A DNA stretch of 64,000 nt from Candidatus Multivorans sp. (GCA_965247095.1 OZ251997.1:480001-544000), one strand, 5' to 3'. Counted from the stretch's first letter, positions 1 through 64,000 are shown. Numbers and translations: made by a program. Notes: a model not told the origin generated them from the sequence alone.

Positions 1-2
1 AC

Positions 3-1355
3 GAGGCCGGCGCCCGGGTCAAGCTGCGCCGGGGGAGAGACACGCGGCAGACGCGCCGGATCGAAACGGAGATCCGGCAGGTGGTGGCCGAGATGAAGGC
101 GGCGATTTCCGACAAGGACTTCGACTGCGCGGTCCGCTACAGGGAGCGCGAAATCGAACTGCGGGAAGATCTGGAGAGCATGGAGCGGTTGCATGACCAA
201 GGCGAGGGAGATCAGGTCGTGACTGCTCAGGATGTGGAGGAGGTGATCGCCTCCTGGACCGGCGTGCCCGTGGCTGCTCTGCGCAGCGACGAGGCCCAGC
301 GTCTGATGAACATGGAGGACGTGCTGCGGCAGCGGATCGTGGGCCAGGACCGGGCGATCCGTGCGATCAGCCGCGCCATCCGCAGGTCGCGGCTCGGCGT
401 CTCCGATCCCCGGCGCCCGGTGGGTTCCTTCGTCTTTCTGGGGCCGAGCGGCGTCGGCAAGACGGAGGTGGCGCGGCGGCTTGCCGAGTTCCTGTTCGGC
501 AGCCAGAACGCCTTGCTGCGATTCGACATGAGCGAGTACATGGAGAAGCACGCGGCGTCCAAGCTGATCGGCTCCCCACCCGGCTATGTCGGCTACGAGG
601 AGGGCGGCCAGTTGACCGAGAGGGTGCGGCGCCAGCCGTACTCGCTGATCCTCTTCGACGAGATCGAGAAGGCGCACCCGGACATCGCGGGTCTGCTCTT
701 GCAGATCCTGGAGGAGGGGACGTTGACGGACGCCTACGGCAACCATGTCGACTTCCGCCACTCCCTCGTGCTCCTGACCTCGAACCTGGGCAGCAAGCTG
801 GTCCTCAAGGGGGGGCGGATGGGCTTCGGCGGCGTCTCCTCGGACGACGACTTCGCCGAGGTGCGGGAGGAGACCCTTGCCGAACTCCGGCGTTCCTTCA
901 GCCCCGAGTTCATCAACCGGATCGACGAGACGATCGTGTTCAATCCGCTGGGCCGGGCGGAGCTGCGGGCGATCGTCGATCTGCTGCTGTCGGACGTCAA
1001 CGAGACCCTCGCCGAACGTGGCCTGGCCGTCGATGTGAGTCCCTCCGTTCGGGAATGGCTGCTCGAGCAGGCGGGAATCGACCCGTCGACCGGCGCCCGG
1101 CCGCTTCGCCGGACGATCCAGCGCCACGTCCAGGATGCGGTGTCCGACCTGCTGATCCAGCGCACCGGCACGGAGATCAACCGGATCCGGGTGGATCTGG
1201 CGCCGATCGAGGGGCAGAACCCCGGTGGCGAGGGTTCGCTCGCCGAGCGGGAACTGGTCCTGGAAGTGGTCCCGGGCGGCGGCGGTGAGCAAGTCGCCGC
1301 AGCCGGCAAACATCTAGCAGCCCGTGAGGAGGAACCTGCCCTTGCCGAATCCTGA
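3..1355 (+). CDS. clpC: ATP-dependent Clp protease ATP-binding subunit ClpC (5'-truncated by window edge)
   Basis: Frame open from base 3 (EAGARVKLR); UVR-like coil; NBD2 Walker A GPSGVGKT, RFDMSEYMEKH, LIGSPPGYVGYEEGGQLTE, DEIEKAHPD, GARPLRR. Confidence 0.93.
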   Translation, partial: EAGARVKLRRGRDTRQTRRIETEIRQVVAEMKAAISDKDFDCAVRYREREIELREDLESMERLHDQGEGDQVVTAQDVEEVIASWTGVPVAALRSDEAQRLMNMEDVLRQRIVGQDRAIRAISRAIRRSRLGVSDPRRPVGSFVFLGPSGVGKTEVARRLAEFLFGSQNALLRFDMSEYMEKHAASKLIGSPPGYVGYEEGGQLTERVRRQPYSLILFDEIEKAHPDIAGLLLQILEEGTLTDAYGNHVDFRHSLVLLTSNLGSKLVLKGGRMGFGGVSSDDDFAEVREETLAELRRSFSPEFINRIDETIVFNPLGRAELRAIVDLLLSDVNETLAERGLAVDVSPSVREWLLEQAGIDPSTGARPLRRTIQRHVQDAVSDLLIQRTGTEINRIRVDLAPIEGQNPGGEGSLAERELVLEVVPGGGGEQVAAAGKHLAAREEEPALAES

Positions 1356-3801
1356 TCGAAGCCGCCTCCCGGCGCTGGCGTTGCTGGGGTTGTTCCTGGC
1401 CGCGCTCCTGCTGGCGTCGCCGTCCGCGGCGCAACTCCTGGTCGGTCGTCCGATCACATCGGTGGAGTACACCGGCGTGGAGACGCTGAGCGAGGAGAGC
1501 CTGAGCTACTACCTGGATCTGGAAGCCGGCAAGCCCTGGGATCCGGGCCGCCTGAACGACCGGATCAAGGAGCTGTGGGAGCGGGAGTTCGTCGACGACA
1601 TCTCCGTCGAGGCCGTGGCGGAGGGTGAAGGTGTCGGGGTTCGGGTGACGATCACCGAACGGCCGCTCCTGACCTCGCTCGACTACGACGGGCTGAAGAA
1701 GCTGAAACGCAGCGACATCGGCGACATGACGGATCGGGAACGCATCTCGGTCTACGAGGGTCTGCCGCTCGACCTTGGCGAGGTGGCCCGTCTCGAGCAG
1801 GCGATCAAGAAGCTCTACGAAGAGCGGGGCTTTCGCTTCGCCGGGATCCACGTCGAGGTGCAGGACGCGGGTCTGGGCGAGAAGCGCGTTCTCGTCACCG
1901 TCGACGAGGGCGGCCGGGTCAAGATCGGCCGGGTCGACTTCGAGGGCAATGAGGTCTTCTCCGCCGGCAAGCTCCGCCGCCAGATGGAGAAGACGAAGAA
2001 GTCGAATCTATTGACCCGGATTCGCAAGCGCGACGTGTTCAACTCGGCCACCGTCGAGGAGGATCTCGACAAGGTCAAGGATCTCTACCGCCGCTTCGGC
2101 TACAAGGATGTCGAGGTCGGCGAGCCGGAACTCGAGGTGATCGAGCGCAAGCCGAACGCGGAGCGGCTCGAGGGCCGCAAGAGGCAGCTCGCCCTGGTCG
2201 TGCCGATCGAGGAGGGGCCGCGCTGGAAGCTGGGCGAGATCGACGTCGAAGGCGCCGAGGTGTTGCCGGAAGGGCTGCTGCGCCAGATGTTCAAGGAGCC
2301 CCAGGGCGGTTGGCTGCGGTCGGACCTGATCGACGAGGGGGTCGAGCAGATCGGAGAACTCTACCGCAACAGCGGCTACATCTTCGCGGACGTGAAGCTG
2401 GAGATCGTCGAACGCGAGGATCTGGTGGCGGACCTGCTGGTGACGGTGGAGGAGAACGACCAGTTCCGGGTCGGGCGGCTCGAGTTCACCGGCAACGAGC
2501 GCACCCGGGACCGCGTTCTCCGGCGCCAGATGCTGCTGAAGGAGGGCGACGTCTTCAACTCGGGCATGCTCCGCACCAGCCTGTTGCGGCTCAGTCAGCT
2601 CGAGTACTACGTGGTCAACGAGGACGATCCCGTCGAGGTCAACTACGACACCGGCCACCAGAAGGTCGATCTGGTCGTCAAGGGCACGGAAGCGGGCCAG
2701 ACCGAGGTCCAGTTCGGAGGCGGCTACAGCGAGCTGGACGGGTTCTTCGTCCAGTCGGCTCTGCGCACCCGCAACTTCCTCGGCCGCGGCGAGACCGTCG
2801 GCGTATCGATACAGACCGGGCGCTACCGCGACATCTTCGACGTCTCCTACTACATGCCGTGGGTCAAGGACCGGCCGCAGAACGTCGGCATCCAGTTGTT
2901 CAACCGCGAAACGGACTTCGATCTGCTGGCCGACCAGCGCTACCGCAGCAAGGAGGCGGGCGGCGTGATCTCGTTCGGACGGCAGTTCCGGCGTTGGGAG
3001 CTCGTCCAGTTGGCCTACAGCAACATGGACATCGAGAGCTACCAGTCGCAGACGTTCTACTTCTTCGAGAATCCGGAGGAGCAGGAAGACACGATGAGCG
3101 ACACGATCGAACAGGCGTTCGAGTTCAACCGGAGTTCGATCACCGCGACCTACCAGTACGACAGCCACAACAGCCGGCTCGAGCCGACCCAGGGCAAACG
3201 TCTGATCGCCTCGCTCGAGTACGCCGGCGGCCTGCTCGGTGGCGAGTCGTTCTTCATCCGGCCTTCGCTGACGGCCGCGATCACCGTGCCATTGACGCGG
3301 GGGGCGTGGCGTTCGGTGGGCCGGGTGAACCTTCAACTCGGCTACATCAAGCCCTTCGGCACGGACGACGCGGGCGGCCTCCGCCAACTGTTCTTCCTCG
3401 ACCGCTATCTGCTCGGCGGCGAGAACAGCCTCCGCGGCTTCGCCTTCCGGTCGATCTGGGTGCGCGATCCGGAAACCGGGCGGACGCTGCTCGACGCGAA
3501 CGGCTTCCCCCAGGGCGGCAGCAAGAGCGTCGTGATCAACCTCGAGCACCACACGCTGGTCAACGGCCCCTTCCGCGTGGTCGCGTTCTTCGACGCGGGT
3601 AACGTGTACGGCGACGACCAGGACGTCGACTTCAACCACATGAGGATGTCGGCTGGAATCGAACTCCGGGTTAACGTGCCGATTCTTGGAGCGCCGCTCC
3701 GGTTCATCTACGCTACGAACCTGAATCCTCTCGACAGCCTCGCCGGTCTCGACCGGGAACGCTTCGACAGCTTCGACTTCAGCATCGGGACCAGCTTCTA
3801 G
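1324..3801 (+). CDS. bamA: Outer membrane protein assembly factor BamA
   Basis: Signal peptide, five POTRA-like repeats (e.g. FTGNERTRDRVLRR), NFLGRG at barrel start, LRGF loop-6 motif, C-terminal Phe; followed by skp. Confidence 0.95.
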   Translation: MRRNLPLPNPDRSRLPALALLGLFLAALLLASPSAAQLLVGRPITSVEYTGVETLSEESLSYYLDLEAGKPWDPGRLNDRIKELWEREFVDDISVEAVAEGEGVGVRVTITERPLLTSLDYDGLKKLKRSDIGDMTDRERISVYEGLPLDLGEVARLEQAIKKLYEERGFRFAGIHVEVQDAGLGEKRVLVTVDEGGRVKIGRVDFEGNEVFSAGKLRRQMEKTKKSNLLTRIRKRDVFNSATVEEDLDKVKDLYRRFGYKDVEVGEPELEVIERKPNAERLEGRKRQLALVVPIEEGPRWKLGEIDVEGAEVLPEGLLRQMFKEPQGGWLRSDLIDEGVEQIGELYRNSGYIFADVKLEIVEREDLVADLLVTVEENDQFRVGRLEFTGNERTRDRVLRRQMLLKEGDVFNSGMLRTSLLRLSQLEYYVVNEDDPVEVNYDTGHQKVDLVVKGTEAGQTEVQFGGGYSELDGFFVQSALRTRNFLGRGETVGVSIQTGRYRDIFDVSYYMPWVKDRPQNVGIQLFNRETDFDLLADQRYRSKEAGGVISFGRQFRRWELVQLAYSNMDIESYQSQTFYFFENPEEQEDTMSDTIEQAFEFNRSSITATYQYDSHNSRLEPTQGKRLIASLEYAGGLLGGESFFIRPSLTAAITVPLTRGAWRSVGRVNLQLGYIKPFGTDDAGGLRQLFFLDRYLLGGENSLRGFAFRSIWVRDPETGRTLLDANGFPQGGSKSVVINLEHHTLVNGPFRVVAFFDAGNVYGDDQDVDFNHMRMSAGIELRVNVPILGAPLRFIYATNLNPLDSLAGLDRERFDSFDFSIGTSF

Positions 3802-3819
3802 TCCCACGGAGAACACCCC

Positions 3820-4371
3820 ATGAAAGTCAACACACTCGTTACCCGCGCCGCCCTCGTCGCGGGCGCCGTCCTCCTGGGGGCCATGACCTCGGGACCGGCC
3901 CTCGCCCAGAGCAAGATCGCGGTAATCGAGGTCGAGCGGCTGCTGCAGGAATCGGGTCGAGGTCAGGTCGCGGTCCAGGAACTGACCAAGCTCAGGGACG
4001 AGATGCAGACGGCACTCCAGGGTCGGCAGGAAGAGTTGGCGGCACTGCAGAAGCGGTACACCGACGGCCGCCTGACCCTGGCTGAGGATCGCCTGGCGGA
4101 GATGGAGAAGCAGCTCGAGGACATGACCATCGGGCTGCAACGTTCCCAGGACGACGCGAACCGCGAGATGCAGAAGCTCCAGGGCGAGAAGTTCGGCGAG
4201 ATCGAGCAGGCGGTTCTGCCGATCATCTCCCAGGTCGGCCGGGAGTTCGGCTACACCGCCATCTTCAACAAGTTCCAGGGCGGATTGCTGTACTCGGCCG
4301 ATGCCGCCGACATCACGAACCTGATCATCGAGCGTTACAACTCCGCCTATCCGGCGACGCCCGCCGAGTAG
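3820..4371 (+). CDS. skp: OmpH/Skp periplasmic chaperone
   Basis: Signal peptide, KIAVIEVERLLQES, long coiled coil, DIT..II C-terminus; directly after bamA. Confidence 0.9.
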   Translation: MKVNTLVTRAALVAGAVLLGAMTSGPALAQSKIAVIEVERLLQESGRGQVAVQELTKLRDEMQTALQGRQEELAALQKRYTDGRLTLAEDRLAEMEKQLEDMTIGLQRSQDDANREMQKLQGEKFGEIEQAVLPIISQVGREFGYTAIFNKFQGGLLYSADAADITNLIIERYNSAYPATPAE

Positions 4372-4378
4372 TGGCCGG

Positions 4379-5776
4379 CTACTCGTTCCGTATGCTGTAG
4401 AGCTTCGACCGGGTGCGGATCAGCAGCCGGTCGCCCGCGACCGCCGGCGACGCCATCGCCATCTCGTCGAGGCTGTTGATGTGCAGCACTTCGTACTCGG
4501 CGCCGGCGCGGATCACGTAGGTGTCGCCCTGCTCGCTCAGCGCGAACACGCGGTCGTTGTAGGCCCACGGCGATGAGGTGAAGCTGGCGCCGCCGCGCGG
4601 TGCGACCCGCTGGCGTCCGTACACCGGTTCGCCGGTCAGCGCGTCGTAGGCCTCGAAGAAGCCGCGGTCCAGCAGGCTGTAGTAGATGCCGTTGTAGACC
4701 AGGGGCGAGGTGTTGTAGTTGCCGGCCTTCGGCTGGTGCCAGGCGACGAACTCGCTCTCGGTCGCGTCCTCCTCCAGGGTGATGTCGCCCAGGGCGCCCG
4801 GACGGATGGCGAACACCGGCCGGCGCTGGTCCTGGAAGTAGCCGGAGTTCACGTAGACCATGTCGTGCGCGGCGAAGGGTGTCGCAATCGCGGCCCACGA
4901 CATGCGGCCGTTCATCTCCCACAGCAACTCGCCGTCGAGGCCGTAGGAGCGGATGCGGTTCTTGCCGTTGGTGACGATCTCGGTACGGACTTCGTTGGTC
5001 CACACCAGGGGCGTGGCCCAACTCGAGACCTCGTCGCGGTCGGTGCGCCAGCGCTGCTCGCCGGTGACTTTGTCGAGGCCGGCGATCCAGGACTCCTCCT
5101 CGTTGTCGTAGAGGATGATCAGCAGGTCGTCGTGCACCACCGGCGAGGACGCGGCGCCGTAGTCGTACATCGTTTGCCGGTGCGGGGTGTCGGAGCTCCA
5201 CACCGAGGCCCCGTCCATCGTGAAGGCGTAGACACCGAGGTCGCCGAAGCGGACGTAGACTCGCTCGCCGTCGGTGGTGGGGGTTTCGGAGGCGTAGGTC
5301 TGCTTCTGGTGACGCGGGAACTCGGGGATCCCCGTCTTGACGGAGCGGTGCCAGACGATCTCGCCGGTCGTAAGATCCAGGCAGTAGACCCGCCAGTCGT
5401 GGATGGCCTGGGGTGGTTCGCTTCGCCCGCGCGCGGCGTAGAGCCCGGCCTGCGGACGTTCGAAGTCGCCCTCGGCGACCGCCGCGGTGAGGAACACCCG
5501 GTTGCCCCAGACGATCGGACTCGACCAGCCGAGACCGGGCACCTCGGCCACCCATTCGACGTTCTCGGTCTGGCTCCAGCGGTCCGGCAGATTCGGATTG
5601 TCCTCGACCGCCGGGTTCGCGCCTGGCCCGCGGAACTGGGGCCAGTTGTCGGAAGCCCGGGCCGGTGCGGTGACGCAGAGAACGGCGCAGGTGAGGATCG
5701 CTGCTGCGCTCGCTGCACGGCCGGCCGGGGAGGGCGAGAGTTCGCGACGGGGTCGCGAGGTGGTCGGTGCATCCAT
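4379..5776 (-). CDS. PQQ-like beta-propeller repeat protein (secreted)
   Basis: Signal peptide then NWPQFRGP, GWSSPIV, SSPVV, SWATP repeats; GGAGG RBS upstream of ATG 5776. Confidence 0.85.
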   Translation of the reverse strand: MDAPTTSRPRRELSPSPAGRAASAAAILTCAVLCVTAPARASDNWPQFRGPGANPAVEDNPNLPDRWSQTENVEWVAEVPGLGWSSPIVWGNRVFLTAAVAEGDFERPQAGLYAARGRSEPPQAIHDWRVYCLDLTTGEIVWHRSVKTGIPEFPRHQKQTYASETPTTDGERVYVRFGDLGVYAFTMDGASVWSSDTPHRQTMYDYGAASSPVVHDDLLIILYDNEEESWIAGLDKVTGEQRWRTDRDEVSSWATPLVWTNEVRTEIVTNGKNRIRSYGLDGELLWEMNGRMSWAAIATPFAAHDMVYVNSGYFQDQRRPVFAIRPGALGDITLEEDATESEFVAWHQPKAGNYNTSPLVYNGIYYSLLDRGFFEAYDALTGEPVYGRQRVAPRGGASFTSSPWAYNDRVFALSEQGDTYVIRAGAEYEVLHINSLDEMAMASPAVAGDRLLIRTRSKLYSIRNE

Positions 5777-5867
5777 CGAAGGAACCTCCAGAAGTCGTCG
5801 AAGGGAGTGCCGGCATCGTATCGCCGCCGCGACCGGCGTCCCACCCGGATTCCGGTAGTCTCGCTTC

Positions 5868-6973
<1,106 letters not shown>

Positions 6974-6977
<4 letters not shown>

Positions 6978-7444
6978 GCGAAGAGCAGACCGGGAGCGGG
7001 GCACCCCTGGGCCCGTTCGATTCGCGTTGGGTCGCGAGCGTGCTGCCGCACCGCTATCCGTTGCTCCTGGTCGACCGGGTGCTGGAGTTGGTGCCGGGCC
7101 GGCGGGTGGTGGCGATCAAGAACGTGACGCGCAACGAGCCCTTCTTCGACGGCCACTTCCCGGGCAACCCGATCATGCCCGGCGTCCTGGTGATCGAGGC
7201 GATGGCGCAGACGGCGGCGCTGCTGCTGCTGCACGACATGGAAGATCGCGAGCAGAAAGTGCTCTTCCTCTCCGGTATCGAGAAGGTTCGCTTTCGCAGG
7301 CCCGTGGTCCCCGGCGATCAACTGCGGATGGAGGTGGAGTCCTTGCGCATGCGGACCGTCCATTCACGCTTCCGGGGCCGGGCGACCGTGGACGGCGAGC
7401 TGGCGGTGGAGGCGGTCTGCACGTCCACCATGGCCAGGGCCTGA
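6974..7444 (+). CDS. fabZ: 3-hydroxyacyl-ACP dehydratase FabZ
   Basis: LPHRYPLLLVDRV, NEPFFDGHFPGNPIMPGVLVIEAMAQ; GTG overlaps lpxD stop (GTGA). Confidence 0.95.
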
Positions 7445-7478
7445 AAGACCGGCGTTTGCTGATGCCGTGGCACGCACG

Positions 7479-8291
7479 ATGACGGCCGAACTCCACCCGA
7501 CGGCGATCGTCGACCGCGGGGCCGAGTTGGGCGAAGACGTGGTGGTGGGTCCCTTCGCCGTGATCGGCGCCGGCGTCCGGGTCGGAGACGGCACGAAGGT
7601 CGGCGCCCACGCGACGATCTACGGCAATACGGTCCTCGGCCGGGCGAACCGGGTCTTTCCCCATGCGGCGATCGGCTTCGACCCGCAGGACCTCAAGTAC
7701 AAGGGGGGAACCAGCCGGCTGGCGATCGGCGACCGGAACCAGTTCCGGGAGTTCTGCACGATCAACCGGGGAACGGAGTTCGGCGGCGGCGAGACCCGGA
7801 TCGGCGATGACAACCTGTTCATGACCCAGACGCACGTCGGCCACGACAGCCAGGTGGGCAGCCGCACCGTGTTCACGAACGGCGGCACCCTGGCCGGGCA
7901 CGTGGTGGTCGAGGACGACGCGACGATCGGCGCGTTCTCGGGTGTCCACCAGTTCTGCCGGGTGGGCAGGCACGCCTACATCGGCGGCTTCTCGGTGCTC
8001 ACCATGGACGCGCTGCCGTTCTGCATCACGGTCGGGATCAAGCCGGCGTGCATGGGCGTCAACCGCATCGGCCTGGAACGCAAGGGGAAATCGACCGAGG
8101 ACATCCTGGCGATCGAGCGCGCGATCCGGGTCGTCACGCGCTCGCGACGGAACAAGACCCAGGCTCTGGAGGAACTGGACACCGATCATGCCGGACACGC
8201 CGACGTGGACGCGCTGATCGCGTTCATTCGCAGTTCCGCCAGAGGCTTCATTCGCTCGGCGCGCCGCGGCTCGCGAGGCGCGGGCGACTAG
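7479..8291 (+). CDS. lpxA: Acyl-ACP-UDP-N-acetylglucosamine O-acyltransferase LpxA
   Basis: LHPTAIVD, PQDLKY, REFCTINRGT, HVGHD, LAGHV, VHQFCRVG. Confidence 0.95.
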   Translation: MTAELHPTAIVDRGAELGEDVVVGPFAVIGAGVRVGDGTKVGAHATIYGNTVLGRANRVFPHAAIGFDPQDLKYKGGTSRLAIGDRNQFREFCTINRGTEFGGGETRIGDDNLFMTQTHVGHDSQVGSRTVFTNGGTLAGHVVVEDDATIGAFSGVHQFCRVGRHAYIGGFSVLTMDALPFCITVGIKPACMGVNRIGLERKGKSTEDILAIERAIRVVTRSRRNKTQALEELDTDHAGHADVDALIAFIRSSARGFIRSARRGSRGAGD

Positions 8292-8300
8292 GGCGCGCCG

Positions 8301-9284
8301 ATGGGGAGCGGACTCCGCGTCGGTGTGGTCGGGGCCGGCGTGATGGGCCGCCATCACGTTCGCCTCCTGACGGACCTGCTGGGACCCCGGTCGGTGTTCG
8401 TGGTCGACGTGGATCCGGCAAGGGCCGAGAGCGCGGCCGAGGAGCGTGGCGCTGCGGTGGCGGCCGGACTCGGCGAGCTCGCGGAGGCCGTCGACGCCGC
8501 CGTGGTCGCCGTGCCGACGGTCGATCACCTCGAGGTGGCGGGACGTCTGATCGAGGCCGGCGTCCACGTCCTGGTGGAGAAGCCGATCGCGGTCGACCTC
8601 GCCCAGGCGGACGCGCTGGTTGCGACCGCGGCGGCGCGCGGTGTGGTTTTGGCGGTGGGCCACGTCGAGTTCTACAATCCTGCCGTTCAGGCACTGTTGG
8701 CTTCGGGTCGTGGGCCGCGCTTCGTCGAAGTCGAACGGATGTCGCCCTTCAGCCCTCGCAGCCTGGATGTGGATGTGGTGCTGGACCTGATGATTCACGA
8801 CCTGCAGATCCTCCACGCCCTCGATCCGAGTCCGGTGCGCGAAGTACGGGCCGTCGGGATCGATGTCCTGTCGGACCGGGTCGACATCGCCGACGCCCGG
8901 ATCGAGCTCGAGTCGGGCTGTGTCGCGAATCTGACCGCGTCGCGGGTGTCCGCGGAGCGGGTGCGGCAGTTGCGCGTCTTCTTCGGGGATCGGTACCACT
9001 CGCTGGACTACCAGGAGCAGACGGTGCGGGGATTCCGGAGAGTGCGGGGCGCTGACGTTGCGGCGCCGGCCACGGCGTCCGCCGCCTCCGCCGGCGGACC
9101 GGCCGGGCGCATCGTGCCGGCCGATCTCGAGGTGGAGCAGGGCGAACCGCTGCGCCGGGAACTGGAAGCGTTTCTCGACCGGTGCGCCGGCGGCGGGGCC
9201 GCGCTCGTCGACGGCGAGGCCGGACGGCGGGCGCTCAAGACGGCGCTCCTGGTGAACTCGAAGATCGCCGGAACCGGAACATGA
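8301..9284 (+). CDS. Gfo/Idh/MocA family oxidoreductase (possibly GnnA-like)
   Basis: GVVGAGVMG Rossmann motif, VLVEKPIA, GHVEFYNP, DVVLDLMIHDL; follows lpxA. Confidence 0.85.
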   Translation: MGSGLRVGVVGAGVMGRHHVRLLTDLLGPRSVFVVDVDPARAESAAEERGAAVAAGLGELAEAVDAAVVAVPTVDHLEVAGRLIEAGVHVLVEKPIAVDLAQADALVATAAARGVVLAVGHVEFYNPAVQALLASGRGPRFVEVERMSPFSPRSLDVDVVLDLMIHDLQILHALDPSPVREVRAVGIDVLSDRVDIADARIELESGCVANLTASRVSAERVRQLRVFFGDRYHSLDYQEQTVRGFRRVRGADVAAPATASAASAGGPAGRIVPADLEVEQGEPLRRELEAFLDRCAGGGAALVDGEAGRRALKTALLVNSKIAGTGT

Positions 9285-10174
9285 GCGCGGACGCCTGCAG
9301 GGTAGGGATCATCGGCGGCTCCGGCCTCTACGGCATGGAGGAGCTCGAGGTTCACGAGGAACGCGCGATCGAAACGCCGTTCGGCCGTCCTTCCGAGGTC
9401 TTCGTGCTGGGTGAGCTGAGCGGTCGGCGGGTCGCTTTCCTGGCTCGTCACGGCCGCGGTCACCGCATCCTGCCCGGCGAGTTGAACTTCCGGGCCAACA
9501 TCTATGCCTTCAAGACGCTGGGTGTCGAGAGGTTGATCTCGCTGTCGGCCGTCGGCTCGCTCCGGCGCCGCTACCAGCCGACCCACATCGTGGTGCCGGA
9601 CCAGTTCATCGACCGCACGCGGCACCGGCCCGACACCTTCTTCGGCAACGGGCTGGCTGCCCATGTCTCCTTCGCCGACCCGATCTGTCCGGTGCTGATG
9701 GAGGTCTGCGCCGAGCAGGCGGCCGCGGCCGGCGCCGTGGTCCACCGCGGCGGCACGTACGTGTGCATGGAGGGACCCCAGTTCTCGACCCGCGCCGAGT
9801 CGTTCATGCACCGGAGTTGGGGCGCGGACGTGATCGGCATGACGAACCTGCAGGAGGCGAAGCTCGCGCGGGAGGCGGAGATCTGTTACTCGACGCTCGC
9901 CCTGATCACGGACTACGACTGCTGGCACGAGGAGGAAGAGGACGTCACCGTCGATGCCGTCCTCGCCGTGCTGCAACAGAACGCGCGCACCGCCCAGGCC
10001 GCGGTGGCGCGGATCGTCGGGGCGCTGCCGGCGGAACGGCCGGAGGGATCGTGTCCCTGCGCCGATGCGCTGGAGCACGCGCTGATCACCGATCCGTCGG
10101 TCATCCCGGCGTCCGTGCTGCGCGACCTGGCCCCGATCGTCGGCAGGCGCCTGGGCCGCGGCGACGACAGTTGA
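9281..10174 (+). CDS. mtnP: S-methyl-5'-thioadenosine phosphorylase
   Basis: IIGGSGLY, FLARHGRGH, EGPQFSTRAES, VIGMT, TDYDCW. Confidence 0.93.
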   Translation: MSADACRVGIIGGSGLYGMEELEVHEERAIETPFGRPSEVFVLGELSGRRVAFLARHGRGHRILPGELNFRANIYAFKTLGVERLISLSAVGSLRRRYQPTHIVVPDQFIDRTRHRPDTFFGNGLAAHVSFADPICPVLMEVCAEQAAAAGAVVHRGGTYVCMEGPQFSTRAESFMHRSWGADVIGMTNLQEAKLAREAEICYSTLALITDYDCWHEEEEDVTVDAVLAVLQQNARTAQAAVARIVGALPAERPEGSCPCADALEHALITDPSVIPASVLRDLAPIVGRRLGRGDDS

Positions 10175-10197
10175 GCGGCGAAGAGCCAGGGCCCTAA

Positions 10198-10974
10198 GTG
10201 ACGCGACTGCTGCTGACGAACGACGACGGTGTCGGTGCCCAGGGCCTGGTCTGTCTGGCGGCGGCGCTGGACCAGGCGGTGACGTCGAAGGGGCCGATCG
10301 ACTACCAGGTGGTGGCGCCGCTCCACGAGCAGAGCGGATGCGGACAGGCCCTGACGCTGTTCCGGCCGCTGCGCGTCAAGTCGGTGCGGGAGGGTTGGTT
10401 CTCGGTCGACGGCACACCGTCCGACTGCGTCAACGTGGGCGTCCACGCGCTGCTGGACCGGCCCCCCGATCTGCTCGTCTCGGGCGTCAACTACGGGGTC
10501 AACCTGGGCGACGACGTGACGCACAGCGGCACGGTCGGCGCGGCGCTCGAGGGCCGGCTGCTCGGCATCCCGGCGATTGCCTTCTCCCAGGAGTACCGCA
10601 AGGACCAGCCCGCCGACATGGAACGGGCCGCGTCGCTGGCCGCGCGGGCGATCGTGTCCCTGCTCGAGCAGGGGATTCCCGACCGCATGCTCCTCAACGT
10701 GAACTTCCCGTTCGATCCGCCGCGCGGCGTCAAGGTCGCGAGGCTCGGCCGCCGTCCGTATCGCAACTCCGTGGTGCAGCAGGACGATCCGCGCGGCGGC
10801 TCGATGTACTGGCTGGTGGGGAAGCCGGAGCCTGAACGCCTCCACGACACGGACGCCGCGGCGGTTCGCGACGGCTACATCTCGATCACGCCGCTCAGCG
10901 CCGACCTGACCGATCGCCGGGCGGTCGCCGAGGGCGACGGTGTGTTGCCGGGCCTCGTCGGAGCGCTCCAGTGA
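10198..10974 (+). CDS. surE: 5'/3'-nucleotidase SurE
   Basis: LLTNDDG, GTPSDCV, VSGVNYGVNLG, SGTVGAALEG, SITPL. Confidence 0.95.
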   Translation: MTRLLLTNDDGVGAQGLVCLAAALDQAVTSKGPIDYQVVAPLHEQSGCGQALTLFRPLRVKSVREGWFSVDGTPSDCVNVGVHALLDRPPDLLVSGVNYGVNLGDDVTHSGTVGAALEGRLLGIPAIAFSQEYRKDQPADMERAASLAARAIVSLLEQGIPDRMLLNVNFPFDPPRGVKVARLGRRPYRNSVVQQDDPRGGSMYWLVGKPEPERLHDTDAAAVRDGYISITPLSADLTDRRAVAEGDGVLPGLVGALQ

Positions 10975-11651
10975 AGACGGATGGGCTCCGGCCGGACGGC
11001 GCCTACCGCTTTCCGCGCCGGCGCATGGTCGCCAAGCTGGTCGAGCAGTACGGCCTGCGGGACGAGCGGGTGCTCGCGGCCCTGGAACGCGTGCCGCGTC
11101 ACCTGTTCGTGCCGGATCACCTGGTCAACGACGCGTACAGCGACCGCGCGTTGCCGATCGGTTGCGAGCAGACGATCTCCCAGCCCTACATCGTCGCGCG
11201 CATGACCGAAAGGCTGGATGTGGGGGCCGAGGATTCGGTGCTCGAGATCGGCACCGGATCGGGCTACCAGACGGCGGTCCTGGCCACGCTCGCGCGCCGC
11301 GTCTACAGCATTGAGAGGGTGGGGCAGTTGGCCCGGGAGGCGATCGGCAGAGTACAGGCGCTCGAACTGCCCAACGTCAAGATTCAGGTCTTCGACGGCA
11401 CGGTCGGCTGGAGCAGCGCCGCTCCCTTCGACCGCATTCTTGTCGCCGCGGCCGCGCCCCGGGTTCCCGACGCGCTTCTCGATCAACTGGCGCCGGGCGG
11501 CCGCCTCGTCATTCCCGAGGGGGACCGGCACGAGCAACGGCTGATCGACTACCAGAAGCACCGGAACGGCGTGGTGACGCGCGAGGTCGGCGAACCGGTT
11601 CGCTTCGTGCCCCTGATCGGCCGGCACGGCTGGAAGACGAAGGTCGAGTAG
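10971..11651 (+). CDS. pcm: Protein-L-isoaspartate O-methyltransferase
   Basis: VPRHLFV, QTISQPYIVA, VLEIGTGSGYQTAVL, RFVPL; follows surE. Confidence 0.95.
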   Translation: MKTDGLRPDGAYRFPRRRMVAKLVEQYGLRDERVLAALERVPRHLFVPDHLVNDAYSDRALPIGCEQTISQPYIVARMTERLDVGAEDSVLEIGTGSGYQTAVLATLARRVYSIERVGQLAREAIGRVQALELPNVKIQVFDGTVGWSSAAPFDRILVAAAAPRVPDALLDQLAPGGRLVIPEGDRHEQRLIDYQKHRNGVVTREVGEPVRFVPLIGRHGWKTKVE

Positions 11652-11672
11652 GCGGAACTGGAGAACGCGGCG

Positions 11673-12215
11673 ATGGCAGCAGACGGTACGACCCGACTGA
11701 AGGAACTGAAGGACTGGATCCGCGAGGTGCCCGACTTCCCGAAGCCGGGGATCCTGTTCAAGGACATCACCACCCTGCTCAAGGAGCCGGCGGCGCTGCG
11801 AGAGGCAGCCGACCGGCTCGCCGAACGGTTTGCGGACCGTCGGATCGACCAGGTGGTCGGGATCGAAGCGCGCGGCTTCATCTTCGCGCCGCTCGTGGCG
11901 TATCGACTGAACGCCGGTTTCGTGCCGGTGAGGAAAGCCGGAAAGCTGCCGGCCGAGACGGCCGCCCGCACCTACGAACTCGAGTACGGCAGCGACACGC
12001 TGGAGATGCATGTCGACGGTCTCTCCTCCGGTGACCGGGTGGCCCTGGTCGACGATCTGCTGGCCACCGGCGGCACCGCGAGGGCGGCCGCCGGCCTGAT
12101 CGAGTCGGTCGGGGCCCGGGTCGAGGCCGTCGGATTCGTCGTCGAACTGACGTACCTCGAAGGCCGGCGACGCCTCGAAGGCTACGACGTGGTTGAATCG
12201 CTGGTCCGATACTGA
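11673..12215 (+). CDS. apt: Adenine phosphoribosyltransferase
   Basis: [38 protein letters not shown]. Confidence 0.96.
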
Positions 12216-12255
12216 GATCCTTGGCGGCCGGCCACCGGGCCGGCCCGATTGGTCA

Positions 12256-12332
12256 GCGCCTGTAGCTCAGCGGGATAGAGCGGTGGATTCCTAATCCGCA
12301 GGTCGGGGGTTCGAGTCCCTCCAGGCGCACCA
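12256..12332 (+). tRNA. tRNA-Arg (anticodon CCT)
   Basis: Acceptor GCGCCTG/CAGGCGC, D arm TAGCTCAG..GATAGAGC, anticodon stem GTGGA/TCCGC with loop TTCCTAA, GGTTCGAGTCC T loop, encoded CCA. Confidence 0.95.
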
Positions 12333-12333
12333 C

Positions 12334-12434
12334 CCGCCCGCATCTCAGGGGATGACGCGGTAGGGATTCCCAATCAACAGGCAAGGGGGTTCGAGTCCCT
12401 CCAGGCGCACCACCGCCCTCCAGGCGCACCACCC
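12334..12434 (+). repeat. Degenerate tandem copy of tRNA-Arg plus a third copy of its 3' end (att-like scars)
   Basis: 12385-12414 is identical to 12305-12334 (30 bp); 12334-12384 aligns loosely to the tRNA 5' half; 12416-12434 repeats 12317-12335. Confidence 0.85.
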
Positions 12435-12523
12435 CCGCTCCCCCGTAGTTTTTAGTGCATTTGACCGCAAGAACTAAAAGCAATTGACCGCCTCGGAGCA
12501 CGCGACTAGGCTGCGCGACCGTT

Positions 12524-13240
12524 GTGTTCCTTTCGGTGGCGCTCTTCACACAGTCTGGAGCGGTCGCGGCCGCAAACGAGCCGCCGCGGTCGCCGCCGGG
12601 ACCCCCGGTAGCCGGTTTCAGGACACGGAACGTGTTTTGCGAGGACGGTCTCTGTTTCGCGAAGACCGGCTTCGCGGTGGTCTTCGAAGAGACGAGCACC
12701 GGCACGATCACTTCGCGGAGCTGGGACTTCGGCGATAGTGGCCCGAGCCGTGTGCGAGGAGAGGAGTACGCCTGGTCGGCGCCGGGTTTCTACACGGTGA
12801 CGCTGACCGTGACGGATGGCGTGGTGGAGTCGACGGCCTCCCAGGTGTTCCTGGTGGAGGTGAGCCTGCCGGCGGGAAGCTGTGTGCCGGACGATGTGAC
12901 GCGGTGCCTGTTGGACTCTCGCTATGCGGTGCGGGTGAACTGGTGGACGCTGCGCGGCGAGGCCGGCGCCGGCAAGGTGGTCCGTGAGGGGACGAACGAC
13001 TCCGGTCTCTTCTGGTTCTTCAATCCGGAAGACTGGGAAGTGCTGCTCAAGGTGCTGGACGGCTGCGCCATCAACGGCCACGTATGGGTGTTCGGAGCGT
13101 CTACGACGGACGTCGGGTACGCGATCGAAGTGACGGACACCGTGATCGGCGGGGTGCGGGAGTACCGGAACGAGGCGGGGCGACCCGCGCCGGCAGTGGT
13201 GGACACGGCGGCCTTCGCCCTGGGTTGCGCCATTCCCTGA
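12524..13240 (+). CDS. Secreted PKD-domain protein with Acidobacteria/Thermoanaerobaculia-type C-terminal domain
   Basis: SRSWDFGD...YAWSAPGFYTVTLTVTDG (PKD); CLLDSRYAVRVNW...DSGLFWFFNPEDWEVLLKVLDGCAINGHVWVF; start uncertain. Confidence 0.75.
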   Translation: MFLSVALFTQSGAVAAANEPPRSPPGPPVAGFRTRNVFCEDGLCFAKTGFAVVFEETSTGTITSRSWDFGDSGPSRVRGEEYAWSAPGFYTVTLTVTDGVVESTASQVFLVEVSLPAGSCVPDDVTRCLLDSRYAVRVNWWTLRGEAGAGKVVREGTNDSGLFWFFNPEDWEVLLKVLDGCAINGHVWVFGASTTDVGYAIEVTDTVIGGVREYRNEAGRPAPAVVDTAAFALGCAIP

Positions 13241-13343
13241 GGCCGGTGAGGGCGCGCGAGGCGCGCTACGGTGCGGAGGGGACGGCTTCTACTCTCGCGG
13301 CGCTCGCGGCGCTCGCGGCGCTGGCGGCGCCAAGGGCGACAGC

Positions 13344-13529
13344 CTAGTCCTCGATCTCGCGCTTCGGCTTGTCCTCGTCCTCGTCTTCGCCGGGCTCGTT
13401 CAGGCCGCGCTTGAAGTTCCGGATGCCGGCGCCCAGACCTCCCGCCAGCTTGGGTATTCGGCTGGCGCCGAAGACCAGGATGATGATCGCGAGAACGATC
13501 AGCAGTTCGCCAAATCCCAGGGTCGGCAT
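13344..13529 (-). CDS. tatA: Twin-arginine translocase TatA/E
   Basis: MPTLGFGELLIVLAIIILVFGASRIPKLAGGLGAGIRNFK; GGAG RBS. Confidence 0.92.
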   Translation of the reverse strand: MPTLGFGELLIVLAIIILVFGASRIPKLAGGLGAGIRNFKRGLNEPGEDEDEDKPKREIED

Positions 13530-13678
13530 CGCGGGTGCTCCAGGTGGTTGAGTGGCGTCGCCGGTTGACGGGTTCTGCGGCGGCAGGCGCCTGAGGGCAA
13601 GTTTGCCACAGCTTGGGCGTGGAGACGTTTGGTGCGGGTCAACGGTGGTAGGGTTTGCGCCGCTCAGGGAGGTCTTGA

Positions 13679-14518
13679 ATGAGCCGTTTGACACGAGACG
13701 AAATCCGGCGGGATGAGGTGCGCGAGGCGGTTGTTACGGCCTCCACCTGGTTCGCCGACCACGTCCGGCAGATCCTGCTCGGGGTCGCGGCAGCGATCGC
13801 CCTCGTCATCGGCGTCGTGGTCTTCCTCAACTACCAGGACCGCCGGGAAGCGGCGGCGAGCTTCCAACTCAGTGAAGCTCTGAAGGTCTACCGGGCGCCG
13901 ATCGATGTGCCGGAGACGGACGCCATCGACGATCTCTTCGGCACGCCGCCGGACAGCGCGCCGGGCGAGGACGACGCCGGGGCGCCGGAGACCCCCGTTG
14001 CGGAAGACGACGGCGAAGACGAGAGCCTGAGTTTCGCCTCCGAGGCGGAACGGCGCGCGGAGGCGCGGGTGGCGCTCGAAGCGGTCGAGGAGAGCTACGG
14101 ATCGACCGCCTCGGGTCGGCTGGCTTCGGTCTATCTGGGCCAGATTGCCGCGGCCGAGGGAGACACGGCGACGGCGCGTGAGCTGTGGACGGAGTATCTC
14201 GAGACGGACGGCGACGACCATGCGCTGGCCGTGAGCCTGCAGTTGAACCTTTACAGCCTCGACCGCGCCGAGGGCCGGGGGGAGCAGCTTGCCGCCGAGC
14301 TCCGCGGCGCGGTGGCGACCGAGACGTCCGCGCTGCCGAAGGATGCACTGCTGTTCGAACTGGCCGCGACCCTGGAGCAACTCGGCGACGCGGATGGCGC
14401 TCGGGAGACCTTCCAGCGCATCGTCGACGAGTACCCGGACAGCGGCTACGCGATCAGGGCCCGGCAACAGCTCGGGCCCGACCCCGCCGCCGCGAGTCCG
14501 TTCAGTTTCGGCGGCTAG
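13679..14518 (+). CDS. Membrane-anchored TPR protein (YfgM-like)
   Basis: N-terminal LTRDEIRRD, single TM helix, TPR-like helices ending FQRIVDEYPDSGYA. Confidence 0.7.
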   Translation: MSRLTRDEIRRDEVREAVVTASTWFADHVRQILLGVAAAIALVIGVVVFLNYQDRREAAASFQLSEALKVYRAPIDVPETDAIDDLFGTPPDSAPGEDDAGAPETPVAEDDGEDESLSFASEAERRAEARVALEAVEESYGSTASGRLASVYLGQIAAAEGDTATARELWTEYLETDGDDHALAVSLQLNLYSLDRAEGRGEQLAAELRGAVATETSALPKDALLFELAATLEQLGDADGARETFQRIVDEYPDSGYAIRARQQLGPDPAAASPFSFGG

Positions 14519-14538
14519 CAGCGTAGGGCGCCGCCCGC

Positions 14539-15822
14539 ATGGTCACGCCCTACGGCATTCTGAACCGGATGCGTCAGGGGCGGACGCTGACCCGGGACGA
14601 GGTGCGGTCGGTGGTCGCGGGAGCGGCCGACGGAAGCTGGACGGATGTGCACCTCGCCGCCTTCCTGATGGCCGCCGCGATGCGGGGCCTGGACGCGGAC
14701 GAGACGCGGGAGCTGACCCTGGCGATGCTCGATTCCGGCGACCGATGGGCGCTTGCCGCGGACTTCGGCCCGCTCGTCGACAAGCACTCGACCGGCGGAG
14801 TCGGCGATACGGTCAGCCTGATCGTTCTGCCCGTGCTGGCCTCGTGCGGGGTGCCGGCGGCCAAGCTCACCGGCCGCGCCCTGGGCCACAGCGGCGGCAC
14901 CGCGGACAAGCTGGAGAGCATCCCCGGCGTGCGGTTGGAGTTGGACCGGGGCAGGACCCTCGGTCTGCTCGAACGCTTCGGCATGGCGATCGGCATCGCG
15001 ACCGCCGGCATCGCACCGGCCGACAGGCGTCTGTACGGCCTGAGGGACCGGACCTCGACGGTGAGTTCGATCCCGCTCGTCGTCGGCAGCATCCTGTCGA
15101 AGAAGCTCGCGCTGGGTGCGTCCGGGATCGTGTTCGACGTCAAGACCGGCAACGGCGGCTTCTTTCCCGATCCGGAGGACACCCGCACCCTGGCGTCCAG
15201 GCTGGTTGAGATCAGCGCCGCCTGCGGCACGCCGGCGGACTGCGTCTTGAGCGACATGAGTCAGCCTCTTGGCCGCTGGGTCGGTCACGCGGCCGAAGTG
15301 CGTGAAGCCCTGGACTGCCTGGCCGGGGACGGCGACGCGCGACTGGTCGAAGTGGTCGCTGCGATCTGCCGGAAGGCCTCGCGCCTGGTCGGCAGGGAGA
15401 TCTCCTCGAAGGACATCGAGGCCGCCATCGCATCGGGCGCCGCCCGCCAGAAGCTGATCGACTGGGCCGATGCCCAGGGCGCCGTATCAGGCTGGATCGA
15501 CTCTCTGGAGCTGGCGCCGATCGAGGCCATCGTCACCGCCTCCGAGTCGGGCTTCCTCTCGGCCGTCGACTGCCGGCGGATCGGCAACGCCTTCGCGGAC
15601 GCCTGCCGCCCGGACCGTGACCCGAACAGGATCGACCACGCCGTCGCGCTCCGGTACGACGTGCGCCTCGGCCAGGAGGTCGAACGCGGCCAGGAACTCG
15701 CGCGCCTGTACGTGCGCCGGGATCCGGAGACGCTGCAGCGCGAGGTCGCGGCTGCGCTCGTCATCGGCGAAGAGATCGAGCCGCCGCCGCCGGTGTCGGA
15801 GTACAGGGCTCGGGAAAGGTAG
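14539..15822 (+). CDS. Thymidine / pyrimidine-nucleoside phosphorylase
   Basis: VDKHSTGGVGD, GRALGHSGGTADKLESIPG, SILSKKLA, DVKTGNGGF, MSQPLG. Confidence 0.93.
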   Translation: MVTPYGILNRMRQGRTLTRDEVRSVVAGAADGSWTDVHLAAFLMAAAMRGLDADETRELTLAMLDSGDRWALAADFGPLVDKHSTGGVGDTVSLIVLPVLASCGVPAAKLTGRALGHSGGTADKLESIPGVRLELDRGRTLGLLERFGMAIGIATAGIAPADRRLYGLRDRTSTVSSIPLVVGSILSKKLALGASGIVFDVKTGNGGFFPDPEDTRTLASRLVEISAACGTPADCVLSDMSQPLGRWVGHAAEVREALDCLAGDGDARLVEVVAAICRKASRLVGREISSKDIEAAIASGAARQKLIDWADAQGAVSGWIDSLELAPIEAIVTASESGFLSAVDCRRIGNAFADACRPDRDPNRIDHAVALRYDVRLGQEVERGQELARLYVRRDPETLQREVAAALVIGEEIEPPPPVSEYRARER

Positions 15823-15830
15823 GGAACGAG

Positions 15831-16070
15831 GTGGAGATTCCTCAAGTCGAAGTCGACCTGTTGCGCCGGTGGGTGGAAGAGCGGGACGAGGATCCCGAGA
15901 TGAGCGGCTCCTTCGAGGAGCACCGGAAGAAAGAGCCCGAGCGAGTCGCGCGCCTCAGAGAGGCTGTCGTGAGCTTCGTCGGCGGTGGCGGACTTGGGAA
16001 GTTCGCCGACGAGTATGTGTCGCCTTTCAACGCCGTTAGGAGTCGAGTCGCGGCGTCCGCGCCGCGCTGA
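15831..16070 (+). CDS. Short hypothetical ORF, possibly the N-terminal remnant of mcrB
   Basis: 79 codons with upstream purine-rich RBS-like sequence; lies directly before the mcrBC remnant; no recognisable motif. Confidence 0.35.
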   Translation: MEIPQVEVDLLRRWVEERDEDPEMSGSFEEHRKKEPERVARLREAVVSFVGGGGLGKFADEYVSPFNAVRSRVAASAPR

Positions 16071-16238
16071 CGCACAGGGAACAGGGATTGTTCCATGCAA
16101 GTACCCACAGCGGTATCGCTGCGCTGTCGCGCAGGGAACACCGTAAGAGCGTGGTCGCTACTTCGGTCCGCCCTGGGGAACGCGGGCGTCTCGCCCGCAT
16201 TAGGCACGAAGGGCCGGCCAGGACGAGGAGTTTGTTCC

Positions 16239-16718
16239 ATGCAAGCTTTGTTGGGGGAGTACTGGTTCGATCAGCCGGATGAAGCGTCGAAGAGGGTTAG
16301 CAACCTGCTTGCGGGCGCCCTTCCGAAGGGTGAACTGGATGACGGACTCAGAGGCAAGCTGGCCCGCTCGGCGCGACTCATGCCCGAGGTCGCTGAGGTG
16401 GAACTGCGCGACGACTTGTTTCGTCGCGTCCAGATCCACCGGAACAATGCCGACTACGGGTTTCTCCTCAGCGTTTGCCGGCTACTGAGCGGCCGCCTGT
16501 TCTCTGAGGGGCGCCCAGGGGTCGTCCGCTTCCAGCAGTTCGATGCCGATGACCCGGAGACGGGAAATCTGTTCGAGGCATTCGTCCGCGGCGGGTACCC
16601 GCTGAGAGTGCGGTCGCTCGACTTGGGCCAAGCGTGGCCCGACCTGCGCGACGACCTGCTCAACTTCGCCGACGAACTGGCCGACGCGACCGGCGCCAGG
16701 GTGCGCTCCGCGGCCTGA
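16239..16718 (+). pseudogene. Collapsed mcrB/mcrC remnant (McrB C-terminus joined to McrC fragments)
   Basis: LLGEYWFDQPDEASKRVSNLL resembles the McrB C-terminus; HRNNADYGFLLSVCRLL...RFQQF...LFEAFVR and LDLGQAWPDLRDDLL resemble the McrC middle and C-terminus; PD-(D/E)xK core absent. Confidence 0.75.
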
Positions 16719-16783
16719 ACCGCGTTCCGGTCCCGCCGATTGCCGGTGGCGCCACGGTCGGTCCGACTGCCCGGCGACCTCCA

Positions 16784-16827
16784 GCCTGCTGCGGGCCCTG
16801 GGACCCTCCCCCCGGCCCGCAGCAGGC
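16784..16827. repeat. Perfect 14-bp inverted repeat (hairpin, terminator/REP-like)
   Basis: GCCTGCTGCGGGCC (16784-16797) and GGCCCGCAGCAGGC (16814-16827), intergenic; no clear U-tract. Confidence 0.6.
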
Positions 16828-16870
16828 GGGTGCGTGTCTTCGTGCAAGCAGCCTCGTTACACTGCGGCCG

Positions 16871-18193
16871 GTGAAGGCTTCGATACTCGCCGTTGGCGCC
16901 GAGTTGCTCGGCACGGACCGGCTCGACACGAACTCGCTGGCGCTGACGGAGGTGCTGAGGCGGCGGGGAGTGGAACTGGTCTCGAAGGCGGTCGTCGGCG
17001 ACGATGTGGCCGAGATCGCGGAGACCCTGGGTGGACTCCGGGAGCGGGCGGACCTGCTGCTCGTGACCGGCGGGCTGGGCCCGACCCGGGACGACCTGAC
17101 GCGCGAGGGGGTGGCGCGGCTGCTGGGACGCGGTGTCGCCGTCGACGAAGGCGTCTGGGAGGAGATCGAGCGCGGGTTCAGAAAGCTCGGCCGCAAGATC
17201 CCCCGGGTCAATCGCAAGCAGGCGGAGCGGGTCGATGGCGCCGAGATGCTGCCGAACCGCGCCGGCGTGGCGCCCGGGCTGCGGATCGAGGATCCGGCGC
17301 CTCTGCCCCGAGGCACGACGTACTTTCTGTTCCCCGGCGTGCCGCGGGAGCTGAAGGCCCTGGTCGTCGATGCGCTGGATCCATGGCTGGCCGAACGGGC
17401 CGAGGACGGCGCCGGCTTCGATCAGGTCGAGGTGCGGGTCGCCTGCCTGCCGGAGTCGGTGGTCGAGGAGCGGATTGCGCCGGTCTACGAGCGTTTCGGC
17501 GACCATATGGTGTCGCTGCTGGCGCGGCCGGGCGAGATCCGGCTCCGCCTGCGCGCCGACGGCCCGATCAGTGGCCGGGGGCCCCGGCTCCTGGCGATGG
17601 AAGAGGGGGTGCGGGACGCCCTGGGCGAGGCGGTCTTCTACGTCGGCCCGATCGAGGACGGCATCGAGTTCGAGGCCGCGGTCGGCGACCTGCTGGCTGC
17701 GCGCAGCGAGACGGTCGCGGTCGCCGAATCCTGTACCGGGGGTCTGCTCGGCCAGCGCTTCACCGCCACCGCGGGCAGCAGCGCGTACTTCGTGGGCGGT
17801 TTCCTCACCTACTCGAACAAACTGAAGATGCGCCTGCTCGGCGTGCCTCGGGAGACCCTGGTGGCGCACGGCGCGGTGTCCAAGGCGACGGTGCTGGCGA
17901 TGGCCAGGGGCGCCCGGGAGCGCTGCGGCAGCGACTACGGGATCGGGATCACGGGCGTTGCGGGCCCTGGCGGCGGCAGCGAGGCGCTGCCGGTTGGGAC
18001 CGTTCACATCGCGGTCGCCGGACCGGCAGCCGCCGCCTCGCACTTCGAGGCGCGATTCCCGGGCGATCGGGCGCGGGTGCGGCAGCTCTCGACCCAGTTC
18101 GCGCTCGAGCTGCTGCGGCGGATGCTGCTGCCGGCTGAGACCGGGCGAGACCTGCTGCCCTGGGCGGCGCCGCGCGGGGACGGGGCGTCGTGA
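16871..18193 (+). CDS. cinA: CinA family nicotinamide-nucleotide amidase (competence-damage protein)
   Basis: AVGAELL, DTNS, TGGLGPTRDDLT, PGVPREL, AVAESCTGG, GITGVAGPGGG. Confidence 0.93.
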   Translation: MKASILAVGAELLGTDRLDTNSLALTEVLRRRGVELVSKAVVGDDVAEIAETLGGLRERADLLLVTGGLGPTRDDLTREGVARLLGRGVAVDEGVWEEIERGFRKLGRKIPRVNRKQAERVDGAEMLPNRAGVAPGLRIEDPAPLPRGTTYFLFPGVPRELKALVVDALDPWLAERAEDGAGFDQVEVRVACLPESVVEERIAPVYERFGDHMVSLLARPGEIRLRLRADGPISGRGPRLLAMEEGVRDALGEAVFYVGPIEDGIEFEAAVGDLLAARSETVAVAESCTGGLLGQRFTATAGSSAYFVGGFLTYSNKLKMRLLGVPRETLVAHGAVSKATVLAMARGARERCGSDYGIGITGVAGPGGGSEALPVGTVHIAVAGPAAAASHFEARFPGDRARVRQLSTQFALELLRRMLLPAETGRDLLPWAAPRGDGAS

Positions 18194-18843
18194 CCGCGAC
18201 CGGTCCTGTCGCCGTCCTTGTGGCGTACCTGCTGGGGTCCGTGCCGTTCAGCTATCTGATCGTGCGGATCCACCGGCGGATCGACCTGCGCACGATCGGC
18301 AGCCGAAGCGCCGGCGCCACGAACGTGCTGCGCGCGTCGGGCAAGTGGGCGGCCCTGCTAGCCCTGCTGCTCGATGTGGCCAAGGGCTCGGCGGCGGTGG
18401 TCGCAGCGCGCACGCTCGAGGTCGGGAGCTGGTGGCTCGCGGCTGCCGCGGCGGCGGCGGTCGTGGGGCACGTGTTTCCCCTCTTCCTCGTCTTTCGCGG
18501 CGGCAAGGGCGTGGCCACGGCAGCCGGCGTGCTGGCCGTGCTCGTGCCCTGGGCCGGGCTTGGCGCTCTGGCCGTGTTCATCCTGCTGGTGGCCTGGAAG
18601 CGCTACGTCTCCCTGGGGTCGATCTCGGCGGCGGCTTCCCTGCCGGTGCTGGTCTCGGCCCGCTGGTGGGGGGGCGCGTTCACGGATGCGGACGGCCTGG
18701 ACTACGGCCCGGCGCTGCTGGCCGGTGTGTCCGCGATCGCCGTCCTGGTGATCGTCAAGCATCGGGCCAATCTGGTCCGGCTGCGCGCGGGAACGGAGTC
18801 CCGGCTAGGTCGGAAGCCGGCGCCGCCAGAGGCGGCCGAGTGA
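18190..18843 (+). CDS. plsY: Glycerol-3-phosphate acyltransferase PlsY
   Basis: YLLGSVPFS, GSRSAGATNVLR, DVAKG, GHVFP..FRGGKGVAT, KHRANLVRL..GTE. Confidence 0.95.
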   Translation: MTATGPVAVLVAYLLGSVPFSYLIVRIHRRIDLRTIGSRSAGATNVLRASGKWAALLALLLDVAKGSAAVVAARTLEVGSWWLAAAAAAAVVGHVFPLFLVFRGGKGVATAAGVLAVLVPWAGLGALAVFILLVAWKRYVSLGSISAAASLPVLVSARWWGGAFTDADGLDYGPALLAGVSAIAVLVIVKHRANLVRLRAGTESRLGRKPAPPEAAE

Positions 18844-19901
18844 CGATCGCGGACACAGGCAATGGAGTCGCCGTGCTCGGCGCCGGCGCCTGGGGCACCG
18901 CGCTCGCGGTCCATGCGGCCCGGGCGGGTTCGCCGGTCATCCTCTGGGCCCGGTCCGCCGAGTTCGGCGCGGTTCTGGCGGCGGAGCGGGTGAACGAGCG
19001 TTACCTGCCAGGTGTGGAGTTGCCGGCGCAGGTGCGGGTCACCTGGGATCTGCGGCAGGCCGCCGCCTGCGACACCGTGCTCGTCGTCGTGCCGTCCCAC
19101 GGCTTTCGGGCGGTGGTGCGGTCCTTCCTTGTGGCGCGGCGCGGTCTCGGCGAGGGCGCGCCGCTGCCCGAGCGGGTCACCTTCGTTTCCGGCGCCAAGG
19201 GCATCGAGTCGGACCACCGCGGCGGTTTCCGGTGCATGAGCGACATCTGCCGGGAGGAGGCGGCGGAAGCCGGCACCGACGTCGACTTCGCCACCGTCAG
19301 CGGACCCTCGTTCGCGGCCGAACTCGCCGCCGAGCTGCCGACGGCCTGCGTCGTCGCGGCGGAGTCGGAGGCGGTGGCCGAGCGGCTGCAGGCGCTGTTC
19401 TCGGCCGGAGCGCTGAGGCTCTACACGTCGACCGACGTGATCGGGGTCGAGATCGCCGCCGCGGCCAAGAACGTGATCGCGATCGCGGCCGGCGTCCTGG
19501 ACGGCCTGCGCTACGGATCGAATACGCGCGCGGCGCTGATCACGCGCGGCCTGCACGAGATGATGCGGCTCGGTCTGGCCTGTGGCGGCCGGCCGGCGAC
19601 CTTCGCCGGCCTCGGCGGCCTCGGCGATCTCGTGCTGACGTGCACCGGCGACCTGTCGCGCAACCGGAACACCGGCATCGAGCTGGCCCGGGGCCGCACC
19701 CTCGAGGAGATCGAGGCGGACCGCCCGGGAGTCGCCGAAGGGGTGCGCAACTCGCTCGCCCTGCTCGAGTTGGCGACCGAGAAGAAGGTCGAGTTGCCGA
19801 TCACGGAGCAGATGGTCGAGATCCTCTACCGGGGCAAGGAACCGGCCGCCGCGATCCGGGATCTGATGCAGCGAGAGCCCAAGGTAGAGTCTGCCCTGTG
19901 A
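18840..19901 (+). CDS. gpsA: NAD(P)H-dependent glycerol-3-phosphate dehydrogenase
   Basis: VLGAGAWGTALA, SGPSFAAE, KNVIAIAAG, GLGDLVLTCTGDLSRN. Confidence 0.95.
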   Translation: MTIADTGNGVAVLGAGAWGTALAVHAARAGSPVILWARSAEFGAVLAAERVNERYLPGVELPAQVRVTWDLRQAAACDTVLVVVPSHGFRAVVRSFLVARRGLGEGAPLPERVTFVSGAKGIESDHRGGFRCMSDICREEAAEAGTDVDFATVSGPSFAAELAAELPTACVVAAESEAVAERLQALFSAGALRLYTSTDVIGVEIAAAAKNVIAIAAGVLDGLRYGSNTRAALITRGLHEMMRLGLACGGRPATFAGLGGLGDLVLTCTGDLSRNRNTGIELARGRTLEEIEADRPGVAEGVRNSLALLELATEKKVELPITEQMVEILYRGKEPAAAIRDLMQREPKVESAL

Positions 19902-19986
19902 TGGTGGAGAGACTGATACGGCCTGCCGCGTGCAGGGATGATTGCTGGCGCGGGGCTCGTGAGCCGCGCGTCGCTTCCGCGCTGTG

Positions 19987-21603
19987 ATGGCTGAACCGGC
20001 GAGCGCACCGCCGTCCCCGGTCGAGCCCGCCGCCGCCGGGGAGCACGAGACGGTTCTGGTGCTCGATTTCGGCGGCCAGTACACGCAGTTGATCGCCCGC
20101 CGGATCCGGGAGCTCCAGGTTTACTGCGAGATCCATCCCTTCGACCTGGACGTCGACCGGATCCGGGCTCGGCGGCCGATCGGCATCGTGCTCTCGGGAG
20201 GGCCGGACAGCGTCTACGAGCGGAACGCGCCGCAGGCCGACCCGGAGGTTCTCCGGCTGGGCATTCCGGTGCTCGGCATCTGCTACGGGATGCAGTGGAT
20301 GGCTCAGGTCCTCGGCGGCCGGGTCGCGGCGTCGGGCCTGCGGGAGTACGGTCGCACCCAGATCACGCTGCTGGCCAGGAGTGGCGACTTCTTCTCGGGA
20401 CTCGAACCGGAGCAGAACGTGTGGATGTCCCACGGCGACCGGGTCGAGCGACTGCCGCCGGGCTTCGAAGCGACGGCGTCGACGTCCACCGTGCCGGTGG
20501 TGGCGGCTCAGGACCGTGAGCGGTCCCTGTTCGGTATCCAGTTCCATCCCGAGGTCACCCACACCGACAGCGGTCGCGAGATGCTCCGCAACTTCCTGCT
20601 CGACGCCTGCGGCGCCGCGGGGGAGTGGCGCATGGCCTCCTACGCTGACGAGGCGACAGCCGCGATCGAGGCCCAGGTGGGGCCCACGGACCGGGTTCTC
20701 TGTGCGATCTCCGGTGGCGTCGACTCGGCGGTGGCGGCCAGCCTGGTGCAGCGCGCCGTGGGGAAACGGCTGACCGCGGTGTTCGTGGACAACGGGCTGC
20801 TGCGCAAGAACGAACGCAGCGAAGTGGAGCGGCGCCTGCGTCGGGAGCTCGACCTGCGGCTGGTCGTGGTCGACGCCGCCCGGGAGTTTCTCGGCGTCCT
20901 CGCCGGGGTCACCGATCCGGAACAGAAACGCCGGACGATCGGCCGCGTCTTCATCGAGGTGTTTCAGCGCGAGGCGGAGAAGCTGGAGCGGGCCGGGGAA
21001 GGCGCCGGCGCGATTCGCTTCCTGGTTCAGGGCACCCTCTATCCGGACGTGATCGAGTCCGTCTCCGCCTTCGGCCCGTCGGCGATGATCAAGAGCCACC
21101 ACAATGTCGGCGGCCTGCCGGAACGGCTGGGCTTCGAGTTGATCGAGCCGCTGCGCTTCCTGTTCAAGGACGAGGTGCGCAAGCTCGGCCGGGAACTCGG
21201 CCTCGGTTCGGAGTTCGTGGGCCGGCATCCGTTCCCCGGTCCGGGCCTCGGCGTCCGGATTCTGGGCGACGTGACCGCCGATCGGGTGGCGGTGCTGCAG
21301 GAGGCCGACGCGATCTTCATCGAGGAGTTGCGCGCGGCGGGGTTCTACGACCGCGTGAGTCAGGCGCTGGCGGTGCTGCTGCCGGTCCACAGCGTCGGGG
21401 TGATGGGGGACGGCCGCACCTACGAGAACGTCGTCGCCTTGCGGGCGGTCGAGACCGAGGACTTCATGACCGCCGACTGGAGCCAGTTGCCGCACGAGTT
21501 CCTGGGCGGCGTGGCGGGCCGGATCGTGAACGAGGTCGCCGGCGTGAACCGGGTGGTCTACGACCTGACCAGCAAGCCGCCCGGCACGATCGAGTGGGAG
21601 TGA
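19987..21603 (+). CDS. guaA: GMP synthase (glutamine-hydrolysing)
   Basis: LDFGGQYTQLIARR, LGICYGMQ, QFHPEV, SGGVDS, IKSHHNVGGLP, KPPGTIEWE. Confidence 0.97.
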   Translation: MAEPASAPPSPVEPAAAGEHETVLVLDFGGQYTQLIARRIRELQVYCEIHPFDLDVDRIRARRPIGIVLSGGPDSVYERNAPQADPEVLRLGIPVLGICYGMQWMAQVLGGRVAASGLREYGRTQITLLARSGDFFSGLEPEQNVWMSHGDRVERLPPGFEATASTSTVPVVAAQDRERSLFGIQFHPEVTHTDSGREMLRNFLLDACGAAGEWRMASYADEATAAIEAQVGPTDRVLCAISGGVDSAVAASLVQRAVGKRLTAVFVDNGLLRKNERSEVERRLRRELDLRLVVVDAAREFLGVLAGVTDPEQKRRTIGRVFIEVFQREAEKLERAGEGAGAIRFLVQGTLYPDVIESVSAFGPSAMIKSHHNVGGLPERLGFELIEPLRFLFKDEVRKLGRELGLGSEFVGRHPFPGPGLGVRILGDVTADRVAVLQEADAIFIEELRAAGFYDRVSQALAVLLPVHSVGVMGDGRTYENVVALRAVETEDFMTADWSQLPHEFLGGVAGRIVNEVAGVNRVVYDLTSKPPGTIEWE

Positions 21604-21646
21604 CGGCGACCGCTGGCTGAGGGGCCGTCCTGGAGCGGCGCCCGGT

Positions 21647-22687
21647 TCAACGGTTCGCGATCGGCGCGATCCGGGCCGGGTCCTTGCGCAGCATGCTGGC
21701 GAGCCGCGCCTCCAGGCGGTCCTGCTGGCGCGGCACGGCCTCGGCGCCGCCTCGGGCGACCGGGAGCCAGCCGCCGGCGATCATGCCGTGGCCGCCGCCG
21801 CGGCCGCGGCGCCCGACCAGGCGGCGCATGACCCGGGAGGCGTCCGCTCGGGTGTTCGTGGTGCGGATCGAGCAGTAGACCCGATCCTCGTAGAGGCCGC
21901 TGCACAACGACCAGGTTCGGCCCTCCATGCGCAGCAGCAGATCGGCGATCTCGGGCACGATGTCGGGCTGGGAGACCGCACCGAGCCGGCTCATGACCAG
22001 GGTGTCCACGCCGCGAAGGTTGGCCAGGGCCTCGCGCAGAGTCTCGAAGTAGTTGAGCGGCAGCCGCGGGTTCTGAATCCGGCCCAGCAGGCGGGGCAGG
22101 GCGCGGGCGTTGAAGTGATCGTGGATCAGCCGGTCCGCCTCGTCTGCGCCGCGGGAGAAGTCGAGGGTCTCGCTGCGTATCGCGTAGACGATGGCGGTCG
22201 CTTCGCGGCGGGTCGCCGGAATCCCGGCGGCCAGCAGGTACTCGGCGACGATCGTGGCGGCGGCCGCGTAGTCGTTTCGCAGGTCGCGGAAGGGCGATGC
22301 CGACGTGCGCTTGCGGGGAGGGTGGTGGTCGACCACGACCTCGGGCGCCAGATCGTGAGGGACGGGGCTGTTGCCGGTCGCCGGCTGGCAGTCGACCAGC
22401 GCCACGTAGCGATAGTCCTCCAGTTTCACCTCGCGCGCCGGGGTGAACTGCATGCGGAGCGAGCGCACCATCTCCTGGTTCTCGGCCCGGCCGATGATGC
22501 CCCGGTAGGCGGCGGTGGCGCGGCGCTGGAACCCGGAGTGGAGGACCTTCGCCAGAATCGTCGCCGCGGTCAGGGCGTCCGGGTCCGGGTTGTCATGGGT
22601 GAGGACGAGCCAGCGCCCGCGCGGATCCGTGCTCTCGATGTGGCTGCGGAACGCGGCGAAGCGGTTTCGGGCCAGCTCACTCAGCAT
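21647..22687 (-). CDS. DHH/DHHA1 family phosphoesterase
   Basis: THDNPDPDA, LVDCQ, VVDHH, GGGHGMIAGG; start chosen at the ATG 7 nt after a TAGCAT -10 box. Confidence 0.85.
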   Translation of the reverse strand: MLSELARNRFAAFRSHIESTDPRGRWLVLTHDNPDPDALTAATILAKVLHSGFQRRATAAYRGIIGRAENQEMVRSLRMQFTPAREVKLEDYRYVALVDCQPATGNSPVPHDLAPEVVVDHHPPRKRTSASPFRDLRNDYAAAATIVAEYLLAAGIPATRREATAIVYAIRSETLDFSRGADEADRLIHDHFNARALPRLLGRIQNPRLPLNYFETLREALANLRGVDTLVMSRLGAVSQPDIVPEIADLLLRMEGRTWSLCSGLYEDRVYCSIRTTNTRADASRVMRRLVGRRGRGGGHGMIAGGWLPVARGGAEAVPRQQDRLEARLASMLRKDPARIAPIANR

Positions 22688-22770
22688 CCCATCCATGCTA
22701 GCGCCGCGGGTCGCCGGGCGCGCCGGCCCGCTGGCCGGCATCGAGGCGATGCAGCGTAGGATGCCCACCC

Positions 22771-23571
22771 ATGATCTCGGAGTTGTTCCATGTCGGCCCG
22801 CTGTCGGTTTCGCCCTTCGGGCTGATGCTCGTGGCCGCTCTGTTCATCGGCCACCTGCAGTTGCGGTGGGGCCTCCGGCGGGTGGGCTCGAGCGCGGCGC
22901 GGGCCGCCGACGACGCCGCGGCGATTCTGCTGGCGGCCGCCCTCGGCGGCATCGCCGGCGGCAAGGCCTACTACGCGTTGCTCTACGGCGATTGGCGTCT
23001 GCTCTACAGCCGCGCCGGCCTGGTCTGGTACGGCGGCTTCCTGGTCGGGGCGGCGGCGGTTCTGTTCGTCATCCATCGTCGCCGGATGCCTGCGTGGCGG
23101 ACCGCCGATGCCGCGGCGCCGGCGCTGGCGCTGGGCTACGGCATCGGCCGCATCGGTTGCCTGCTCGTCGGCGACGACTACGGCGCGCCGACGGACCTGC
23201 CCTGGGGAATGACCTTTCCGGAGGGCCCCATCCCCACGGTGGCGAGCGCCCTGCAGCGGGAGTTCGGCGTCGATCTTCCCGCCGGCGTGGCGCCGGACGC
23301 CCTGGTCGCGGTGCATCCCACCCAGCTCTACGAGACTCTGACCGCGCTGTTCATCTTCTGGTTGGGCCGGATGCTCCTGGTGCGGGGCACCGCCGCCGGC
23401 GGCGTCGTGCTGCCGGTCATCGGACTGCTGTCGGTGGAACGCTTCCTGGTCGAGTTCCTGCGCGCCAAGGACGATCGCTTCGTCGGAGCGCTGACCCTGG
23501 CGCAGTTGATCGCGGCCGCGCTCCTGCTTCTGGTCGTTCTGTTATGGCTGCGCCGCCGCCGCGCGTCCTGA
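22771..23571 (+). CDS. lgt: Prolipoprotein diacylglyceryl transferase
   Basis: GLVWYGG, GYGIGRIGCLLVGDDYG, HPTQLYE, RFLVEFLR. Confidence 0.93.
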   Translation: MISELFHVGPLSVSPFGLMLVAALFIGHLQLRWGLRRVGSSAARAADDAAAILLAAALGGIAGGKAYYALLYGDWRLLYSRAGLVWYGGFLVGAAAVLFVIHRRRMPAWRTADAAAPALALGYGIGRIGCLLVGDDYGAPTDLPWGMTFPEGPIPTVASALQREFGVDLPAGVAPDALVAVHPTQLYETLTALFIFWLGRMLLVRGTAAGGVVLPVIGLLSVERFLVEFLRAKDDRFVGALTLAQLIAAALLLLVVLLWLRRRRAS

Positions 23572-24386
23572 CCATCGCCGGCTCGGACTCCGGGGGCTGC
23601 TCGGGGGTGCCGGCGGATCTGCGGACCTTTGCGGCCTACGGGGTTCACGGCATGTGCGCCCTCACCGCGGTCACGGCCCAGACCGCGGGCGAGGTGCGGG
23701 CTGTTGAACCGGTGGGTACCGAGCTGCTGCGCCGGCAGTTGGAGGCGGCTGCCGAGATCGGCATCGACGCGATCAAGATCGGCATGCTCGCCGATGCGGC
23801 TACCGTCGAGGCGGTCGCGGACTGGTTGGAGACGCTGCCGCCGACGCCGGCGGTGTTGGACCCGGTGTTCCGGTCGACGTCGGGCGCGGCGCTTCTGGAA
23901 GCGGCTGCTCTCCCCCTGGTCGTGGAGCGGCTGCTGCCGAGACTGCTGCTGGTGACGCCGAACTTGTTCGAAGCGGAGAGGCTGAGCGGCATGGCGATCG
24001 GGGGCCCGGAGGATGCCCGCGTTGCCGCGCGGCGCATCGAGCGGATGGGGCCGTGTGTCCTGATCACCGGAGGCCACGGCTACTCGGCCGCGGCGGGGCC
24101 GCCTGACTGCGGCAACGGCGGCGAACTGACCGATCTCCTGTTCGACGGGAATCGGTTCGAGGCTTTCGTCCACCCCAGGATCCGAACCCCCTGGCGGCGC
24201 GGCACGGGCTGCACGCTGTCGGCGGCCATCGCGGCGGGTCTTGGCTGGCACATGCCGATCGAGCGGGCGGTGCGGCGGGCGGTCGCCTTCGTCGAGCGGG
24301 CGCTGCGGGGATCGTACCCTCTGGGCCGGAGCGATCGCCACGGCACTCTCGACCCGATGGCGGGGCATCGGGGCCGTCGCCTATAA
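23544..24386 (+). CDS. thiD: Hydroxymethylpyrimidine/phosphomethylpyrimidine kinase
   Basis: VLTIAGSDSGG, TAVTAQT, IKIGML, LDPV, TPNLFEA, GTGCTLSAAI. Confidence 0.92.
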   Translation: MAAPPPRVLTIAGSDSGGCSGVPADLRTFAAYGVHGMCALTAVTAQTAGEVRAVEPVGTELLRRQLEAAAEIGIDAIKIGMLADAATVEAVADWLETLPPTPAVLDPVFRSTSGAALLEAAALPLVVERLLPRLLLVTPNLFEAERLSGMAIGGPEDARVAARRIERMGPCVLITGGHGYSAAAGPPDCGNGGELTDLLFDGNRFEAFVHPRIRTPWRRGTGCTLSAAIAAGLGWHMPIERAVRRAVAFVERALRGSYPLGRSDRHGTLDPMAGHRGRRL

Positions 24387-24396
24387 TCGGCAGTCC

Positions 24397-26181
24397 ATGG
24401 ATCGACCATTCCACCAGACGCCGCTTCTATCCACCGTCGCCTTGACCGCCGGGTTGCTGCTGATCGGGGCGGTCGCCGTTCCGGCGCAGGAGAGTCCCTC
24501 CCAGGCGCCCTCTCAGACGCCTCGCGCCACCTTCGAGGAATCCGTCCACGTCAAGGTCGTGAACGTCCAGGTCTTTGTCCGCGACAAGGAGGGCAACCCG
24601 GTCACCGGCCTGACCCGGAAGGACTTCGTTCTGCGGGAGGAGAAGGACCCGGTCGCGATCACGAACTTCTACGAAGTCCAGGATCGGGTCAAGGTAAGCG
24701 ACGTTCCCGGCCTGGTGCTGGACGAACCCGAAGTCCGGTTCGTCGATCGGCCGGGACTGGAGCGCCGCGGTCGCGTGGTGCCCGAGGACGAGCGCCTCAG
24801 CCTGGTGATCTACATCGATCACCTGAACATCCGGCCCCAGAACCGCAACCGGGTGTTCCGGTATGTGCGCGAGTTCCTGCGCAAGGACGTGACGCGAGAC
24901 GACCGGGTCATGCTCTTGAGCTACAACCGCTCGGTGAAGGTCGAGCGGGACTTCACCACCGATCCGCAGATGATCGCGAACGCTCTCTATGAACTCGAGA
25001 GGCACACCGGCGGCAGGACGCAGTGGGACTCGGACCGCGCCGACATCATCCGCGACATCGGCGAGGAGGACCGCCACTACGAGTACGTGCAGGGCCGCGT
25101 TCGGATCTACGCGCAGTCGATCTTCAACGACATGCAGTTCACCATCGACGGGCTGAAGGACACCGTCATCTCGCTGGCCGGCCTGCCCGGCCGCAAGGCC
25201 TTCATGTACGTTTCGGACGGTCTGCCGATGCGGGCGGGCGCGGACATGTTCGAGGCGCTCGATCAGCGTGGCCGGTCGGTGGACTCGGGGAGCTACAACC
25301 AGAACTTCTTCCTCGATTCGCTCCAGTACGACTCGAGCCGGCGCTTCTCGGACCTGGTCGACGCCGCGAACGCGAACGAAGTCTCCTTCTACACCGTCGT
25401 CGCGGCGGGGCCGATGGGCATCAACTCGCGCGACGCCTCCATGCAGGGCATGGCGTTCTCGTCCAACATCGACTCGGTGGCCAGGGACAACGTGCACTCG
25501 TCGGTCATGTACATGGCCGATGAGACCGGCGGTCAGTACATCGTGAACACGAACAACTTCCGCGACGGCCTGAACCGCATCGCCCTCGACTTCACGAGCT
25601 ACTACTCGCTCGGCTTCCAGCCCGGTCATGCGGGCACCGGCCGAAAGTACAGGCTCAACGTCGAGTTGACCGACGAGGCGAAGAGGCGGCTGGGGTTGAA
25701 ACGGGACCGGTTCGTGAGGCATCGGCTGAGCTATCGCGACAAGTCGATCGATATGGAGATGACCGAGGGGACCCTGGCGGCGCTCAAGCTCGGTTACGAG
25801 AAGAACGATCTGGACATCACACTGGTCAAGGCGGACGAGATTCGTCGTGAGGAGCAGGGGCTCTACACCGTCCACCTCGATGTGCGGGTGCCGATCGGCG
25901 AGATGACGCTGGTCCCGGTGGGTACCGTCGGAGACCACCTCCTGCGGGCGCGGGTCTGGGTGCAGGCCCTGGCGTCGAACGGCGACATCTCGTCTCCCCA
26001 GGTCGAGCCGTTCGAACTCACCATCCCGGCCGAGGATCTGGAGCGTGCGCGGGAGAGCTTCTACACCTACACGTTGCCGTTGATCATGAAGGAGGGCGAT
26101 CAACGCCTGACGATCGCGGTGCGGGACGAGGTGGCCGGCCAGACTTCCTTTATCACCCGAACCCTGCGAATCGGCGCCTGA
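24397..26181 (+). CDS. Secreted VWA-domain protein (Acidobacterial VWFA-related family)
   Basis: Signal peptide; VVNVQVFVRDKEGNPVTGLTRKDF, LPGRKAFMYVSDG, MADETGG, SYYSLGF. Confidence 0.85.
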   Translation: MDRPFHQTPLLSTVALTAGLLLIGAVAVPAQESPSQAPSQTPRATFEESVHVKVVNVQVFVRDKEGNPVTGLTRKDFVLREEKDPVAITNFYEVQDRVKVSDVPGLVLDEPEVRFVDRPGLERRGRVVPEDERLSLVIYIDHLNIRPQNRNRVFRYVREFLRKDVTRDDRVMLLSYNRSVKVERDFTTDPQMIANALYELERHTGGRTQWDSDRADIIRDIGEEDRHYEYVQGRVRIYAQSIFNDMQFTIDGLKDTVISLAGLPGRKAFMYVSDGLPMRAGADMFEALDQRGRSVDSGSYNQNFFLDSLQYDSSRRFSDLVDAANANEVSFYTVVAAGPMGINSRDASMQGMAFSSNIDSVARDNVHSSVMYMADETGGQYIVNTNNFRDGLNRIALDFTSYYSLGFQPGHAGTGRKYRLNVELTDEAKRRLGLKRDRFVRHRLSYRDKSIDMEMTEGTLAALKLGYEKNDLDITLVKADEIRREEQGLYTVHLDVRVPIGEMTLVPVGTVGDHLLRARVWVQALASNGDISSPQVEPFELTIPAEDLERARESFYTYTLPLIMKEGDQRLTIAVRDEVAGQTSFITRTLRIGA

Positions 26182-26253
26182 CCAGCGTCTGACCGGGGCG
26201 TTACGGGTAGGCTGCCTGGAGGCTGACCCGGGGGCTGCCTGGAGGCTGAGCCG

Positions 26254-26721
26254 TTGAAGACCACGAAGATCGTCGAGTCGTTGAGCGTGTTGAGTGGGCT
26301 GGGAGGTGCTCTGGCGCGTTCCGCCGCGGCCCTGCTCGAAGCGGAAGTGGATCAACTGCGCTTCGACCTGGCGCGGAACTGGCGCCGTTTTCTGGGCCTC
26401 GTTCTGCTTGCGGGACTGGTGTTCGGCGTCGTCTTCTGGGCCCTCGGCGCGCTCCTCTTCGCGGCCGGCGCTGCCCTCGCGAATGTGCTGCCACTCTGGG
26501 CGGCCGCGCTGGCGGTCGCCATCGGCCTGCTGGCGCTGGCGCTGATTCTGCTCTGGATCGTCCGTGTCAGGGCGCGCCGTCTCGAATCGCCCGTCGGTAC
26601 CGTGAAGCGCCGCGTCGGCAGTCAACTGGCGTTCTGGCGGGACCTTCTGGATGAGGCCCTCGGCAAGAGCGACACGGCTTCGGATCGGGATCCCGACGAG
26701 TCGTCGGGAGGCGGATCGTGA
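26254..26721 (+). CDS. YqjE / holin superfamily III-like membrane protein
   Basis: Amphipathic N-terminus (LLEAEVDQLRFDL) and two TM helices (PLWAAALAVA). Confidence 0.7.
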   Translation: MKTTKIVESLSVLSGLGGALARSAAALLEAEVDQLRFDLARNWRRFLGLVLLAGLVFGVVFWALGALLFAAGAALANVLPLWAAALAVAIGLLALALILLWIVRVRARRLESPVGTVKRRVGSQLAFWRDLLDEALGKSDTASDRDPDESSGGGS

Positions 26722-26936
26722 GCCGCCGGTCGGAGGCGCGCCAGAGGGCGGCTCTGCTGGCGCGCCGGCGTGACGACACGAGAGAGGCCCTGGGGCAGGT
26801 CCGCAGGGCTCTCGGTGACGTGGGCGGGACCGACCTGAGCCGGGTCCGCACAGGGACAGCCTGGGTGTTTCTCGTGGCGGCCGGGGCTGTCGGGATCGCG
26901 ATCGCGTGGTCGCTCAGACGGTTCAGGAACAGGTGA
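26718..26936 (+). CDS. Small membrane protein (partner of the YqjE-like gene)
   Basis: GTGA overlap with the upstream gene; coiled N-terminus and one C-terminal TM helix. Confidence 0.55.
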   Translation: MSRRSEARQRAALLARRRDDTREALGQVRRALGDVGGTDLSRVRTGTAWVFLVAAGAVGIAIAWSLRRFRNR

Positions 26937-26951
26937 GGACCCTGTCGGGCG

Positions 26952-27722
26952 ATGGTCGCGCATCCTGTCGACTGCGCGGGTGTCCGGGGGGCGCCTGACC
27001 TGCGGTCCGCCGGCGCGTCTGCACGGCGGCTGCTGCTCTTCGCCAAGGCGCCGGTTCCCGGCGACGTGAAGACCCGGTTGGTCGTTCCAGGCGGTCTGAC
27101 CGCCAGTCAGGCCGCTTCGCTGCACGCCGCCCTGGTTGCCGACCTGAGCCGGCGACTCGAAGCCGGCCGCTGGGATCTGGTTCTGATGTGGTCGTTGTCG
27201 CGGGGGGATGATCCGCCTGCGGGCCTGGCGCCTGCGCGCGTGCCCTGGCGGCGGCAGCGCGGTGGCGACCTGGGCGAGCGGCTCTACCGCGGGCTGAAAT
27301 GGGCGGCGTCCGGCGCCGGATACGCGGCGGCGGTCGGCAGCGACCACCCCGACCTCGATCCAGCGCGGGTGGAAACGGCGTTCGATCTTCTTGCAGCCGG
27401 GCGCGACGCGGTCCTGGGTCCGGCTCGGGACGGTGGCTACTACCTGATCGCCCTGCGGCGCGAGGCGGTAGACCGTCGGTTGTTCGATGGACTGGCCTGG
27501 AGCACGCCGGCGGTGCTTCCCGAGACCCTGTCGCGCTGCCGCGAGTTGGGGCTGGATGTGGCCCTCCTGCCGGAAGGGGAGGACCTCGACACGGTGGACG
27601 ATCTGGCTCGATTTCAGGACGCTGTCGAACGCCGGCCCGAGTTGCGGTCTCTGTGCCCGCGAACCGCCGAGGTGGTCGCGTCCTGGTCCCGGTGTCCACC
27701 GGCAACGGAGGGCCAGGGGTGA
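26952..27722 (+). CDS. DUF2064 / TIGR04282-type glycosyltransferase-like protein
   Basis: LLFAKAPVPGDVKTRL, QRGGDLGERL, GSDHPDL, LGPARDGGYYLI, DLDTVDDL. Confidence 0.88.
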   Translation: MVAHPVDCAGVRGAPDLRSAGASARRLLLFAKAPVPGDVKTRLVVPGGLTASQAASLHAALVADLSRRLEAGRWDLVLMWSLSRGDDPPAGLAPARVPWRRQRGGDLGERLYRGLKWAASGAGYAAAVGSDHPDLDPARVETAFDLLAAGRDAVLGPARDGGYYLIALRREAVDRRLFDGLAWSTPAVLPETLSRCRELGLDVALLPEGEDLDTVDDLARFQDAVERRPELRSLCPRTAEVVASWSRCPPATEGQG

Positions 27723-29272
27723 GAGTCGTCACCACCGAGGAGATGCGGTCGGTCGAAGCCGCGGCGATCTCCAGCCTGAGCGTGCCGGCGCTGGTCTTGA
27801 TGGAGAACGCGGCCCGCGCCACTGCGGACGCCATTGCCGAGTGCTATCCGCGCGCGCGCCGTGTGGCCATCGCCTGCGGCCGGGGCAACAACGGCGGCGA
27901 CGGTCTGGCCTTGCTGCGCGATTTGACGACGCGGGGGTACGAAGCGACCGCCTTCATCGCCGGGCCGCTCGACAGGCTCAGCCTCGAAGCGACGCAACAG
28001 TTCGTGTCCTGCGAACAGCTCGGGCTGTCACTACGAGTGGTGACCGAGCCCGCCAAGTGCGACGCGGTGGGTGGAGAGGTCGACCTCTGGGTCGACGCGC
28101 TGCTCGGCACAGGGCTGAATCGGCCCGTCGAGGGCCCGGTGGCCCGCTGGGTCGACTGGCTGTGCAAGCGGCGCGGAGACGTTCCACTGGTCTCGGTCGA
28201 CCTGCCGACCGGGCTCGACGCCTCCGCGGCCGCGCCGCCTGGACCCCACGTCGTCGCCGACCTCACCGTGGCTCTCGGCTTTCCCAAGGTTGCGAACGTG
28301 CTGGCGCCCGCCTCCGACGCTGGCGGCCGGCTCCGGATCGGCGATCTCGGTGTGCCGCTGCCCGAACCGCCGCCGGGGCCCGAGGCTCTCTACCAGTCGC
28401 GGCGGGAGGATCTGGTGGGCCGCCTCGGAACGCGCCCGCTCGATGGCCACAAGGGAACGTTCGGCCATGTCGTCGTTGCCGGCGGAGCGAGCGGCTACAG
28501 CGGGGCCGTGGTCCTGGCGGCGCGCGCGGCGGTCCGGAGCGGCGCCGGGCTGGTGACGGCGGCCGTGCCGGAACACCTCGTCCATGTGGTCGACGCCGGG
28601 TCGATCGAGTCGATGACCCTGGGCCTGCCCTCGGAGCGCGGCGGCTGGTCGCGGGACGCGGTGGAGCCGTTGCTGCAGGCGATCGTCGAGCGCGCTTCGC
28701 CGGGCGCGTTGGCGCTGGGCCCGGGCCTCGGCCTGAGCGACGATGCCCGTGTTCTTGCCCGGCAGGTCCTGGCCCGGAGTGGAGCGCCCGTCGTCCTCGA
28801 TGCGGACGGCATCTCTGCCTTCGCCGGCGACGCGCGGGCGCTCCAGGCGCGCGACGCGGACCTCGTGATCACACCCCATCCCGGTGAGCTGGCGCGCCTG
28901 TTGGGCGTCGCGACCGATGCCGTCGTGAACGACCGCTGGGGACATGCGCGGCGGGCGGCTCGAGAAACCGGCGCCGTGGTCGTCCTCAAGGGCCGCCAGA
29001 CGCTGATCTCGGACCCCGCCCTCGGCACCTGGGTGAACCCGACCGGCAACCCGGGCATGGCCTCAGGGGGCAGTGGCGACGTGCTGACCGGCGTGGTTGC
29101 GGCGCTTCTCGCCCAGGGACTGGAACCGCCTTCCGCGGCGAGGTTGGGCGTCTACGTTCATGGCCTGGCGGGCGACCGGGCCGCCGCAACCTGGGGTGAG
29201 ACGTCGATGGCCGCTTCGGACCTGGTGGATGAACTCGGCTCGGCGTTCAAGTCGCTGGCCGGCCCGGAATGA
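27719..29272 (+). CDS. nnr: Bifunctional NAD(P)H-hydrate epimerase/dehydratase
   Basis: LMENAA, CGRGNNGGDG, DALLGTG, HKGTFGHV, LGPGLG, TPHPGELARL, GNPGMASGGSGDVLTG. Confidence 0.94.
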   Translation: MRVVTTEEMRSVEAAAISSLSVPALVLMENAARATADAIAECYPRARRVAIACGRGNNGGDGLALLRDLTTRGYEATAFIAGPLDRLSLEATQQFVSCEQLGLSLRVVTEPAKCDAVGGEVDLWVDALLGTGLNRPVEGPVARWVDWLCKRRGDVPLVSVDLPTGLDASAAAPPGPHVVADLTVALGFPKVANVLAPASDAGGRLRIGDLGVPLPEPPPGPEALYQSRREDLVGRLGTRPLDGHKGTFGHVVVAGGASGYSGAVVLAARAAVRSGAGLVTAAVPEHLVHVVDAGSIESMTLGLPSERGGWSRDAVEPLLQAIVERASPGALALGPGLGLSDDARVLARQVLARSGAPVVLDADGISAFAGDARALQARDADLVITPHPGELARLLGVATDAVVNDRWGHARRAARETGAVVVLKGRQTLISDPALGTWVNPTGNPGMASGGSGDVLTGVVAALLAQGLEPPSAARLGVYVHGLAGDRAAATWGETSMAASDLVDELGSAFKSLAGPE

Positions 29273-29709
29273 TCGTCCGCACCGGGAGCGCCGACGAGAC
29301 CCGGAGGTTGGGGGTCGAGCTCGCCGAACGGCTGAGGCCGGATGGCATCGCACTCCTGTTCGGCGACCTGGGTTCCGGCAAGACGGTCCTGACCCAGGGT
29401 ATAGCCGAGGGCCTGGGGCTCGACGCGGGGCAGATCCAGTCGCCGACCTTCACGCTGATTCACGAGCACGACCGCGGCCCGGCGCGGCTGGTCCATGTCG
29501 ACCTCTATCGACTGCAGCCGGAGGAGGTCGAGGGGATCGGGTTGGAGGAGTTGTTTGCAGGGGACGGCGTCAAGGTCGTCGAGTGGGCCGAGCGCCTGCC
29601 GTACCGCGTGCCGGCGATGGACGTCCGGTTGGAGGTCGGTCGTGAACCGGGGCAGCGGAGGATCGAGGTAACCGTTGCTAGAGTCCCGCCCCGGAGCCAG
29701 GGCGGCTGA
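29269..29709 (+). CDS. tsaE: tRNA threonylcarbamoyladenosine biosynthesis ATPase TsaE
   Basis: GDLGSGKT, QSPTFTLIHEH, HVDLYRL, VEWAERL; follows nnr. Confidence 0.95.
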   Translation: MIVRTGSADETRRLGVELAERLRPDGIALLFGDLGSGKTVLTQGIAEGLGLDAGQIQSPTFTLIHEHDRGPARLVHVDLYRLQPEEVEGIGLEELFAGDGVKVVEWAERLPYRVPAMDVRLEVGREPGQRRIEVTVARVPPRSQGG

Positions 29710-29747
29710 CGCCGCGGACCTACAAGAGGAAGCGAGAAGAGAGTTCC

Positions 29748-30599
29748 ATGGAAGTGCAACGCGTTGGCATCGTCGGCTGCGGTCTCATGGGCCGGGGCAT
29801 TGCAGAGATCTGTTCGCGGGCCGGCATCCCGGTCACGGTCAGGGAGATCAACCAGGAAGTGCTCGATGCCGGGCTCGGCGCGGTGCGCGCGTCCCTGGCC
29901 AAGAGTCTGGAGAAGCGGCGTATCGACGCCGAGGAGCACGACCGGGCGATCTCGAACCTGAGCGGCACGGTCGACCTTGCGGATCTCGCCGGTTGCGATC
30001 TGGTCGTCGAGGCGATCGTCGAGGACCTGGAGACGAAGCGCGAGCTGTTCGTCGCCCTGGACGACATGGTCGGTGACGACACGATCTTCGCGAGCAACAC
30101 GTCTTCGCTGACCCTGACGCAACTCGCCGCTTCGACATCGAGGCCGGACCTGTTCGTGGGGCTCCACTTCTTCAACCCGGTGCCGGCGATGCGGCTGGTT
30201 GAGGTCGTTCGCACCCTGATGACGTCGGACGAGGCGTACGACGCCTGCTGGCGTCTCGCCGAGAGGATCGGAAAGACGCCGGTTGGGTGCAAGGACAACT
30301 CCGGTTTCATCGTCAACCGGCTGCTGGTTCCTTACCTGCTCGATGCAATCCGCGCCTATGAGAACGGCATCGGCTCTCTTTCGGACATCGACACCGCGAT
30401 GAAGCTCGGCTGCGGCTATCCGATGGGGCCGTTCACCCTGTGCGATTTCATCGGCCTGGACACGATGTACTACGTCGCCAACATCATGTTCGACGAGTAC
30501 CGGGAGACCCGCTTCGCCCCGCCGACACTGCTCAAGCAGATGGTCCAGGCCGGGCGCCTGGGACGCAAGACCGGCAAGGGGTTCTTTGACTACCGCTGA
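29748..30599 (+). CDS. 3-hydroxybutyryl-CoA dehydrogenase
   Basis: GCGLMGRGIA, VEAIVE, ASNTSSL, GLHFFNPVP, GFIVNRLL, YPMGPF. Confidence 0.93.
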   Translation: MEVQRVGIVGCGLMGRGIAEICSRAGIPVTVREINQEVLDAGLGAVRASLAKSLEKRRIDAEEHDRAISNLSGTVDLADLAGCDLVVEAIVEDLETKRELFVALDDMVGDDTIFASNTSSLTLTQLAASTSRPDLFVGLHFFNPVPAMRLVEVVRTLMTSDEAYDACWRLAERIGKTPVGCKDNSGFIVNRLLVPYLLDAIRAYENGIGSLSDIDTAMKLGCGYPMGPFTLCDFIGLDTMYYVANIMFDEYRETRFAPPTLLKQMVQAGRLGRKTGKGFFDYR

Positions 30600-31590
30600 A
30601 CCGGCGCAGGCCAGAGCGCAGTTGATCCTGCCCGAGGGGTCGGTGCAGGCGATCTGCGGCGCCAACGACGAGAATCTGCGACGGGTCGAGAAGGCGCTTC
30701 AGGTGACCCTCGGCGTGCGCGGATCGGCGGTTCAGATCCAGGGTACGGCGAAGGCGGTGGGCCAGGCGGAGCGCCTGCTCACCGATCTCGGCGCGCTGGC
30801 CGCGAGTGGCCGCCGTCTGAGCGGCGGCGATCTGGCGACCGCGCTGCGAGTGGTGGCCGAGGAGCCGGCGGCCTCGCTGGTCGACTTCTTCAAGACCGGG
30901 GCGTTGATCCAGGCCTCGCATCGCCTCGTCGCTCCTCGGAGCCTGAACCAGAAGCGCTACCTGCGCGCTATGCTGGACCACGATCTGGTCATCTCGACCG
31001 GGCCGGCGGGCACGGGCAAGACCTACCTGGCGGTGGCGGTGGCGGCTTCCGCGCTCAAGCAGGAAAAGGTCCGGCGCATTGTGCTGGCCCGGCCGGCGGT
31101 CGAAGCGGGCGAGAAGCTCGGGTTTCTGCCCGGCGACCTGGCGGAGAAGGTGAATCCCTACCTGCGGCCGCTCTACGATGCTCTCTACGACATTATCGGC
31201 TTCGACAAGGTGTCGCGGATGATGGAACGCGAGGTGATCGAGGTGGCGCCGCTCGCCTTCATGAGGGGTCGCTCGCTCAACGACAGCTTCATCATCCTCG
31301 ACGAGGCGCAGAACACGACGCCGGAGCAGATGAAGATGTTCCTGACCCGCATCGGCTTCAACTCGAAGGCGGTGGTCAACGGCGACATCACGCAGGTCGA
31401 CCTCCCGCCCGGCCAGCAGTCGGGGCTGAAGCATGCACTCGAGGTGCTTCGCGGCGAGGAGGGCATTGAATTCGTGCGCTTCGGGCGGTCCGACGTGGTC
31501 CGCCACGAACTCGTACAGCGGGTCGTCGGCGCCTATGACCGCTGGGAGGCTCGTTTCGGTCCCGACTCGGGGCGGCAGGAGGCTCGGTGA
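30586..31590 (+). CDS. PhoH family ATPase (YbeZ-like)
   Basis: GPAGTGKTYLA, RPAVEAGEKLGFLPGDL, PLAFMRGR, DEAQN, DVVRH. Confidence 0.93.
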   Translation: MTTAEPAQARAQLILPEGSVQAICGANDENLRRVEKALQVTLGVRGSAVQIQGTAKAVGQAERLLTDLGALAASGRRLSGGDLATALRVVAEEPAASLVDFFKTGALIQASHRLVAPRSLNQKRYLRAMLDHDLVISTGPAGTGKTYLAVAVAASALKQEKVRRIVLARPAVEAGEKLGFLPGDLAEKVNPYLRPLYDALYDIIGFDKVSRMMEREVIEVAPLAFMRGRSLNDSFIILDEAQNTTPEQMKMFLTRIGFNSKAVVNGDITQVDLPPGQQSGLKHALEVLRGEEGIEFVRFGRSDVVRHELVQRVVGAYDRWEARFGPDSGRQEAR

Positions 31591-34004
31591 GCCCGTCGGC
31601 GAAGACGCCGCGGCGACGCCGGACCGGGCGTCGGCGGGAGGCTCGCAAGCGGCTGCGGCGCAGCATGTTCCGGCGCCACGGCGAACGGCTGACCGTCGCC
31701 GGCCTGTGGCACTGGTTGCTGGAGCTCGATGTCGTCTGGGTCGTGTTCATGGTCGTGGCAGGCACCTGGATCATGGCCCCGGCCGGCGTCTTCTTCGGTC
31801 CGGATCTGAGCGAAGGCGACATCGCGAACCGCGACCATCACGCGACGCGCGATGTCCTGATCCTGGATGAGGCGACCTCGGAGGAGCTGAAGCAGCGGGC
31901 CCGTTCGGCGCTCCGGCCGCTGTACGACTTCGACGCCGCCTTGGCTGAGGAGGTCGAGGGCCGGATCGGGCGGCTGTTCGAGATCGAGCGGGGGTTCGAC
32001 GAGGTGGCGGAACTCCTGCCGGAGGAGGACGTGGCCTCCGAACGGCTGCGGCGACTGAGGGAGGGCAGCGATCTGCGCGTCGACGAAGGCCACGCGGACC
32101 TGCTTGCCGCCCGCGTCGGCGATCAGGACGAAAGCGCCGAGTTGGAGGAACGCCTCGTTCGCCTGGTCGGTTTTCTGCTTCGGGCAGGGATCGTGGAGAA
32201 CAAGGAGACCCTGCTCCAGAACCGGCTCGAGGGGGTGACGTTGCGCAACCAGCAGACCGGGGAGGAGTCGGTCCAGTTCGACCTCTTCGGCTTCCGCGGG
32301 TACCCGGTTGAGGTGGAGAGCTACCTGGAAGCGGAAGTCGGCCGCTGGGGCGGCTGGTCCCGGGCCGATCGGGCGACGGTCGTCGACTTTCTGATGGTCA
32401 ACCTGACCCCGAACGTCTACCTGAACCTGAACGAGACCCAGGAGCGCCGGAACGCGGCCGCGGAGGCGGTCGGACAGGTGTTCAGCCAGATCCGGGCGGG
32501 CCAGGTCATCGTGCGCAAGGGCGACGAGGTCGACCTGGAAGCCATCAACCTGTTGCGGGAGATGACGGGCAGCGAGCGGCCGCTGACCCTGCTCCGATCG
32601 CCCCTGGCGTCCGCCCTGATGCTGGGGCTGGCGGTGGCGTTCCTGTGGATCGCGTTCCGGCGCAAGCGGCTGGTTACCGTCGAGGCCCGCGCCTTCGGCA
32701 GCGTCGTGCTGTTGCTGATCCTGGGTCTCCTGGCGACCCGTTTCGGCTTCGTGGTCGCGGACGCGCTCGCCGCCTCGTTCGAGATCGAGGCGCTCAGCTC
32801 CGCGCGGAGCTACGGCTTCACGATTCCGTTCGCCGCGGTCGCACTCCTGGTGTCCGTGCTCTACGGCCGCGGCGCCGGGTTGCTTGCCGGCCTGGTGTTC
32901 TCCGTTCTGGTCGGGCGTCTCGGATGGGCGGAGGCAGCCACCTCACAGCTTGGGTTGGCGGGCGGCACCATGCTCTACGCGCTGACCGGCAGCCTCGCCG
33001 CCGTGTTCGCGCTCGATCAACTGAAGCAACGGTCCGCGGTGATCAGGGCGGGCCTGCTGGTCGGGCTCGTCAACATGGCTTCGGTGACCGTGGTGACGCT
33101 GCTGGACACGAACGGCGCCACGTTCGTCGGCTGGGGCTTCGAACTGCTCTGCGGACTCCTCGGCGGCCTGCTGGTCGCGGCCGCGGTCGGCTTCGCGATC
33201 CCGGTGTTCGAGGCGATGTTGTTCCTGACCACGGACATGAAGCTGATGGAGCTCTCCGACACGAATCTGCCGCTCCTGCAGCGCGTTGCCTTCGAGGCGC
33301 CCGGCACCTTCCAGCACTCCCTGATGGTCGCCAATCTGGCCAAGGCGGGCTGTGAGGCCGTGGGCGCGAACCCGACGCTGGCGTATGTGGGAGGCCTCTA
33401 CCACGACATCGGCAAGGTGATGCGGCCGCAGTATTTCGTGGAGAACCAGCGCGACGCAGACAACCTGCACGACAACCTTGCGCCTTCGATGTCGGCGCTG
33501 ATCCTCGTCGATCACGTGAAGGAGGGCGTCCGCCTGGCGCGGGAGCATGGCCTGCCGCAGCCGATCGTGGACGCGATCGAACAGCACCACGGCACGCGCA
33601 CCCTCGCCTACTTCCTCGACCGGGCGAAGAAACGGGCTGAGCCGGGCCAGACGATCAACGAGCACCAGTACCGCTATATGGGCCCCATGCCCCAGAACAA
33701 GACGATGGGCGTGCTGATGGTCGCCGATACGGTGGAGGCCGCGAGCCGCACCCTCAAGGACTTCTCCGAGGAGTCGATCCGAGCGTTGGTTGCGCGTCTG
33801 TTGGACGACATCGTCGAGGATGGTCAGTTGGATCAGACGGATCTGACCCTTTCCGACCTGCGCCGGCTGAGCTACACCCTGCACAACGTCCTGAAGACGA
33901 TCCACCACCACCGGGTGGAGTATCCCGGCTTCGAATGGGGCAGGGAGAGTCGCGGTTCTCTCCGAGTTCTTCCCGGCGGCGCGGAGAGCGGCGGGTCCGA
34001 CTGA
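31587..34004 (+). CDS. 7TM-HD (HDIG) membrane phosphohydrolase, PgpH-like
   Basis: Extracellular domain, about 7 TM helices, APGTFQHS, YHDIGK, HV.EG, QHHGT, DTVEAASR. Confidence 0.9.
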   Translation: MSPSAKTPRRRRTGRRREARKRLRRSMFRRHGERLTVAGLWHWLLELDVVWVVFMVVAGTWIMAPAGVFFGPDLSEGDIANRDHHATRDVLILDEATSEELKQRARSALRPLYDFDAALAEEVEGRIGRLFEIERGFDEVAELLPEEDVASERLRRLREGSDLRVDEGHADLLAARVGDQDESAELEERLVRLVGFLLRAGIVENKETLLQNRLEGVTLRNQQTGEESVQFDLFGFRGYPVEVESYLEAEVGRWGGWSRADRATVVDFLMVNLTPNVYLNLNETQERRNAAAEAVGQVFSQIRAGQVIVRKGDEVDLEAINLLREMTGSERPLTLLRSPLASALMLGLAVAFLWIAFRRKRLVTVEARAFGSVVLLLILGLLATRFGFVVADALAASFEIEALSSARSYGFTIPFAAVALLVSVLYGRGAGLLAGLVFSVLVGRLGWAEAATSQLGLAGGTMLYALTGSLAAVFALDQLKQRSAVIRAGLLVGLVNMASVTVVTLLDTNGATFVGWGFELLCGLLGGLLVAAAVGFAIPVFEAMLFLTTDMKLMELSDTNLPLLQRVAFEAPGTFQHSLMVANLAKAGCEAVGANPTLAYVGGLYHDIGKVMRPQYFVENQRDADNLHDNLAPSMSALILVDHVKEGVRLAREHGLPQPIVDAIEQHHGTRTLAYFLDRAKKRAEPGQTINEHQYRYMGPMPQNKTMGVLMVADTVEAASRTLKDFSEESIRALVARLLDDIVEDGQLDQTDLTLSDLRRLSYTLHNVLKTIHHHRVEYPGFEWGRESRGSLRVLPGGAESGGSD

Positions 34005-34012
34005 TCCCCAAC

Positions 34013-35323
34013 GTGGCGACCATCGATCTGCAGGTTGAGGCCTCCGTGGAGGCCAGGTGCCGGGCCCTGGCGCCCGGTCTTCGCCGCGTCGCTCACGATG
34101 TGGTCGCGGAACTGGCGCCGGCCCCGGCCACGCTGACCCTGCGCCTCACAGGCGACGACGAGATCCGGGAGTTGAACCGCCGCTACCGGACGGTCGATGC
34201 GTCGACCGACGTGCTCTCGTTTCCCGGCGAGACGACTCCGGAGGGGCGGCACCTGGGCGATGTCGTGATCTCGGTGGAGAAGGCCGTGGCGCGCAGCGGC
34301 GCCGCTCTCGAGCGGGAGCTCCAGGTGCTCGTACTGCACGGCATCCTGCACTGCCTGGGCTACGACCATGAGACGGACGACGGCGAGATGGAGGCCCTGG
34401 AGCAGCGGCTGCGGGCGCACTTCCTGGGGCCGTACAGGACCGGAACGGTGGCGTTCGTGGGCCGTCCGAACGCGGGCAAGTCGACGCTGATGAACCGGAT
34501 GCTGGGCGAGAAGCTGGCGATCGTCTCCGACAAGCCGCAGACCACCCGCCACCGATTGATCGGCATCCTGACCACGGAACGCGGCCAGATGGTGTTCCAC
34601 GACACGCCCGGCCTGCACCGGCCCCTGCACCGGTTGAACCGCAGCATGGTCCACGCCGCCTCCGCGGCACTCAACGAGGCCGATGTCGTATGCCTGGTCC
34701 GCGACGTGGCGGTTCCGTTCGGCAAGGGCGAGGCCTACGCTCTCGATCTCGTCGGCGCCGCGGCGGCAGCCGGACCGGAGCGTCCCATGCTGTGCCTGCT
34801 GAACAAGATCGACCAGGTCAAGAAGCACCGGCTGTTGCCCGAGATCGAGCGCTATGCCGGCCGCGGCGTGTTCAAGGAGATCGTGCCCATCTCGGCGCTC
34901 ACCGGAGACGGCGTGGAACAGGTCCTGGAGATCCTCTGGCAACACCTTCCGGCGGGCGAGCCGCAGCACGATCCCGAGCTTCTGACCGTGCACACCGAAC
35001 GCTTCCTGGTGGCGGAGATGATTCGGGAGAAGGTGCTCGAACAGACGCGGGATGAGTTGCCCTTCACGACCGCCGTCGTCGTCGAGGCCTGGGAGGACGG
35101 CGACAAGCGGACGGAACTGTTCGCCAACATCCTGGTCGACCGGGACAGCCACAAGGGCATCGTGATCGGTCGCGGCGGCAAACGGATCAAGGAGATAGGC
35201 ACCGCGGCCCGCCGGGATCTGGAGGACTTCCTGGGGCGGCGGGTGTACCTGGATTTGCAGGTCAGGACCCACCCGGGATGGCGCGAGGACACAGCCGTGC
35301 TCCACCGCCTGGAGCCGGGCTAG
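34013..35323 (+). CDS. YbeY endoribonuclease - Era GTPase fusion protein
   Basis: YbeY LNRRYR, TDVLSFP, LGDVVIS, HGILHCLGYDH in frame with Era GRPNAGKS, PQTTR, DTPG, NKID and KH VIGRGGKRIKEIG. Confidence 0.9.
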   Translation: MATIDLQVEASVEARCRALAPGLRRVAHDVVAELAPAPATLTLRLTGDDEIRELNRRYRTVDASTDVLSFPGETTPEGRHLGDVVISVEKAVARSGAALERELQVLVLHGILHCLGYDHETDDGEMEALEQRLRAHFLGPYRTGTVAFVGRPNAGKSTLMNRMLGEKLAIVSDKPQTTRHRLIGILTTERGQMVFHDTPGLHRPLHRLNRSMVHAASAALNEADVVCLVRDVAVPFGKGEAYALDLVGAAAAAGPERPMLCLLNKIDQVKKHRLLPEIERYAGRGVFKEIVPISALTGDGVEQVLEILWQHLPAGEPQHDPELLTVHTERFLVAEMIREKVLEQTRDELPFTTAVVVEAWEDGDKRTELFANILVDRDSHKGIVIGRGGKRIKEIGTAARRDLEDFLGRRVYLDLQVRTHPGWREDTAVLHRLEPG

Positions 35324-35479
35324 GAGGGTGGGCGGCGCTGTGGGTTGCCAGTTGATGGACTCGCTGATAGACAGGCGGCCAAAGCGCTTTCGTGCATGCA
35401 GGAATCGGTCGAGTCGGCGGCTCGGCTACATCGCTTCGGCGCGGTTTCACCGCGGTAAGGACAAGCAAAGGAGGACTTC

Positions 35480-36901
<1,422 letters not shown>

Positions 36902-36909
36902 GAGTATTC

Positions 36910-38256
36910 GTGCAAGCCTTAGCGATTCGCACCTTCGGCATCGTGCTGGGGTTGACGTTGACCGCGCCGGCCATCGCCGACGACTGGCCGCAGTGGCGGG
37001 GCGCCGACCGCTCCGGCGTGTGGCAGGAGGACGGCGTCCTGGAGCAATTCCCCGAAGGGGGGCTCGAGGTCGTCTGGCGGGTACCTATCCACGGCGGCTA
37101 CTCGGGCCCGGTGGTGGCGGACGGCCGCGTGCTCGTCACCGACTGGCGGCGCGTTGAAGGCACGCGCGCCATCACCGGGAAGGAACGCGTGCTGGCGCTC
37201 GACGAGGAGACCGGCGAGGTGCTCTGGAGTTACGAGTGGGACGTGAACTACTCCGCGCTCCAGCAGAGCTACGCGATCGGCCCGCGCTCCACACCGGCCG
37301 TCGACGGCGACCGCGTGTACGTCATGGGCGCGGTCGGTCACCTGTTCGCGCTGAATGCGGAGACGGGCGACGTGATCTGGAGCTACGACTCGGTGGAGCA
37401 GGGCGATGCCAGCATCACGATCTGGGGGTTCGCCAGTTCGCCGCTCGTGCACGGCGACCTGCTGATCCAGATCGTGGGCGCTGAGCCGGACGGCAAGGTG
37501 GTCGCGTTCAACAAGCACACGGGCGAGGAGGTCTGGCGGTCGCTGTCTTCGGACTGGGAGATGGGCTACGGCCAGCCGATGATCTTCGAACGCGGCGGCG
37601 TGGACCAGCTCATCGTCTGGGAGCCGCAGGCGGTCAACTCGCTCAATCCGGCGACCGGCGAGGTCTACTGGACCGTGCCCTGGGAGGTCGCCTCCGGGAT
37701 GACCGTGACGACCCCGGTGATCGACGGCAACCGGCTCCTGTTCAGCCAGTTCTACCGCGGTTCCCTGTTGCTCGAGTTCGACGAGGAGAAGCCTGAGGTC
37801 ACGGAGCTCTGGCGCGGCAAGAGCCGCAGCGAGATGCCGGAGGAGACGGAGGGGCTTCACGCCCTGATCACCACGCCGATCCTCGAGGGCGACACGATCT
37901 ACGGCGTCTGCAGCTACGGCCAGTTGCGCGGCCTCGACGCCTCGGACGGTTCACGGCTCTGGGAGAGCGACAAGATGACCCGCCAGGGGCGCTGGGGCGC
38001 CGCCTTCATGGTGAAGCACGGCGACCGCTGGTTCGTGAACAACGATGTCGGCGACCTGATCATCGCCCGCTTCACCCGCGACGGGTACGAGGAGATCGAC
38101 CGCGCCAAGCTGATCGAGCCGACCGCGCGGTCCGGCTTCGGGCCCCGGCGGTTCTACGACGCGATGGTCAACTGGTCCCACCCGGCCTACGCCAACCGTC
38201 ACATCATTGCCCGCAATGACGCGGAGATCATTCGTGTCTCCCTGGCTGCCGAGTAG
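36910..38256 (+). CDS. PQQ-like beta-propeller repeat protein (secreted)
   Basis: Signal peptide, DWPQWRG, GYSGPVV, GPRSTP, SSPLV, WSHPAYAN. Confidence 0.85.
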   Translation: MQALAIRTFGIVLGLTLTAPAIADDWPQWRGADRSGVWQEDGVLEQFPEGGLEVVWRVPIHGGYSGPVVADGRVLVTDWRRVEGTRAITGKERVLALDEETGEVLWSYEWDVNYSALQQSYAIGPRSTPAVDGDRVYVMGAVGHLFALNAETGDVIWSYDSVEQGDASITIWGFASSPLVHGDLLIQIVGAEPDGKVVAFNKHTGEEVWRSLSSDWEMGYGQPMIFERGGVDQLIVWEPQAVNSLNPATGEVYWTVPWEVASGMTVTTPVIDGNRLLFSQFYRGSLLLEFDEEKPEVTELWRGKSRSEMPEETEGLHALITTPILEGDTIYGVCSYGQLRGLDASDGSRLWESDKMTRQGRWGAAFMVKHGDRWFVNNDVGDLIIARFTRDGYEEIDRAKLIEPTARSGFGPRRFYDAMVNWSHPAYANRHIIARNDAEIIRVSLAAE

Positions 38257-38261
38257 CCGGC

Positions 38262-40202
38262 GTGGGTACTGAGGTGATGTCCGGCGGGTGGAACAGCGGC
38301 CGTCCGTCCACTGCGTGCGCCGGCCTCCTGGCCGGCATCCGGCCGGCCGTCGTCTTCGCGTCGATTGCGATCCTCGCAACCCTGCCAGCCGCCGCCCAGC
38401 AGGGCTCGGAGCGCTGGGCGCCGGCGATCGCGGCCTTCGAAGCACAGGACCGCGAGCAGCCGCCGCAGCCGGGCGGCACCATGTTCCTGGGTTCGTCGAG
38501 CATCCGGTTCTGGGACCTGGAGCGCTGGTTCCCCGCGAGCCGCTTCCCGGGGCTCCGGGCCACCAACCGCGGCTTCGGCGGCTCGCAGATCGCCGACTCC
38601 CTGCGCTACCTCGACCGCATCGTCTGGCCGCACCGCCCGTCGACCATCGTCTTCTACGCCGGCGACAACGACATCGCGGCCGGCAAGTCGGCCCAGGCCG
38701 TTGCCGCGGACTTTGCCGAGCTGAGCCGCCGGGTGTGGGCGAAGTTGCCCGAGGCCCGGCTCATCTACGTGGCGATCAAGCCGAGCCTGGCGCGCTGGCA
38801 GCTCGCCCCCGAGATGCGGTCCGCCAACGCGCTGATCGAGGCATCGGCGGAAGGAGAGCCGCGCCTGACCTTCCTCGACATCGATGCGCCGATGATCGGC
38901 GACGACGGCCGGCCGCGGCCGGAGCTCTTCGTTGCCGACGGTCTGCACTTGAGCGACGACGGCTACCGGCTGTGGACCGACCTGCTGGCGCCCCACTTCG
39001 ACTCCCGCGAACCCGCGGGGCCGGTGGGGGAGCTGATCTTCCCTCCAGAGCACTGGCACAACCATGGCTCTTCCCTGGTCGAGCTGCCCAACGGCGACCT
39101 GCTGGTGGCCTGGTTCCACGGTTCGGGCGAGCGGACCGCCGACGACGTGCGCATCCTGGGCGCCCGCATGAGCGCCGGCGCGACGACCTGGAGCGCGCCC
39201 TTCCTGCTCGCCGACACGCCCGGCTTCCCGGACACGAACTCCACCCTGCTGCTGGCGCCCGTGAGCGCCGGCGGCCACCGGCTGTGGCTGTTCTGGCCCA
39301 CGATCCAGGCGAATCTCTGGGAAAGCGCCCTGATGAAGTACAAGGTCTCGATCGACTTCGAGGGGGCCGGGCCGCCGGTCTGGCAGTGGCAGGACGTGCT
39401 GCACATGAAGCCCGGCGACGGTTTCCACGACCTCGTGGCGAGCCGGACCGACGAGTACTTCCGCAGCCTGGGCTTCACCGGCACCACGGATCCGGCCGCG
39501 CCCGAGGCGGTCCGGCGCTGGGCGGCGCACAACCTGGAACAGGCCGCGGACAAGCTGACCCGGCGGATCGGCTGGTTCACGCGCGCTCACCCGGTCGTCC
39601 TGCCCCTGCCCTCAGGCGGTCAGCGCCTGCTGGTTGGGCTCTACTCCGACGGCTTCAGTTTCGCCTCCGCGACCTACAGCGACGACGGCGGTCACAGTTG
39701 GACGATGAGTGAGCCGATCATCGGCGGCGGCAACATCCAGCCGGCGTTCGCTCTGCGCCGCGACGGCGCCCTGGTCGCCTTCATGCGCGACAACGGACCG
39801 CCGCCGAAGCGGGCCCACGTCGCCGAGTCGAACGACCTGGGTGTCACCTGGTCCATCGCCCGCGACCATCCCGACCTGGTCGAGACCGGCGCCGGGCTTG
39901 AGGTCCTGAGACTCGCGAGCGGCCGCTGGATCGTCGTCCACAACGACATCCCCGACGGCCGGTACCGACTCGCCGTGTCGGTGTCCGAGGACGAGGGCCG
40001 GACGTTCAAACACCGGCGCTACATCGAGCGCGAGGAGAAGGGCGTCGGCCGGTATCACTACCCATCGGTGATCCAGGCCCGGGACGGCCGCGTCCACGTG
40101 ACCTACAGCTATCACGTCGCCGGCGCGCTCGACGACGGCGGCCAGGGCAAGAGCATCAAGCACGTGAGCTTCGACGAGGCCTGGCTCCTCGGCGCAAGCT
40201 GA
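38262..40202 (+). CDS. SGNH/GDSL hydrolase - BNR (exo-sialidase-like) fusion protein
   Basis: FLGSSSI, NRGFGGS, YAGDND, DGLHL, then Asp-box repeats SDDGGHSW, SNDLGVTW, SEDEGRTF and YPS; start uncertain. Confidence 0.82.
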   Translation: MGTEVMSGGWNSGRPSTACAGLLAGIRPAVVFASIAILATLPAAAQQGSERWAPAIAAFEAQDREQPPQPGGTMFLGSSSIRFWDLERWFPASRFPGLRATNRGFGGSQIADSLRYLDRIVWPHRPSTIVFYAGDNDIAAGKSAQAVAADFAELSRRVWAKLPEARLIYVAIKPSLARWQLAPEMRSANALIEASAEGEPRLTFLDIDAPMIGDDGRPRPELFVADGLHLSDDGYRLWTDLLAPHFDSREPAGPVGELIFPPEHWHNHGSSLVELPNGDLLVAWFHGSGERTADDVRILGARMSAGATTWSAPFLLADTPGFPDTNSTLLLAPVSAGGHRLWLFWPTIQANLWESALMKYKVSIDFEGAGPPVWQWQDVLHMKPGDGFHDLVASRTDEYFRSLGFTGTTDPAAPEAVRRWAAHNLEQAADKLTRRIGWFTRAHPVVLPLPSGGQRLLVGLYSDGFSFASATYSDDGGHSWTMSEPIIGGGNIQPAFALRRDGALVAFMRDNGPPPKRAHVAESNDLGVTWSIARDHPDLVETGAGLEVLRLASGRWIVVHNDIPDGRYRLAVSVSEDEGRTFKHRRYIEREEKGVGRYHYPSVIQARDGRVHVTYSYHVAGALDDGGQGKSIKHVSFDEAWLLGAS

Positions 40203-40233
40203 CCACACAACACGTTCAACCGGGGGAGTTCCC

Positions 40234-40614
40234 ATGCGCCAACGACCGTTCTCCGTCGCCGCCCTGATCGCCACTCTCGGCCTCGCCCTGCTGTTCGGTT
40301 CCTGAAGGAGCGCATCTTCGATCCGCTGGGAATGGTCGACACGGACTTCTACGTCCCGGACGAGAAGCTCGACCGCTTCGCCGTGAACTACGTGCCCACG
40401 CCGGAGGGCGGCATGATGGTAGTCGACGATCCGGAGACCAGCGCCTACCGGCAGCCCCCCAAGGTCGAGATGGGGGGCTCCGGCCTGGTCGCCACCGCCG
40501 GCGACTACCTGCGCTTCGCCCGTCGGCATGGTGCTGACCCAGTTGCTGCCCACCGGCACCTATCCGCTCCGCCCGACGATGGAGGTGCTGACGTACCAGG
40601 CGATCGTGGAGTAG
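40234..40614 (+). pseudogene. Internally deleted serine hydrolase (beta-lactamase family) remnant
   Basis: Signal-peptide start at 40234; another frame gives FLKERIFDPLGMVDTDF...GGSGLVATAGDYLRFA; a further frame gives LTQLLP..YPLR...TYQAIVE*; the SxxK region is missing. Confidence 0.75.
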
Positions 40615-40741
40615 GGGCGGCGGGGGGCCGAAGACGATTGAGTACCATCGCCTCAACTGGACACTTTTTCTGTCTGGTCGTATAGTCTGACCGTTTCAGG
40701 CCCTCGACTTGGGCCTGCCGAAGAACCGCCAGGAGGTGACG

Positions 40742-40963
40742 ATGAGCCGTACGTTGGGCGCCGCCCAGTTCAAGGAACAGTGCCTCGCGATCCTCGATCA
40801 GGTGGGGCCCGAGGGCATCGTGATCACGAAGCATGGGCGGCCCGTGGCGAAGTTGATTCCGATCGTGGGCACGTCGGAGCACCTGATCGGTAGTTTGCGC
40901 GGGAAGCTCCGGATCGTGGGCGACACGATGAGTACCGGGGTCAAGTGGGATGCTGAATCTTGA
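40742..40963 (+). CDS. Phd/YefM family antitoxin
   Basis: AAQFKEQCLAILDQV, IVITKHGRPVAKLIP; AGGAGG RBS. Confidence 0.9.
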   Translation: MSRTLGAAQFKEQCLAILDQVGPEGIVITKHGRPVAKLIPIVGTSEHLIGSLRGKLRIVGDTMSTGVKWDAES

Positions 40964-41330
40964 TACCCACATCCTGATTGACGCGCTTGAAGGAACCCTG
41001 AAGCCCTCGGAGCGTCGGATCCTGGCGGGCGACCGCTGGAGCATCTCGGCGATCGTTCTCTGGGAGTTGGCCAAGCTCGCTCAGTTGGGTCGCATCGAGT
41101 TTGACTTCGACGACCGTCGGATCGGGAGGACGCTGCGCCAGATCCATACGTGGCCGCTGACGGTAGAGGTCTGTCGCGCCAGTTGTCAGCTCGACTTCAG
41201 AAGTGATCCAGCAGACGAACTGATCGCCGCGACCAGCATCGTCCACGACGTTCCGCTGGTTACCCGGGATCGGATGGTCCTTGGGTCCGGGTTGGTGCCG
41301 CTGGCGGGCGGCGGAGAAGCCGCTCGGTGA
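40950..41330 (+). CDS. vapC: VapC/PIN-domain toxin
   Basis: LDTHILI, SAIVLWEL, DPADELIAAT, LVTRD; overlaps the antitoxin. Confidence 0.9.
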   Translation: MLNLDTHILIDALEGTLKPSERRILAGDRWSISAIVLWELAKLAQLGRIEFDFDDRRIGRTLRQIHTWPLTVEVCRASCQLDFRSDPADELIAATSIVHDVPLVTRDRMVLGSGLVPLAGGGEAAR

Positions 41331-41397
41331 TCCGCCCAGCAGATCAACCAAGCCTTTGCCCCTGCGCTCACAGCATGAGCGGGCGCGAGGAGGCCGC

Positions 41398-42024
41398 GTG
41401 AGGAGGAAGGGCAGTGAGGGACGGTTGAGGTTCTTCGACCGTGGGAACACCATGTGTCCGATCTGCCTCGAACGGTTCTCGAGAGAGGCTGTCAAGAAGG
41501 GTCGCGAGGTCACTCTGGAACACGCTCCCCCCAAGACGTTGGGTGGTGTGGAGATGTGTCTGACCTGCACAAGTTGCAATGGGAGTGCCGGAAGCAGTCT
41601 AGATCAAGCCGCTGCGTTGGCGCACCGTATCGGGGAGGAGCAGTCGGCAGGCCATGGCGTGAGGGTCCTGCTCGAGGTTTGCGGAATCAAGCGCACTACG
41701 CACTTCCGGCCCGAAGGCTTCCGAGGTGCTGGCAGCAGCCTTGCCAGAAACCCCGCGGCAAAGCGGTTTCTGACCGAGCTACCAAGCCATGACGTTGTAG
41801 CACTTTCGGTCGAAATGCCGCTGCGCCAGGACTCTGGGCATTGTGGAAGGGACCTCTTCGGGAGAGAGGTCGTAGTACAAGGCGACGGGCATGAGGGGCG
41901 TTGCGTCGTTGTGAACCAGGAGGACCGCGTTTGTACGCTCATGCCAGTGGGTCCGAGGGTACCCTTGAGTGAGGGCGGCGGGGAGAGGTTGGACGGTCTC
42001 GGTCTTGCCCAAGTTAGTCCATAG
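41398..42024 (+). CDS. HNH endonuclease (probably 3'-truncated)
   Basis: CPIC...TLEHAPPKTLGG..CLTCTSCN; the last ~65 codons look like antisense of a convergent ORF. Confidence 0.65.
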   Translation: MRRKGSEGRLRFFDRGNTMCPICLERFSREAVKKGREVTLEHAPPKTLGGVEMCLTCTSCNGSAGSSLDQAAALAHRIGEEQSAGHGVRVLLEVCGIKRTTHFRPEGFRGAGSSLARNPAAKRFLTELPSHDVVALSVEMPLRQDSGHCGRDLFGREVVVQGDGHEGRCVVVNQEDRVCTLMPVGPRVPLSEGGGERLDGLGLAQVSP

Positions 42025-42811
42025 GTAGCGGCCGCAGCAGTTTCCGGTCGATCAGCGTCTGGAAGTGCCGGACCACCGTCAGTGCAAGGTGGCGGTCACG
42101 GGACAGCAGGCCCATCTCGATGTTGCGGTCGAGAGCGGCCTCCGTGAAGTTGGCCGACGTGATGAACACCACCTCCTCGTCAGCCACAACTGCCTTGGCG
42201 TGGAGAACGCCTTTTGGACCCTTCGGTTCAAGGGAGCGAGGGTCGTAGAACACGTGCGGACGCGACGAGCCCGGCCAGTCGCGATCCCAGAAGCGCTCTG
42301 CGAAACCGCGGACGAGGTGGTCGGCGGCGGTCGTGTTGCCGCGCCGGCGCTCTATGTTCAAGAGAAGCGTGACCTTGAGATCCGGGAGCGCCTCCATTTT
42401 CTCGGCCAGGGTCTTGAAGGCGCGGGGGCCGTCGAAGAAGGCGTAGGTGCTGGCCCAGATCGACCGGGTTGCCGCGTCGATGATCTCGTCGTAGACGCGG
42501 CGGGTGTCGCGGGCGTGAAGCCCCGGAACCTCAGGCCCGGACCAGACGAAGTCGGGGCTGGAGAAGCTGCCGGCGAGTTGGTCCAGGCTTCGCAGCCACG
42601 CGGCGGCGACAGCCTCGGTGACGCCGAGTTGGCGCCATCCGGCAAGCAGGCGCAGCACCGCCTGCCCTTGGCCGCCGCGCAGCGTCATGCTCGCGCGAAG
42701 AGCCGTGACCGAGGGGCTCAGGTCGAGCAGACCGGTTTCCAGCGCCTTCGCGAGCGAAGTCCGTAGATGGGCCGGAAGTTCGAGCAGCGCCTCGACGGCT
42801 TCCTCGTTCAT
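42014..42811 (-). CDS. drmC: DISARM phospholipase D nuclease DrmC
   Basis: VWSGPEVPG..ARDT, LHAKAVVAD (HKD), TSANFT...NIEMG; follows the DUF1998 gene. Confidence 0.92.
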   Translation of the reverse strand: MNEEAVEALLELPAHLRTSLAKALETGLLDLSPSVTALRASMTLRGGQGQAVLRLLAGWRQLGVTEAVAAAWLRSLDQLAGSFSSPDFVWSGPEVPGLHARDTRRVYDEIIDAATRSIWASTYAFFDGPRAFKTLAEKMEALPDLKVTLLLNIERRRGNTTAADHLVRGFAERFWDRDWPGSSRPHVFYDPRSLEPKGPKGVLHAKAVVADEEVVFITSANFTEAALDRNIEMGLLSRDRHLALTVVRHFQTLIDRKLLRPLPMD

Positions 42812-42825
42812 GGCCGGCCCGCGGG

Positions 42826-44658
42826 TCAATCGACCCGGTCGAAGAAGCCGGCGTTCTCGCCGATGATCGGGACAACGAGCGCCCGGTCGAGATAGTCGTT
42901 CCTCATCTCGCAGGATGTCTCCGCCACCAGTGTGCAGCCGTGACACGCGGCGCCGTGAAGCCAGCGCTTCTCCGTGCTCGAATGCGGGACGTGCTGGGCG
43001 CAGACCGGGTCGTTCGAGCACAGGCTGCCGATATGCAGCGCCTGGCGGAGATGATCGCTTATGCCGCGGGCCTGTTGCACCAGACCGCCGAGTGTTCCCT
43101 CGGCGTCGGCGCTGGCCGTGTACAGCAGGAGTCCGTAGCGTTTCGCTGCGCCGTCGACGTAGATGCGCTCCCTGATCGACGCGGCCGGATAGCCGCAACG
43201 GAGGGCGAGGGACTGGATCAGCAGGTGCGACAGCGTGTGCAGAAGGACATAGGGACCACCGGGAAACGGCCGTTTGTCCGCGTTGGTTCGGTGCCCTTCG
43301 CCCCAGCGCTGGTGGCCGCTCTCGAGAGCCGCGCAACGGTCCTTGACTTCGTGTCTCTGGCGCCAGCTTGAAACGGCTGCCCCGCTCAGCAGCAGGAAGA
43401 TGCCCTCGCCGCGGTTCTCGACGGCGGGGAACCAGGACGGTTCGGAGGCGATCTCCGCTCGGACGACATCTGTCTCGTACTCGCCATCGATGTCGGGAGT
43501 GGCGGCCTCGAATCGGGTGAAGCCAGCGAGCGCCGACACCTCGCGCAGCCTGTGCACCTGGACAACGGCTTCGATCTGTTCCTTGAAGAAACCGCTCTCC
43601 CGCTGCCACACGAGCGCCGGAAGACGCCGCGCGTGGAAGTCGGGGTCGACCGGCACGTCGTCGCCGTAGCCCTCCGGGACCGCGAGCAGCGCGTCGAGTT
43701 CCGCGTACTTCACCGGCTGGTCCTCCGGGGCGCCGCCGCGGCGGCGCTCGACTGCGGAGAGGACGTCGGCGTCGTCGAACCCGTGCAGGGCCGCCATGAC
43801 CTTCGGGATGCCCTTGAGCAGGGCCAGGTTGTCCACGGTCTTGACGACCTGCAGCGTGTCCCACACGTCGGCCACCGCCTGATCGACTGCCGCTCTCTGC
43901 TCCGGTAGCGAAAGCACCGTAACCACCTGCGGAAACCAGGCGTTCGTCGCTGTGCGGATGAGCAGACGGCTTGGCTCTCCGCAGTCCTCGTTAGCGTGGC
44001 GTCCCAGCCACGGGCGGGCCCCGGTGCAATGCCCGAGCGGCCGGTTCTCGATCTCCTTCGCCTCGTGCATCCCGCGCCGCTTGCCGCAACTGCAGCGCAC
44101 GAACAGGTTCGAGAGGTCGCCGCCGGTGCCTTGCTCGTCAAGTTGGAGTTCGCCACGGCAACCGGACTTGCCGCCGTGGACGAAGTCGTACCAGTCGATG
44201 TCGTCGACGTGGCCGCGGGGGCAGCCTCTGACGAACCGGGTCGCGACTACGGCTTTTTTGTCGAACTTGCGTTTGTCGTCTAGAGCCGTGCGGTGAACAA
44301 GGCGTCGAGTCCTGCTCCTGCGCCCGGATGGACTGCTCCTGTCGCCATCGCCCTGCACCAGGAACCACTCTGGAAAGCGGGGCGACGTGATGCCTGGGGA
44401 GTTGGCGCCCGGACGGTCGGATGCCGCTGGCGGCGCGAACAGGCCCGGCGGCTTGCCACCGGCGAGCCCGCGCAGGCGGGCAGCAAGCCGCGGCTCGTCG
44501 ATCGCCTCGAGATGGTGCGTCCTGGGCCAGTAGTCGAGGCCGCCGACGATCGCCGAGTCGCTCGGAAGGTCGACCAGGGCGCCAGGCCCATACGTCGTGA
44601 CCACCTGGCTCCGCCGGACGCTGCCCGTGGGCGTGCTGCTGCTCCGGCTCCTTGCCAT
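42826..44658 (-). CDS. drmB: DISARM DUF1998 protein DrmB
   Basis: VRRSQVVTTYGPGALVDLP, CPRGH, LHTLSHLL, SIRERIY, EGTLGGL, CSNDPVC, GAACHGC..ETSCE. Confidence 0.93.
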   Translation of the reverse strand: MARSRSSSTPTGSVRRSQVVTTYGPGALVDLPSDSAIVGGLDYWPRTHHLEAIDEPRLAARLRGLAGGKPPGLFAPPAASDRPGANSPGITSPRFPEWFLVQGDGDRSSPSGRRSRTRRLVHRTALDDKRKFDKKAVVATRFVRGCPRGHVDDIDWYDFVHGGKSGCRGELQLDEQGTGGDLSNLFVRCSCGKRRGMHEAKEIENRPLGHCTGARPWLGRHANEDCGEPSRLLIRTATNAWFPQVVTVLSLPEQRAAVDQAVADVWDTLQVVKTVDNLALLKGIPKVMAALHGFDDADVLSAVERRRGGAPEDQPVKYAELDALLAVPEGYGDDVPVDPDFHARRLPALVWQRESGFFKEQIEAVVQVHRLREVSALAGFTRFEAATPDIDGEYETDVVRAEIASEPSWFPAVENRGEGIFLLLSGAAVSSWRQRHEVKDRCAALESGHQRWGEGHRTNADKRPFPGGPYVLLHTLSHLLIQSLALRCGYPAASIRERIYVDGAAKRYGLLLYTASADAEGTLGGLVQQARGISDHLRQALHIGSLCSNDPVCAQHVPHSSTEKRWLHGAACHGCTLVAETSCEMRNDYLDRALVVPIIGENAGFFDRVD

Positions 44659-47600
44659 CAGCGGGACCCTCCGCCTACAGGATCCTGGATGTAGAGGTTC
44701 ACCTGAGGTTCGACGTCGCGCAGCGACCGGTTCACGCGGAACTTCCGGTGATGCGCGGACTCGAACTCCGTGTCCAGCATCTCCCGCAGGAGGGGTTTTC
44801 CACCCTGCCGCTCGTACTGCTGGTATTTCACTTCGGTCCCGACTTCGCGATAGCTGTCGACCACCCGTTGCCAGGAGTCGAGCAGGTCGCCGACCCGGTT
44901 CTGTACGCTCCGAAGCCTCTCCGCCAGGTCCTCTTCGTCCGCGAGCGGTTGGCTTCGGAGCCGGTCGGAGAAGGTCTCGATCAGGCGGCGTTCGAGCATG
45001 GCGCGGACCTCGGAGAGCCGCTCGACGCCTCGCGTTGGCGTCAGCGCCGGATCGGCATGGCGGGCGAGGGCCACGAAGGCGCCGGCCATCCCGCGGTCGA
45101 GAGCCCGGGCGGCGAACGGCGTGACGCTCCCCGCCTCGACCCAGCGGTAGAACGTCTCGTGGTAGTGGCGGAAGCGCTCGTAGTGGGAGCGGTCCCGCGG
45201 CTTGTGGACATTGAGCAGCGTGATCACGAGGCCGGGTCGCGCGTCGTCGCGGCCCACGCGGCTGGTGGCCTGGATGTACTCGGCGTTCGTCTTCGGTTGT
45301 CCCATCACGACCATCAGGCCGAGACGCTGGATGTCTAGGCCGACCGAGATCATGTTCGTCGCCAGGGCGTAGTGGACCCGGTCGCCTTCGTGGAACGCCA
45401 AGCCGAGTCGCCGCCGGGCCCGGGCGACGGCGGCGGTCGAGACCCGCGAGGTCAGCTCCAGGGGGTCGAACGAGGCTTTGCGGTCCCGGAAGTACCTCCG
45501 CTCCTGTCCGAGCCTCAATCTGGCCCCGTAGCCTCGAAGCGTGTTCTGGACCTCCTCCTCGACGATCCGGCGCGCGCCGCCGAGTTCGCGCAGGCTGTTG
45601 AAGTAGGCCAGGACGGTCATGTACGGATCGGCCGGATTGGTCTTGTTCGCCCTGCCTCCAGCGTCGACGTAGGCCTTCTCGGCCGCGGCCATGAGCGGCA
45701 GCAGGAGTCTTCGCATCGTGACCTTCGCGTTTCTGCCCGGCGAGGCGATTCCGACGTAAAGCCGAGCGGGTCTCTCGGTGGGCGGCTTGACCTGGGCGAA
45801 GAAGGAATCACGACGGCTCGGGCCCGGCGGCGGAAAGACCTGGGTCATCGAGCGGCCGAAGAGGGCGCGGATCTGGTCCTGCGCCTGCCTCGCGGTCGCG
45901 GTGGAGGCGACGATTTTGGGCCTTGCAGCGCGACCGCTCGAGCGGTGAAGCGAGAGCGCTTCGATCGCCGTTTCGTAGAGCCCGGTCATCGAGCCGAGGG
46001 GGCCGGCGATCAGGTGCAACTCGTCCTGGACGATCAGGTCCGGCGGCGGCAGCGGCGAGGGCATTGGCCGGCCCCGACCCGGTTCGGCGGCGCCGTAGAA
46101 ACCGTGTTCGTCGAACCGGTCGGCGTTGCCGAGGAGCGCGCCCGACCGCGCTTCCCACGGCAACGCCGCAAACTTGTCGACTGTGGCGATCAGGAAGCAG
46201 GGCAGGCGGCGGTACAACGGCTCGTCGACGGCGACGATGGGCAGGGCGCGGTCGCCGGCGAAGTCGCACTCCCAGTTGGCGCACACCACGCGCAGGTTGC
46301 GGGGTTCGTCCGCGTTTGGTTCGAGCGAGAACGAATCGGGCTCGAACTTCGTGCCGCACCAGGGGCAGTCTTCAAGGGGGATGGGGGACGGTTCGTACTT
46401 CGGCTTCTTCTTGTAGCGGTTCGTCTTCGCGCGAGCCGAGGCGCTGTTGGCGTCGCCCTTGCGGCCGAGCACGTTGGGCGTCGCCGCCTTCCCGACCCAG
46501 AGACCGATCTCGAACGGCCACTCGCCGTAGCGTTCGGGCGCCCGGTCCCGCTCCAGCTCGAGCGCGCAGATCAGCCCCGCTGCCCGGGCCAACTGGTCCA
46601 GGGTCAGCAGGCGCAGCGTGTAGCGCATGATGACCGAGACCCCCGCGCCCGCTCGGCCGCCCGCTTCCGGGTGGCGCAGCCGCCGCAGGACGATGGCGAA
46701 GGCCGCCAGACCCAGGTAGGCCTCCGTCTTGCCGCCGCCAGTGGGAAAGAAGAGGAGATCCACGACCTCCCGGTGGCGGTCGTCTGGATCCGCCAGTGGG
46801 GCGAGGTTCAGCAGGATGAAGGCGAGCTGGAAGGCGCGCCACCTGGGGCCTTCGTCCTCGAAGCCGCTGGGATTTCGGCGCCGGAGGGCCCCTGCTATGG
46901 CCCGGTTGGCGACCCGGAACGCGTCCAGGGCCTGTTCGTCTCTACAGAGAGCCGCGATGCCCCGTTCCATCCGGGAGGCGGCGAACTCGGCGCGGCGCAG
47001 AAGCTCCTCGGCTGTCTCCCGGTGGTCCATGTCGAAGGCCGCAGGTTCGGCGCGACGCTCTCCGATCCACTCGCGGTAGGCGGCGAGGAGAGGTTGGAGT
47101 GCCCGCTCGGCCTCGCCGCCGGTGGCCAGCTCGCCGAGCCGGTCCATGGACAGGTCGACGCCTTCCGGTTCGAACGTCTCCGTCTTCTCGACTTCCGCCT
47201 GAGGGATCCAGGCGGTGCGGACCAGGCGGCAACCGCCGTCGTCGTCCGCGTTCCACTGAGCCGAGACGTTGTGGCCGGTGGCGTACCGGGGCGCGCCGGC
47301 GTAGTGCAGGGCGGCGACCTGTTCATCCCAATCGTCGCCCAGGGCCGGGCGGGGATCGGGACGTGGCAGGAACGGGCGGTCGCTCCACACTTCGATCTCG
47401 GCCTGGAACGCGTAGGTGGTCTCGGCTTCGTCGAGCGAGGCCGCCGGCTGCCGGTTGTTGACCAGGAAGACGGCGACCGAGCGGGCGCCCGGCGGGATCG
47501 TCGAGATCCCCGTGACGAGCCTCCGCTCCACGTGGAGCTGCAAGCCGCCCGAGGCGGGGACATCGTGAAGCGTCGCTCCTTCGCCCGCCACGAGTTCGAC

Positions 47601-48059
47601 CGCGACGACCTCCTCTCGCGGCGTCCGCTGCCAGCAGCGACGGCCCTTGCCCGAATCGTCGACTGCGTCAGTGACCTCGTAGTCTCCCCAGCGCACGGTG
47701 ATCCGAAGCGTCGTGTCCGCAGCCAGGAAGCTCAGCCCGATCGAAGACGGAAAGAACGCCTTCTTCGCTGCCTTTCGGTCCTCGGTGGATTCCTCGGCGA
47801 GGCCGGCTCGCTCTGGGACCTCGTCGAGGTCGTCGTCGTCCTCGTCGGCGCCCGCGTCTAGCTCGGGCGGCGTGTCGGACGGAATCAGGAAGCCGGTGAG
47901 GTACCAGTTCGATGGCGATTCGTAGATCGGCAAGCGCTCGCGGGCGAGTTCGTGGCCGGCGCCGGGGCCGACGAGGTCGACTTTGAGGGCGTCGACGAGG
48001 TCCTGGCGCACGTCCAGAGAGCTTGTCGCCGCCGGAACGGCGGCGCCGGCTTCGGTCAT
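44658..48059 (-). CDS. drmA: DISARM helicase DrmA
   Basis: WRAFQLAF, FFPTGGGKTEAYLG, RYTLRLLT, QDELHLI, ASTAT, ATNMISVGLDI, EYIQATSRVGR, PRDRSHYE. Confidence 0.94.
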   Translation of the reverse strand: MTEAGAAVPAATSSLDVRQDLVDALKVDLVGPGAGHELARERLPIYESPSNWYLTGFLIPSDTPPELDAGADEDDDDLDEVPERAGLAEESTEDRKAAKKAFFPSSIGLSFLAADTTLRITVRWGDYEVTDAVDDSGKGRRCWQRTPREEVVAVELVAGEGATLHDVPASGGLQLHVERRLVTGISTIPPGARSVAVFLVNNRQPAASLDEAETTYAFQAEIEVWSDRPFLPRPDPRPALGDDWDEQVAALHYAGAPRYATGHNVSAQWNADDDGGCRLVRTAWIPQAEVEKTETFEPEGVDLSMDRLGELATGGEAERALQPLLAAYREWIGERRAEPAAFDMDHRETAEELLRRAEFAASRMERGIAALCRDEQALDAFRVANRAIAGALRRRNPSGFEDEGPRWRAFQLAFILLNLAPLADPDDRHREVVDLLFFPTGGGKTEAYLGLAAFAIVLRRLRHPEAGGRAGAGVSVIMRYTLRLLTLDQLARAAGLICALELERDRAPERYGEWPFEIGLWVGKAATPNVLGRKGDANSASARAKTNRYKKKPKYEPSPIPLEDCPWCGTKFEPDSFSLEPNADEPRNLRVVCANWECDFAGDRALPIVAVDEPLYRRLPCFLIATVDKFAALPWEARSGALLGNADRFDEHGFYGAAEPGRGRPMPSPLPPPDLIVQDELHLIAGPLGSMTGLYETAIEALSLHRSSGRAARPKIVASTATARQAQDQIRALFGRSMTQVFPPPGPSRRDSFFAQVKPPTERPARLYVGIASPGRNAKVTMRRLLLPLMAAAEKAYVDAGGRANKTNPADPYMTVLAYFNSLRELGGARRIVEEEVQNTLRGYGARLRLGQERRYFRDRKASFDPLELTSRVSTAAVARARRRLGLAFHEGDRVHYALATNMISVGLDIQRLGLMVVMGQPKTNAEYIQATSRVGRDDARPGLVITLLNVHKPRDRSHYERFRHYHETFYRWVEAGSVTPFAARALDRGMAGAFVALARHADPALTPTRGVERLSEVRAMLERRLIETFSDRLRSQPLADEEDLAERLRSVQNRVGDLLDSWQRVVDSYREVGTEVKYQQYERQGGKPLLREMLDTEFESAHHRKFRVNRSLRDVEPQVNLYIQDPVGGGSR

Positions 48060-48062
48060 GCG

Positions 48063-48653
48063 CTATGTCCCTCGTGATTCCCGAAGCAGCGAGGTCACGT
48101 CGCGCCACAGTTTGTCGAAGGATGGTGCGGTTCGTGCCGCGTCCAGGTCGAAGGCGGCCGTGAACTTGGGCTGATGACGTGTGGGGTGGTAGGTCGCGCC
48201 GCGCAGCACGTTCTGGCTAAGCCATCCCTTGGCGTCCTTGATCGATTCCGGATTCGGGGGCGGCTTCGCTTCGACGCCATGCTTCTCCGCGATCGAGGAG
48301 GTGGCGGCAAGAAACCAGGCCTCGTACTCGGTCTTGGCCAGTACGGCGCGGATGGGGCGATCCGCTCGCGCGAGTCTGGCGCGCCGAAGCAACTCGATGC
48401 CGAGCTCCGCCGGACAGTCGTTGTCCGCATCCAGCAGGATCAGGATGGCGCCGTTGGGACCGGCCTGTCTGGCAGCGAACTCAACGTAGCGTTCCAGCTC
48501 TCCAGGCTTCACTATGCGTTGACGCTTCACTCGAATCGGCCGGTGAATCCGCATCAAAGAGTGGGGCGAGACGTTTTCCGCGACCCGCCGGAGCAGGATG
48601 GGCATGGCCTTGACTTCGCCGTGGCCCTCGACAATGGAAGCGATCTGGAGCAC
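48063..48653 (-). CDS. DUF4276-like TOPRIM-fold protein
   Basis: IVEGHGE (TOPRIM Glu), LLDAD (DxD), EYEAWFLA, APSFDKL; stop is 3 nt from the drmA ATG. Confidence 0.82.
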   Translation of the reverse strand: MLQIASIVEGHGEVKAMPILLRRVAENVSPHSLMRIHRPIRVKRQRIVKPGELERYVEFAARQAGPNGAILILLDADNDCPAELGIELLRRARLARADRPIRAVLAKTEYEAWFLAATSSIAEKHGVEAKPPPNPESIKDAKGWLSQNVLRGATYHPTRHQPKFTAAFDLDAARTAPSFDKLWRDVTSLLRESRGT

Positions 48654-48656
48654 GGC

Positions 48657-49868
48657 TCAGGGCTCGGTGCCGAACAGCCTGATCTGCCCGGGCTTCGGGC
48701 TCGACATGGTCGGATCTGGATCGATCTGGTCCATTCTCAGTAGCTCGCCGGCTGTGAACAGCTTGTCCTTAAGCACTGAGCGCCCGGCCTCGTCCAAGGG
48801 GCCGATACGGGTCTCCCCGTGTGCGGCGCGAACCGCGATGATCGAATCGGCCGGGATCTCGTCGTCGTCGAGAAGGTCGGGGCTGTGGCTGGTCACGAGA
48901 ATCTGAATGTGCTCGGCGGCATCGCGAAGACTGTCGATGAGAACCCCGGCAGCCGCGGGATGGAGCGCCAATTCCGGTTCCTCGATCCCCACAAGCCCCG
49001 GCATGGCGCGTCCGTTGCCGGCGCCCTGGAAGACCGCCACCAGGATGCCCAAGGCCCGGAGCGTGCCGTCCGACATGTTGCTTGCCTCGAACTTCCAGGG
49101 GTGCTTCGCGCCACGGACTTCCTGGCGGAACTCGAGGGTCTCTCTGGAACCTGCCATCTTGCGCCCAACGCCGGTGATTCCCGGTACGACGGTCCCCAGG
49201 TAGTCCTGGATTCGCCGCTTGGACTCGGGTGACCGTGCCGTGAGATTGGCCAGCACGCTCGCGATATTGCTGCCGTCCCGATTCAGGAGTTCGCCGGGGT
49301 CTGGCGGCTGAGGTTGCCGGATCTCCTGCGGGTTCAGACTGTAGAAGCCGATGGTGGACAGCGCCTCGTAGACGCGGCGGAAGGACTCGTGGCCAGACAC
49401 GTTGACCAGGTACAGCCGGTCCGACGCAGCGAGGGGGCCGATTAGCAGGGTGCTCTTCCTGACCTGACCCTTCTCCACGTTGTAGTAGTCGGAATCCCCG
49501 CCGTTGCGAGGCACCACCAGGCACTCTTCGCGCTGGACTTCGTATCCTCCCGGCCTTCTTGCAGCCACCGTGAATGCGTAGTGCCCGTGGGATTCCTCCA
49601 GATCGAGCTCTACGCGAATCCCGAAGTGCGTCGGATGGCCGCCAGACCTCCGTCGCACGTCGTTGATTCCACCGCGGTCGCGCAATGCGTGGTCGATCGA
49701 GTACCGAAGCGAGTCCCGTAGAAAGCAGAGAGCATCGAGGAAATTGCTCTTCCCCGAGCCGTTCGGCCCGAGAAGGAAGCACAGGTTCGCCGGCGACACG
49801 TCGCACGCGGCGATGCTCTTGTAGTTGCGCAGCGCAACCCGGGTCAGCAGGCGGCGGTCGGCGGTCAC
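48657..49868 (-). CDS. ABC-family (AAA_21-like) ATPase
   Basis: LRNYKSI, GPNGSGKSN, signature MSDGT, Walker B IEEPELALHP, H-loop TSHSP. Confidence 0.88.
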   Translation of the reverse strand: MTADRRLLTRVALRNYKSIAACDVSPANLCFLLGPNGSGKSNFLDALCFLRDSLRYSIDHALRDRGGINDVRRRSGGHPTHFGIRVELDLEESHGHYAFTVAARRPGGYEVQREECLVVPRNGGDSDYYNVEKGQVRKSTLLIGPLAASDRLYLVNVSGHESFRRVYEALSTIGFYSLNPQEIRQPQPPDPGELLNRDGSNIASVLANLTARSPESKRRIQDYLGTVVPGITGVGRKMAGSRETLEFRQEVRGAKHPWKFEASNMSDGTLRALGILVAVFQGAGNGRAMPGLVGIEEPELALHPAAAGVLIDSLRDAAEHIQILVTSHSPDLLDDDEIPADSIIAVRAAHGETRIGPLDEAGRSVLKDKLFTAGELLRMDQIDPDPTMSSPKPGQIRLFGTEP

Positions 49869-50119
49869 GCTGTCTCGCCCGCGTTGCGCCGTGGGCTCCG
49901 CCGCCGTGGCGCTCCGGCGCTTGAGCCTTGATTGGCGGCGGTCCATTGGACTGGGCGCTCCGGTCGTCGCTCGGAACTGCTGAGGACGCGCCCGCTCATG
50001 CGGGGAGTCTAGTCGTAGCGAGTGTCGGGTCGTAGGGTCGTCGGCTTGATTTCCGCTCTGTTTGCGCTTACTCTCGGGCTCCGGCCCGGGTGACGACCTA
50101 CGCAGCCTGACGAAGACCA

Positions 50120-50845
50120 ATGTCCGACAACAGCACGATCGAGTGGACCGATGCCACCTGGAACCCGGTCCGCGGCTGCACCAAGGTCAGTTCGGGTTGT
50201 GCCCACTGCTACGCGGAGAGGTTCTCGGAACGCTTCCGCGGCGTTCGGAACCACCCCTTCGAGCAGGGGTTCGACCTTCGGCGGGTCCCGGAGAAGCTCG
50301 ACCAACCCCGCCGTTGGCGCCGGCCACGGCGCGTGTTCGTCAACTCCATGAGCGACCTCTTCCACCCGCAGGTCCCCGAGTCGTACATCGCCGACGTGGG
50401 ACACGTGATGGGCGAGGTCCGTAGGCACACCTACCAGGTCCTCACCAAACGGCACGAGCGAATGGAGGATCTCCTCTCCGGCCCCCTCGCCTGGATGGGC
50501 GAACTTCCCAACGTGTGGTTCGGCGTGAGCGTCGAGAATCGCCGCCAGGGCCTGCCGCGGCTCGAAGCCCTGCGGCGAACTCCCGCCGCGGTCCGCTTCG
50601 CCTCCGTCGAGCCGCTGCTCGAGGACCTGGGCGACTTCGACCTGACCGGCATCGACTGGGTCATCGTGGGTGGCGAGAGCGGGCCAGGAGCGCGACCGAT
50701 GGAGGAAGCGTGGGTGGTCAACGTCCTTCGCCAATGCCGGCGAGACGGCGTGCCCTTCTTCTTCAAGCAGTGGGGCGGCGTGCACAAGCACCGGAACGGG
50801 CGGTTGCTCGGGGGGAGGACGTACGACGAGTCTCCGGTGAACTGA
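50120..50845 (+). CDS. DUF5131 / phage Gp37-Gp68 family protein
   Basis: STIEWTDATWNPVRGCTKVSSGCAHCYA, FVNSMSDLFH, LTKR, SVEPLL, WVIVGGESG, FFFKQWGG. Confidence 0.9.
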   Translation: MSDNSTIEWTDATWNPVRGCTKVSSGCAHCYAERFSERFRGVRNHPFEQGFDLRRVPEKLDQPRRWRRPRRVFVNSMSDLFHPQVPESYIADVGHVMGEVRRHTYQVLTKRHERMEDLLSGPLAWMGELPNVWFGVSVENRRQGLPRLEALRRTPAAVRFASVEPLLEDLGDFDLTGIDWVIVGGESGPGARPMEEAWVVNVLRQCRRDGVPFFFKQWGGVHKHRNGRLLGGRTYDESPVN

Positions 50846-51090
50846 GGAACGGTCGGGGGCGGTGATGGTGGGGTTTCGGGTCTTGAGAGGAAGCCGCCAA
50901 CGCGGTCTACTTGGGCCACCTCTTGAGCGCCATGTTCAGAGCGAGTCGTTCGCGCCGGCTCGCCTCGTCGGGCTCCTCAAACCCGAGGGACCGGAGCCGC
51001 TCCTCGCGGTCGCGGGTCCGTTGTGTGTCAGCGTCGCCCAAGGACCTGTCGGATACCGGAGGGGTTCGCTATGACGGCAGCGTCCAGCCT

Positions 51091-53036
51091 AGCCCGAAGT
51101 TCTGGTGCCCAAGTCGTGAAACTCCTGCAATGACGGTGTTTTTTTGGAAATGGGTGTGTTGTGTACTGGGTACGGTTGGTCAAGGTCGGAGGTTGAGGAG
51201 GCTGAATGCCTCGGCCTGGAGGGGTGTTGGTCTGGCCAGGACATCCGCGGTGGCGTTCTCCTGGCCCTGCATTCGGACGCGATTTCGGGTCAGGGTGGCG
51301 AGGTCGGCGATCAGGGTCTGGAAGCTGTGGACGGGTAGTCCTTGCGGTGTGCGCTTGCCGCTCGCCTTGGGGCGGGCTGCGGGGGACCGGCGAGCCGGCT
51401 GTACGGGCGAGGAGCGTTCGTCCCTTGGGTCGTCGTCGTCGAAGAGCAAGGGAGCGAGAAGGCGTCGCATGTGCCACTCGACGTAGTAGGCGAGCATGCA
51501 CAGAAAGACGTGGGCTCGCACTCTGTCGGCCAGGCGATGGTGGACGGGCCGGACCTTGAGGTCGACGCTCTTGTAGCTGCGGAAGGCGCGCTCGACGCGG
51601 CTGAGGCTCTTGTAGGCCCGGACCGCCTCCGGCGCCGGGAGGTCGGCCTCGGCCACGTTGGTGCGGATGACGTAGAAGCCGTCGAGGGCGGCCTCTTCGG
51701 CGATCCGCGTCTGATTGCGGCAGTAGCGGAAGCCGTCTTCGTCGATCTCGGTGTCGAAGTGCTTGCCGACCTTGTGGGCGCGCAGGGCGCGGTCGGCGCG
51801 GGCGGCGATCTTGTCCTTGCCCCGCAGGGGGCGCTGTGGGCGCCTTGTCGCTTCGGCGACGGCCTCCAGCTTGCGCTCGGTGGCGTCGAGAAGCTCCTGG
51901 CGCTTGCGGCGCCGCCTGGTTGCCAGCAGCGGGTTCCGGCACACGATCAGCCGCTCTGCGGGGTACAGCTCGGGGGCGCTCAGTTCGGCCATGTCCCGTT
52001 CGTCGAAGATCGACAGTTGCAGGTGGCCCTGCTGCACCAGGGTGCGGATCGCGGGCGCGCGCAGGGCGGTGATCCACGACAGGCCGCCGGGTTCGAGGTC
52101 TTCGCGGATGCGGGCGCTGGTGAGCAGGCCCCGATCGCCGACCATGACCACGCGGTCGAGCGAGAAGCGCTCGTTGAGCTTCTGCACTTGGGCACTCAGC
52201 GTGCCGGGATCGGCGGTGTTGCCTTCGAAGACCTCGACCGCGACCGGGCATCCGTCCCGGTTGCAGAGCAGCGCGAAGACGATCTGGGGCTTGCCCGGCT
52301 TGCCGTCCTTGGAGTACCCGCGCCGGGCGAGGGCGCATTTCGCGCCCTCGAAGTAGACCGAGGTCACGTCGCACAAGACGAGGCAACCGTCTTTGAGGTG
52401 CTGTTCGGCCAGCCGTCGCTCGATGCGTTGCTGCCGTTTGAGCAGCCAATCCATGGCGGAGTAGAGCTCGTCGGCGCCCGCCTCCTCGACTCCGAGTTCC
52501 TCGCCGAGGGTGTGGGACGAGGTCTCGCTTGAGAGTCCGCGTGCGGTGGCGAGCTTGGAGCGAGGTTCGAGGATGCGGGCGATGATCATGGCGAGCGCGA
52601 GCGCCCGTTCGCGCGAGGGTCGGCGGTCGAGGAGTGTCTCGAGGCCGCGTCGTCGCGCGGCGCCGAGCGTGGCGGCGACATGACCGTGGGGCCTGGAGCG
52701 CAGGATTTCGAAGGCGGAGTCGAGGGAGGGCAGTGCGACGCCGCCCTTGAGGAGAGTGCGCAGGCCCTCGACGAGATGATCGGGCCACTTGGAGAGGTTG
52801 GCGAGTGTCCGTTTGCAGACTCTTCCGTGGTCTCGGTAGGACTCGCGCAGGAGCACGGCGGGTGGCGAGTTGCGGTTGGGTACGCGTTCGATGTACATGG
52901 CTTCTATTGTAGCTTCATCATGTCTCCATATCTACCACACTTGACCATACTACATGGGTACATTATGCGGCCCGAAAACCGTAAAACCCTAGGCGCGGCA
53001 ACGATCCGCGACACTCAGGCCCCAGAACTTCGGCTT
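51091..53036 (-). mobile_element. IS1634-family insertion sequence
   Basis: Terminal IRs (CT)AGCCCGAAGTTCTGG / CCAGAACTTCGGCTT(AG); AGCCT duplicated at 51086-51090 and 53037-53041; ends uncertain by about 2 bp. Confidence 0.88.
51180..52898 (-). CDS. IS1634-family DDE transposase
   Basis: MYIERVPNRNSPPAVLLRES, DVTSVYFEG, GYSKD, FEGNTAD, VGDRG, VERAFR, RVRAHVFLCMLAY. Confidence 0.93.
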   Translation of the reverse strand: MYIERVPNRNSPPAVLLRESYRDHGRVCKRTLANLSKWPDHLVEGLRTLLKGGVALPSLDSAFEILRSRPHGHVAATLGAARRRGLETLLDRRPSRERALALAMIIARILEPRSKLATARGLSSETSSHTLGEELGVEEAGADELYSAMDWLLKRQQRIERRLAEQHLKDGCLVLCDVTSVYFEGAKCALARRGYSKDGKPGKPQIVFALLCNRDGCPVAVEVFEGNTADPGTLSAQVQKLNERFSLDRVVMVGDRGLLTSARIREDLEPGGLSWITALRAPAIRTLVQQGHLQLSIFDERDMAELSAPELYPAERLIVCRNPLLATRRRRKRQELLDATERKLEAVAEATRRPQRPLRGKDKIAARADRALRAHKVGKHFDTEIDEDGFRYCRNQTRIAEEAALDGFYVIRTNVAEADLPAPEAVRAYKSLSRVERAFRSYKSVDLKVRPVHHRLADRVRAHVFLCMLAYYVEWHMRRLLAPLLFDDDDPRDERSSPVQPARRSPAARPKASGKRTPQGLPVHSFQTLIADLATLTRNRVRMQGQENATADVLARPTPLQAEAFSLLNLRP

Positions 53037-53490
53037 AGCCTGACGCTGCCGGGGCGTCCGCGTGCAACGACAGCCGCTCTCGGGCTTGGAGAATGGCCAG
53101 GAGCGGCGTGCGAGGCCGCAGGTGGGCGTAGGACTGGGGAGGGCGAAAGTTGCACTCGGCGTTCTGAAGCGGAAGTGGGCTTCGCAGTCTCCGCACGTCC
53201 ACAAGTGCGATGGCCGAGATGGAGTCCCGGCCGCCGACGTAGGCGTTGAACTCGGGCCGGTCGATACCGACTCTGTCTCCCGATCGCCGCCAGACTTCTT
53301 CCGGGCTGGCACAGCGCACCGCTTGCACGGTGGCCGTGGCGACGATCTGGTGCCAAGGGCTCGTCGCGTAGAACCAGATTCTGGTGCCGGGAGGCAGGCG
53401 AACGTTGCGCCTTCGGATCTCTACGCTCTTCGTTCCCGAGAGCAGCATCTTCACGTACTTGGGTTTGATCGCCATCAGGACGTCGCTCAC
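53035..53490 (-). CDS. ASCH/PUA-like domain protein (3' end clipped by IS)
   Basis: LMAIKPKY..LLSGTKSVEIRR, FYATSP, PPQSYAHL; the current TAA stop is formed at the IS end. Confidence 0.82.
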   Translation of the reverse strand: MSDVLMAIKPKYVKMLLSGTKSVEIRRRNVRLPPGTRIWFYATSPWHQIVATATVQAVRCASPEEVWRRSGDRVGIDRPEFNAYVGGRDSISAIALVDVRRLRSPLPLQNAECNFRPPQSYAHLRPRTPLLAILQARERLSLHADAPAASG

Positions 53491-53591
53491 TTCTCGGGTC
53501 CCTCTTAGGCCGTGGGTGACGACTAGCTGCCGTGCTGGTGGCGATCTGTTGGGTTCCAGGTCGTTTCTTCGGGTTGCAACGCGCGTGGACT

Positions 53592-55853
53592 TCAAAGCCC
53601 ACGGATCGCCTTCCAGAACTCGCGTAGTGCCGGGTTCGTTGTCCCGCCCTCGCCCTCGGCGATGATCCTGGGCGGGTAGGCGAGTCTTCGGAGCTTGCCG
53701 TCGGGCCCACTCTTCTGTGTCTTCTTGTCTTCCAGCAGTCCGTGGTCGCGCAGGAGGTTTTCGAGAGCCCACCAGCACGGGTTGGTAGAGATGCCGCGCT
53801 GCTTGAGCATGCCCTCGGAGAGGTAGTACATTCTCTCGGAAACATGAAGCAGCTTATGCAGAAGTTCGATCGTTTCCTCTGCCTGCTCGCTGTACTGGGG
53901 TTGCGTCGGCGGCTCTTCGGCGGGTATCGGCATTCCAATCTTCTCGCAGATGGCGGCCATCCTGGCGGGGTCGTACTCCGTCCGGCCGTCGCGGTGCGCA
54001 AGTCCATAGAGGTCGACTCCGATCTCGAGGCGAAGCCCGCTAAGCCTGGTGGTCGAAACGTCGACCCTTAGTCCGGTGAATGTGGATTTTGTCGAGGCCT
54101 GGAAGGACCAGTCGGCGCCCCGAAAGTCCGTGTCCACGAAGTCGCAGTTCTCGACGTGCACGTTCCGCTGGACGGTATCGCGGAAGTTCGAGCCCGTGAA
54201 TGACGCCTCGAACAAGTGAGGATCAGGTGTCCGCTCGTGCTTGCACAGGAGCGCCGCGTACAGCGTACCGGCGTTCTCTCGATTCGTCTCGCGGGTCGGA
54301 ACCGGTACACGGCGGGCGGAAAGAGCGTCCAGGACCGAGGCAAGGAAGTCGGGCCCCTCTTCTTCGACATGCTCGGCGAACTCGGCTGCGACCGTGGGAC
54401 TCACCTGGGAACGCCCGAGAAGGCCGGCGACGTCTTCCTGACGGGCGAGTCGCTCGGCGAGGAAGCGGGCGACGAAGAAGGCGTAGTAGTACTCGTGGGA
54501 GAAGGCGAGCATGCGCGGACCGTTCGTGTGGGAGGATCCGTTCTGCGTCGCCAGGAAGGCGTAGGACGAGGCGCGGGAGATGAAGGCGCGAAGGTCGGGC
54601 CCGGTCATTCCAACCTCGTCGGCAAAGAGCTCGGCGATGGTGTCCAAAGAAGCCTTGTCGAGTTCTCGCCTTTCCTGCCACCACATCTCTTCGGCCAGCA
54701 TGCGCAGGAATTGCCAGTGGTTCTCCTCGGTGAGGATGGGCTGGTCCTTGGCATTGAGGAACTTGCCCACCTCGCGCCGGACGAAGCTGTCGATGATGCT
54801 GCGAATGGGCCGGTCGCCGTCGGCGAAGCCGGCGGACTCGCGAGCGGTTTCCACGGCGGCAGCCAGGAAGAACGGAGTGGAGAAGAGCTGTGCGCTCCCG
54901 TTCCCGGAGAAGGTGCTCTCGAGCTCCTCCAGAGCCTGGTCGGGTGACGCGGCTCCGAGCGTCTGGTATTGGTCGTCCTTCTTCAGATAGGTGCACATCT
55001 CCCGTTTCGTCCACGGCTGGAGCTCTACGGGAACGATTGCGAAGCTGGCATCGCTCGACGTGAACCGGTCGGCGCTCGCTCGGATCCGGCCGAAGTCGAA
55101 GTAGGTGGAACGTGCGGAAGCGATGGTTGCCCCGCGGCCGTCCAGGCGTGCGAGGAATTGAGTCAGTGCGTCGATCGCCTCGCCTCCTCCTCCCGCACCC
55201 AGGAGTTCGTCGAAGCCGTCGATGATCGGAACGATGAGCCGGTGCTTCGTGAGAGTGGCCAGTGCCCGGTACGTGAAGCGGGCGTTCAGGTCCTGAAGGA
55301 GGAGTGCCACAGCGTCGTCGAGACGCGCGAGATAGCGGGCCTGGGCATCGATGTAGAGGTAGAGGAAATCCGCGTTGTGATTCAGATACGCGTCGGCCTG
55401 ACGGTGTGCCAGGTGTCGAAGAACCACCGTCTTTCCGGCTCCGGCGGCACCGCGCAAGAACACGACGCGAGTTGCGCCGTGGGGGACGTCCGCGAGGAGA
55501 CTCTCTATGACATTCCTGGCCGAACCTTCGCCTTCGTCGGAATCCGCCGTCGTGGCCCTTGGTTCGATGTATTTGCTGTTCTCGACATCACATGCAAAGA
55601 AGATCGACTCTGCCAGAGCGGTCAGGTTCGCCATCTCCTCGGACGCCAGGAAGGCATGGTAGGCCATTCTTGAACCGTTGAGCTGAACCTCCGGGTACAT
55701 GCCGGAGCTTTGGAGGAACGTCGCTTCGTAACTCGTGCTCTGCCGGGTCCAGATTGCGGTTCCCGGTGGGAGCGCTACGCGAGAGTGCGTGTCCGCGAAC
55801 GATGCAAGATCGGCTCGAATCTCGGCCAGCAGTCGTTCACTGAGCGTTGTCAT
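53592..55853 (-). CDS. NACHT/STAND NTPase with C-terminal pentapeptide-like repeats
   Basis: Walker A GAAGAGKT, Walker B IIDGFDE, ASAR, TPFFL, winged-helix FSHEYYYAFF; C-terminal ASFTGSNFRD/CDFVDTDFRGADW. Confidence 0.8.
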   Translation of the reverse strand: MTTLSERLLAEIRADLASFADTHSRVALPPGTAIWTRQSTSYEATFLQSSGMYPEVQLNGSRMAYHAFLASEEMANLTALAESIFFACDVENSKYIEPRATTADSDEGEGSARNVIESLLADVPHGATRVVFLRGAAGAGKTVVLRHLAHRQADAYLNHNADFLYLYIDAQARYLARLDDAVALLLQDLNARFTYRALATLTKHRLIVPIIDGFDELLGAGGGGEAIDALTQFLARLDGRGATIASARSTYFDFGRIRASADRFTSSDASFAIVPVELQPWTKREMCTYLKKDDQYQTLGAASPDQALEELESTFSGNGSAQLFSTPFFLAAAVETARESAGFADGDRPIRSIIDSFVRREVGKFLNAKDQPILTEENHWQFLRMLAEEMWWQERRELDKASLDTIAELFADEVGMTGPDLRAFISRASSYAFLATQNGSSHTNGPRMLAFSHEYYYAFFVARFLAERLARQEDVAGLLGRSQVSPTVAAEFAEHVEEEGPDFLASVLDALSARRVPVPTRETNRENAGTLYAALLCKHERTPDPHLFEASFTGSNFRDTVQRNVHVENCDFVDTDFRGADWSFQASTKSTFTGLRVDVSTTRLSGLRLEIGVDLYGLAHRDGRTEYDPARMAAICEKIGMPIPAEEPPTQPQYSEQAEETIELLHKLLHVSERMYYLSEGMLKQRGISTNPCWWALENLLRDHGLLEDKKTQKSGPDGKLRRLAYPPRIIAEGEGGTTNPALREFWKAIRGL

Positions 55854-56587
55854 GGCGGGCCACCCAAGGCCAGGTACTCAACAGACATTTGAGAAAGAAG
55901 GTCGGCGTAGGAGCTCGGATACGTGCGGTCTATCGTAACGAGAAGCAGTCGGCTGTGGTCGGCAGCTCCCGCCATCAGGCCGGGCAAGATGTCGTCGTCG
56001 TTGGAGACGACGGCTACCCAGTCGGCCGCATGGTGGCGGGCAAAGTGTATCGTGTCGGCGACGATAGCCGTGTCCACGAGTTTCTGACGCTCCGCGACGA
56101 TGGCCTCGCGCGACGTGACCCCGCAGTCCGGGCGCATGGGGCATCGGTTGCGCTGCCAGTGTCTGAGATCGTCGAGAGGGCAATCGTCAGGATGGCGACA
56201 GTTGCTTGGGCGGTCGACCCTGAGAGCGGGAAGACCGGACCAGAGCCTGAGGGTGTGGCTCAGGTCATGGTCCGGCAGGGCCATGAGTGAATCGGCCATG
56301 CGGACGAAGACGCGGGAGGGTGGTCCTCCGGTCGGGTAGTAGCGTCGCGCGATGGCGCCTAACGCCTGCCTCGCCTCGGTGTGGTCGTTGGTTCTCTCGT
56401 CGTGCCAGCCGCCGTAAAGGCGGATGCGTAGGGACTCTGGCGGAGGCTGCAGTCTGCGGATCTCGCGTAGTAGCAGCGAGATGATTCCATCGAGAGCTTC
56501 GCTGTGGTCCCGGAACTTGGGACGACGGCCTCTCGGCAGGGCGGCGACGTTGAAATAGTCGACGAGGGCGTGGGCGGTGCGTGGCAT
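55850..56587 (-). CDS. NYN/LabA-like (PIN-fold) nuclease with Cys-rich insert
   Basis: LVDYFN, RLYGGW, QKLVDTAIVAD, VVSNDDDILP acidic motifs; C..C...CP...C cluster; ATGA overlap with the NACHT gene. Confidence 0.78.
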   Translation of the reverse strand: MPRTAHALVDYFNVAALPRGRRPKFRDHSEALDGIISLLLREIRRLQPPPESLRIRLYGGWHDERTNDHTEARQALGAIARRYYPTGGPPSRVFVRMADSLMALPDHDLSHTLRLWSGLPALRVDRPSNCRHPDDCPLDDLRHWQRNRCPMRPDCGVTSREAIVAERQKLVDTAIVADTIHFARHHAADWVAVVSNDDDILPGLMAGAADHSRLLLVTIDRTYPSSYADLLSQMSVEYLALGGPP

Positions 56588-56848
56588 GGGGGTTCGGTGG
56601 CGGGCGTCGGCCCGCGTGATGGAGGTGACGTGCGGCAAGGGGGTGAGCCGGCGCAGTCGGCAAGGGCTGGATCCGCTCGCTGCCGACTCGCTTGGTCAGG
56701 TCAGCCGAGGGACGTGGACGGTACCACGCCACGGGGCCCGTGATGCCGGCTTCGCAAGACGTGCCAGCCCAAGCGTGCCCGGCGATGGTCACTCCAGCCG
56801 CATCGGCAGCAGCCTGGTAGCGGGCGACTGCGGCTTCGGTGGGAGTGG

Positions 56849-57607
56849 TCAGGAGCCGTACGGAAACTCCGAGTTGGGAAAATGCTGCGCCCACAACGAG
56901 GCCGCTAATCCACGCCAGAATCGTAGGACGGCGTCGGACCAGTCGGCCAGGTCCGTTTCGGTTACATAGAGTTCGCCGCCGCCCAACGGTGCGAAGGCTA
57001 GGTGGGATGCTTGCATAGCCGCTGCTCGCCGCTGCTCGTCGACGGACGCCCCTTCTGCGGTGCTCAGCTCAAACACGAAGAGATCCGGCCTTAGCGCTGC
57101 GAGTCCGAGGGCCGATTTGCCAGAGCCGTGCTTGATGGTGTTCGCAGCGAGTCTGAGTTCCTTGAGCTTCGCTGCACCCGGCAGAGCAGTTGGAACCACT
57201 TTGGAGCCCAGCAGGCTGTAGTTCAAGGCCTTCCAGCTATACTCCGTTCCCGTTCGTGCCTCGCAGGTCTGATAGAAGAGGCTCTTCTGCTGCTGCTCGA
57301 ACAGGTGCTGCAGGCCGACTGCGAGCACGTTCAATACGCTTTGGCGGATAGCGAACATCGTTTCACCGTATTCGTTGCCATAGTCCGTCGCCCGCTCAGC
57401 CAGGTCGCCGAGGTCACCGTCGTGGTCAGGCCCGGCCGGCTGGGCGCAAAGGCGCTCGAACTCTGCGTCTGTGGCAGCCTCCGCTTCCTGCTCAAGGTTC
57501 TCGAAGACAGGGGGTATTTTCCTCAGAGCGGCTGCGCGGTAGGCCTGGACCGGAGGGACGTAGAACATGGGAATGTGGTGAGCCAGCCAGGCCGTGTCCA
57601 TGAACAT
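56849..57607 (-). CDS. Hypothetical all-helical protein, HEPN-like
   Basis: 252 aa; HLFEQQ early Glu and ELRLAANTIKHG (R/N..xxH) motif. Confidence 0.55.
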   Translation of the reverse strand: MFMDTAWLAHHIPMFYVPPVQAYRAAALRKIPPVFENLEQEAEAATDAEFERLCAQPAGPDHDGDLGDLAERATDYGNEYGETMFAIRQSVLNVLAVGLQHLFEQQQKSLFYQTCEARTGTEYSWKALNYSLLGSKVVPTALPGAAKLKELRLAANTIKHGSGKSALGLAALRPDLFVFELSTAEGASVDEQRRAAAMQASHLAFAPLGGGELYVTETDLADWSDAVLRFWRGLAASLWAQHFPNSEFPYGS

Positions 57608-57669
57608 AGAGCGAGTTCCTATACGTGGGTTCGTCGGCGTCCGGAATGTTCACGGCGGCGGCGAACGGG

Positions 57670-60600
57670 TCATGCCTGGTTGAGCTGCCCTTCCGCCTCG
57701 GCTCGCCGGGCGTTGAGCTCCAGGAGCCGGGCTAGGACTTCGTCACGGACTTCGTCGGGCCAGCGGTAGCGGTAGGGCTTCTTCTTGTTGCCCCAGGTGT
57801 CTTCGTCGATCTCGTGGTCGAGGATGAACTTGCAGGCGGTCGGGATGTCGGTCCAGCCGTAGGCGTCGAGGACGGCGCGGTCCATGGCGGCGTGGAGGTC
57901 GCGGAGCTTCTGGATGGCGGGGCTGGTTTGGCCTCGGTCGTGGAAGCGGTTGTAGGTCTTGGTCAGGCCCTCGTCGTTCTCGATCATCAGGGCGGCGCGG
58001 TAGTCGTAGTAGGCCTTGCCGGCGGCTTCGAGGGCGGCGTGGGTCTCCCAAGCTTGGGGGAAGGGGAAGGTTTCGAAGCAGTCGGAGGGCGTGTACCGCA
58101 AGTCGTCTTTCATTGAAGAGCCGAAGAACCGGGCCCAGAGTTCGTGGGGGCGGGCCTGGAGGGCGCAGAGCGCGGCGTTGGTCGGGAGGGGAAAGATGAT
58201 GAGAGTCTCCGCGTAGACCATTCCGTTGGGTAGGTAAGTAGAGGCTGCGTGCTGACCGACTCGGGCGATCGCGAGGACGCGGTCCAGGTCGGCGATGGCG
58301 GCGTACAGAGCGGGTTGGCGGTCGCCGTAGTACCACCATCGGTTGCGGCGCGAGGCTCGCTTCGACTTGGAGCGTTCTGGCTTGACCCTCTCCTCGACGA
58401 TCGCGAGCAAGTCCGGCCAGTCCGCCGCGACCGGACTCGGATAGTCGACCGGCACGACGCCTCTTCGTAGCCATTCGCGGCGCATCTCGCTCGAGGCCCC
58501 GTTCCACCGTTCCGCGCCGTCTTCGCGGCGTAGCGGATAGTCCCGGAAGTTGATGACGTACCGATGATGAGCGTGAGTCGGACTAGCGTTGACCTCAGCG
58601 CCGCCGATGTACGGGAAGATCGCCTCCCGGTTGTGCGGATCGTCCTCGATCAGCCGTTCCATCTCGGCCAGAGGCGTCGCGACCCCTTTCTTGTCCGTGT
58701 CGTCGAACGTGAAGCCCATGCCGAGGACGTAGCTGCCGACGAAGCTCTTGCCGTCGTTCTCTGCGAGCCGCTCCGGGTCCTCGTGGCCGCCACTGTGGAA
58801 CAGGAAGGCGGTGATGGTCGGCTTCGGGACGCCGTCAAGCAGCCTCGCGCTGGTCCAAGGGCCACGGTGGATATGGAGAACACTGACGATGACCGCCGCG
58901 AGTCCGGGCCACTCGACACGCCGCCGCGCCCGGTAGATCGCTCCGCCGTGCTCGCAGATGTAGCGCAGGCCCGTGGCGCGGGTGTCCCCCTGGGCGATCG
59001 TGTTGGTGGCGATCAGGCCGAAGGCGCCGTTCTCACGGAGCAGATTGAAGGCGCGCCGGAAGAAGTGGGCGACCAGATCGGCGTTGCCGTGGCTCTTTTC
59101 GTGAACTTGCTGGAGCCAGTCCTTGTAGCCAGATACGTTGGCGTTGCCGATCGTGTTCTTGCCCGCGAACGGCGGGTTGCCGACGATCCCGTCAAAGCCG
59201 GGATTCTCACGCTCTCCGGGAAGGAACACTTCCGGGAACTCGATCTTCCAGTGGAACGGCGCCAGCGGGGGATTCGCCTTCCGCAGGTCGTCCAGCCAAC
59301 CGGCGTAGGCGTGGGCGCCTGGAGGGGTTGCCTCGTCTCGCGGAGGCGGCTGCAAGGCTTGGGCGAACTGCCGGCGCAACTCCTCCCGCTCCTTCGGTTT
59401 CTTGCCCTCGAAGAACGCGGCCACAGCCAGATCTCCGTGCGTCTTCACCCGCGCCAGATCATGCTCCGCTTCGTCGAGCCGATCCCGCAGTTCCTTATCG
59501 GGCGTCTCCTCGCCGGCGTCCTGGATCTCACGCCGCAGTCGGAGCGCCTTCTGGACCTGATCGCGGATCCACGTCGTTTCGATGCCAGCCTGGAAGCGCT
59601 TCTGGCTGCCCTCCCAGTGGAAGGCCTGAATCTGCTCCAGGGTGAGCCCTACGAGCGAGTCGCCGTGGCGGAAGGCATGGTCGAGGAAGGTCAACGGGTG
59701 GTCCCTTGCCAGGGTGGCGAGCCACAGGGACAGCTTCGCCAGGTCGACCGCGACCGGATTCCGGTCGACGCCGTAGAGGCAGTTGCGGGCAATGAGACGG
59801 CGGGCGTGGACGGTCTCGTCGCTGTCGGGCGGGATGTTCGGCGTGGCGTCGTAGTAGCGCCACGACTCGACCAGGACGTCGCCGAGTTGGCGGCAGGCTT
59901 CGACCAGGAAGGCGCCGGAGCCCATGGCCGGGTCGCAGATGCAGAGGTCGAGGATCTGTTCCGGGCGGGGCACGGGAGGCGTCGGCGACTCGCCGGATGC
60001 GGGGCGGGACGCCCGCGTGCCATCCGTGCGCCCGATGACGGGCGCTCGGAGTGGTTCGCGGGTGGCGCGGATCGCGCCACCCGGGTTCCCAGGGGTGACG
60101 CTTCCCATGTGGGCAGCCTCTCTTCGCAACCGATCCAGGATCGATTCCAGGGTGTCGCGGACGATCGGGCCGGTGAGCGACCTGGGCGTGTAGTGAGAGC
60201 CGGAACGCCGGCGTTCTTCGCTGGGCTGGAGGATCAGGTCGTCGCGCCGCGCCAGATCGGGCGTGGCGTCGCGGTCGATGACCGAGTCGAGGGCGGCGTG
60301 GAGTTCGTCGAGCGTGGCCGCGTCGTGGACCGCCTTCGCGGCTTTCCCGGTCAGGTTGCGGTCGGTCCGTTGCTTGGTCCATCGCACTCGGCTGCCGGCG
60401 GGCTCGGCGAGCAGTTCCTCCAGGTTCACGGTCGCTGGCGCGCCGTGCTTCTTGGCCGCCTTGATCGCCGCGGACCGCCCCCCGGCGCGTTCGAGCTGGA
60501 AGCCCATCATCGTCTCGTAGACGGCGCCGATCTGCTCGACGTCCAGGGCGCGGTAGGAGAGGCGCTCGCCGTCGAGGACGAGGAGCTTCTCCAGCGCACG

Positions 60601-61827
60601 GAAGATGGTGCCGTCGGAGACGCGGGGCGCCTGTACGCGTTCGTGGCTCTGAGCCGCGCCGACGAGGGGGCGGCCCTCCAGGAACTTGTAGCGGTCCGGG
60701 TCGAAGAGGACGCCGTGCCGGGGCGGGAGCCGCAGCCGTGCCGCTTCGGCGCCGTTGTGGACCATCCGAAACAGGGTCAGCAGTCCTGCCCAGGTGCCGT
60801 AGCGCTGGTTCATCGTGTCGGGGTGGAGCGCGGCGTCGGCCCGCAGCCGTTCGTAGAGGCCGGCAAGGGAGTAGTGGCGTTCGAAGGTCCGGTTGTCGGA
60901 CAGCAGGCCGCGCTCTTCCGCGTAGAGCAGGAACACCAGCCGCAGGACCACCGTGAGCAGGCCGCGGTAGACGTCGTTGCGGTCTTCCCGGAGCTGTTGG
61001 TTCAGCAGGTCGCCGCGCGAGGCGTCGTGGGCTGCCTGGAAGCCGCGCAGCAGCTCGTAGAGGGCGTGCAGCACCTGTCTCGCGAGCTTCTCGCTGACCT
61101 CGTTCTGGTACTTGCGGCTGTCGGCGAGCAGGGCCGCCAAGCGCTGTTCCCGCGGCAGGGCCAGCAGCCGGCGCTCGTTCAGCAGCAGTCGAAGCGCGGT
61201 GCAGATCGGCCGGCCCGCCACCAACAGCATGTCGGCAACATTGAAGTCCATCCAGCCCGAGCTCTCGCCGTGCGGCGCCGAGACGAGGCGCAGGGCGCGG
61301 CCGTTGAAGAGCAGGCCGGCGGGGACTCTCTTCGCCCGGAGCAGTCGTTCCAGCCGGCTGTGGGGCGAGGCTTCGAGCCGGCCGGCGCCGGCGGCGACCC
61401 TGTCGAAGTCCTGGCCGGGCTCAAGGGCCTGCACCAGCAGTTGCCAAGCCGGGCCTTCCTCGCTCGGTTCTAGTTCGCGGACCGCGAAGTCGGGGCGCAG
61501 CGTCTCGCCGTAGTCGGGCAGGTGAAGGCTCAGATCCTCCGGCATCGGGGCGGCGCTGCCGCCGGCGTAGCCCCTGGGCGAGAAGTTCCAGCCGAGCACG
61601 GTGCGGGCGAACGGCTCGAAATCGGGCAGGAGGGCTGAGGGCTCGTCGCCCGATCCGGACCGCCGGCATTCAACGGCCGCCTGCAGGCGGCGCTGGCCCT
61701 CCTGGTCGCTGCGTTGCAGCACCGCGCCGGCCTTGTCCAGCGCCGGCGCCGAGACGACGAGACCGGTCGGCTGCACGAAGCCGAGCCACTCCAGGTGGGC
61801 GAGCGTGTTCGCGTTCGGTTGGGCCAT
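57670..61827 (-). CDS. drmMI: DISARM class 1 N6-adenine DNA methyltransferase DrmMI
   Basis: GSHYTP, DPAMGSGAFL (motif I), LYGVD, GNPPF (motif IV), LRYTPSDCFETFPFP; lies between drmD and drmA. Confidence 0.9.
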   Translation of the reverse strand: MAQPNANTLAHLEWLGFVQPTGLVVSAPALDKAGAVLQRSDQEGQRRLQAAVECRRSGSGDEPSALLPDFEPFARTVLGWNFSPRGYAGGSAAPMPEDLSLHLPDYGETLRPDFAVRELEPSEEGPAWQLLVQALEPGQDFDRVAAGAGRLEASPHSRLERLLRAKRVPAGLLFNGRALRLVSAPHGESSGWMDFNVADMLLVAGRPICTALRLLLNERRLLALPREQRLAALLADSRKYQNEVSEKLARQVLHALYELLRGFQAAHDASRGDLLNQQLREDRNDVYRGLLTVVLRLVFLLYAEERGLLSDNRTFERHYSLAGLYERLRADAALHPDTMNQRYGTWAGLLTLFRMVHNGAEAARLRLPPRHGVLFDPDRYKFLEGRPLVGAAQSHERVQAPRVSDGTIFRALEKLLVLDGERLSYRALDVEQIGAVYETMMGFQLERAGGRSAAIKAAKKHGAPATVNLEELLAEPAGSRVRWTKQRTDRNLTGKAAKAVHDAATLDELHAALDSVIDRDATPDLARRDDLILQPSEERRRSGSHYTPRSLTGPIVRDTLESILDRLRREAAHMGSVTPGNPGGAIRATREPLRAPVIGRTDGTRASRPASGESPTPPVPRPEQILDLCICDPAMGSGAFLVEACRQLGDVLVESWRYYDATPNIPPDSDETVHARRLIARNCLYGVDRNPVAVDLAKLSLWLATLARDHPLTFLDHAFRHGDSLVGLTLEQIQAFHWEGSQKRFQAGIETTWIRDQVQKALRLRREIQDAGEETPDKELRDRLDEAEHDLARVKTHGDLAVAAFFEGKKPKEREELRRQFAQALQPPPRDEATPPGAHAYAGWLDDLRKANPPLAPFHWKIEFPEVFLPGERENPGFDGIVGNPPFAGKNTIGNANVSGYKDWLQQVHEKSHGNADLVAHFFRRAFNLLRENGAFGLIATNTIAQGDTRATGLRYICEHGGAIYRARRRVEWPGLAAVIVSVLHIHRGPWTSARLLDGVPKPTITAFLFHSGGHEDPERLAENDGKSFVGSYVLGMGFTFDDTDKKGVATPLAEMERLIEDDPHNREAIFPYIGGAEVNASPTHAHHRYVINFRDYPLRREDGAERWNGASSEMRREWLRRGVVPVDYPSPVAADWPDLLAIVEERVKPERSKSKRASRRNRWWYYGDRQPALYAAIADLDRVLAIARVGQHAASTYLPNGMVYAETLIIFPLPTNAALCALQARPHELWARFFGSSMKDDLRYTPSDCFETFPFPQAWETHAALEAAGKAYYDYRAALMIENDEGLTKTYNRFHDRGQTSPAIQKLRDLHAAMDRAVLDAYGWTDIPTACKFILDHEIDEDTWGNKKKPYRYRWPDEVRDEVLARLLELNARRAEAEGQLNQA

Positions 61828-61830
61828 CGT

Positions 61831-62256
61831 CTACGGCGGGGTGAGCACGGGGATGACGCGGCGTCCAGCCTGACGGTAGATGCGAAAATCGGAGTCGAGC
61901 GTGAGAACCGAGGCGTTCTTTGTCTGCTCGACGATCCAGACCAGACAGGCATCCGCGAGCGACATCGGTATGTTGCCGTAGCGCCGCATCAAGCGGCCTA
62001 CGGCGCGGGCGTGGTCGGGGAATGCGAGTGGATCCGCGACTTTGAGGACACCGCGCTCGACGAGGGTGATCGGCAGGCTCGGATCGGCCGAGGCGCGAGC
62101 CAGCAGGAAGGAAGCCTCCGAGAGGACGGCCTCGCAGGTGAGCAGGGGCGGCGCCAGGGTCCTGAACTGATCGACGGCCCAAGCGTGATGCTCCTCGCGC
62201 GCGTCGAACGCCGCGACGATGGGCCCTGCGTCAACGACGACGGTCGGCTGTGGCAC
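61831..62256 (-). CDS. PIN-domain (VapC-like) toxin
   Basis: VVDAGPIVA, TCEAVLSEA, MSLADACLV, LTLDSDFRIYR. Confidence 0.88.
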   Translation of the reverse strand: MPQPTVVVDAGPIVAAFDAREEHHAWAVDQFRTLAPPLLTCEAVLSEASFLLARASADPSLPITLVERGVLKVADPLAFPDHARAVGRLMRRYGNIPMSLADACLVWIVEQTKNASVLTLDSDFRIYRQAGRRVIPVLTPP

Positions 62257-62533
62257 GGGCTCTTATCGTGGCCGGCCCGCGACCCGAGTCCGCAACGATC
62301 GCCTCCTCGAGGAAGCGCGGATTCGTTGCCAGGTCACCGTGGCCGCTGTCGACGGACCCGATGAGGTCGCTCATCAGATCGGCACAACTCGGCGCGGCGG
62401 GCTCGGGGAGGCCGTCAAGGCCCTTCTCGACGATATCGCGGAGAAGGGCCGACCGTGTGACGTTGCGCCTCCGCGCTTCGCTGTCGATGGCGGCGTGGAG
62501 CTCGGCGGGCAGCTTGATGGAGAGCGTGTGCAT
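62231..62533 (-). CDS. CopG/ribbon-helix-helix antitoxin
   Basis: MHTLSIKLPAEL..IDSEARRRNVTRSALLR, DLATNP; overlaps the PIN gene. Confidence 0.85.
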   Translation of the reverse strand: MHTLSIKLPAELHAAIDSEARRRNVTRSALLRDIVEKGLDGLPEPAAPSCADLMSDLIGSVDSGHGDLATNPRFLEEAIVADSGRGPATIRARATADRRR

Positions 62534-62608
62534 GAAGAAAGTGTAGTGCCAGTGGTTACAACATGCAATACGGTGCCGTCGTGGCGGACCTTTTTCAACG
62601 CGGCGGGG

Positions 62609-64000
62609 TCAGTTCGTCTCCGGCCACAGGTAGACGATGCCGAGCGGCTCCACCGGCGGCACGGCGCGGACCTCGTAGAAGTCGCGGACGCGCTGGGGCT
62701 CCTGCTCCAGGTCGCGGTCGAACTGCTCCAGGCGACGGCGCCAGGAGCGCATGTCGGCCGTCAACTGCCGCTCCTCGGCCTGGCTGAAGGCCAGGGTCCG
62801 TTGCACCAGCGCCGATTCCCGTCGCGCCAACTCGCCGCCGACGTGCCTGCGCTGGCTCTCCAGAGTCTCGCGGAGCTCCCGGCTTTCGCGCTCGCCACGT
62901 TCGCGCAGGCGCTCGGTTGCGGATTCCTCCATCGCGCTGGCGCGGGCTTCGAGTTGGGGCCGGAGTTCGTCGATGTCGCGAGAAGCCGAACCCAGGAGCC
63001 GGCGGACCACGACCTCGTTCACCGGGCGGCTGCCGGATCTCGCCAGCGACTGCTCGAGCAGGTCGAGGGCGCGAATCTCGGCGTCACGCGCGTAGGCGGC
63101 GAGCGGGGCGTTGCGGCGAGTCGGCTCGATCCACCGCGCCGCCACCGTGACCACCTCTTCGTGCAGCCGTTCGGCGCCCTTGCCGTAGAGGGTCAGCCGG
63201 CCGAGCAGGACGACCCGGGGGATCGAGTCGGCCGACTGGGCGAGGCAGGCGCGGGAGAGGTCGTGGTGGACGAAGCCCTGGGAACGGAAGCGGGCAAGCA
63301 GACGCTGGGCGACGCGCTGCTCCAGATGGAGGTGGACGGTGTCGTCGGTGAGGACGCCGGCGTCCTCGAACACCACCGGGCGCGGCGGCTCCTCCTTTCG
63401 CCACTCGGTGAGCTTCTGGTGGCGGCGCCGGGGCCGGCGGAGGGAATCGAGGGTGCCGGCCCAGGTCGGGTCGCCGTGGGTCTGGCCGTCCAGGGTGGGG
63501 AAGGTCCACATTTCGCCGCCGTCTTCGCTCCGCGTCCGCCTCAACGGTTTGGCGCCGACGAGTTCGAGCGAGCAGGAGAGGGCGTCGCGGAAGGCGTTCA
63601 CCTCGAACTGGACCCACTTGCGGGACCGTTGCAGGAGGTCCTGGCAGCGAGTGATCTGCCCCTTCAGTTCGTCCCGGCGTTGCCGCGCGGCTTCCAGTTC
63701 TTCGTTGGCGATGCGCCGGCGCTCGGCGTCGATGTCGGCGTGCTTGATCTCGCGCGCCAGGCGCTCGGCGTCGCGATGGCGGATGCCGGTCTTCGTCAGG
63801 CGGCGCTCCACCGAATCGTGGATCACCCTGGAGAGGCTGCCGAGTTCGGTCTTGATCGTCTCGGTCTTCCTGACGAGGACCTGCAGTACGCGGTCCTCGG
63901 CGCGTTGGGGCAGGACGAAGTAGTGGCAGCGGACCTCGTGCGCGGGCTGCAGCTTGCGGTCGATGCGGCCGTTCCGCTGCTCGATCCGGCCCGGATTCCA
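62609..64000 (-). CDS. drmD: DISARM SNF2-like helicase DrmD (5' part beyond window)
   Basis: Frame open from the edge: WNPGRIEQRNGRIDRKLQ (helicase motif VI), VHLHLEQR, ERLHEE, C-terminal GIVYLWPETN. Confidence 0.9.
   Translation of the reverse strand, partial: WNPGRIEQRNGRIDRKLQPAHEVRCHYFVLPQRAEDRVLQVLVRKTETIKTELGSLSRVIHDSVERRLTKTGIRHRDAERLAREIKHADIDAERRRIANEELEAARQRRDELKGQITRCQDLLQRSRKWVQFEVNAFRDALSCSLELVGAKPLRRTRSEDGGEMWTFPTLDGQTHGDPTWAGTLDSLRRPRRRHQKLTEWRKEEPPRPVVFEDAGVLTDDTVHLHLEQRVAQRLLARFRSQGFVHHDLSRACLAQSADSIPRVVLLGRLTLYGKGAERLHEEVVTVAARWIEPTRRNAPLAAYARDAEIRALDLLEQSLARSGSRPVNEVVVRRLLGSASRDIDELRPQLEARASAMEESATERLRERGERESRELRETLESQRRHVGGELARRESALVQRTLAFSQAEERQLTADMRSWRRRLEQFDRDLEQEPQRVRDFYEVRAVPPVEPLGIVYLWPETN

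Follow-up and report, generated by a model that had tools for sequence, protein, structure and literature searches.

Within a 64,000-nt stretch of the Candidatus Multivorans sp. genome (GCA_965247095.1 OZ251997.1:480001-544000; the window), a class 1 DISARM locus surrounds two overlapping genes, one resembling a NYN nuclease and the other a NACHT-type NTPase. This arrangement raises the question of whether the two genes form a defence system of their own. Bacterial NLR-like proteins usually hold their effector within a single polypeptide, and both fused-effector NACHT proteins and a free-standing NYN protein (HEC-09) have been reported as antiviral. A sequence-only reading of the window, which did not recognise the pairing as a named system, had proposed that the NTPase detects a component of the phage, for which its pentapeptide repeats might imitate DNA, and that it activates the nuclease in trans, with abortive infection as the putative outcome. 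Here, we follow up this proposal through the structure of the two proteins, their inheritance, their genomic settings and their relation to described systems.

The two proteins of the pair

The NYN-like gene lies upstream and encodes a protein of 245 aa, and the NACHT gene downstream encodes 753 aa (Table 1). The NYN reading frame begins with the ATG at 56587, giving a length and start that are the same among homologues; a longer TTG start at 56638 was unsupported. The NACHT frame also opens with ATG, and the ATGA in which it overlaps the NYN stop, first pointed out in the sequence-only reading, is seen directly in the sequence. Promoter/terminator and Rfam scans found nothing.

Table 1. Features of the NYN–NACHT pair and of the DISARM genes around it (positions counted from the first nucleotide of the window)
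Feature	Position	Strand	Basis
NYN-like (LabA/Marf1-type PIN-fold) nuclease gene, 245 aa; predicted trans effector	55850..56587	-	ORF, translation, AF2 model, fold alignment
Four-Cys insert in NYN domain (C130, C136, C149, C155); probable zinc knuckle	56123..56200	-	conservation
ATGA, NYN stop overlapping NACHT start (translational coupling)	55850..55853	-	read from sequence
NACHT/STAND NTPase gene, 753 aa	53592..55853	-	Pfam, AF2 model, Foldseek, homologues
N-terminal alpha/beta domain of NACHT, residues 1–122, unrecognised family	55488..55853	-	limits from model
Nucleotide-binding domain	54954..55481	-	invariant columns
Walker A	55428-55451	-	within nucleotide-binding domain
Walker B DGFDE	55206-55220	-	within nucleotide-binding domain
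Helical and winged-helix modules of NACHT, residues 301–540	54234..54953	-	model, animal-NLR fold match, weak DS8_antiphage match
Short pentapeptide-repeat beta-helix, residues ~541–630; candidate sensor	53964..54233	-	profile vs PDB, PF00805, model
Small C-terminal helical, winged-helix-like domain, residues 655–753	53595..53891	-	model
DrmD fragment	62609-64000	-	
DrmMI	57670-61827	-	
DrmA	44658-48059	-	
DrmB	42826-44658	-	

The acidic motifs and the four cysteines that had been described for the small protein were all located in its translation: DYFN at residues 10–13, QKLVD at 168–172 together with D178, SNDDD at 195–199, and cysteines at 130, 136, 149 and 155. D10, N13, K169, D172, D197 and D199 are invariant in 44/44 aligned NYN-family sequences. 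D10, D172, D197 and D199 are conserved acidic residues of a metal-binding type, and their position within the motifs suggests equivalence to the catalytic residues of Marf1. The AF2 model of the protein (pLDDT 94.9) was aligned by VIA-align, which works independently of Foldseek, with the Marf1 NYN domain (Z 12.4, rmsd 3.2, 144/150 residues aligned) and with the LabA-like protein VPA0982 (Z 10.7, 150/162 aligned); the next-best matches, at Z ~8 or lower, are themselves PIN-like nucleases. These alignments agree with the NYN assignment of the sequence-only reading, and as modelled the small protein adopts a NYN/PIN-like three-layer alpha/beta/alpha fold. The structures of Marf1 NYN and VPA0982 (PDB 5yaa and 2qip) have the same arrangement of acidic residues as the window protein, but identity is only 12–15%, and half of the family has the four-Cys insert in addition.

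Pfam NYN (PF01936) scored the window protein at 20.5 bits, under its 24.2 cut-off. Across the family, PF01936 matches 18 of 44 members at E ≤ 0.01 (best 2e-6) with no other family matching, and it is present in 25–30% of the members of the nearest ESM Atlas clusters. A Foldseek search of the PDB with the NYN model returned no clear match (best TM <0.4, with Avs4/Avs5 matches at noise level), and the NYN-family sequence profile found nothing in the PDB below E 0.1. At 50% identity, 1674 clusters belong to the family (E ≤ 1e-3); almost every one of the 150 representatives listed is a free-standing protein of 185–270 aa. About half of the family is a long form bearing the insert of ~50 residues, in which the four cysteines are invariant (27/27 long-form sequences); a short-form subfamily is without the entire insert. 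Judged by this conservation, the insert is a probable zinc knuckle that may bind metal.

The large protein proves to be a genuine NACHT NTPase, with NLR-like nucleotide-binding, helical and winged-helix modules. Pfam NACHT (PF05729) scored 31.4 bits, over the 26.7 cut-off, with Walker A (GAAGAGKT) at residues 135–142 and Walker B (DGFDE) at residues 212–216, and the invariant columns of the NACHT family are G135, A137, G138, G140, K141, D212, G213, F214, D215 and E216. When the AF2 model (pLDDT 85) was searched with Foldseek, it matched NLRC4 (4kxf, E 1e-13), NOD2 (5irm, E 3e-12) and the NACHT domain of NLRP3 (7alv, TM 0.59 on the target). In all, 113 NACHT homologues of comparable length were found. 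Together, the Pfam score and the NLR fold matches confirm the initial assignment of a 753-aa NACHT-type NTPase.

The N-terminal ~120 residues of this protein remain as unrecognised as they first appeared: no family matched in Pfam or the ESM Atlas, and no enzymatic motif or known fold was found in them. The earlier term 'effector-less' is accurate only insofar as this N-terminus has no domain recognised as a known one. Towards the C-terminus, PF00805 gave 16.5 bits on the whole protein and 20.8 on the region alone, against a 20.2 cut-off. The NACHT-family profile, compared with pentapeptide proteins in the PDB, matched the designed protein beta1 (5e-13), QnrB1 (3e-10) and MfpA (5e-10) over positions 531–615, and the model has short beta strands at 546–626, with a pentapeptide helix of ~80 residues. 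Thus, the protein carries a short pentapeptide beta-helix that is weak on the single sequence but clear at the profile level, and the repeats noted from the sequence are real at that level. This region is the most divergent part of NACHT between clades. The C-terminal domain has conserved W694, G716 and W747 and gave a faint HTH_24 hint (E 0.07), with no other Pfam or Atlas match worth naming.

Co-inheritance and NACHT members without NYN

Of 80 related loci, 61 (60 without a weak match at L064) have a NYN-family ORF directly 5′ of the NACHT gene and in the same orientation. Pairing that recurs this often is far beyond chance. The related loci with the pair carry 11 phylum labels. The distance from the NYN stop to the NACHT start, with NACHT starts inferred from the profile, ranges from -14 to +46 nt. 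Pairwise distances between NYN proteins correlate with those between their NACHT partners (r 0.955 over 53 intact pairs), a value that was reached in 0/999 permutations. Homologues of the two genes are thus both co-localised and inherited together. In the NACHT tree (FastTree, 72 rows), the family splits by partner into NACHT with long NYN and NACHT with short NYN, and all five NACHT domains track the NYN distances (0.79–0.94), with none singled out.

No third conserved gene accompanies the pair, since the commonest neighbour family occurs in 10/80 loci, and at one locus (L027) two different pairs adjoin. A robust NYN–NACHT fusion was not found, and the 150 NYN representatives listed include no NACHT fusion; a search for longer proteins returned only P0042 (901 aa), with a partial NYN part. 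At L009, an apparent fusion of 1134 aa results from a frameshift close to the 3′ end of the NYN gene.

We consider it probable that the pair is a self-contained two-gene NLR-like conflict module, most likely anti-phage, with the NYN nuclease as its trans effector; the sensing, the contact between the proteins, the substrate and the defence phenotype are predicted features of this module. Some members of the NACHT family depart from this organisation. A monophyletic clade of 13 (13/72 tree rows) has no NYN, although its length and N-terminal motif are the same, and three further loci (L005, L011 and L031) fall inside NYN clades yet have no NYN partner. Given this clade and these loci, NACHT may work without NYN. 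Residues D15, F19 and W35 of the N-terminal domain are at least 95% conserved across 67 sequences, including the NYN-less clade, and because they are kept there they are not NYN-specific docking residues.

These observations would fit a NACHT protein that is a complete unit, with the N-terminal domain as the real effector or adaptor and NYN as an accessory instead of the executioner. Such an accessory might, for example, produce or trim a nucleic-acid ligand, boost the response or control expression. In agreement, proteins of the bNACHT01 type are reported to protect without a recognised effector (Kibby et al., 10.1101/2022.07.19.500537). However, the 61 loci retain NYN, its catalytic residues invariant and its coupling to NACHT tight, and no enzymatic motif or known fold was found in the N-terminal domain. 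In addition, conflict-type neighbours (for example Schlafen/AlbA_2-HATPase_c_4, ThiF-JAB and GmrSD) are often present at NYN-less loci and could replace NYN there. On this balance, we regard an accessory role for NYN as unlikely.

Distribution and genomic setting

The NACHT gene was found in its own genome and in 7 of 24 genomes of the same genus; the 16 genomes searched from the order's other families had none. The distribution is patchy, with phyla mixed inside clades of the NACHT tree. Plasmids gave no match at E ≤ 1e-20, and viral contigs gave one partial, remote match only.

Patchiness and mixed phyla would also be expected of a toxin–antitoxin-like addiction module, in which NYN would be a constitutive toxin and NACHT a neutraliser released on stress, with defence at most a by-product. 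The translational coupling of a small nuclease to a larger partner is consistent with this, and a HipA-type kinase gene and similar modules lie near the pair in some loci. On the other hand, an NLR-type NTPase of 750 aa that bears a repeat sensor would be an unusual antitoxin, NACHT genes persist without NYN, and no autoregulatory DNA-binding domain is confidently recognised. An addiction module is, in our judgement, quite unlikely.

The position of the pair inside DISARM, noted at the outset, is borne out, with DrmD and DrmMI on one side and DrmA and DrmB on the other, all on the minus strand. The same DISARM-embedded space of the window holds other cargo unrelated to the pair (HEC-01, DUF5131 and an IS), and a DISARM-embedded pair adjoining HEC-01 is also found at L001, L003 and L004. 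In other settings, the pair lies near RM, BREX BrxC, HmaC, PD-T4-6 and similar genes. Across loci, known defence genes make up 21/205 neighbours (two genes on each side; 17/55 loci) compared with 11/185 control ORFs, a weak enrichment (~1.7-fold, odds ratio 1.8, one-sided Fisher p 0.086) relative to 13 random 20-kb regions from the own genome and seven relatives of one order only, with ORFs called crudely. The remaining 38/55 loci have no PADLOC match among the four nearest genes.

LabA-type NYN proteins of cyanobacteria serve RNA turnover linked to stress or development, and the pair could likewise be a non-defence regulatory RNase switch under STAND NTPase control. Such a switch would be consistent with the 38 loci without a PADLOC match and with the fact that, apart from Marf1, the closest relative of solved structure is LabA-like and of unknown function. 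The patchy presence within one genus, the mixing of phyla within clades, the embedding in DISARM beside HEC-01 and the two different pairs that adjoin at L027 argue against it, and we consider a role of this kind very improbable. That the pair is an accessory part of DISARM itself is already disfavoured and has next to no probability, for although its place in the window, L001, L003 and L004 is between DrmMI and DrmA, homologues of the window DrmMI occur in only 3/80 related loci, the pair is found in many other contexts, its embedded space in the window is shared with the unrelated cargo, and neither protein matches a Drm profile.

Relation to known systems and proposed function

The suggestion that the pair lies outside named systems stood up to PADLOC-DB v2.0.0, in which neither protein matches any named system, to NCBIfam release 20, where both stay below the cut-off of every named defence family, and to Pfam, which gave no named-system match. 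The sole PADLOC match of the NACHT protein is a P-loop-level one to BrxF (E 0.006). For the NYN protein, no PADLOC family, HEC-09 models included, gave a match at E ≤ 0.01, and at the same threshold the AVAST/Avs models of PADLOC matched neither protein. No description of a NYN+NACHT pair was found in the portion of the literature searched. The pair resembles Avs/AVAST, in which a STAND NTPase acts as sensor, forms oligomers and switches on a nuclease or another effector. Avs proteins usually carry their effector in cis and have TPR-like sensors, whereas searches with the N-terminus of the window NACHT returned no known effector domain.

Like the window NACHT, bNACHT proteins combine a NACHT module with a C-terminal, superstructure-forming repeat sensor (Kibby et al., 10.1101/2022.07.19.500537). 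Pentapeptide repeats are listed in that account, the 'hybrid' type, with repeats followed by a small C-terminal domain, is similar to the window protein, and the distribution is patchy in both. In contrast, a gene of its own, conserved and tightly coupled, encodes the nuclease here, and NYN and PIN are absent from the main text of Kibby et al. A second parallel is HEC-09, which is described as a free-standing Marf1-like NYN protein embedded in another defence system, like the window NYN, and which is reported to be antiviral (Payne et al., 10.1101/2024.01.29.577857). The guilt-by-embedding logic of that work would, by analogy, apply to the window too, but HEC-09 is described as a one-gene system that has an HTH-like region at its N-terminus and lacks an NTPase partner. 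DS-8 is a validated NACHT-containing defence protein (DeWeirdt et al., PMC13092281); unlike the window NACHT, it is reported as one protein of 994 positions with a fused metallophosphatase, and the NCBIfam DS8_antiphage model matched only the winged-helix part (residues 378–473) at 25 bits, far under its 790-bit cut-off.

In the two-gene conflict module that we favour, the NACHT NTPase would be both sensor and switch. The variable pentapeptide beta-helix and the small C-terminal domain may recognise an infection cue, upon which the NACHT module would oligomerise in a nucleotide-dependent manner and recruit or unleash the separate NYN protein, a predicted metal-dependent nuclease. Translational coupling would keep NYN and NACHT in a fixed ratio. 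Once active, the nuclease would degrade RNA, or possibly DNA, and so halt either phage replication or the infected cell.

A broader view, which is possible but doubtful, is that the ~750-aa NACHT–pentapeptide family is a modular NLR chassis that uses exchangeable free-standing upstream effectors, namely long NYN with its zinc knuckle, short NYN and, in the NYN-less clade, others such as Schlafen/AlbA_2-HATPase_c_4 or E1-JAB proteins. The N-terminal domain would then be a new recruiting adaptor, and the family a bacterial counterpart of animal inflammasomes, which recruit effectors through adaptors.

Since the pair is present in cultured strains (Methylorubrum rhodinum DSM 2163, L044, and Embleya sp., L062), experimental tests of the two-gene module are feasible. 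At L044, NYN occupies 5349-5975 and NACHT 5983-8253. The locus illustrates that DISARM-embedded cargo can point to unnamed systems, and it belongs to a large family in which the predicted executioner nuclease has its own, translationally coupled gene, in contrast to the usual effector within a single polypeptide. If the pair is anti-phage, the catalogue would gain a widespread two-gene system, and HEC-09 would be joined by another NYN nuclease as an antiviral effector. The pair would then also offer a tractable system in which to study the activation of a free enzyme by a NACHT oligomer.

The overlapping genes and their proteins

The sequence-only reading had proposed a two-gene anti-phage system, in which an NYN-like gene overlaps the gene for a NACHT NTPase inside a DISARM operon. 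The finding is real and its parts list is correct. Both ORFs exist as it gave them, with the NYN stop and the NACHT start overlapping in an ATGA at 55850-55853, and its NYN coordinates are right because the length and start of the gene are common to its homologues. The motifs that it had listed, DYFN (residues 10-13), QKLVD (168-172) with D178 and SNDDD (195-199), were all found, as were its four Cys (residues 130, 136, 149 and 155).

Pfam NYN was the sole match of the window's NYN protein (20.5 bits, below the 24.2 cut-off). This family matches 18/44 aligned members of the NYN family at E<=0.01, and no other Pfam family matches any of the 44. An AlphaFold2 model built from the 44-member alignment (pLDDT 94.9, pTM 0.90) gave no clear match in Foldseek. 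The model was also aligned in full (VIA-align) to 48,161 PDB representatives. In agreement with the proposed fold, the top match was the Marf1 NYN domain (Z 12.4, rmsd 3.2, 144/150 residues aligned), followed by LabA-like VPA0982 (Z 10.7); matches at Z 8 or lower include the PIN-like nucleases ExoIX, T4 RNase H, T5 exonuclease, Xrn1 and Rae1/YacP. D10, N13, Y58, G60, W61, K169, D172, D197 and D199 are invariant in 44/44 sequences. The assignment of the small protein as an NYN/PIN-like nuclease is sound, and its predicted substrate is RNA or DNA. The family has a long form (~235-250 aa), in which a putative zinc-binding insert of ~50 residues carries four Cys, all of them invariant in 27/27 sequences, and a short form (~190 aa) without this insert. 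At a threshold of E<=1e-3, an exhaustive profile search returned 1674 clusters (50% identity), 438 of them with E<=1e-30, and almost all of the 150 matches listed are free-standing proteins of 185-270 aa.

The larger protein scores above the cut-off of Pfam NACHT, its best Foldseek matches are the animal NLRs NLRC4, NOD2 and NLRP3, and its family shows no variation in Walker A (GAAGAGKT) or Walker B (DGFDE). The domains of its model (pLDDT 85, pTM 0.84) are listed in the table. The N-terminal domain, which had been called unrecognised, is without any family match. Its residues D15, F19 and W35 are at least 95% conserved in 67 sequences, including a clade of NACHT relatives that lack an NYN partner (the NYN-less clade), so the most conserved positions of this domain are not specific to NYN. 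The predicted C-terminal pentapeptide repeats were borne out when the NACHT family profile was compared with solved pentapeptide proteins (E down to 5e-13). This region is the most divergent part of NACHT between clades (identity 0.20-0.21 versus 0.43-0.45 for the nucleotide-binding domain), which fits a sensor role without proving it. The C-terminal domain gave a faint winged-helix hint and nothing more.

Features of the window (nucleotide positions) and domains of the modelled NACHT protein (residues)
Feature	Position	Strand	Description
DrmD fragment	62609-64000	minus	DISARM
DrmMI	57670-61827	minus	DISARM
252-aa gene	56849-57607	minus	between DrmMI and NYN gene
NYN-like gene	55850-56587	minus	ATG at 56587, 245 aa
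NACHT gene	53592-55853	minus	ATG start, 753 aa
IS1634-family element	51095-53032		transposase 51180-52898, minus; ~560 bp downstream of NACHT stop
DUF5131 gene	50120-50845	plus	PADLOC candidates PDC-M41B (E 2e-100), PDC-M30B (E 6e-99)
HEC-01A + HEC-01B	48063-50120	minus	ABC-type ATPase (E 6e-158); DUF4276 (E 3e-72)
DrmA	44658-48059	minus	DISARM
DrmB	42826-44658	minus	DISARM
N-terminal alpha/beta domain	residues 1-122		model
Nucleotide-binding domain	residues ~125-300		model
Helical + winged-helix modules	residues up to ~540		model
Short beta-helix	residues 546-626		model; pentapeptide repeat by profile
Small helical C-terminal domain	residues 655-753		model

Pairing and inheritance across genomes

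Protein searches found 27 NYN and 113 NACHT relatives, many of them lying on a shared contig (e.g. the adjacent locus tags K0R38_6947 and K0R38_6946). Scanning one genome per species gave 140 stretches with a NACHT relative, of which 80 loci (L-numbers) were kept and their ORFs searched with a custom NYN-family profile. The expected co-occurrence was observed: a same-strand NYN-family ORF lies directly 5′ of NACHT in 61/80 loci (60 without a weak match in L064), with -14 to +46 nt between the NYN stop and the profile-inferred NACHT start. No NYN-family ORF was found at NACHT in 19/80 loci. There is no third conserved gene beside the pair, the commonest neighbour family occurring in 10/80 loci. 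Two candidate NYN-NACHT fusions were rejected, since in L009 (4876-8280) the reading frame shifts close to the NYN 3′ end and the protein relative P0042 is a partial merge, assumed to come from gene calling; fusion is not a feature of these pairs. One Vicinamibacterales genome (L027) carries two pairs a few kb apart (5364-8325, plus; 10878-13870, minus), one short-type and one long-type. The genes separating them include one for a mad3/AriA-like ATPase.

NYN and NACHT pairwise distances were strongly correlated (r 0.955, 53 intact pairs; 0/999 permutations as high), leaving out L001 (near-identical to the window) and seven frameshifted, fragmented or truncated loci (L009, L043, L055, L058, L064, L070 and L080). 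In a FastTree phylogeny of 72 NACHT proteins, with eight short or fragmented rows left out, the long-NYN clade holds 28 rows together with the NYN-lacking L005 and L011, the short-NYN clade 28 rows together with the NYN-lacking L031, and the NYN-less clade 13 rows (support 100). Partner labels change 5 times on this tree compared with 32.7 when shuffled, and kinship alone yields much of such clustering. What tree and labels show together is that the two genes are inherited jointly and do not swap partners; this does not amount to co-adaptation.

In the window's genus, NACHT is present in its own genome and 7/24 others, and it was found in 0/16 genomes from other families of the order. The pairs carry 11 phylum labels, and phyla are mixed inside clades. 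L072 (labelled Saccharimonadota/Saccharibacteria) and L073 (labelled Myxococcales) encode identical NACHT proteins, which makes the Saccharimonadota label suspect and probably reflects a binning or label conflict in public MAGs, not recent transfer.

The DISARM locus and its cargo

The DISARM setting was likewise recovered, as the pair is surrounded by a class 1 locus (DrmD fragment, DrmMI, DrmA and DrmB) with all four on the minus strand. Going from DrmMI to DrmA, a 252-aa gene precedes the pair, which is followed by an IS1634-family element, an oppositely oriented DUF5131 gene and finally HEC-01A (ATPase) and HEC-01B (DUF4276); these two form another defence pair embedded in the locus, on the DrmA side of the NACHT gene. 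No DrmC (PLD) was recognised among the PADLOC-scanned ORFs downstream of DrmB (38199-42766); this DISARM may be without DrmC, or DrmC may lie elsewhere. The 252-aa gene has no match in Pfam, PADLOC, NCBIfam or the PDB and is kept only in the DrmMI-bearing loci L001, L003 and L004 (69-98% identity); therefore, it travels with the DISARM context and not with the pair. The IS1634-family element is missing from the near-identical L001. Its terminal inverted repeats are 30 nt long (51085-51114 and 53013-53042), and an 8-bp overlap in the alignment suggests a target duplication. No partner A was recognised next to the window's DUF5131 gene. In L004, a PDC-M30A-like gene (9666-10811) adjoins the DUF5131 homologue.

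Proposed mechanism, alternatives and known systems

On balance, we favour the pair as an NLR-like sensor with its nuclease effector encoded in trans. From the observed parts and their linkage we infer each step: the pentapeptide and C-terminal part of NACHT would recognise a cue, NACHT would oligomerise in a nucleotide-dependent manner, the NYN nuclease would be recruited or released, and nucleic acid would be degraded, aborting infection.

It is unlikely that NACHT suffices by itself, with NYN as an accessory. A toxin-antitoxin-like module is a little less probable again, we doubt still more that the pair is an RNase switch outside defence, and that it is a DISARM accessory is very improbable.

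NYN-less NACHT proteins equal the NYN-paired ones in length, and the clade can be read in either of two ways: NACHT acts without NYN, or it has other partners. Possible alternative partners are the Schlafen/AlbA_2-HATPase_c_4, ThiF-JAB and GmrSD + HNH genes that neighbour NYN-less loci (L061, L063, L065, L067, L075, L078, L071, L074 and L077); at L078, the Schlafen/AlbA_2-HATPase_c_4 gene overlaps the NACHT start. PADLOC (E<=1e-5) was run on the ORFs flanking 55 pairs, two per side, and 21/205 ORFs matched, in 17 loci; these defence neighbours include type I, IIG, III and IV restriction-modification, BrxC, HmaC, PD-T4-6 and several PDC candidates. In 13 random 20-kb control regions (six from the window's own genome, seven from related genomes), 11/185 ORFs matched. 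With crude ORF calls and controls from one order, the odds ratio is 1.8 (one-sided p 0.086), no more than a suggestive hint of enrichment. The pair is embedded in DISARM in the window, L001, L003 and L004.

In line with the sequence-only reading, which did not recognise the pairing as a named system, neither protein matches a named system of PADLOC-DB v2.0.0 or attains the cut-off of any named defence family in NCBIfam. NACHT has a hit to NCBIfam DS8_antiphage (25 bits, residues 378-473); DS-8, as described in the available part of its report, is a metallophosphatase-NACHT fusion (PMC13092281) and hence only a distant relative. The accessible portion of the Kibby et al. preprint (10.1101/2022.07.19.500537) lists pentapeptide repeats among bNACHT sensors, and Schlafen and HEPN, without NYN, as RNase effectors. 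HEC-09, according to the excerpt available from Payne et al. (10.1101/2024.01.29.577857), is a single-gene NYN protein found by embedding and validated, but the window's NYN protein has no match to HEC-09 profiles. Within the accessible text of literature on NYN, NACHT/STAND NTPases, phage and effectors, this pair is not described. The pair belongs with the bacterial NLR-like systems, as a widespread member that is unnamed in PADLOC-DB v2.0.0 and NCBIfam and whose function is predicted.
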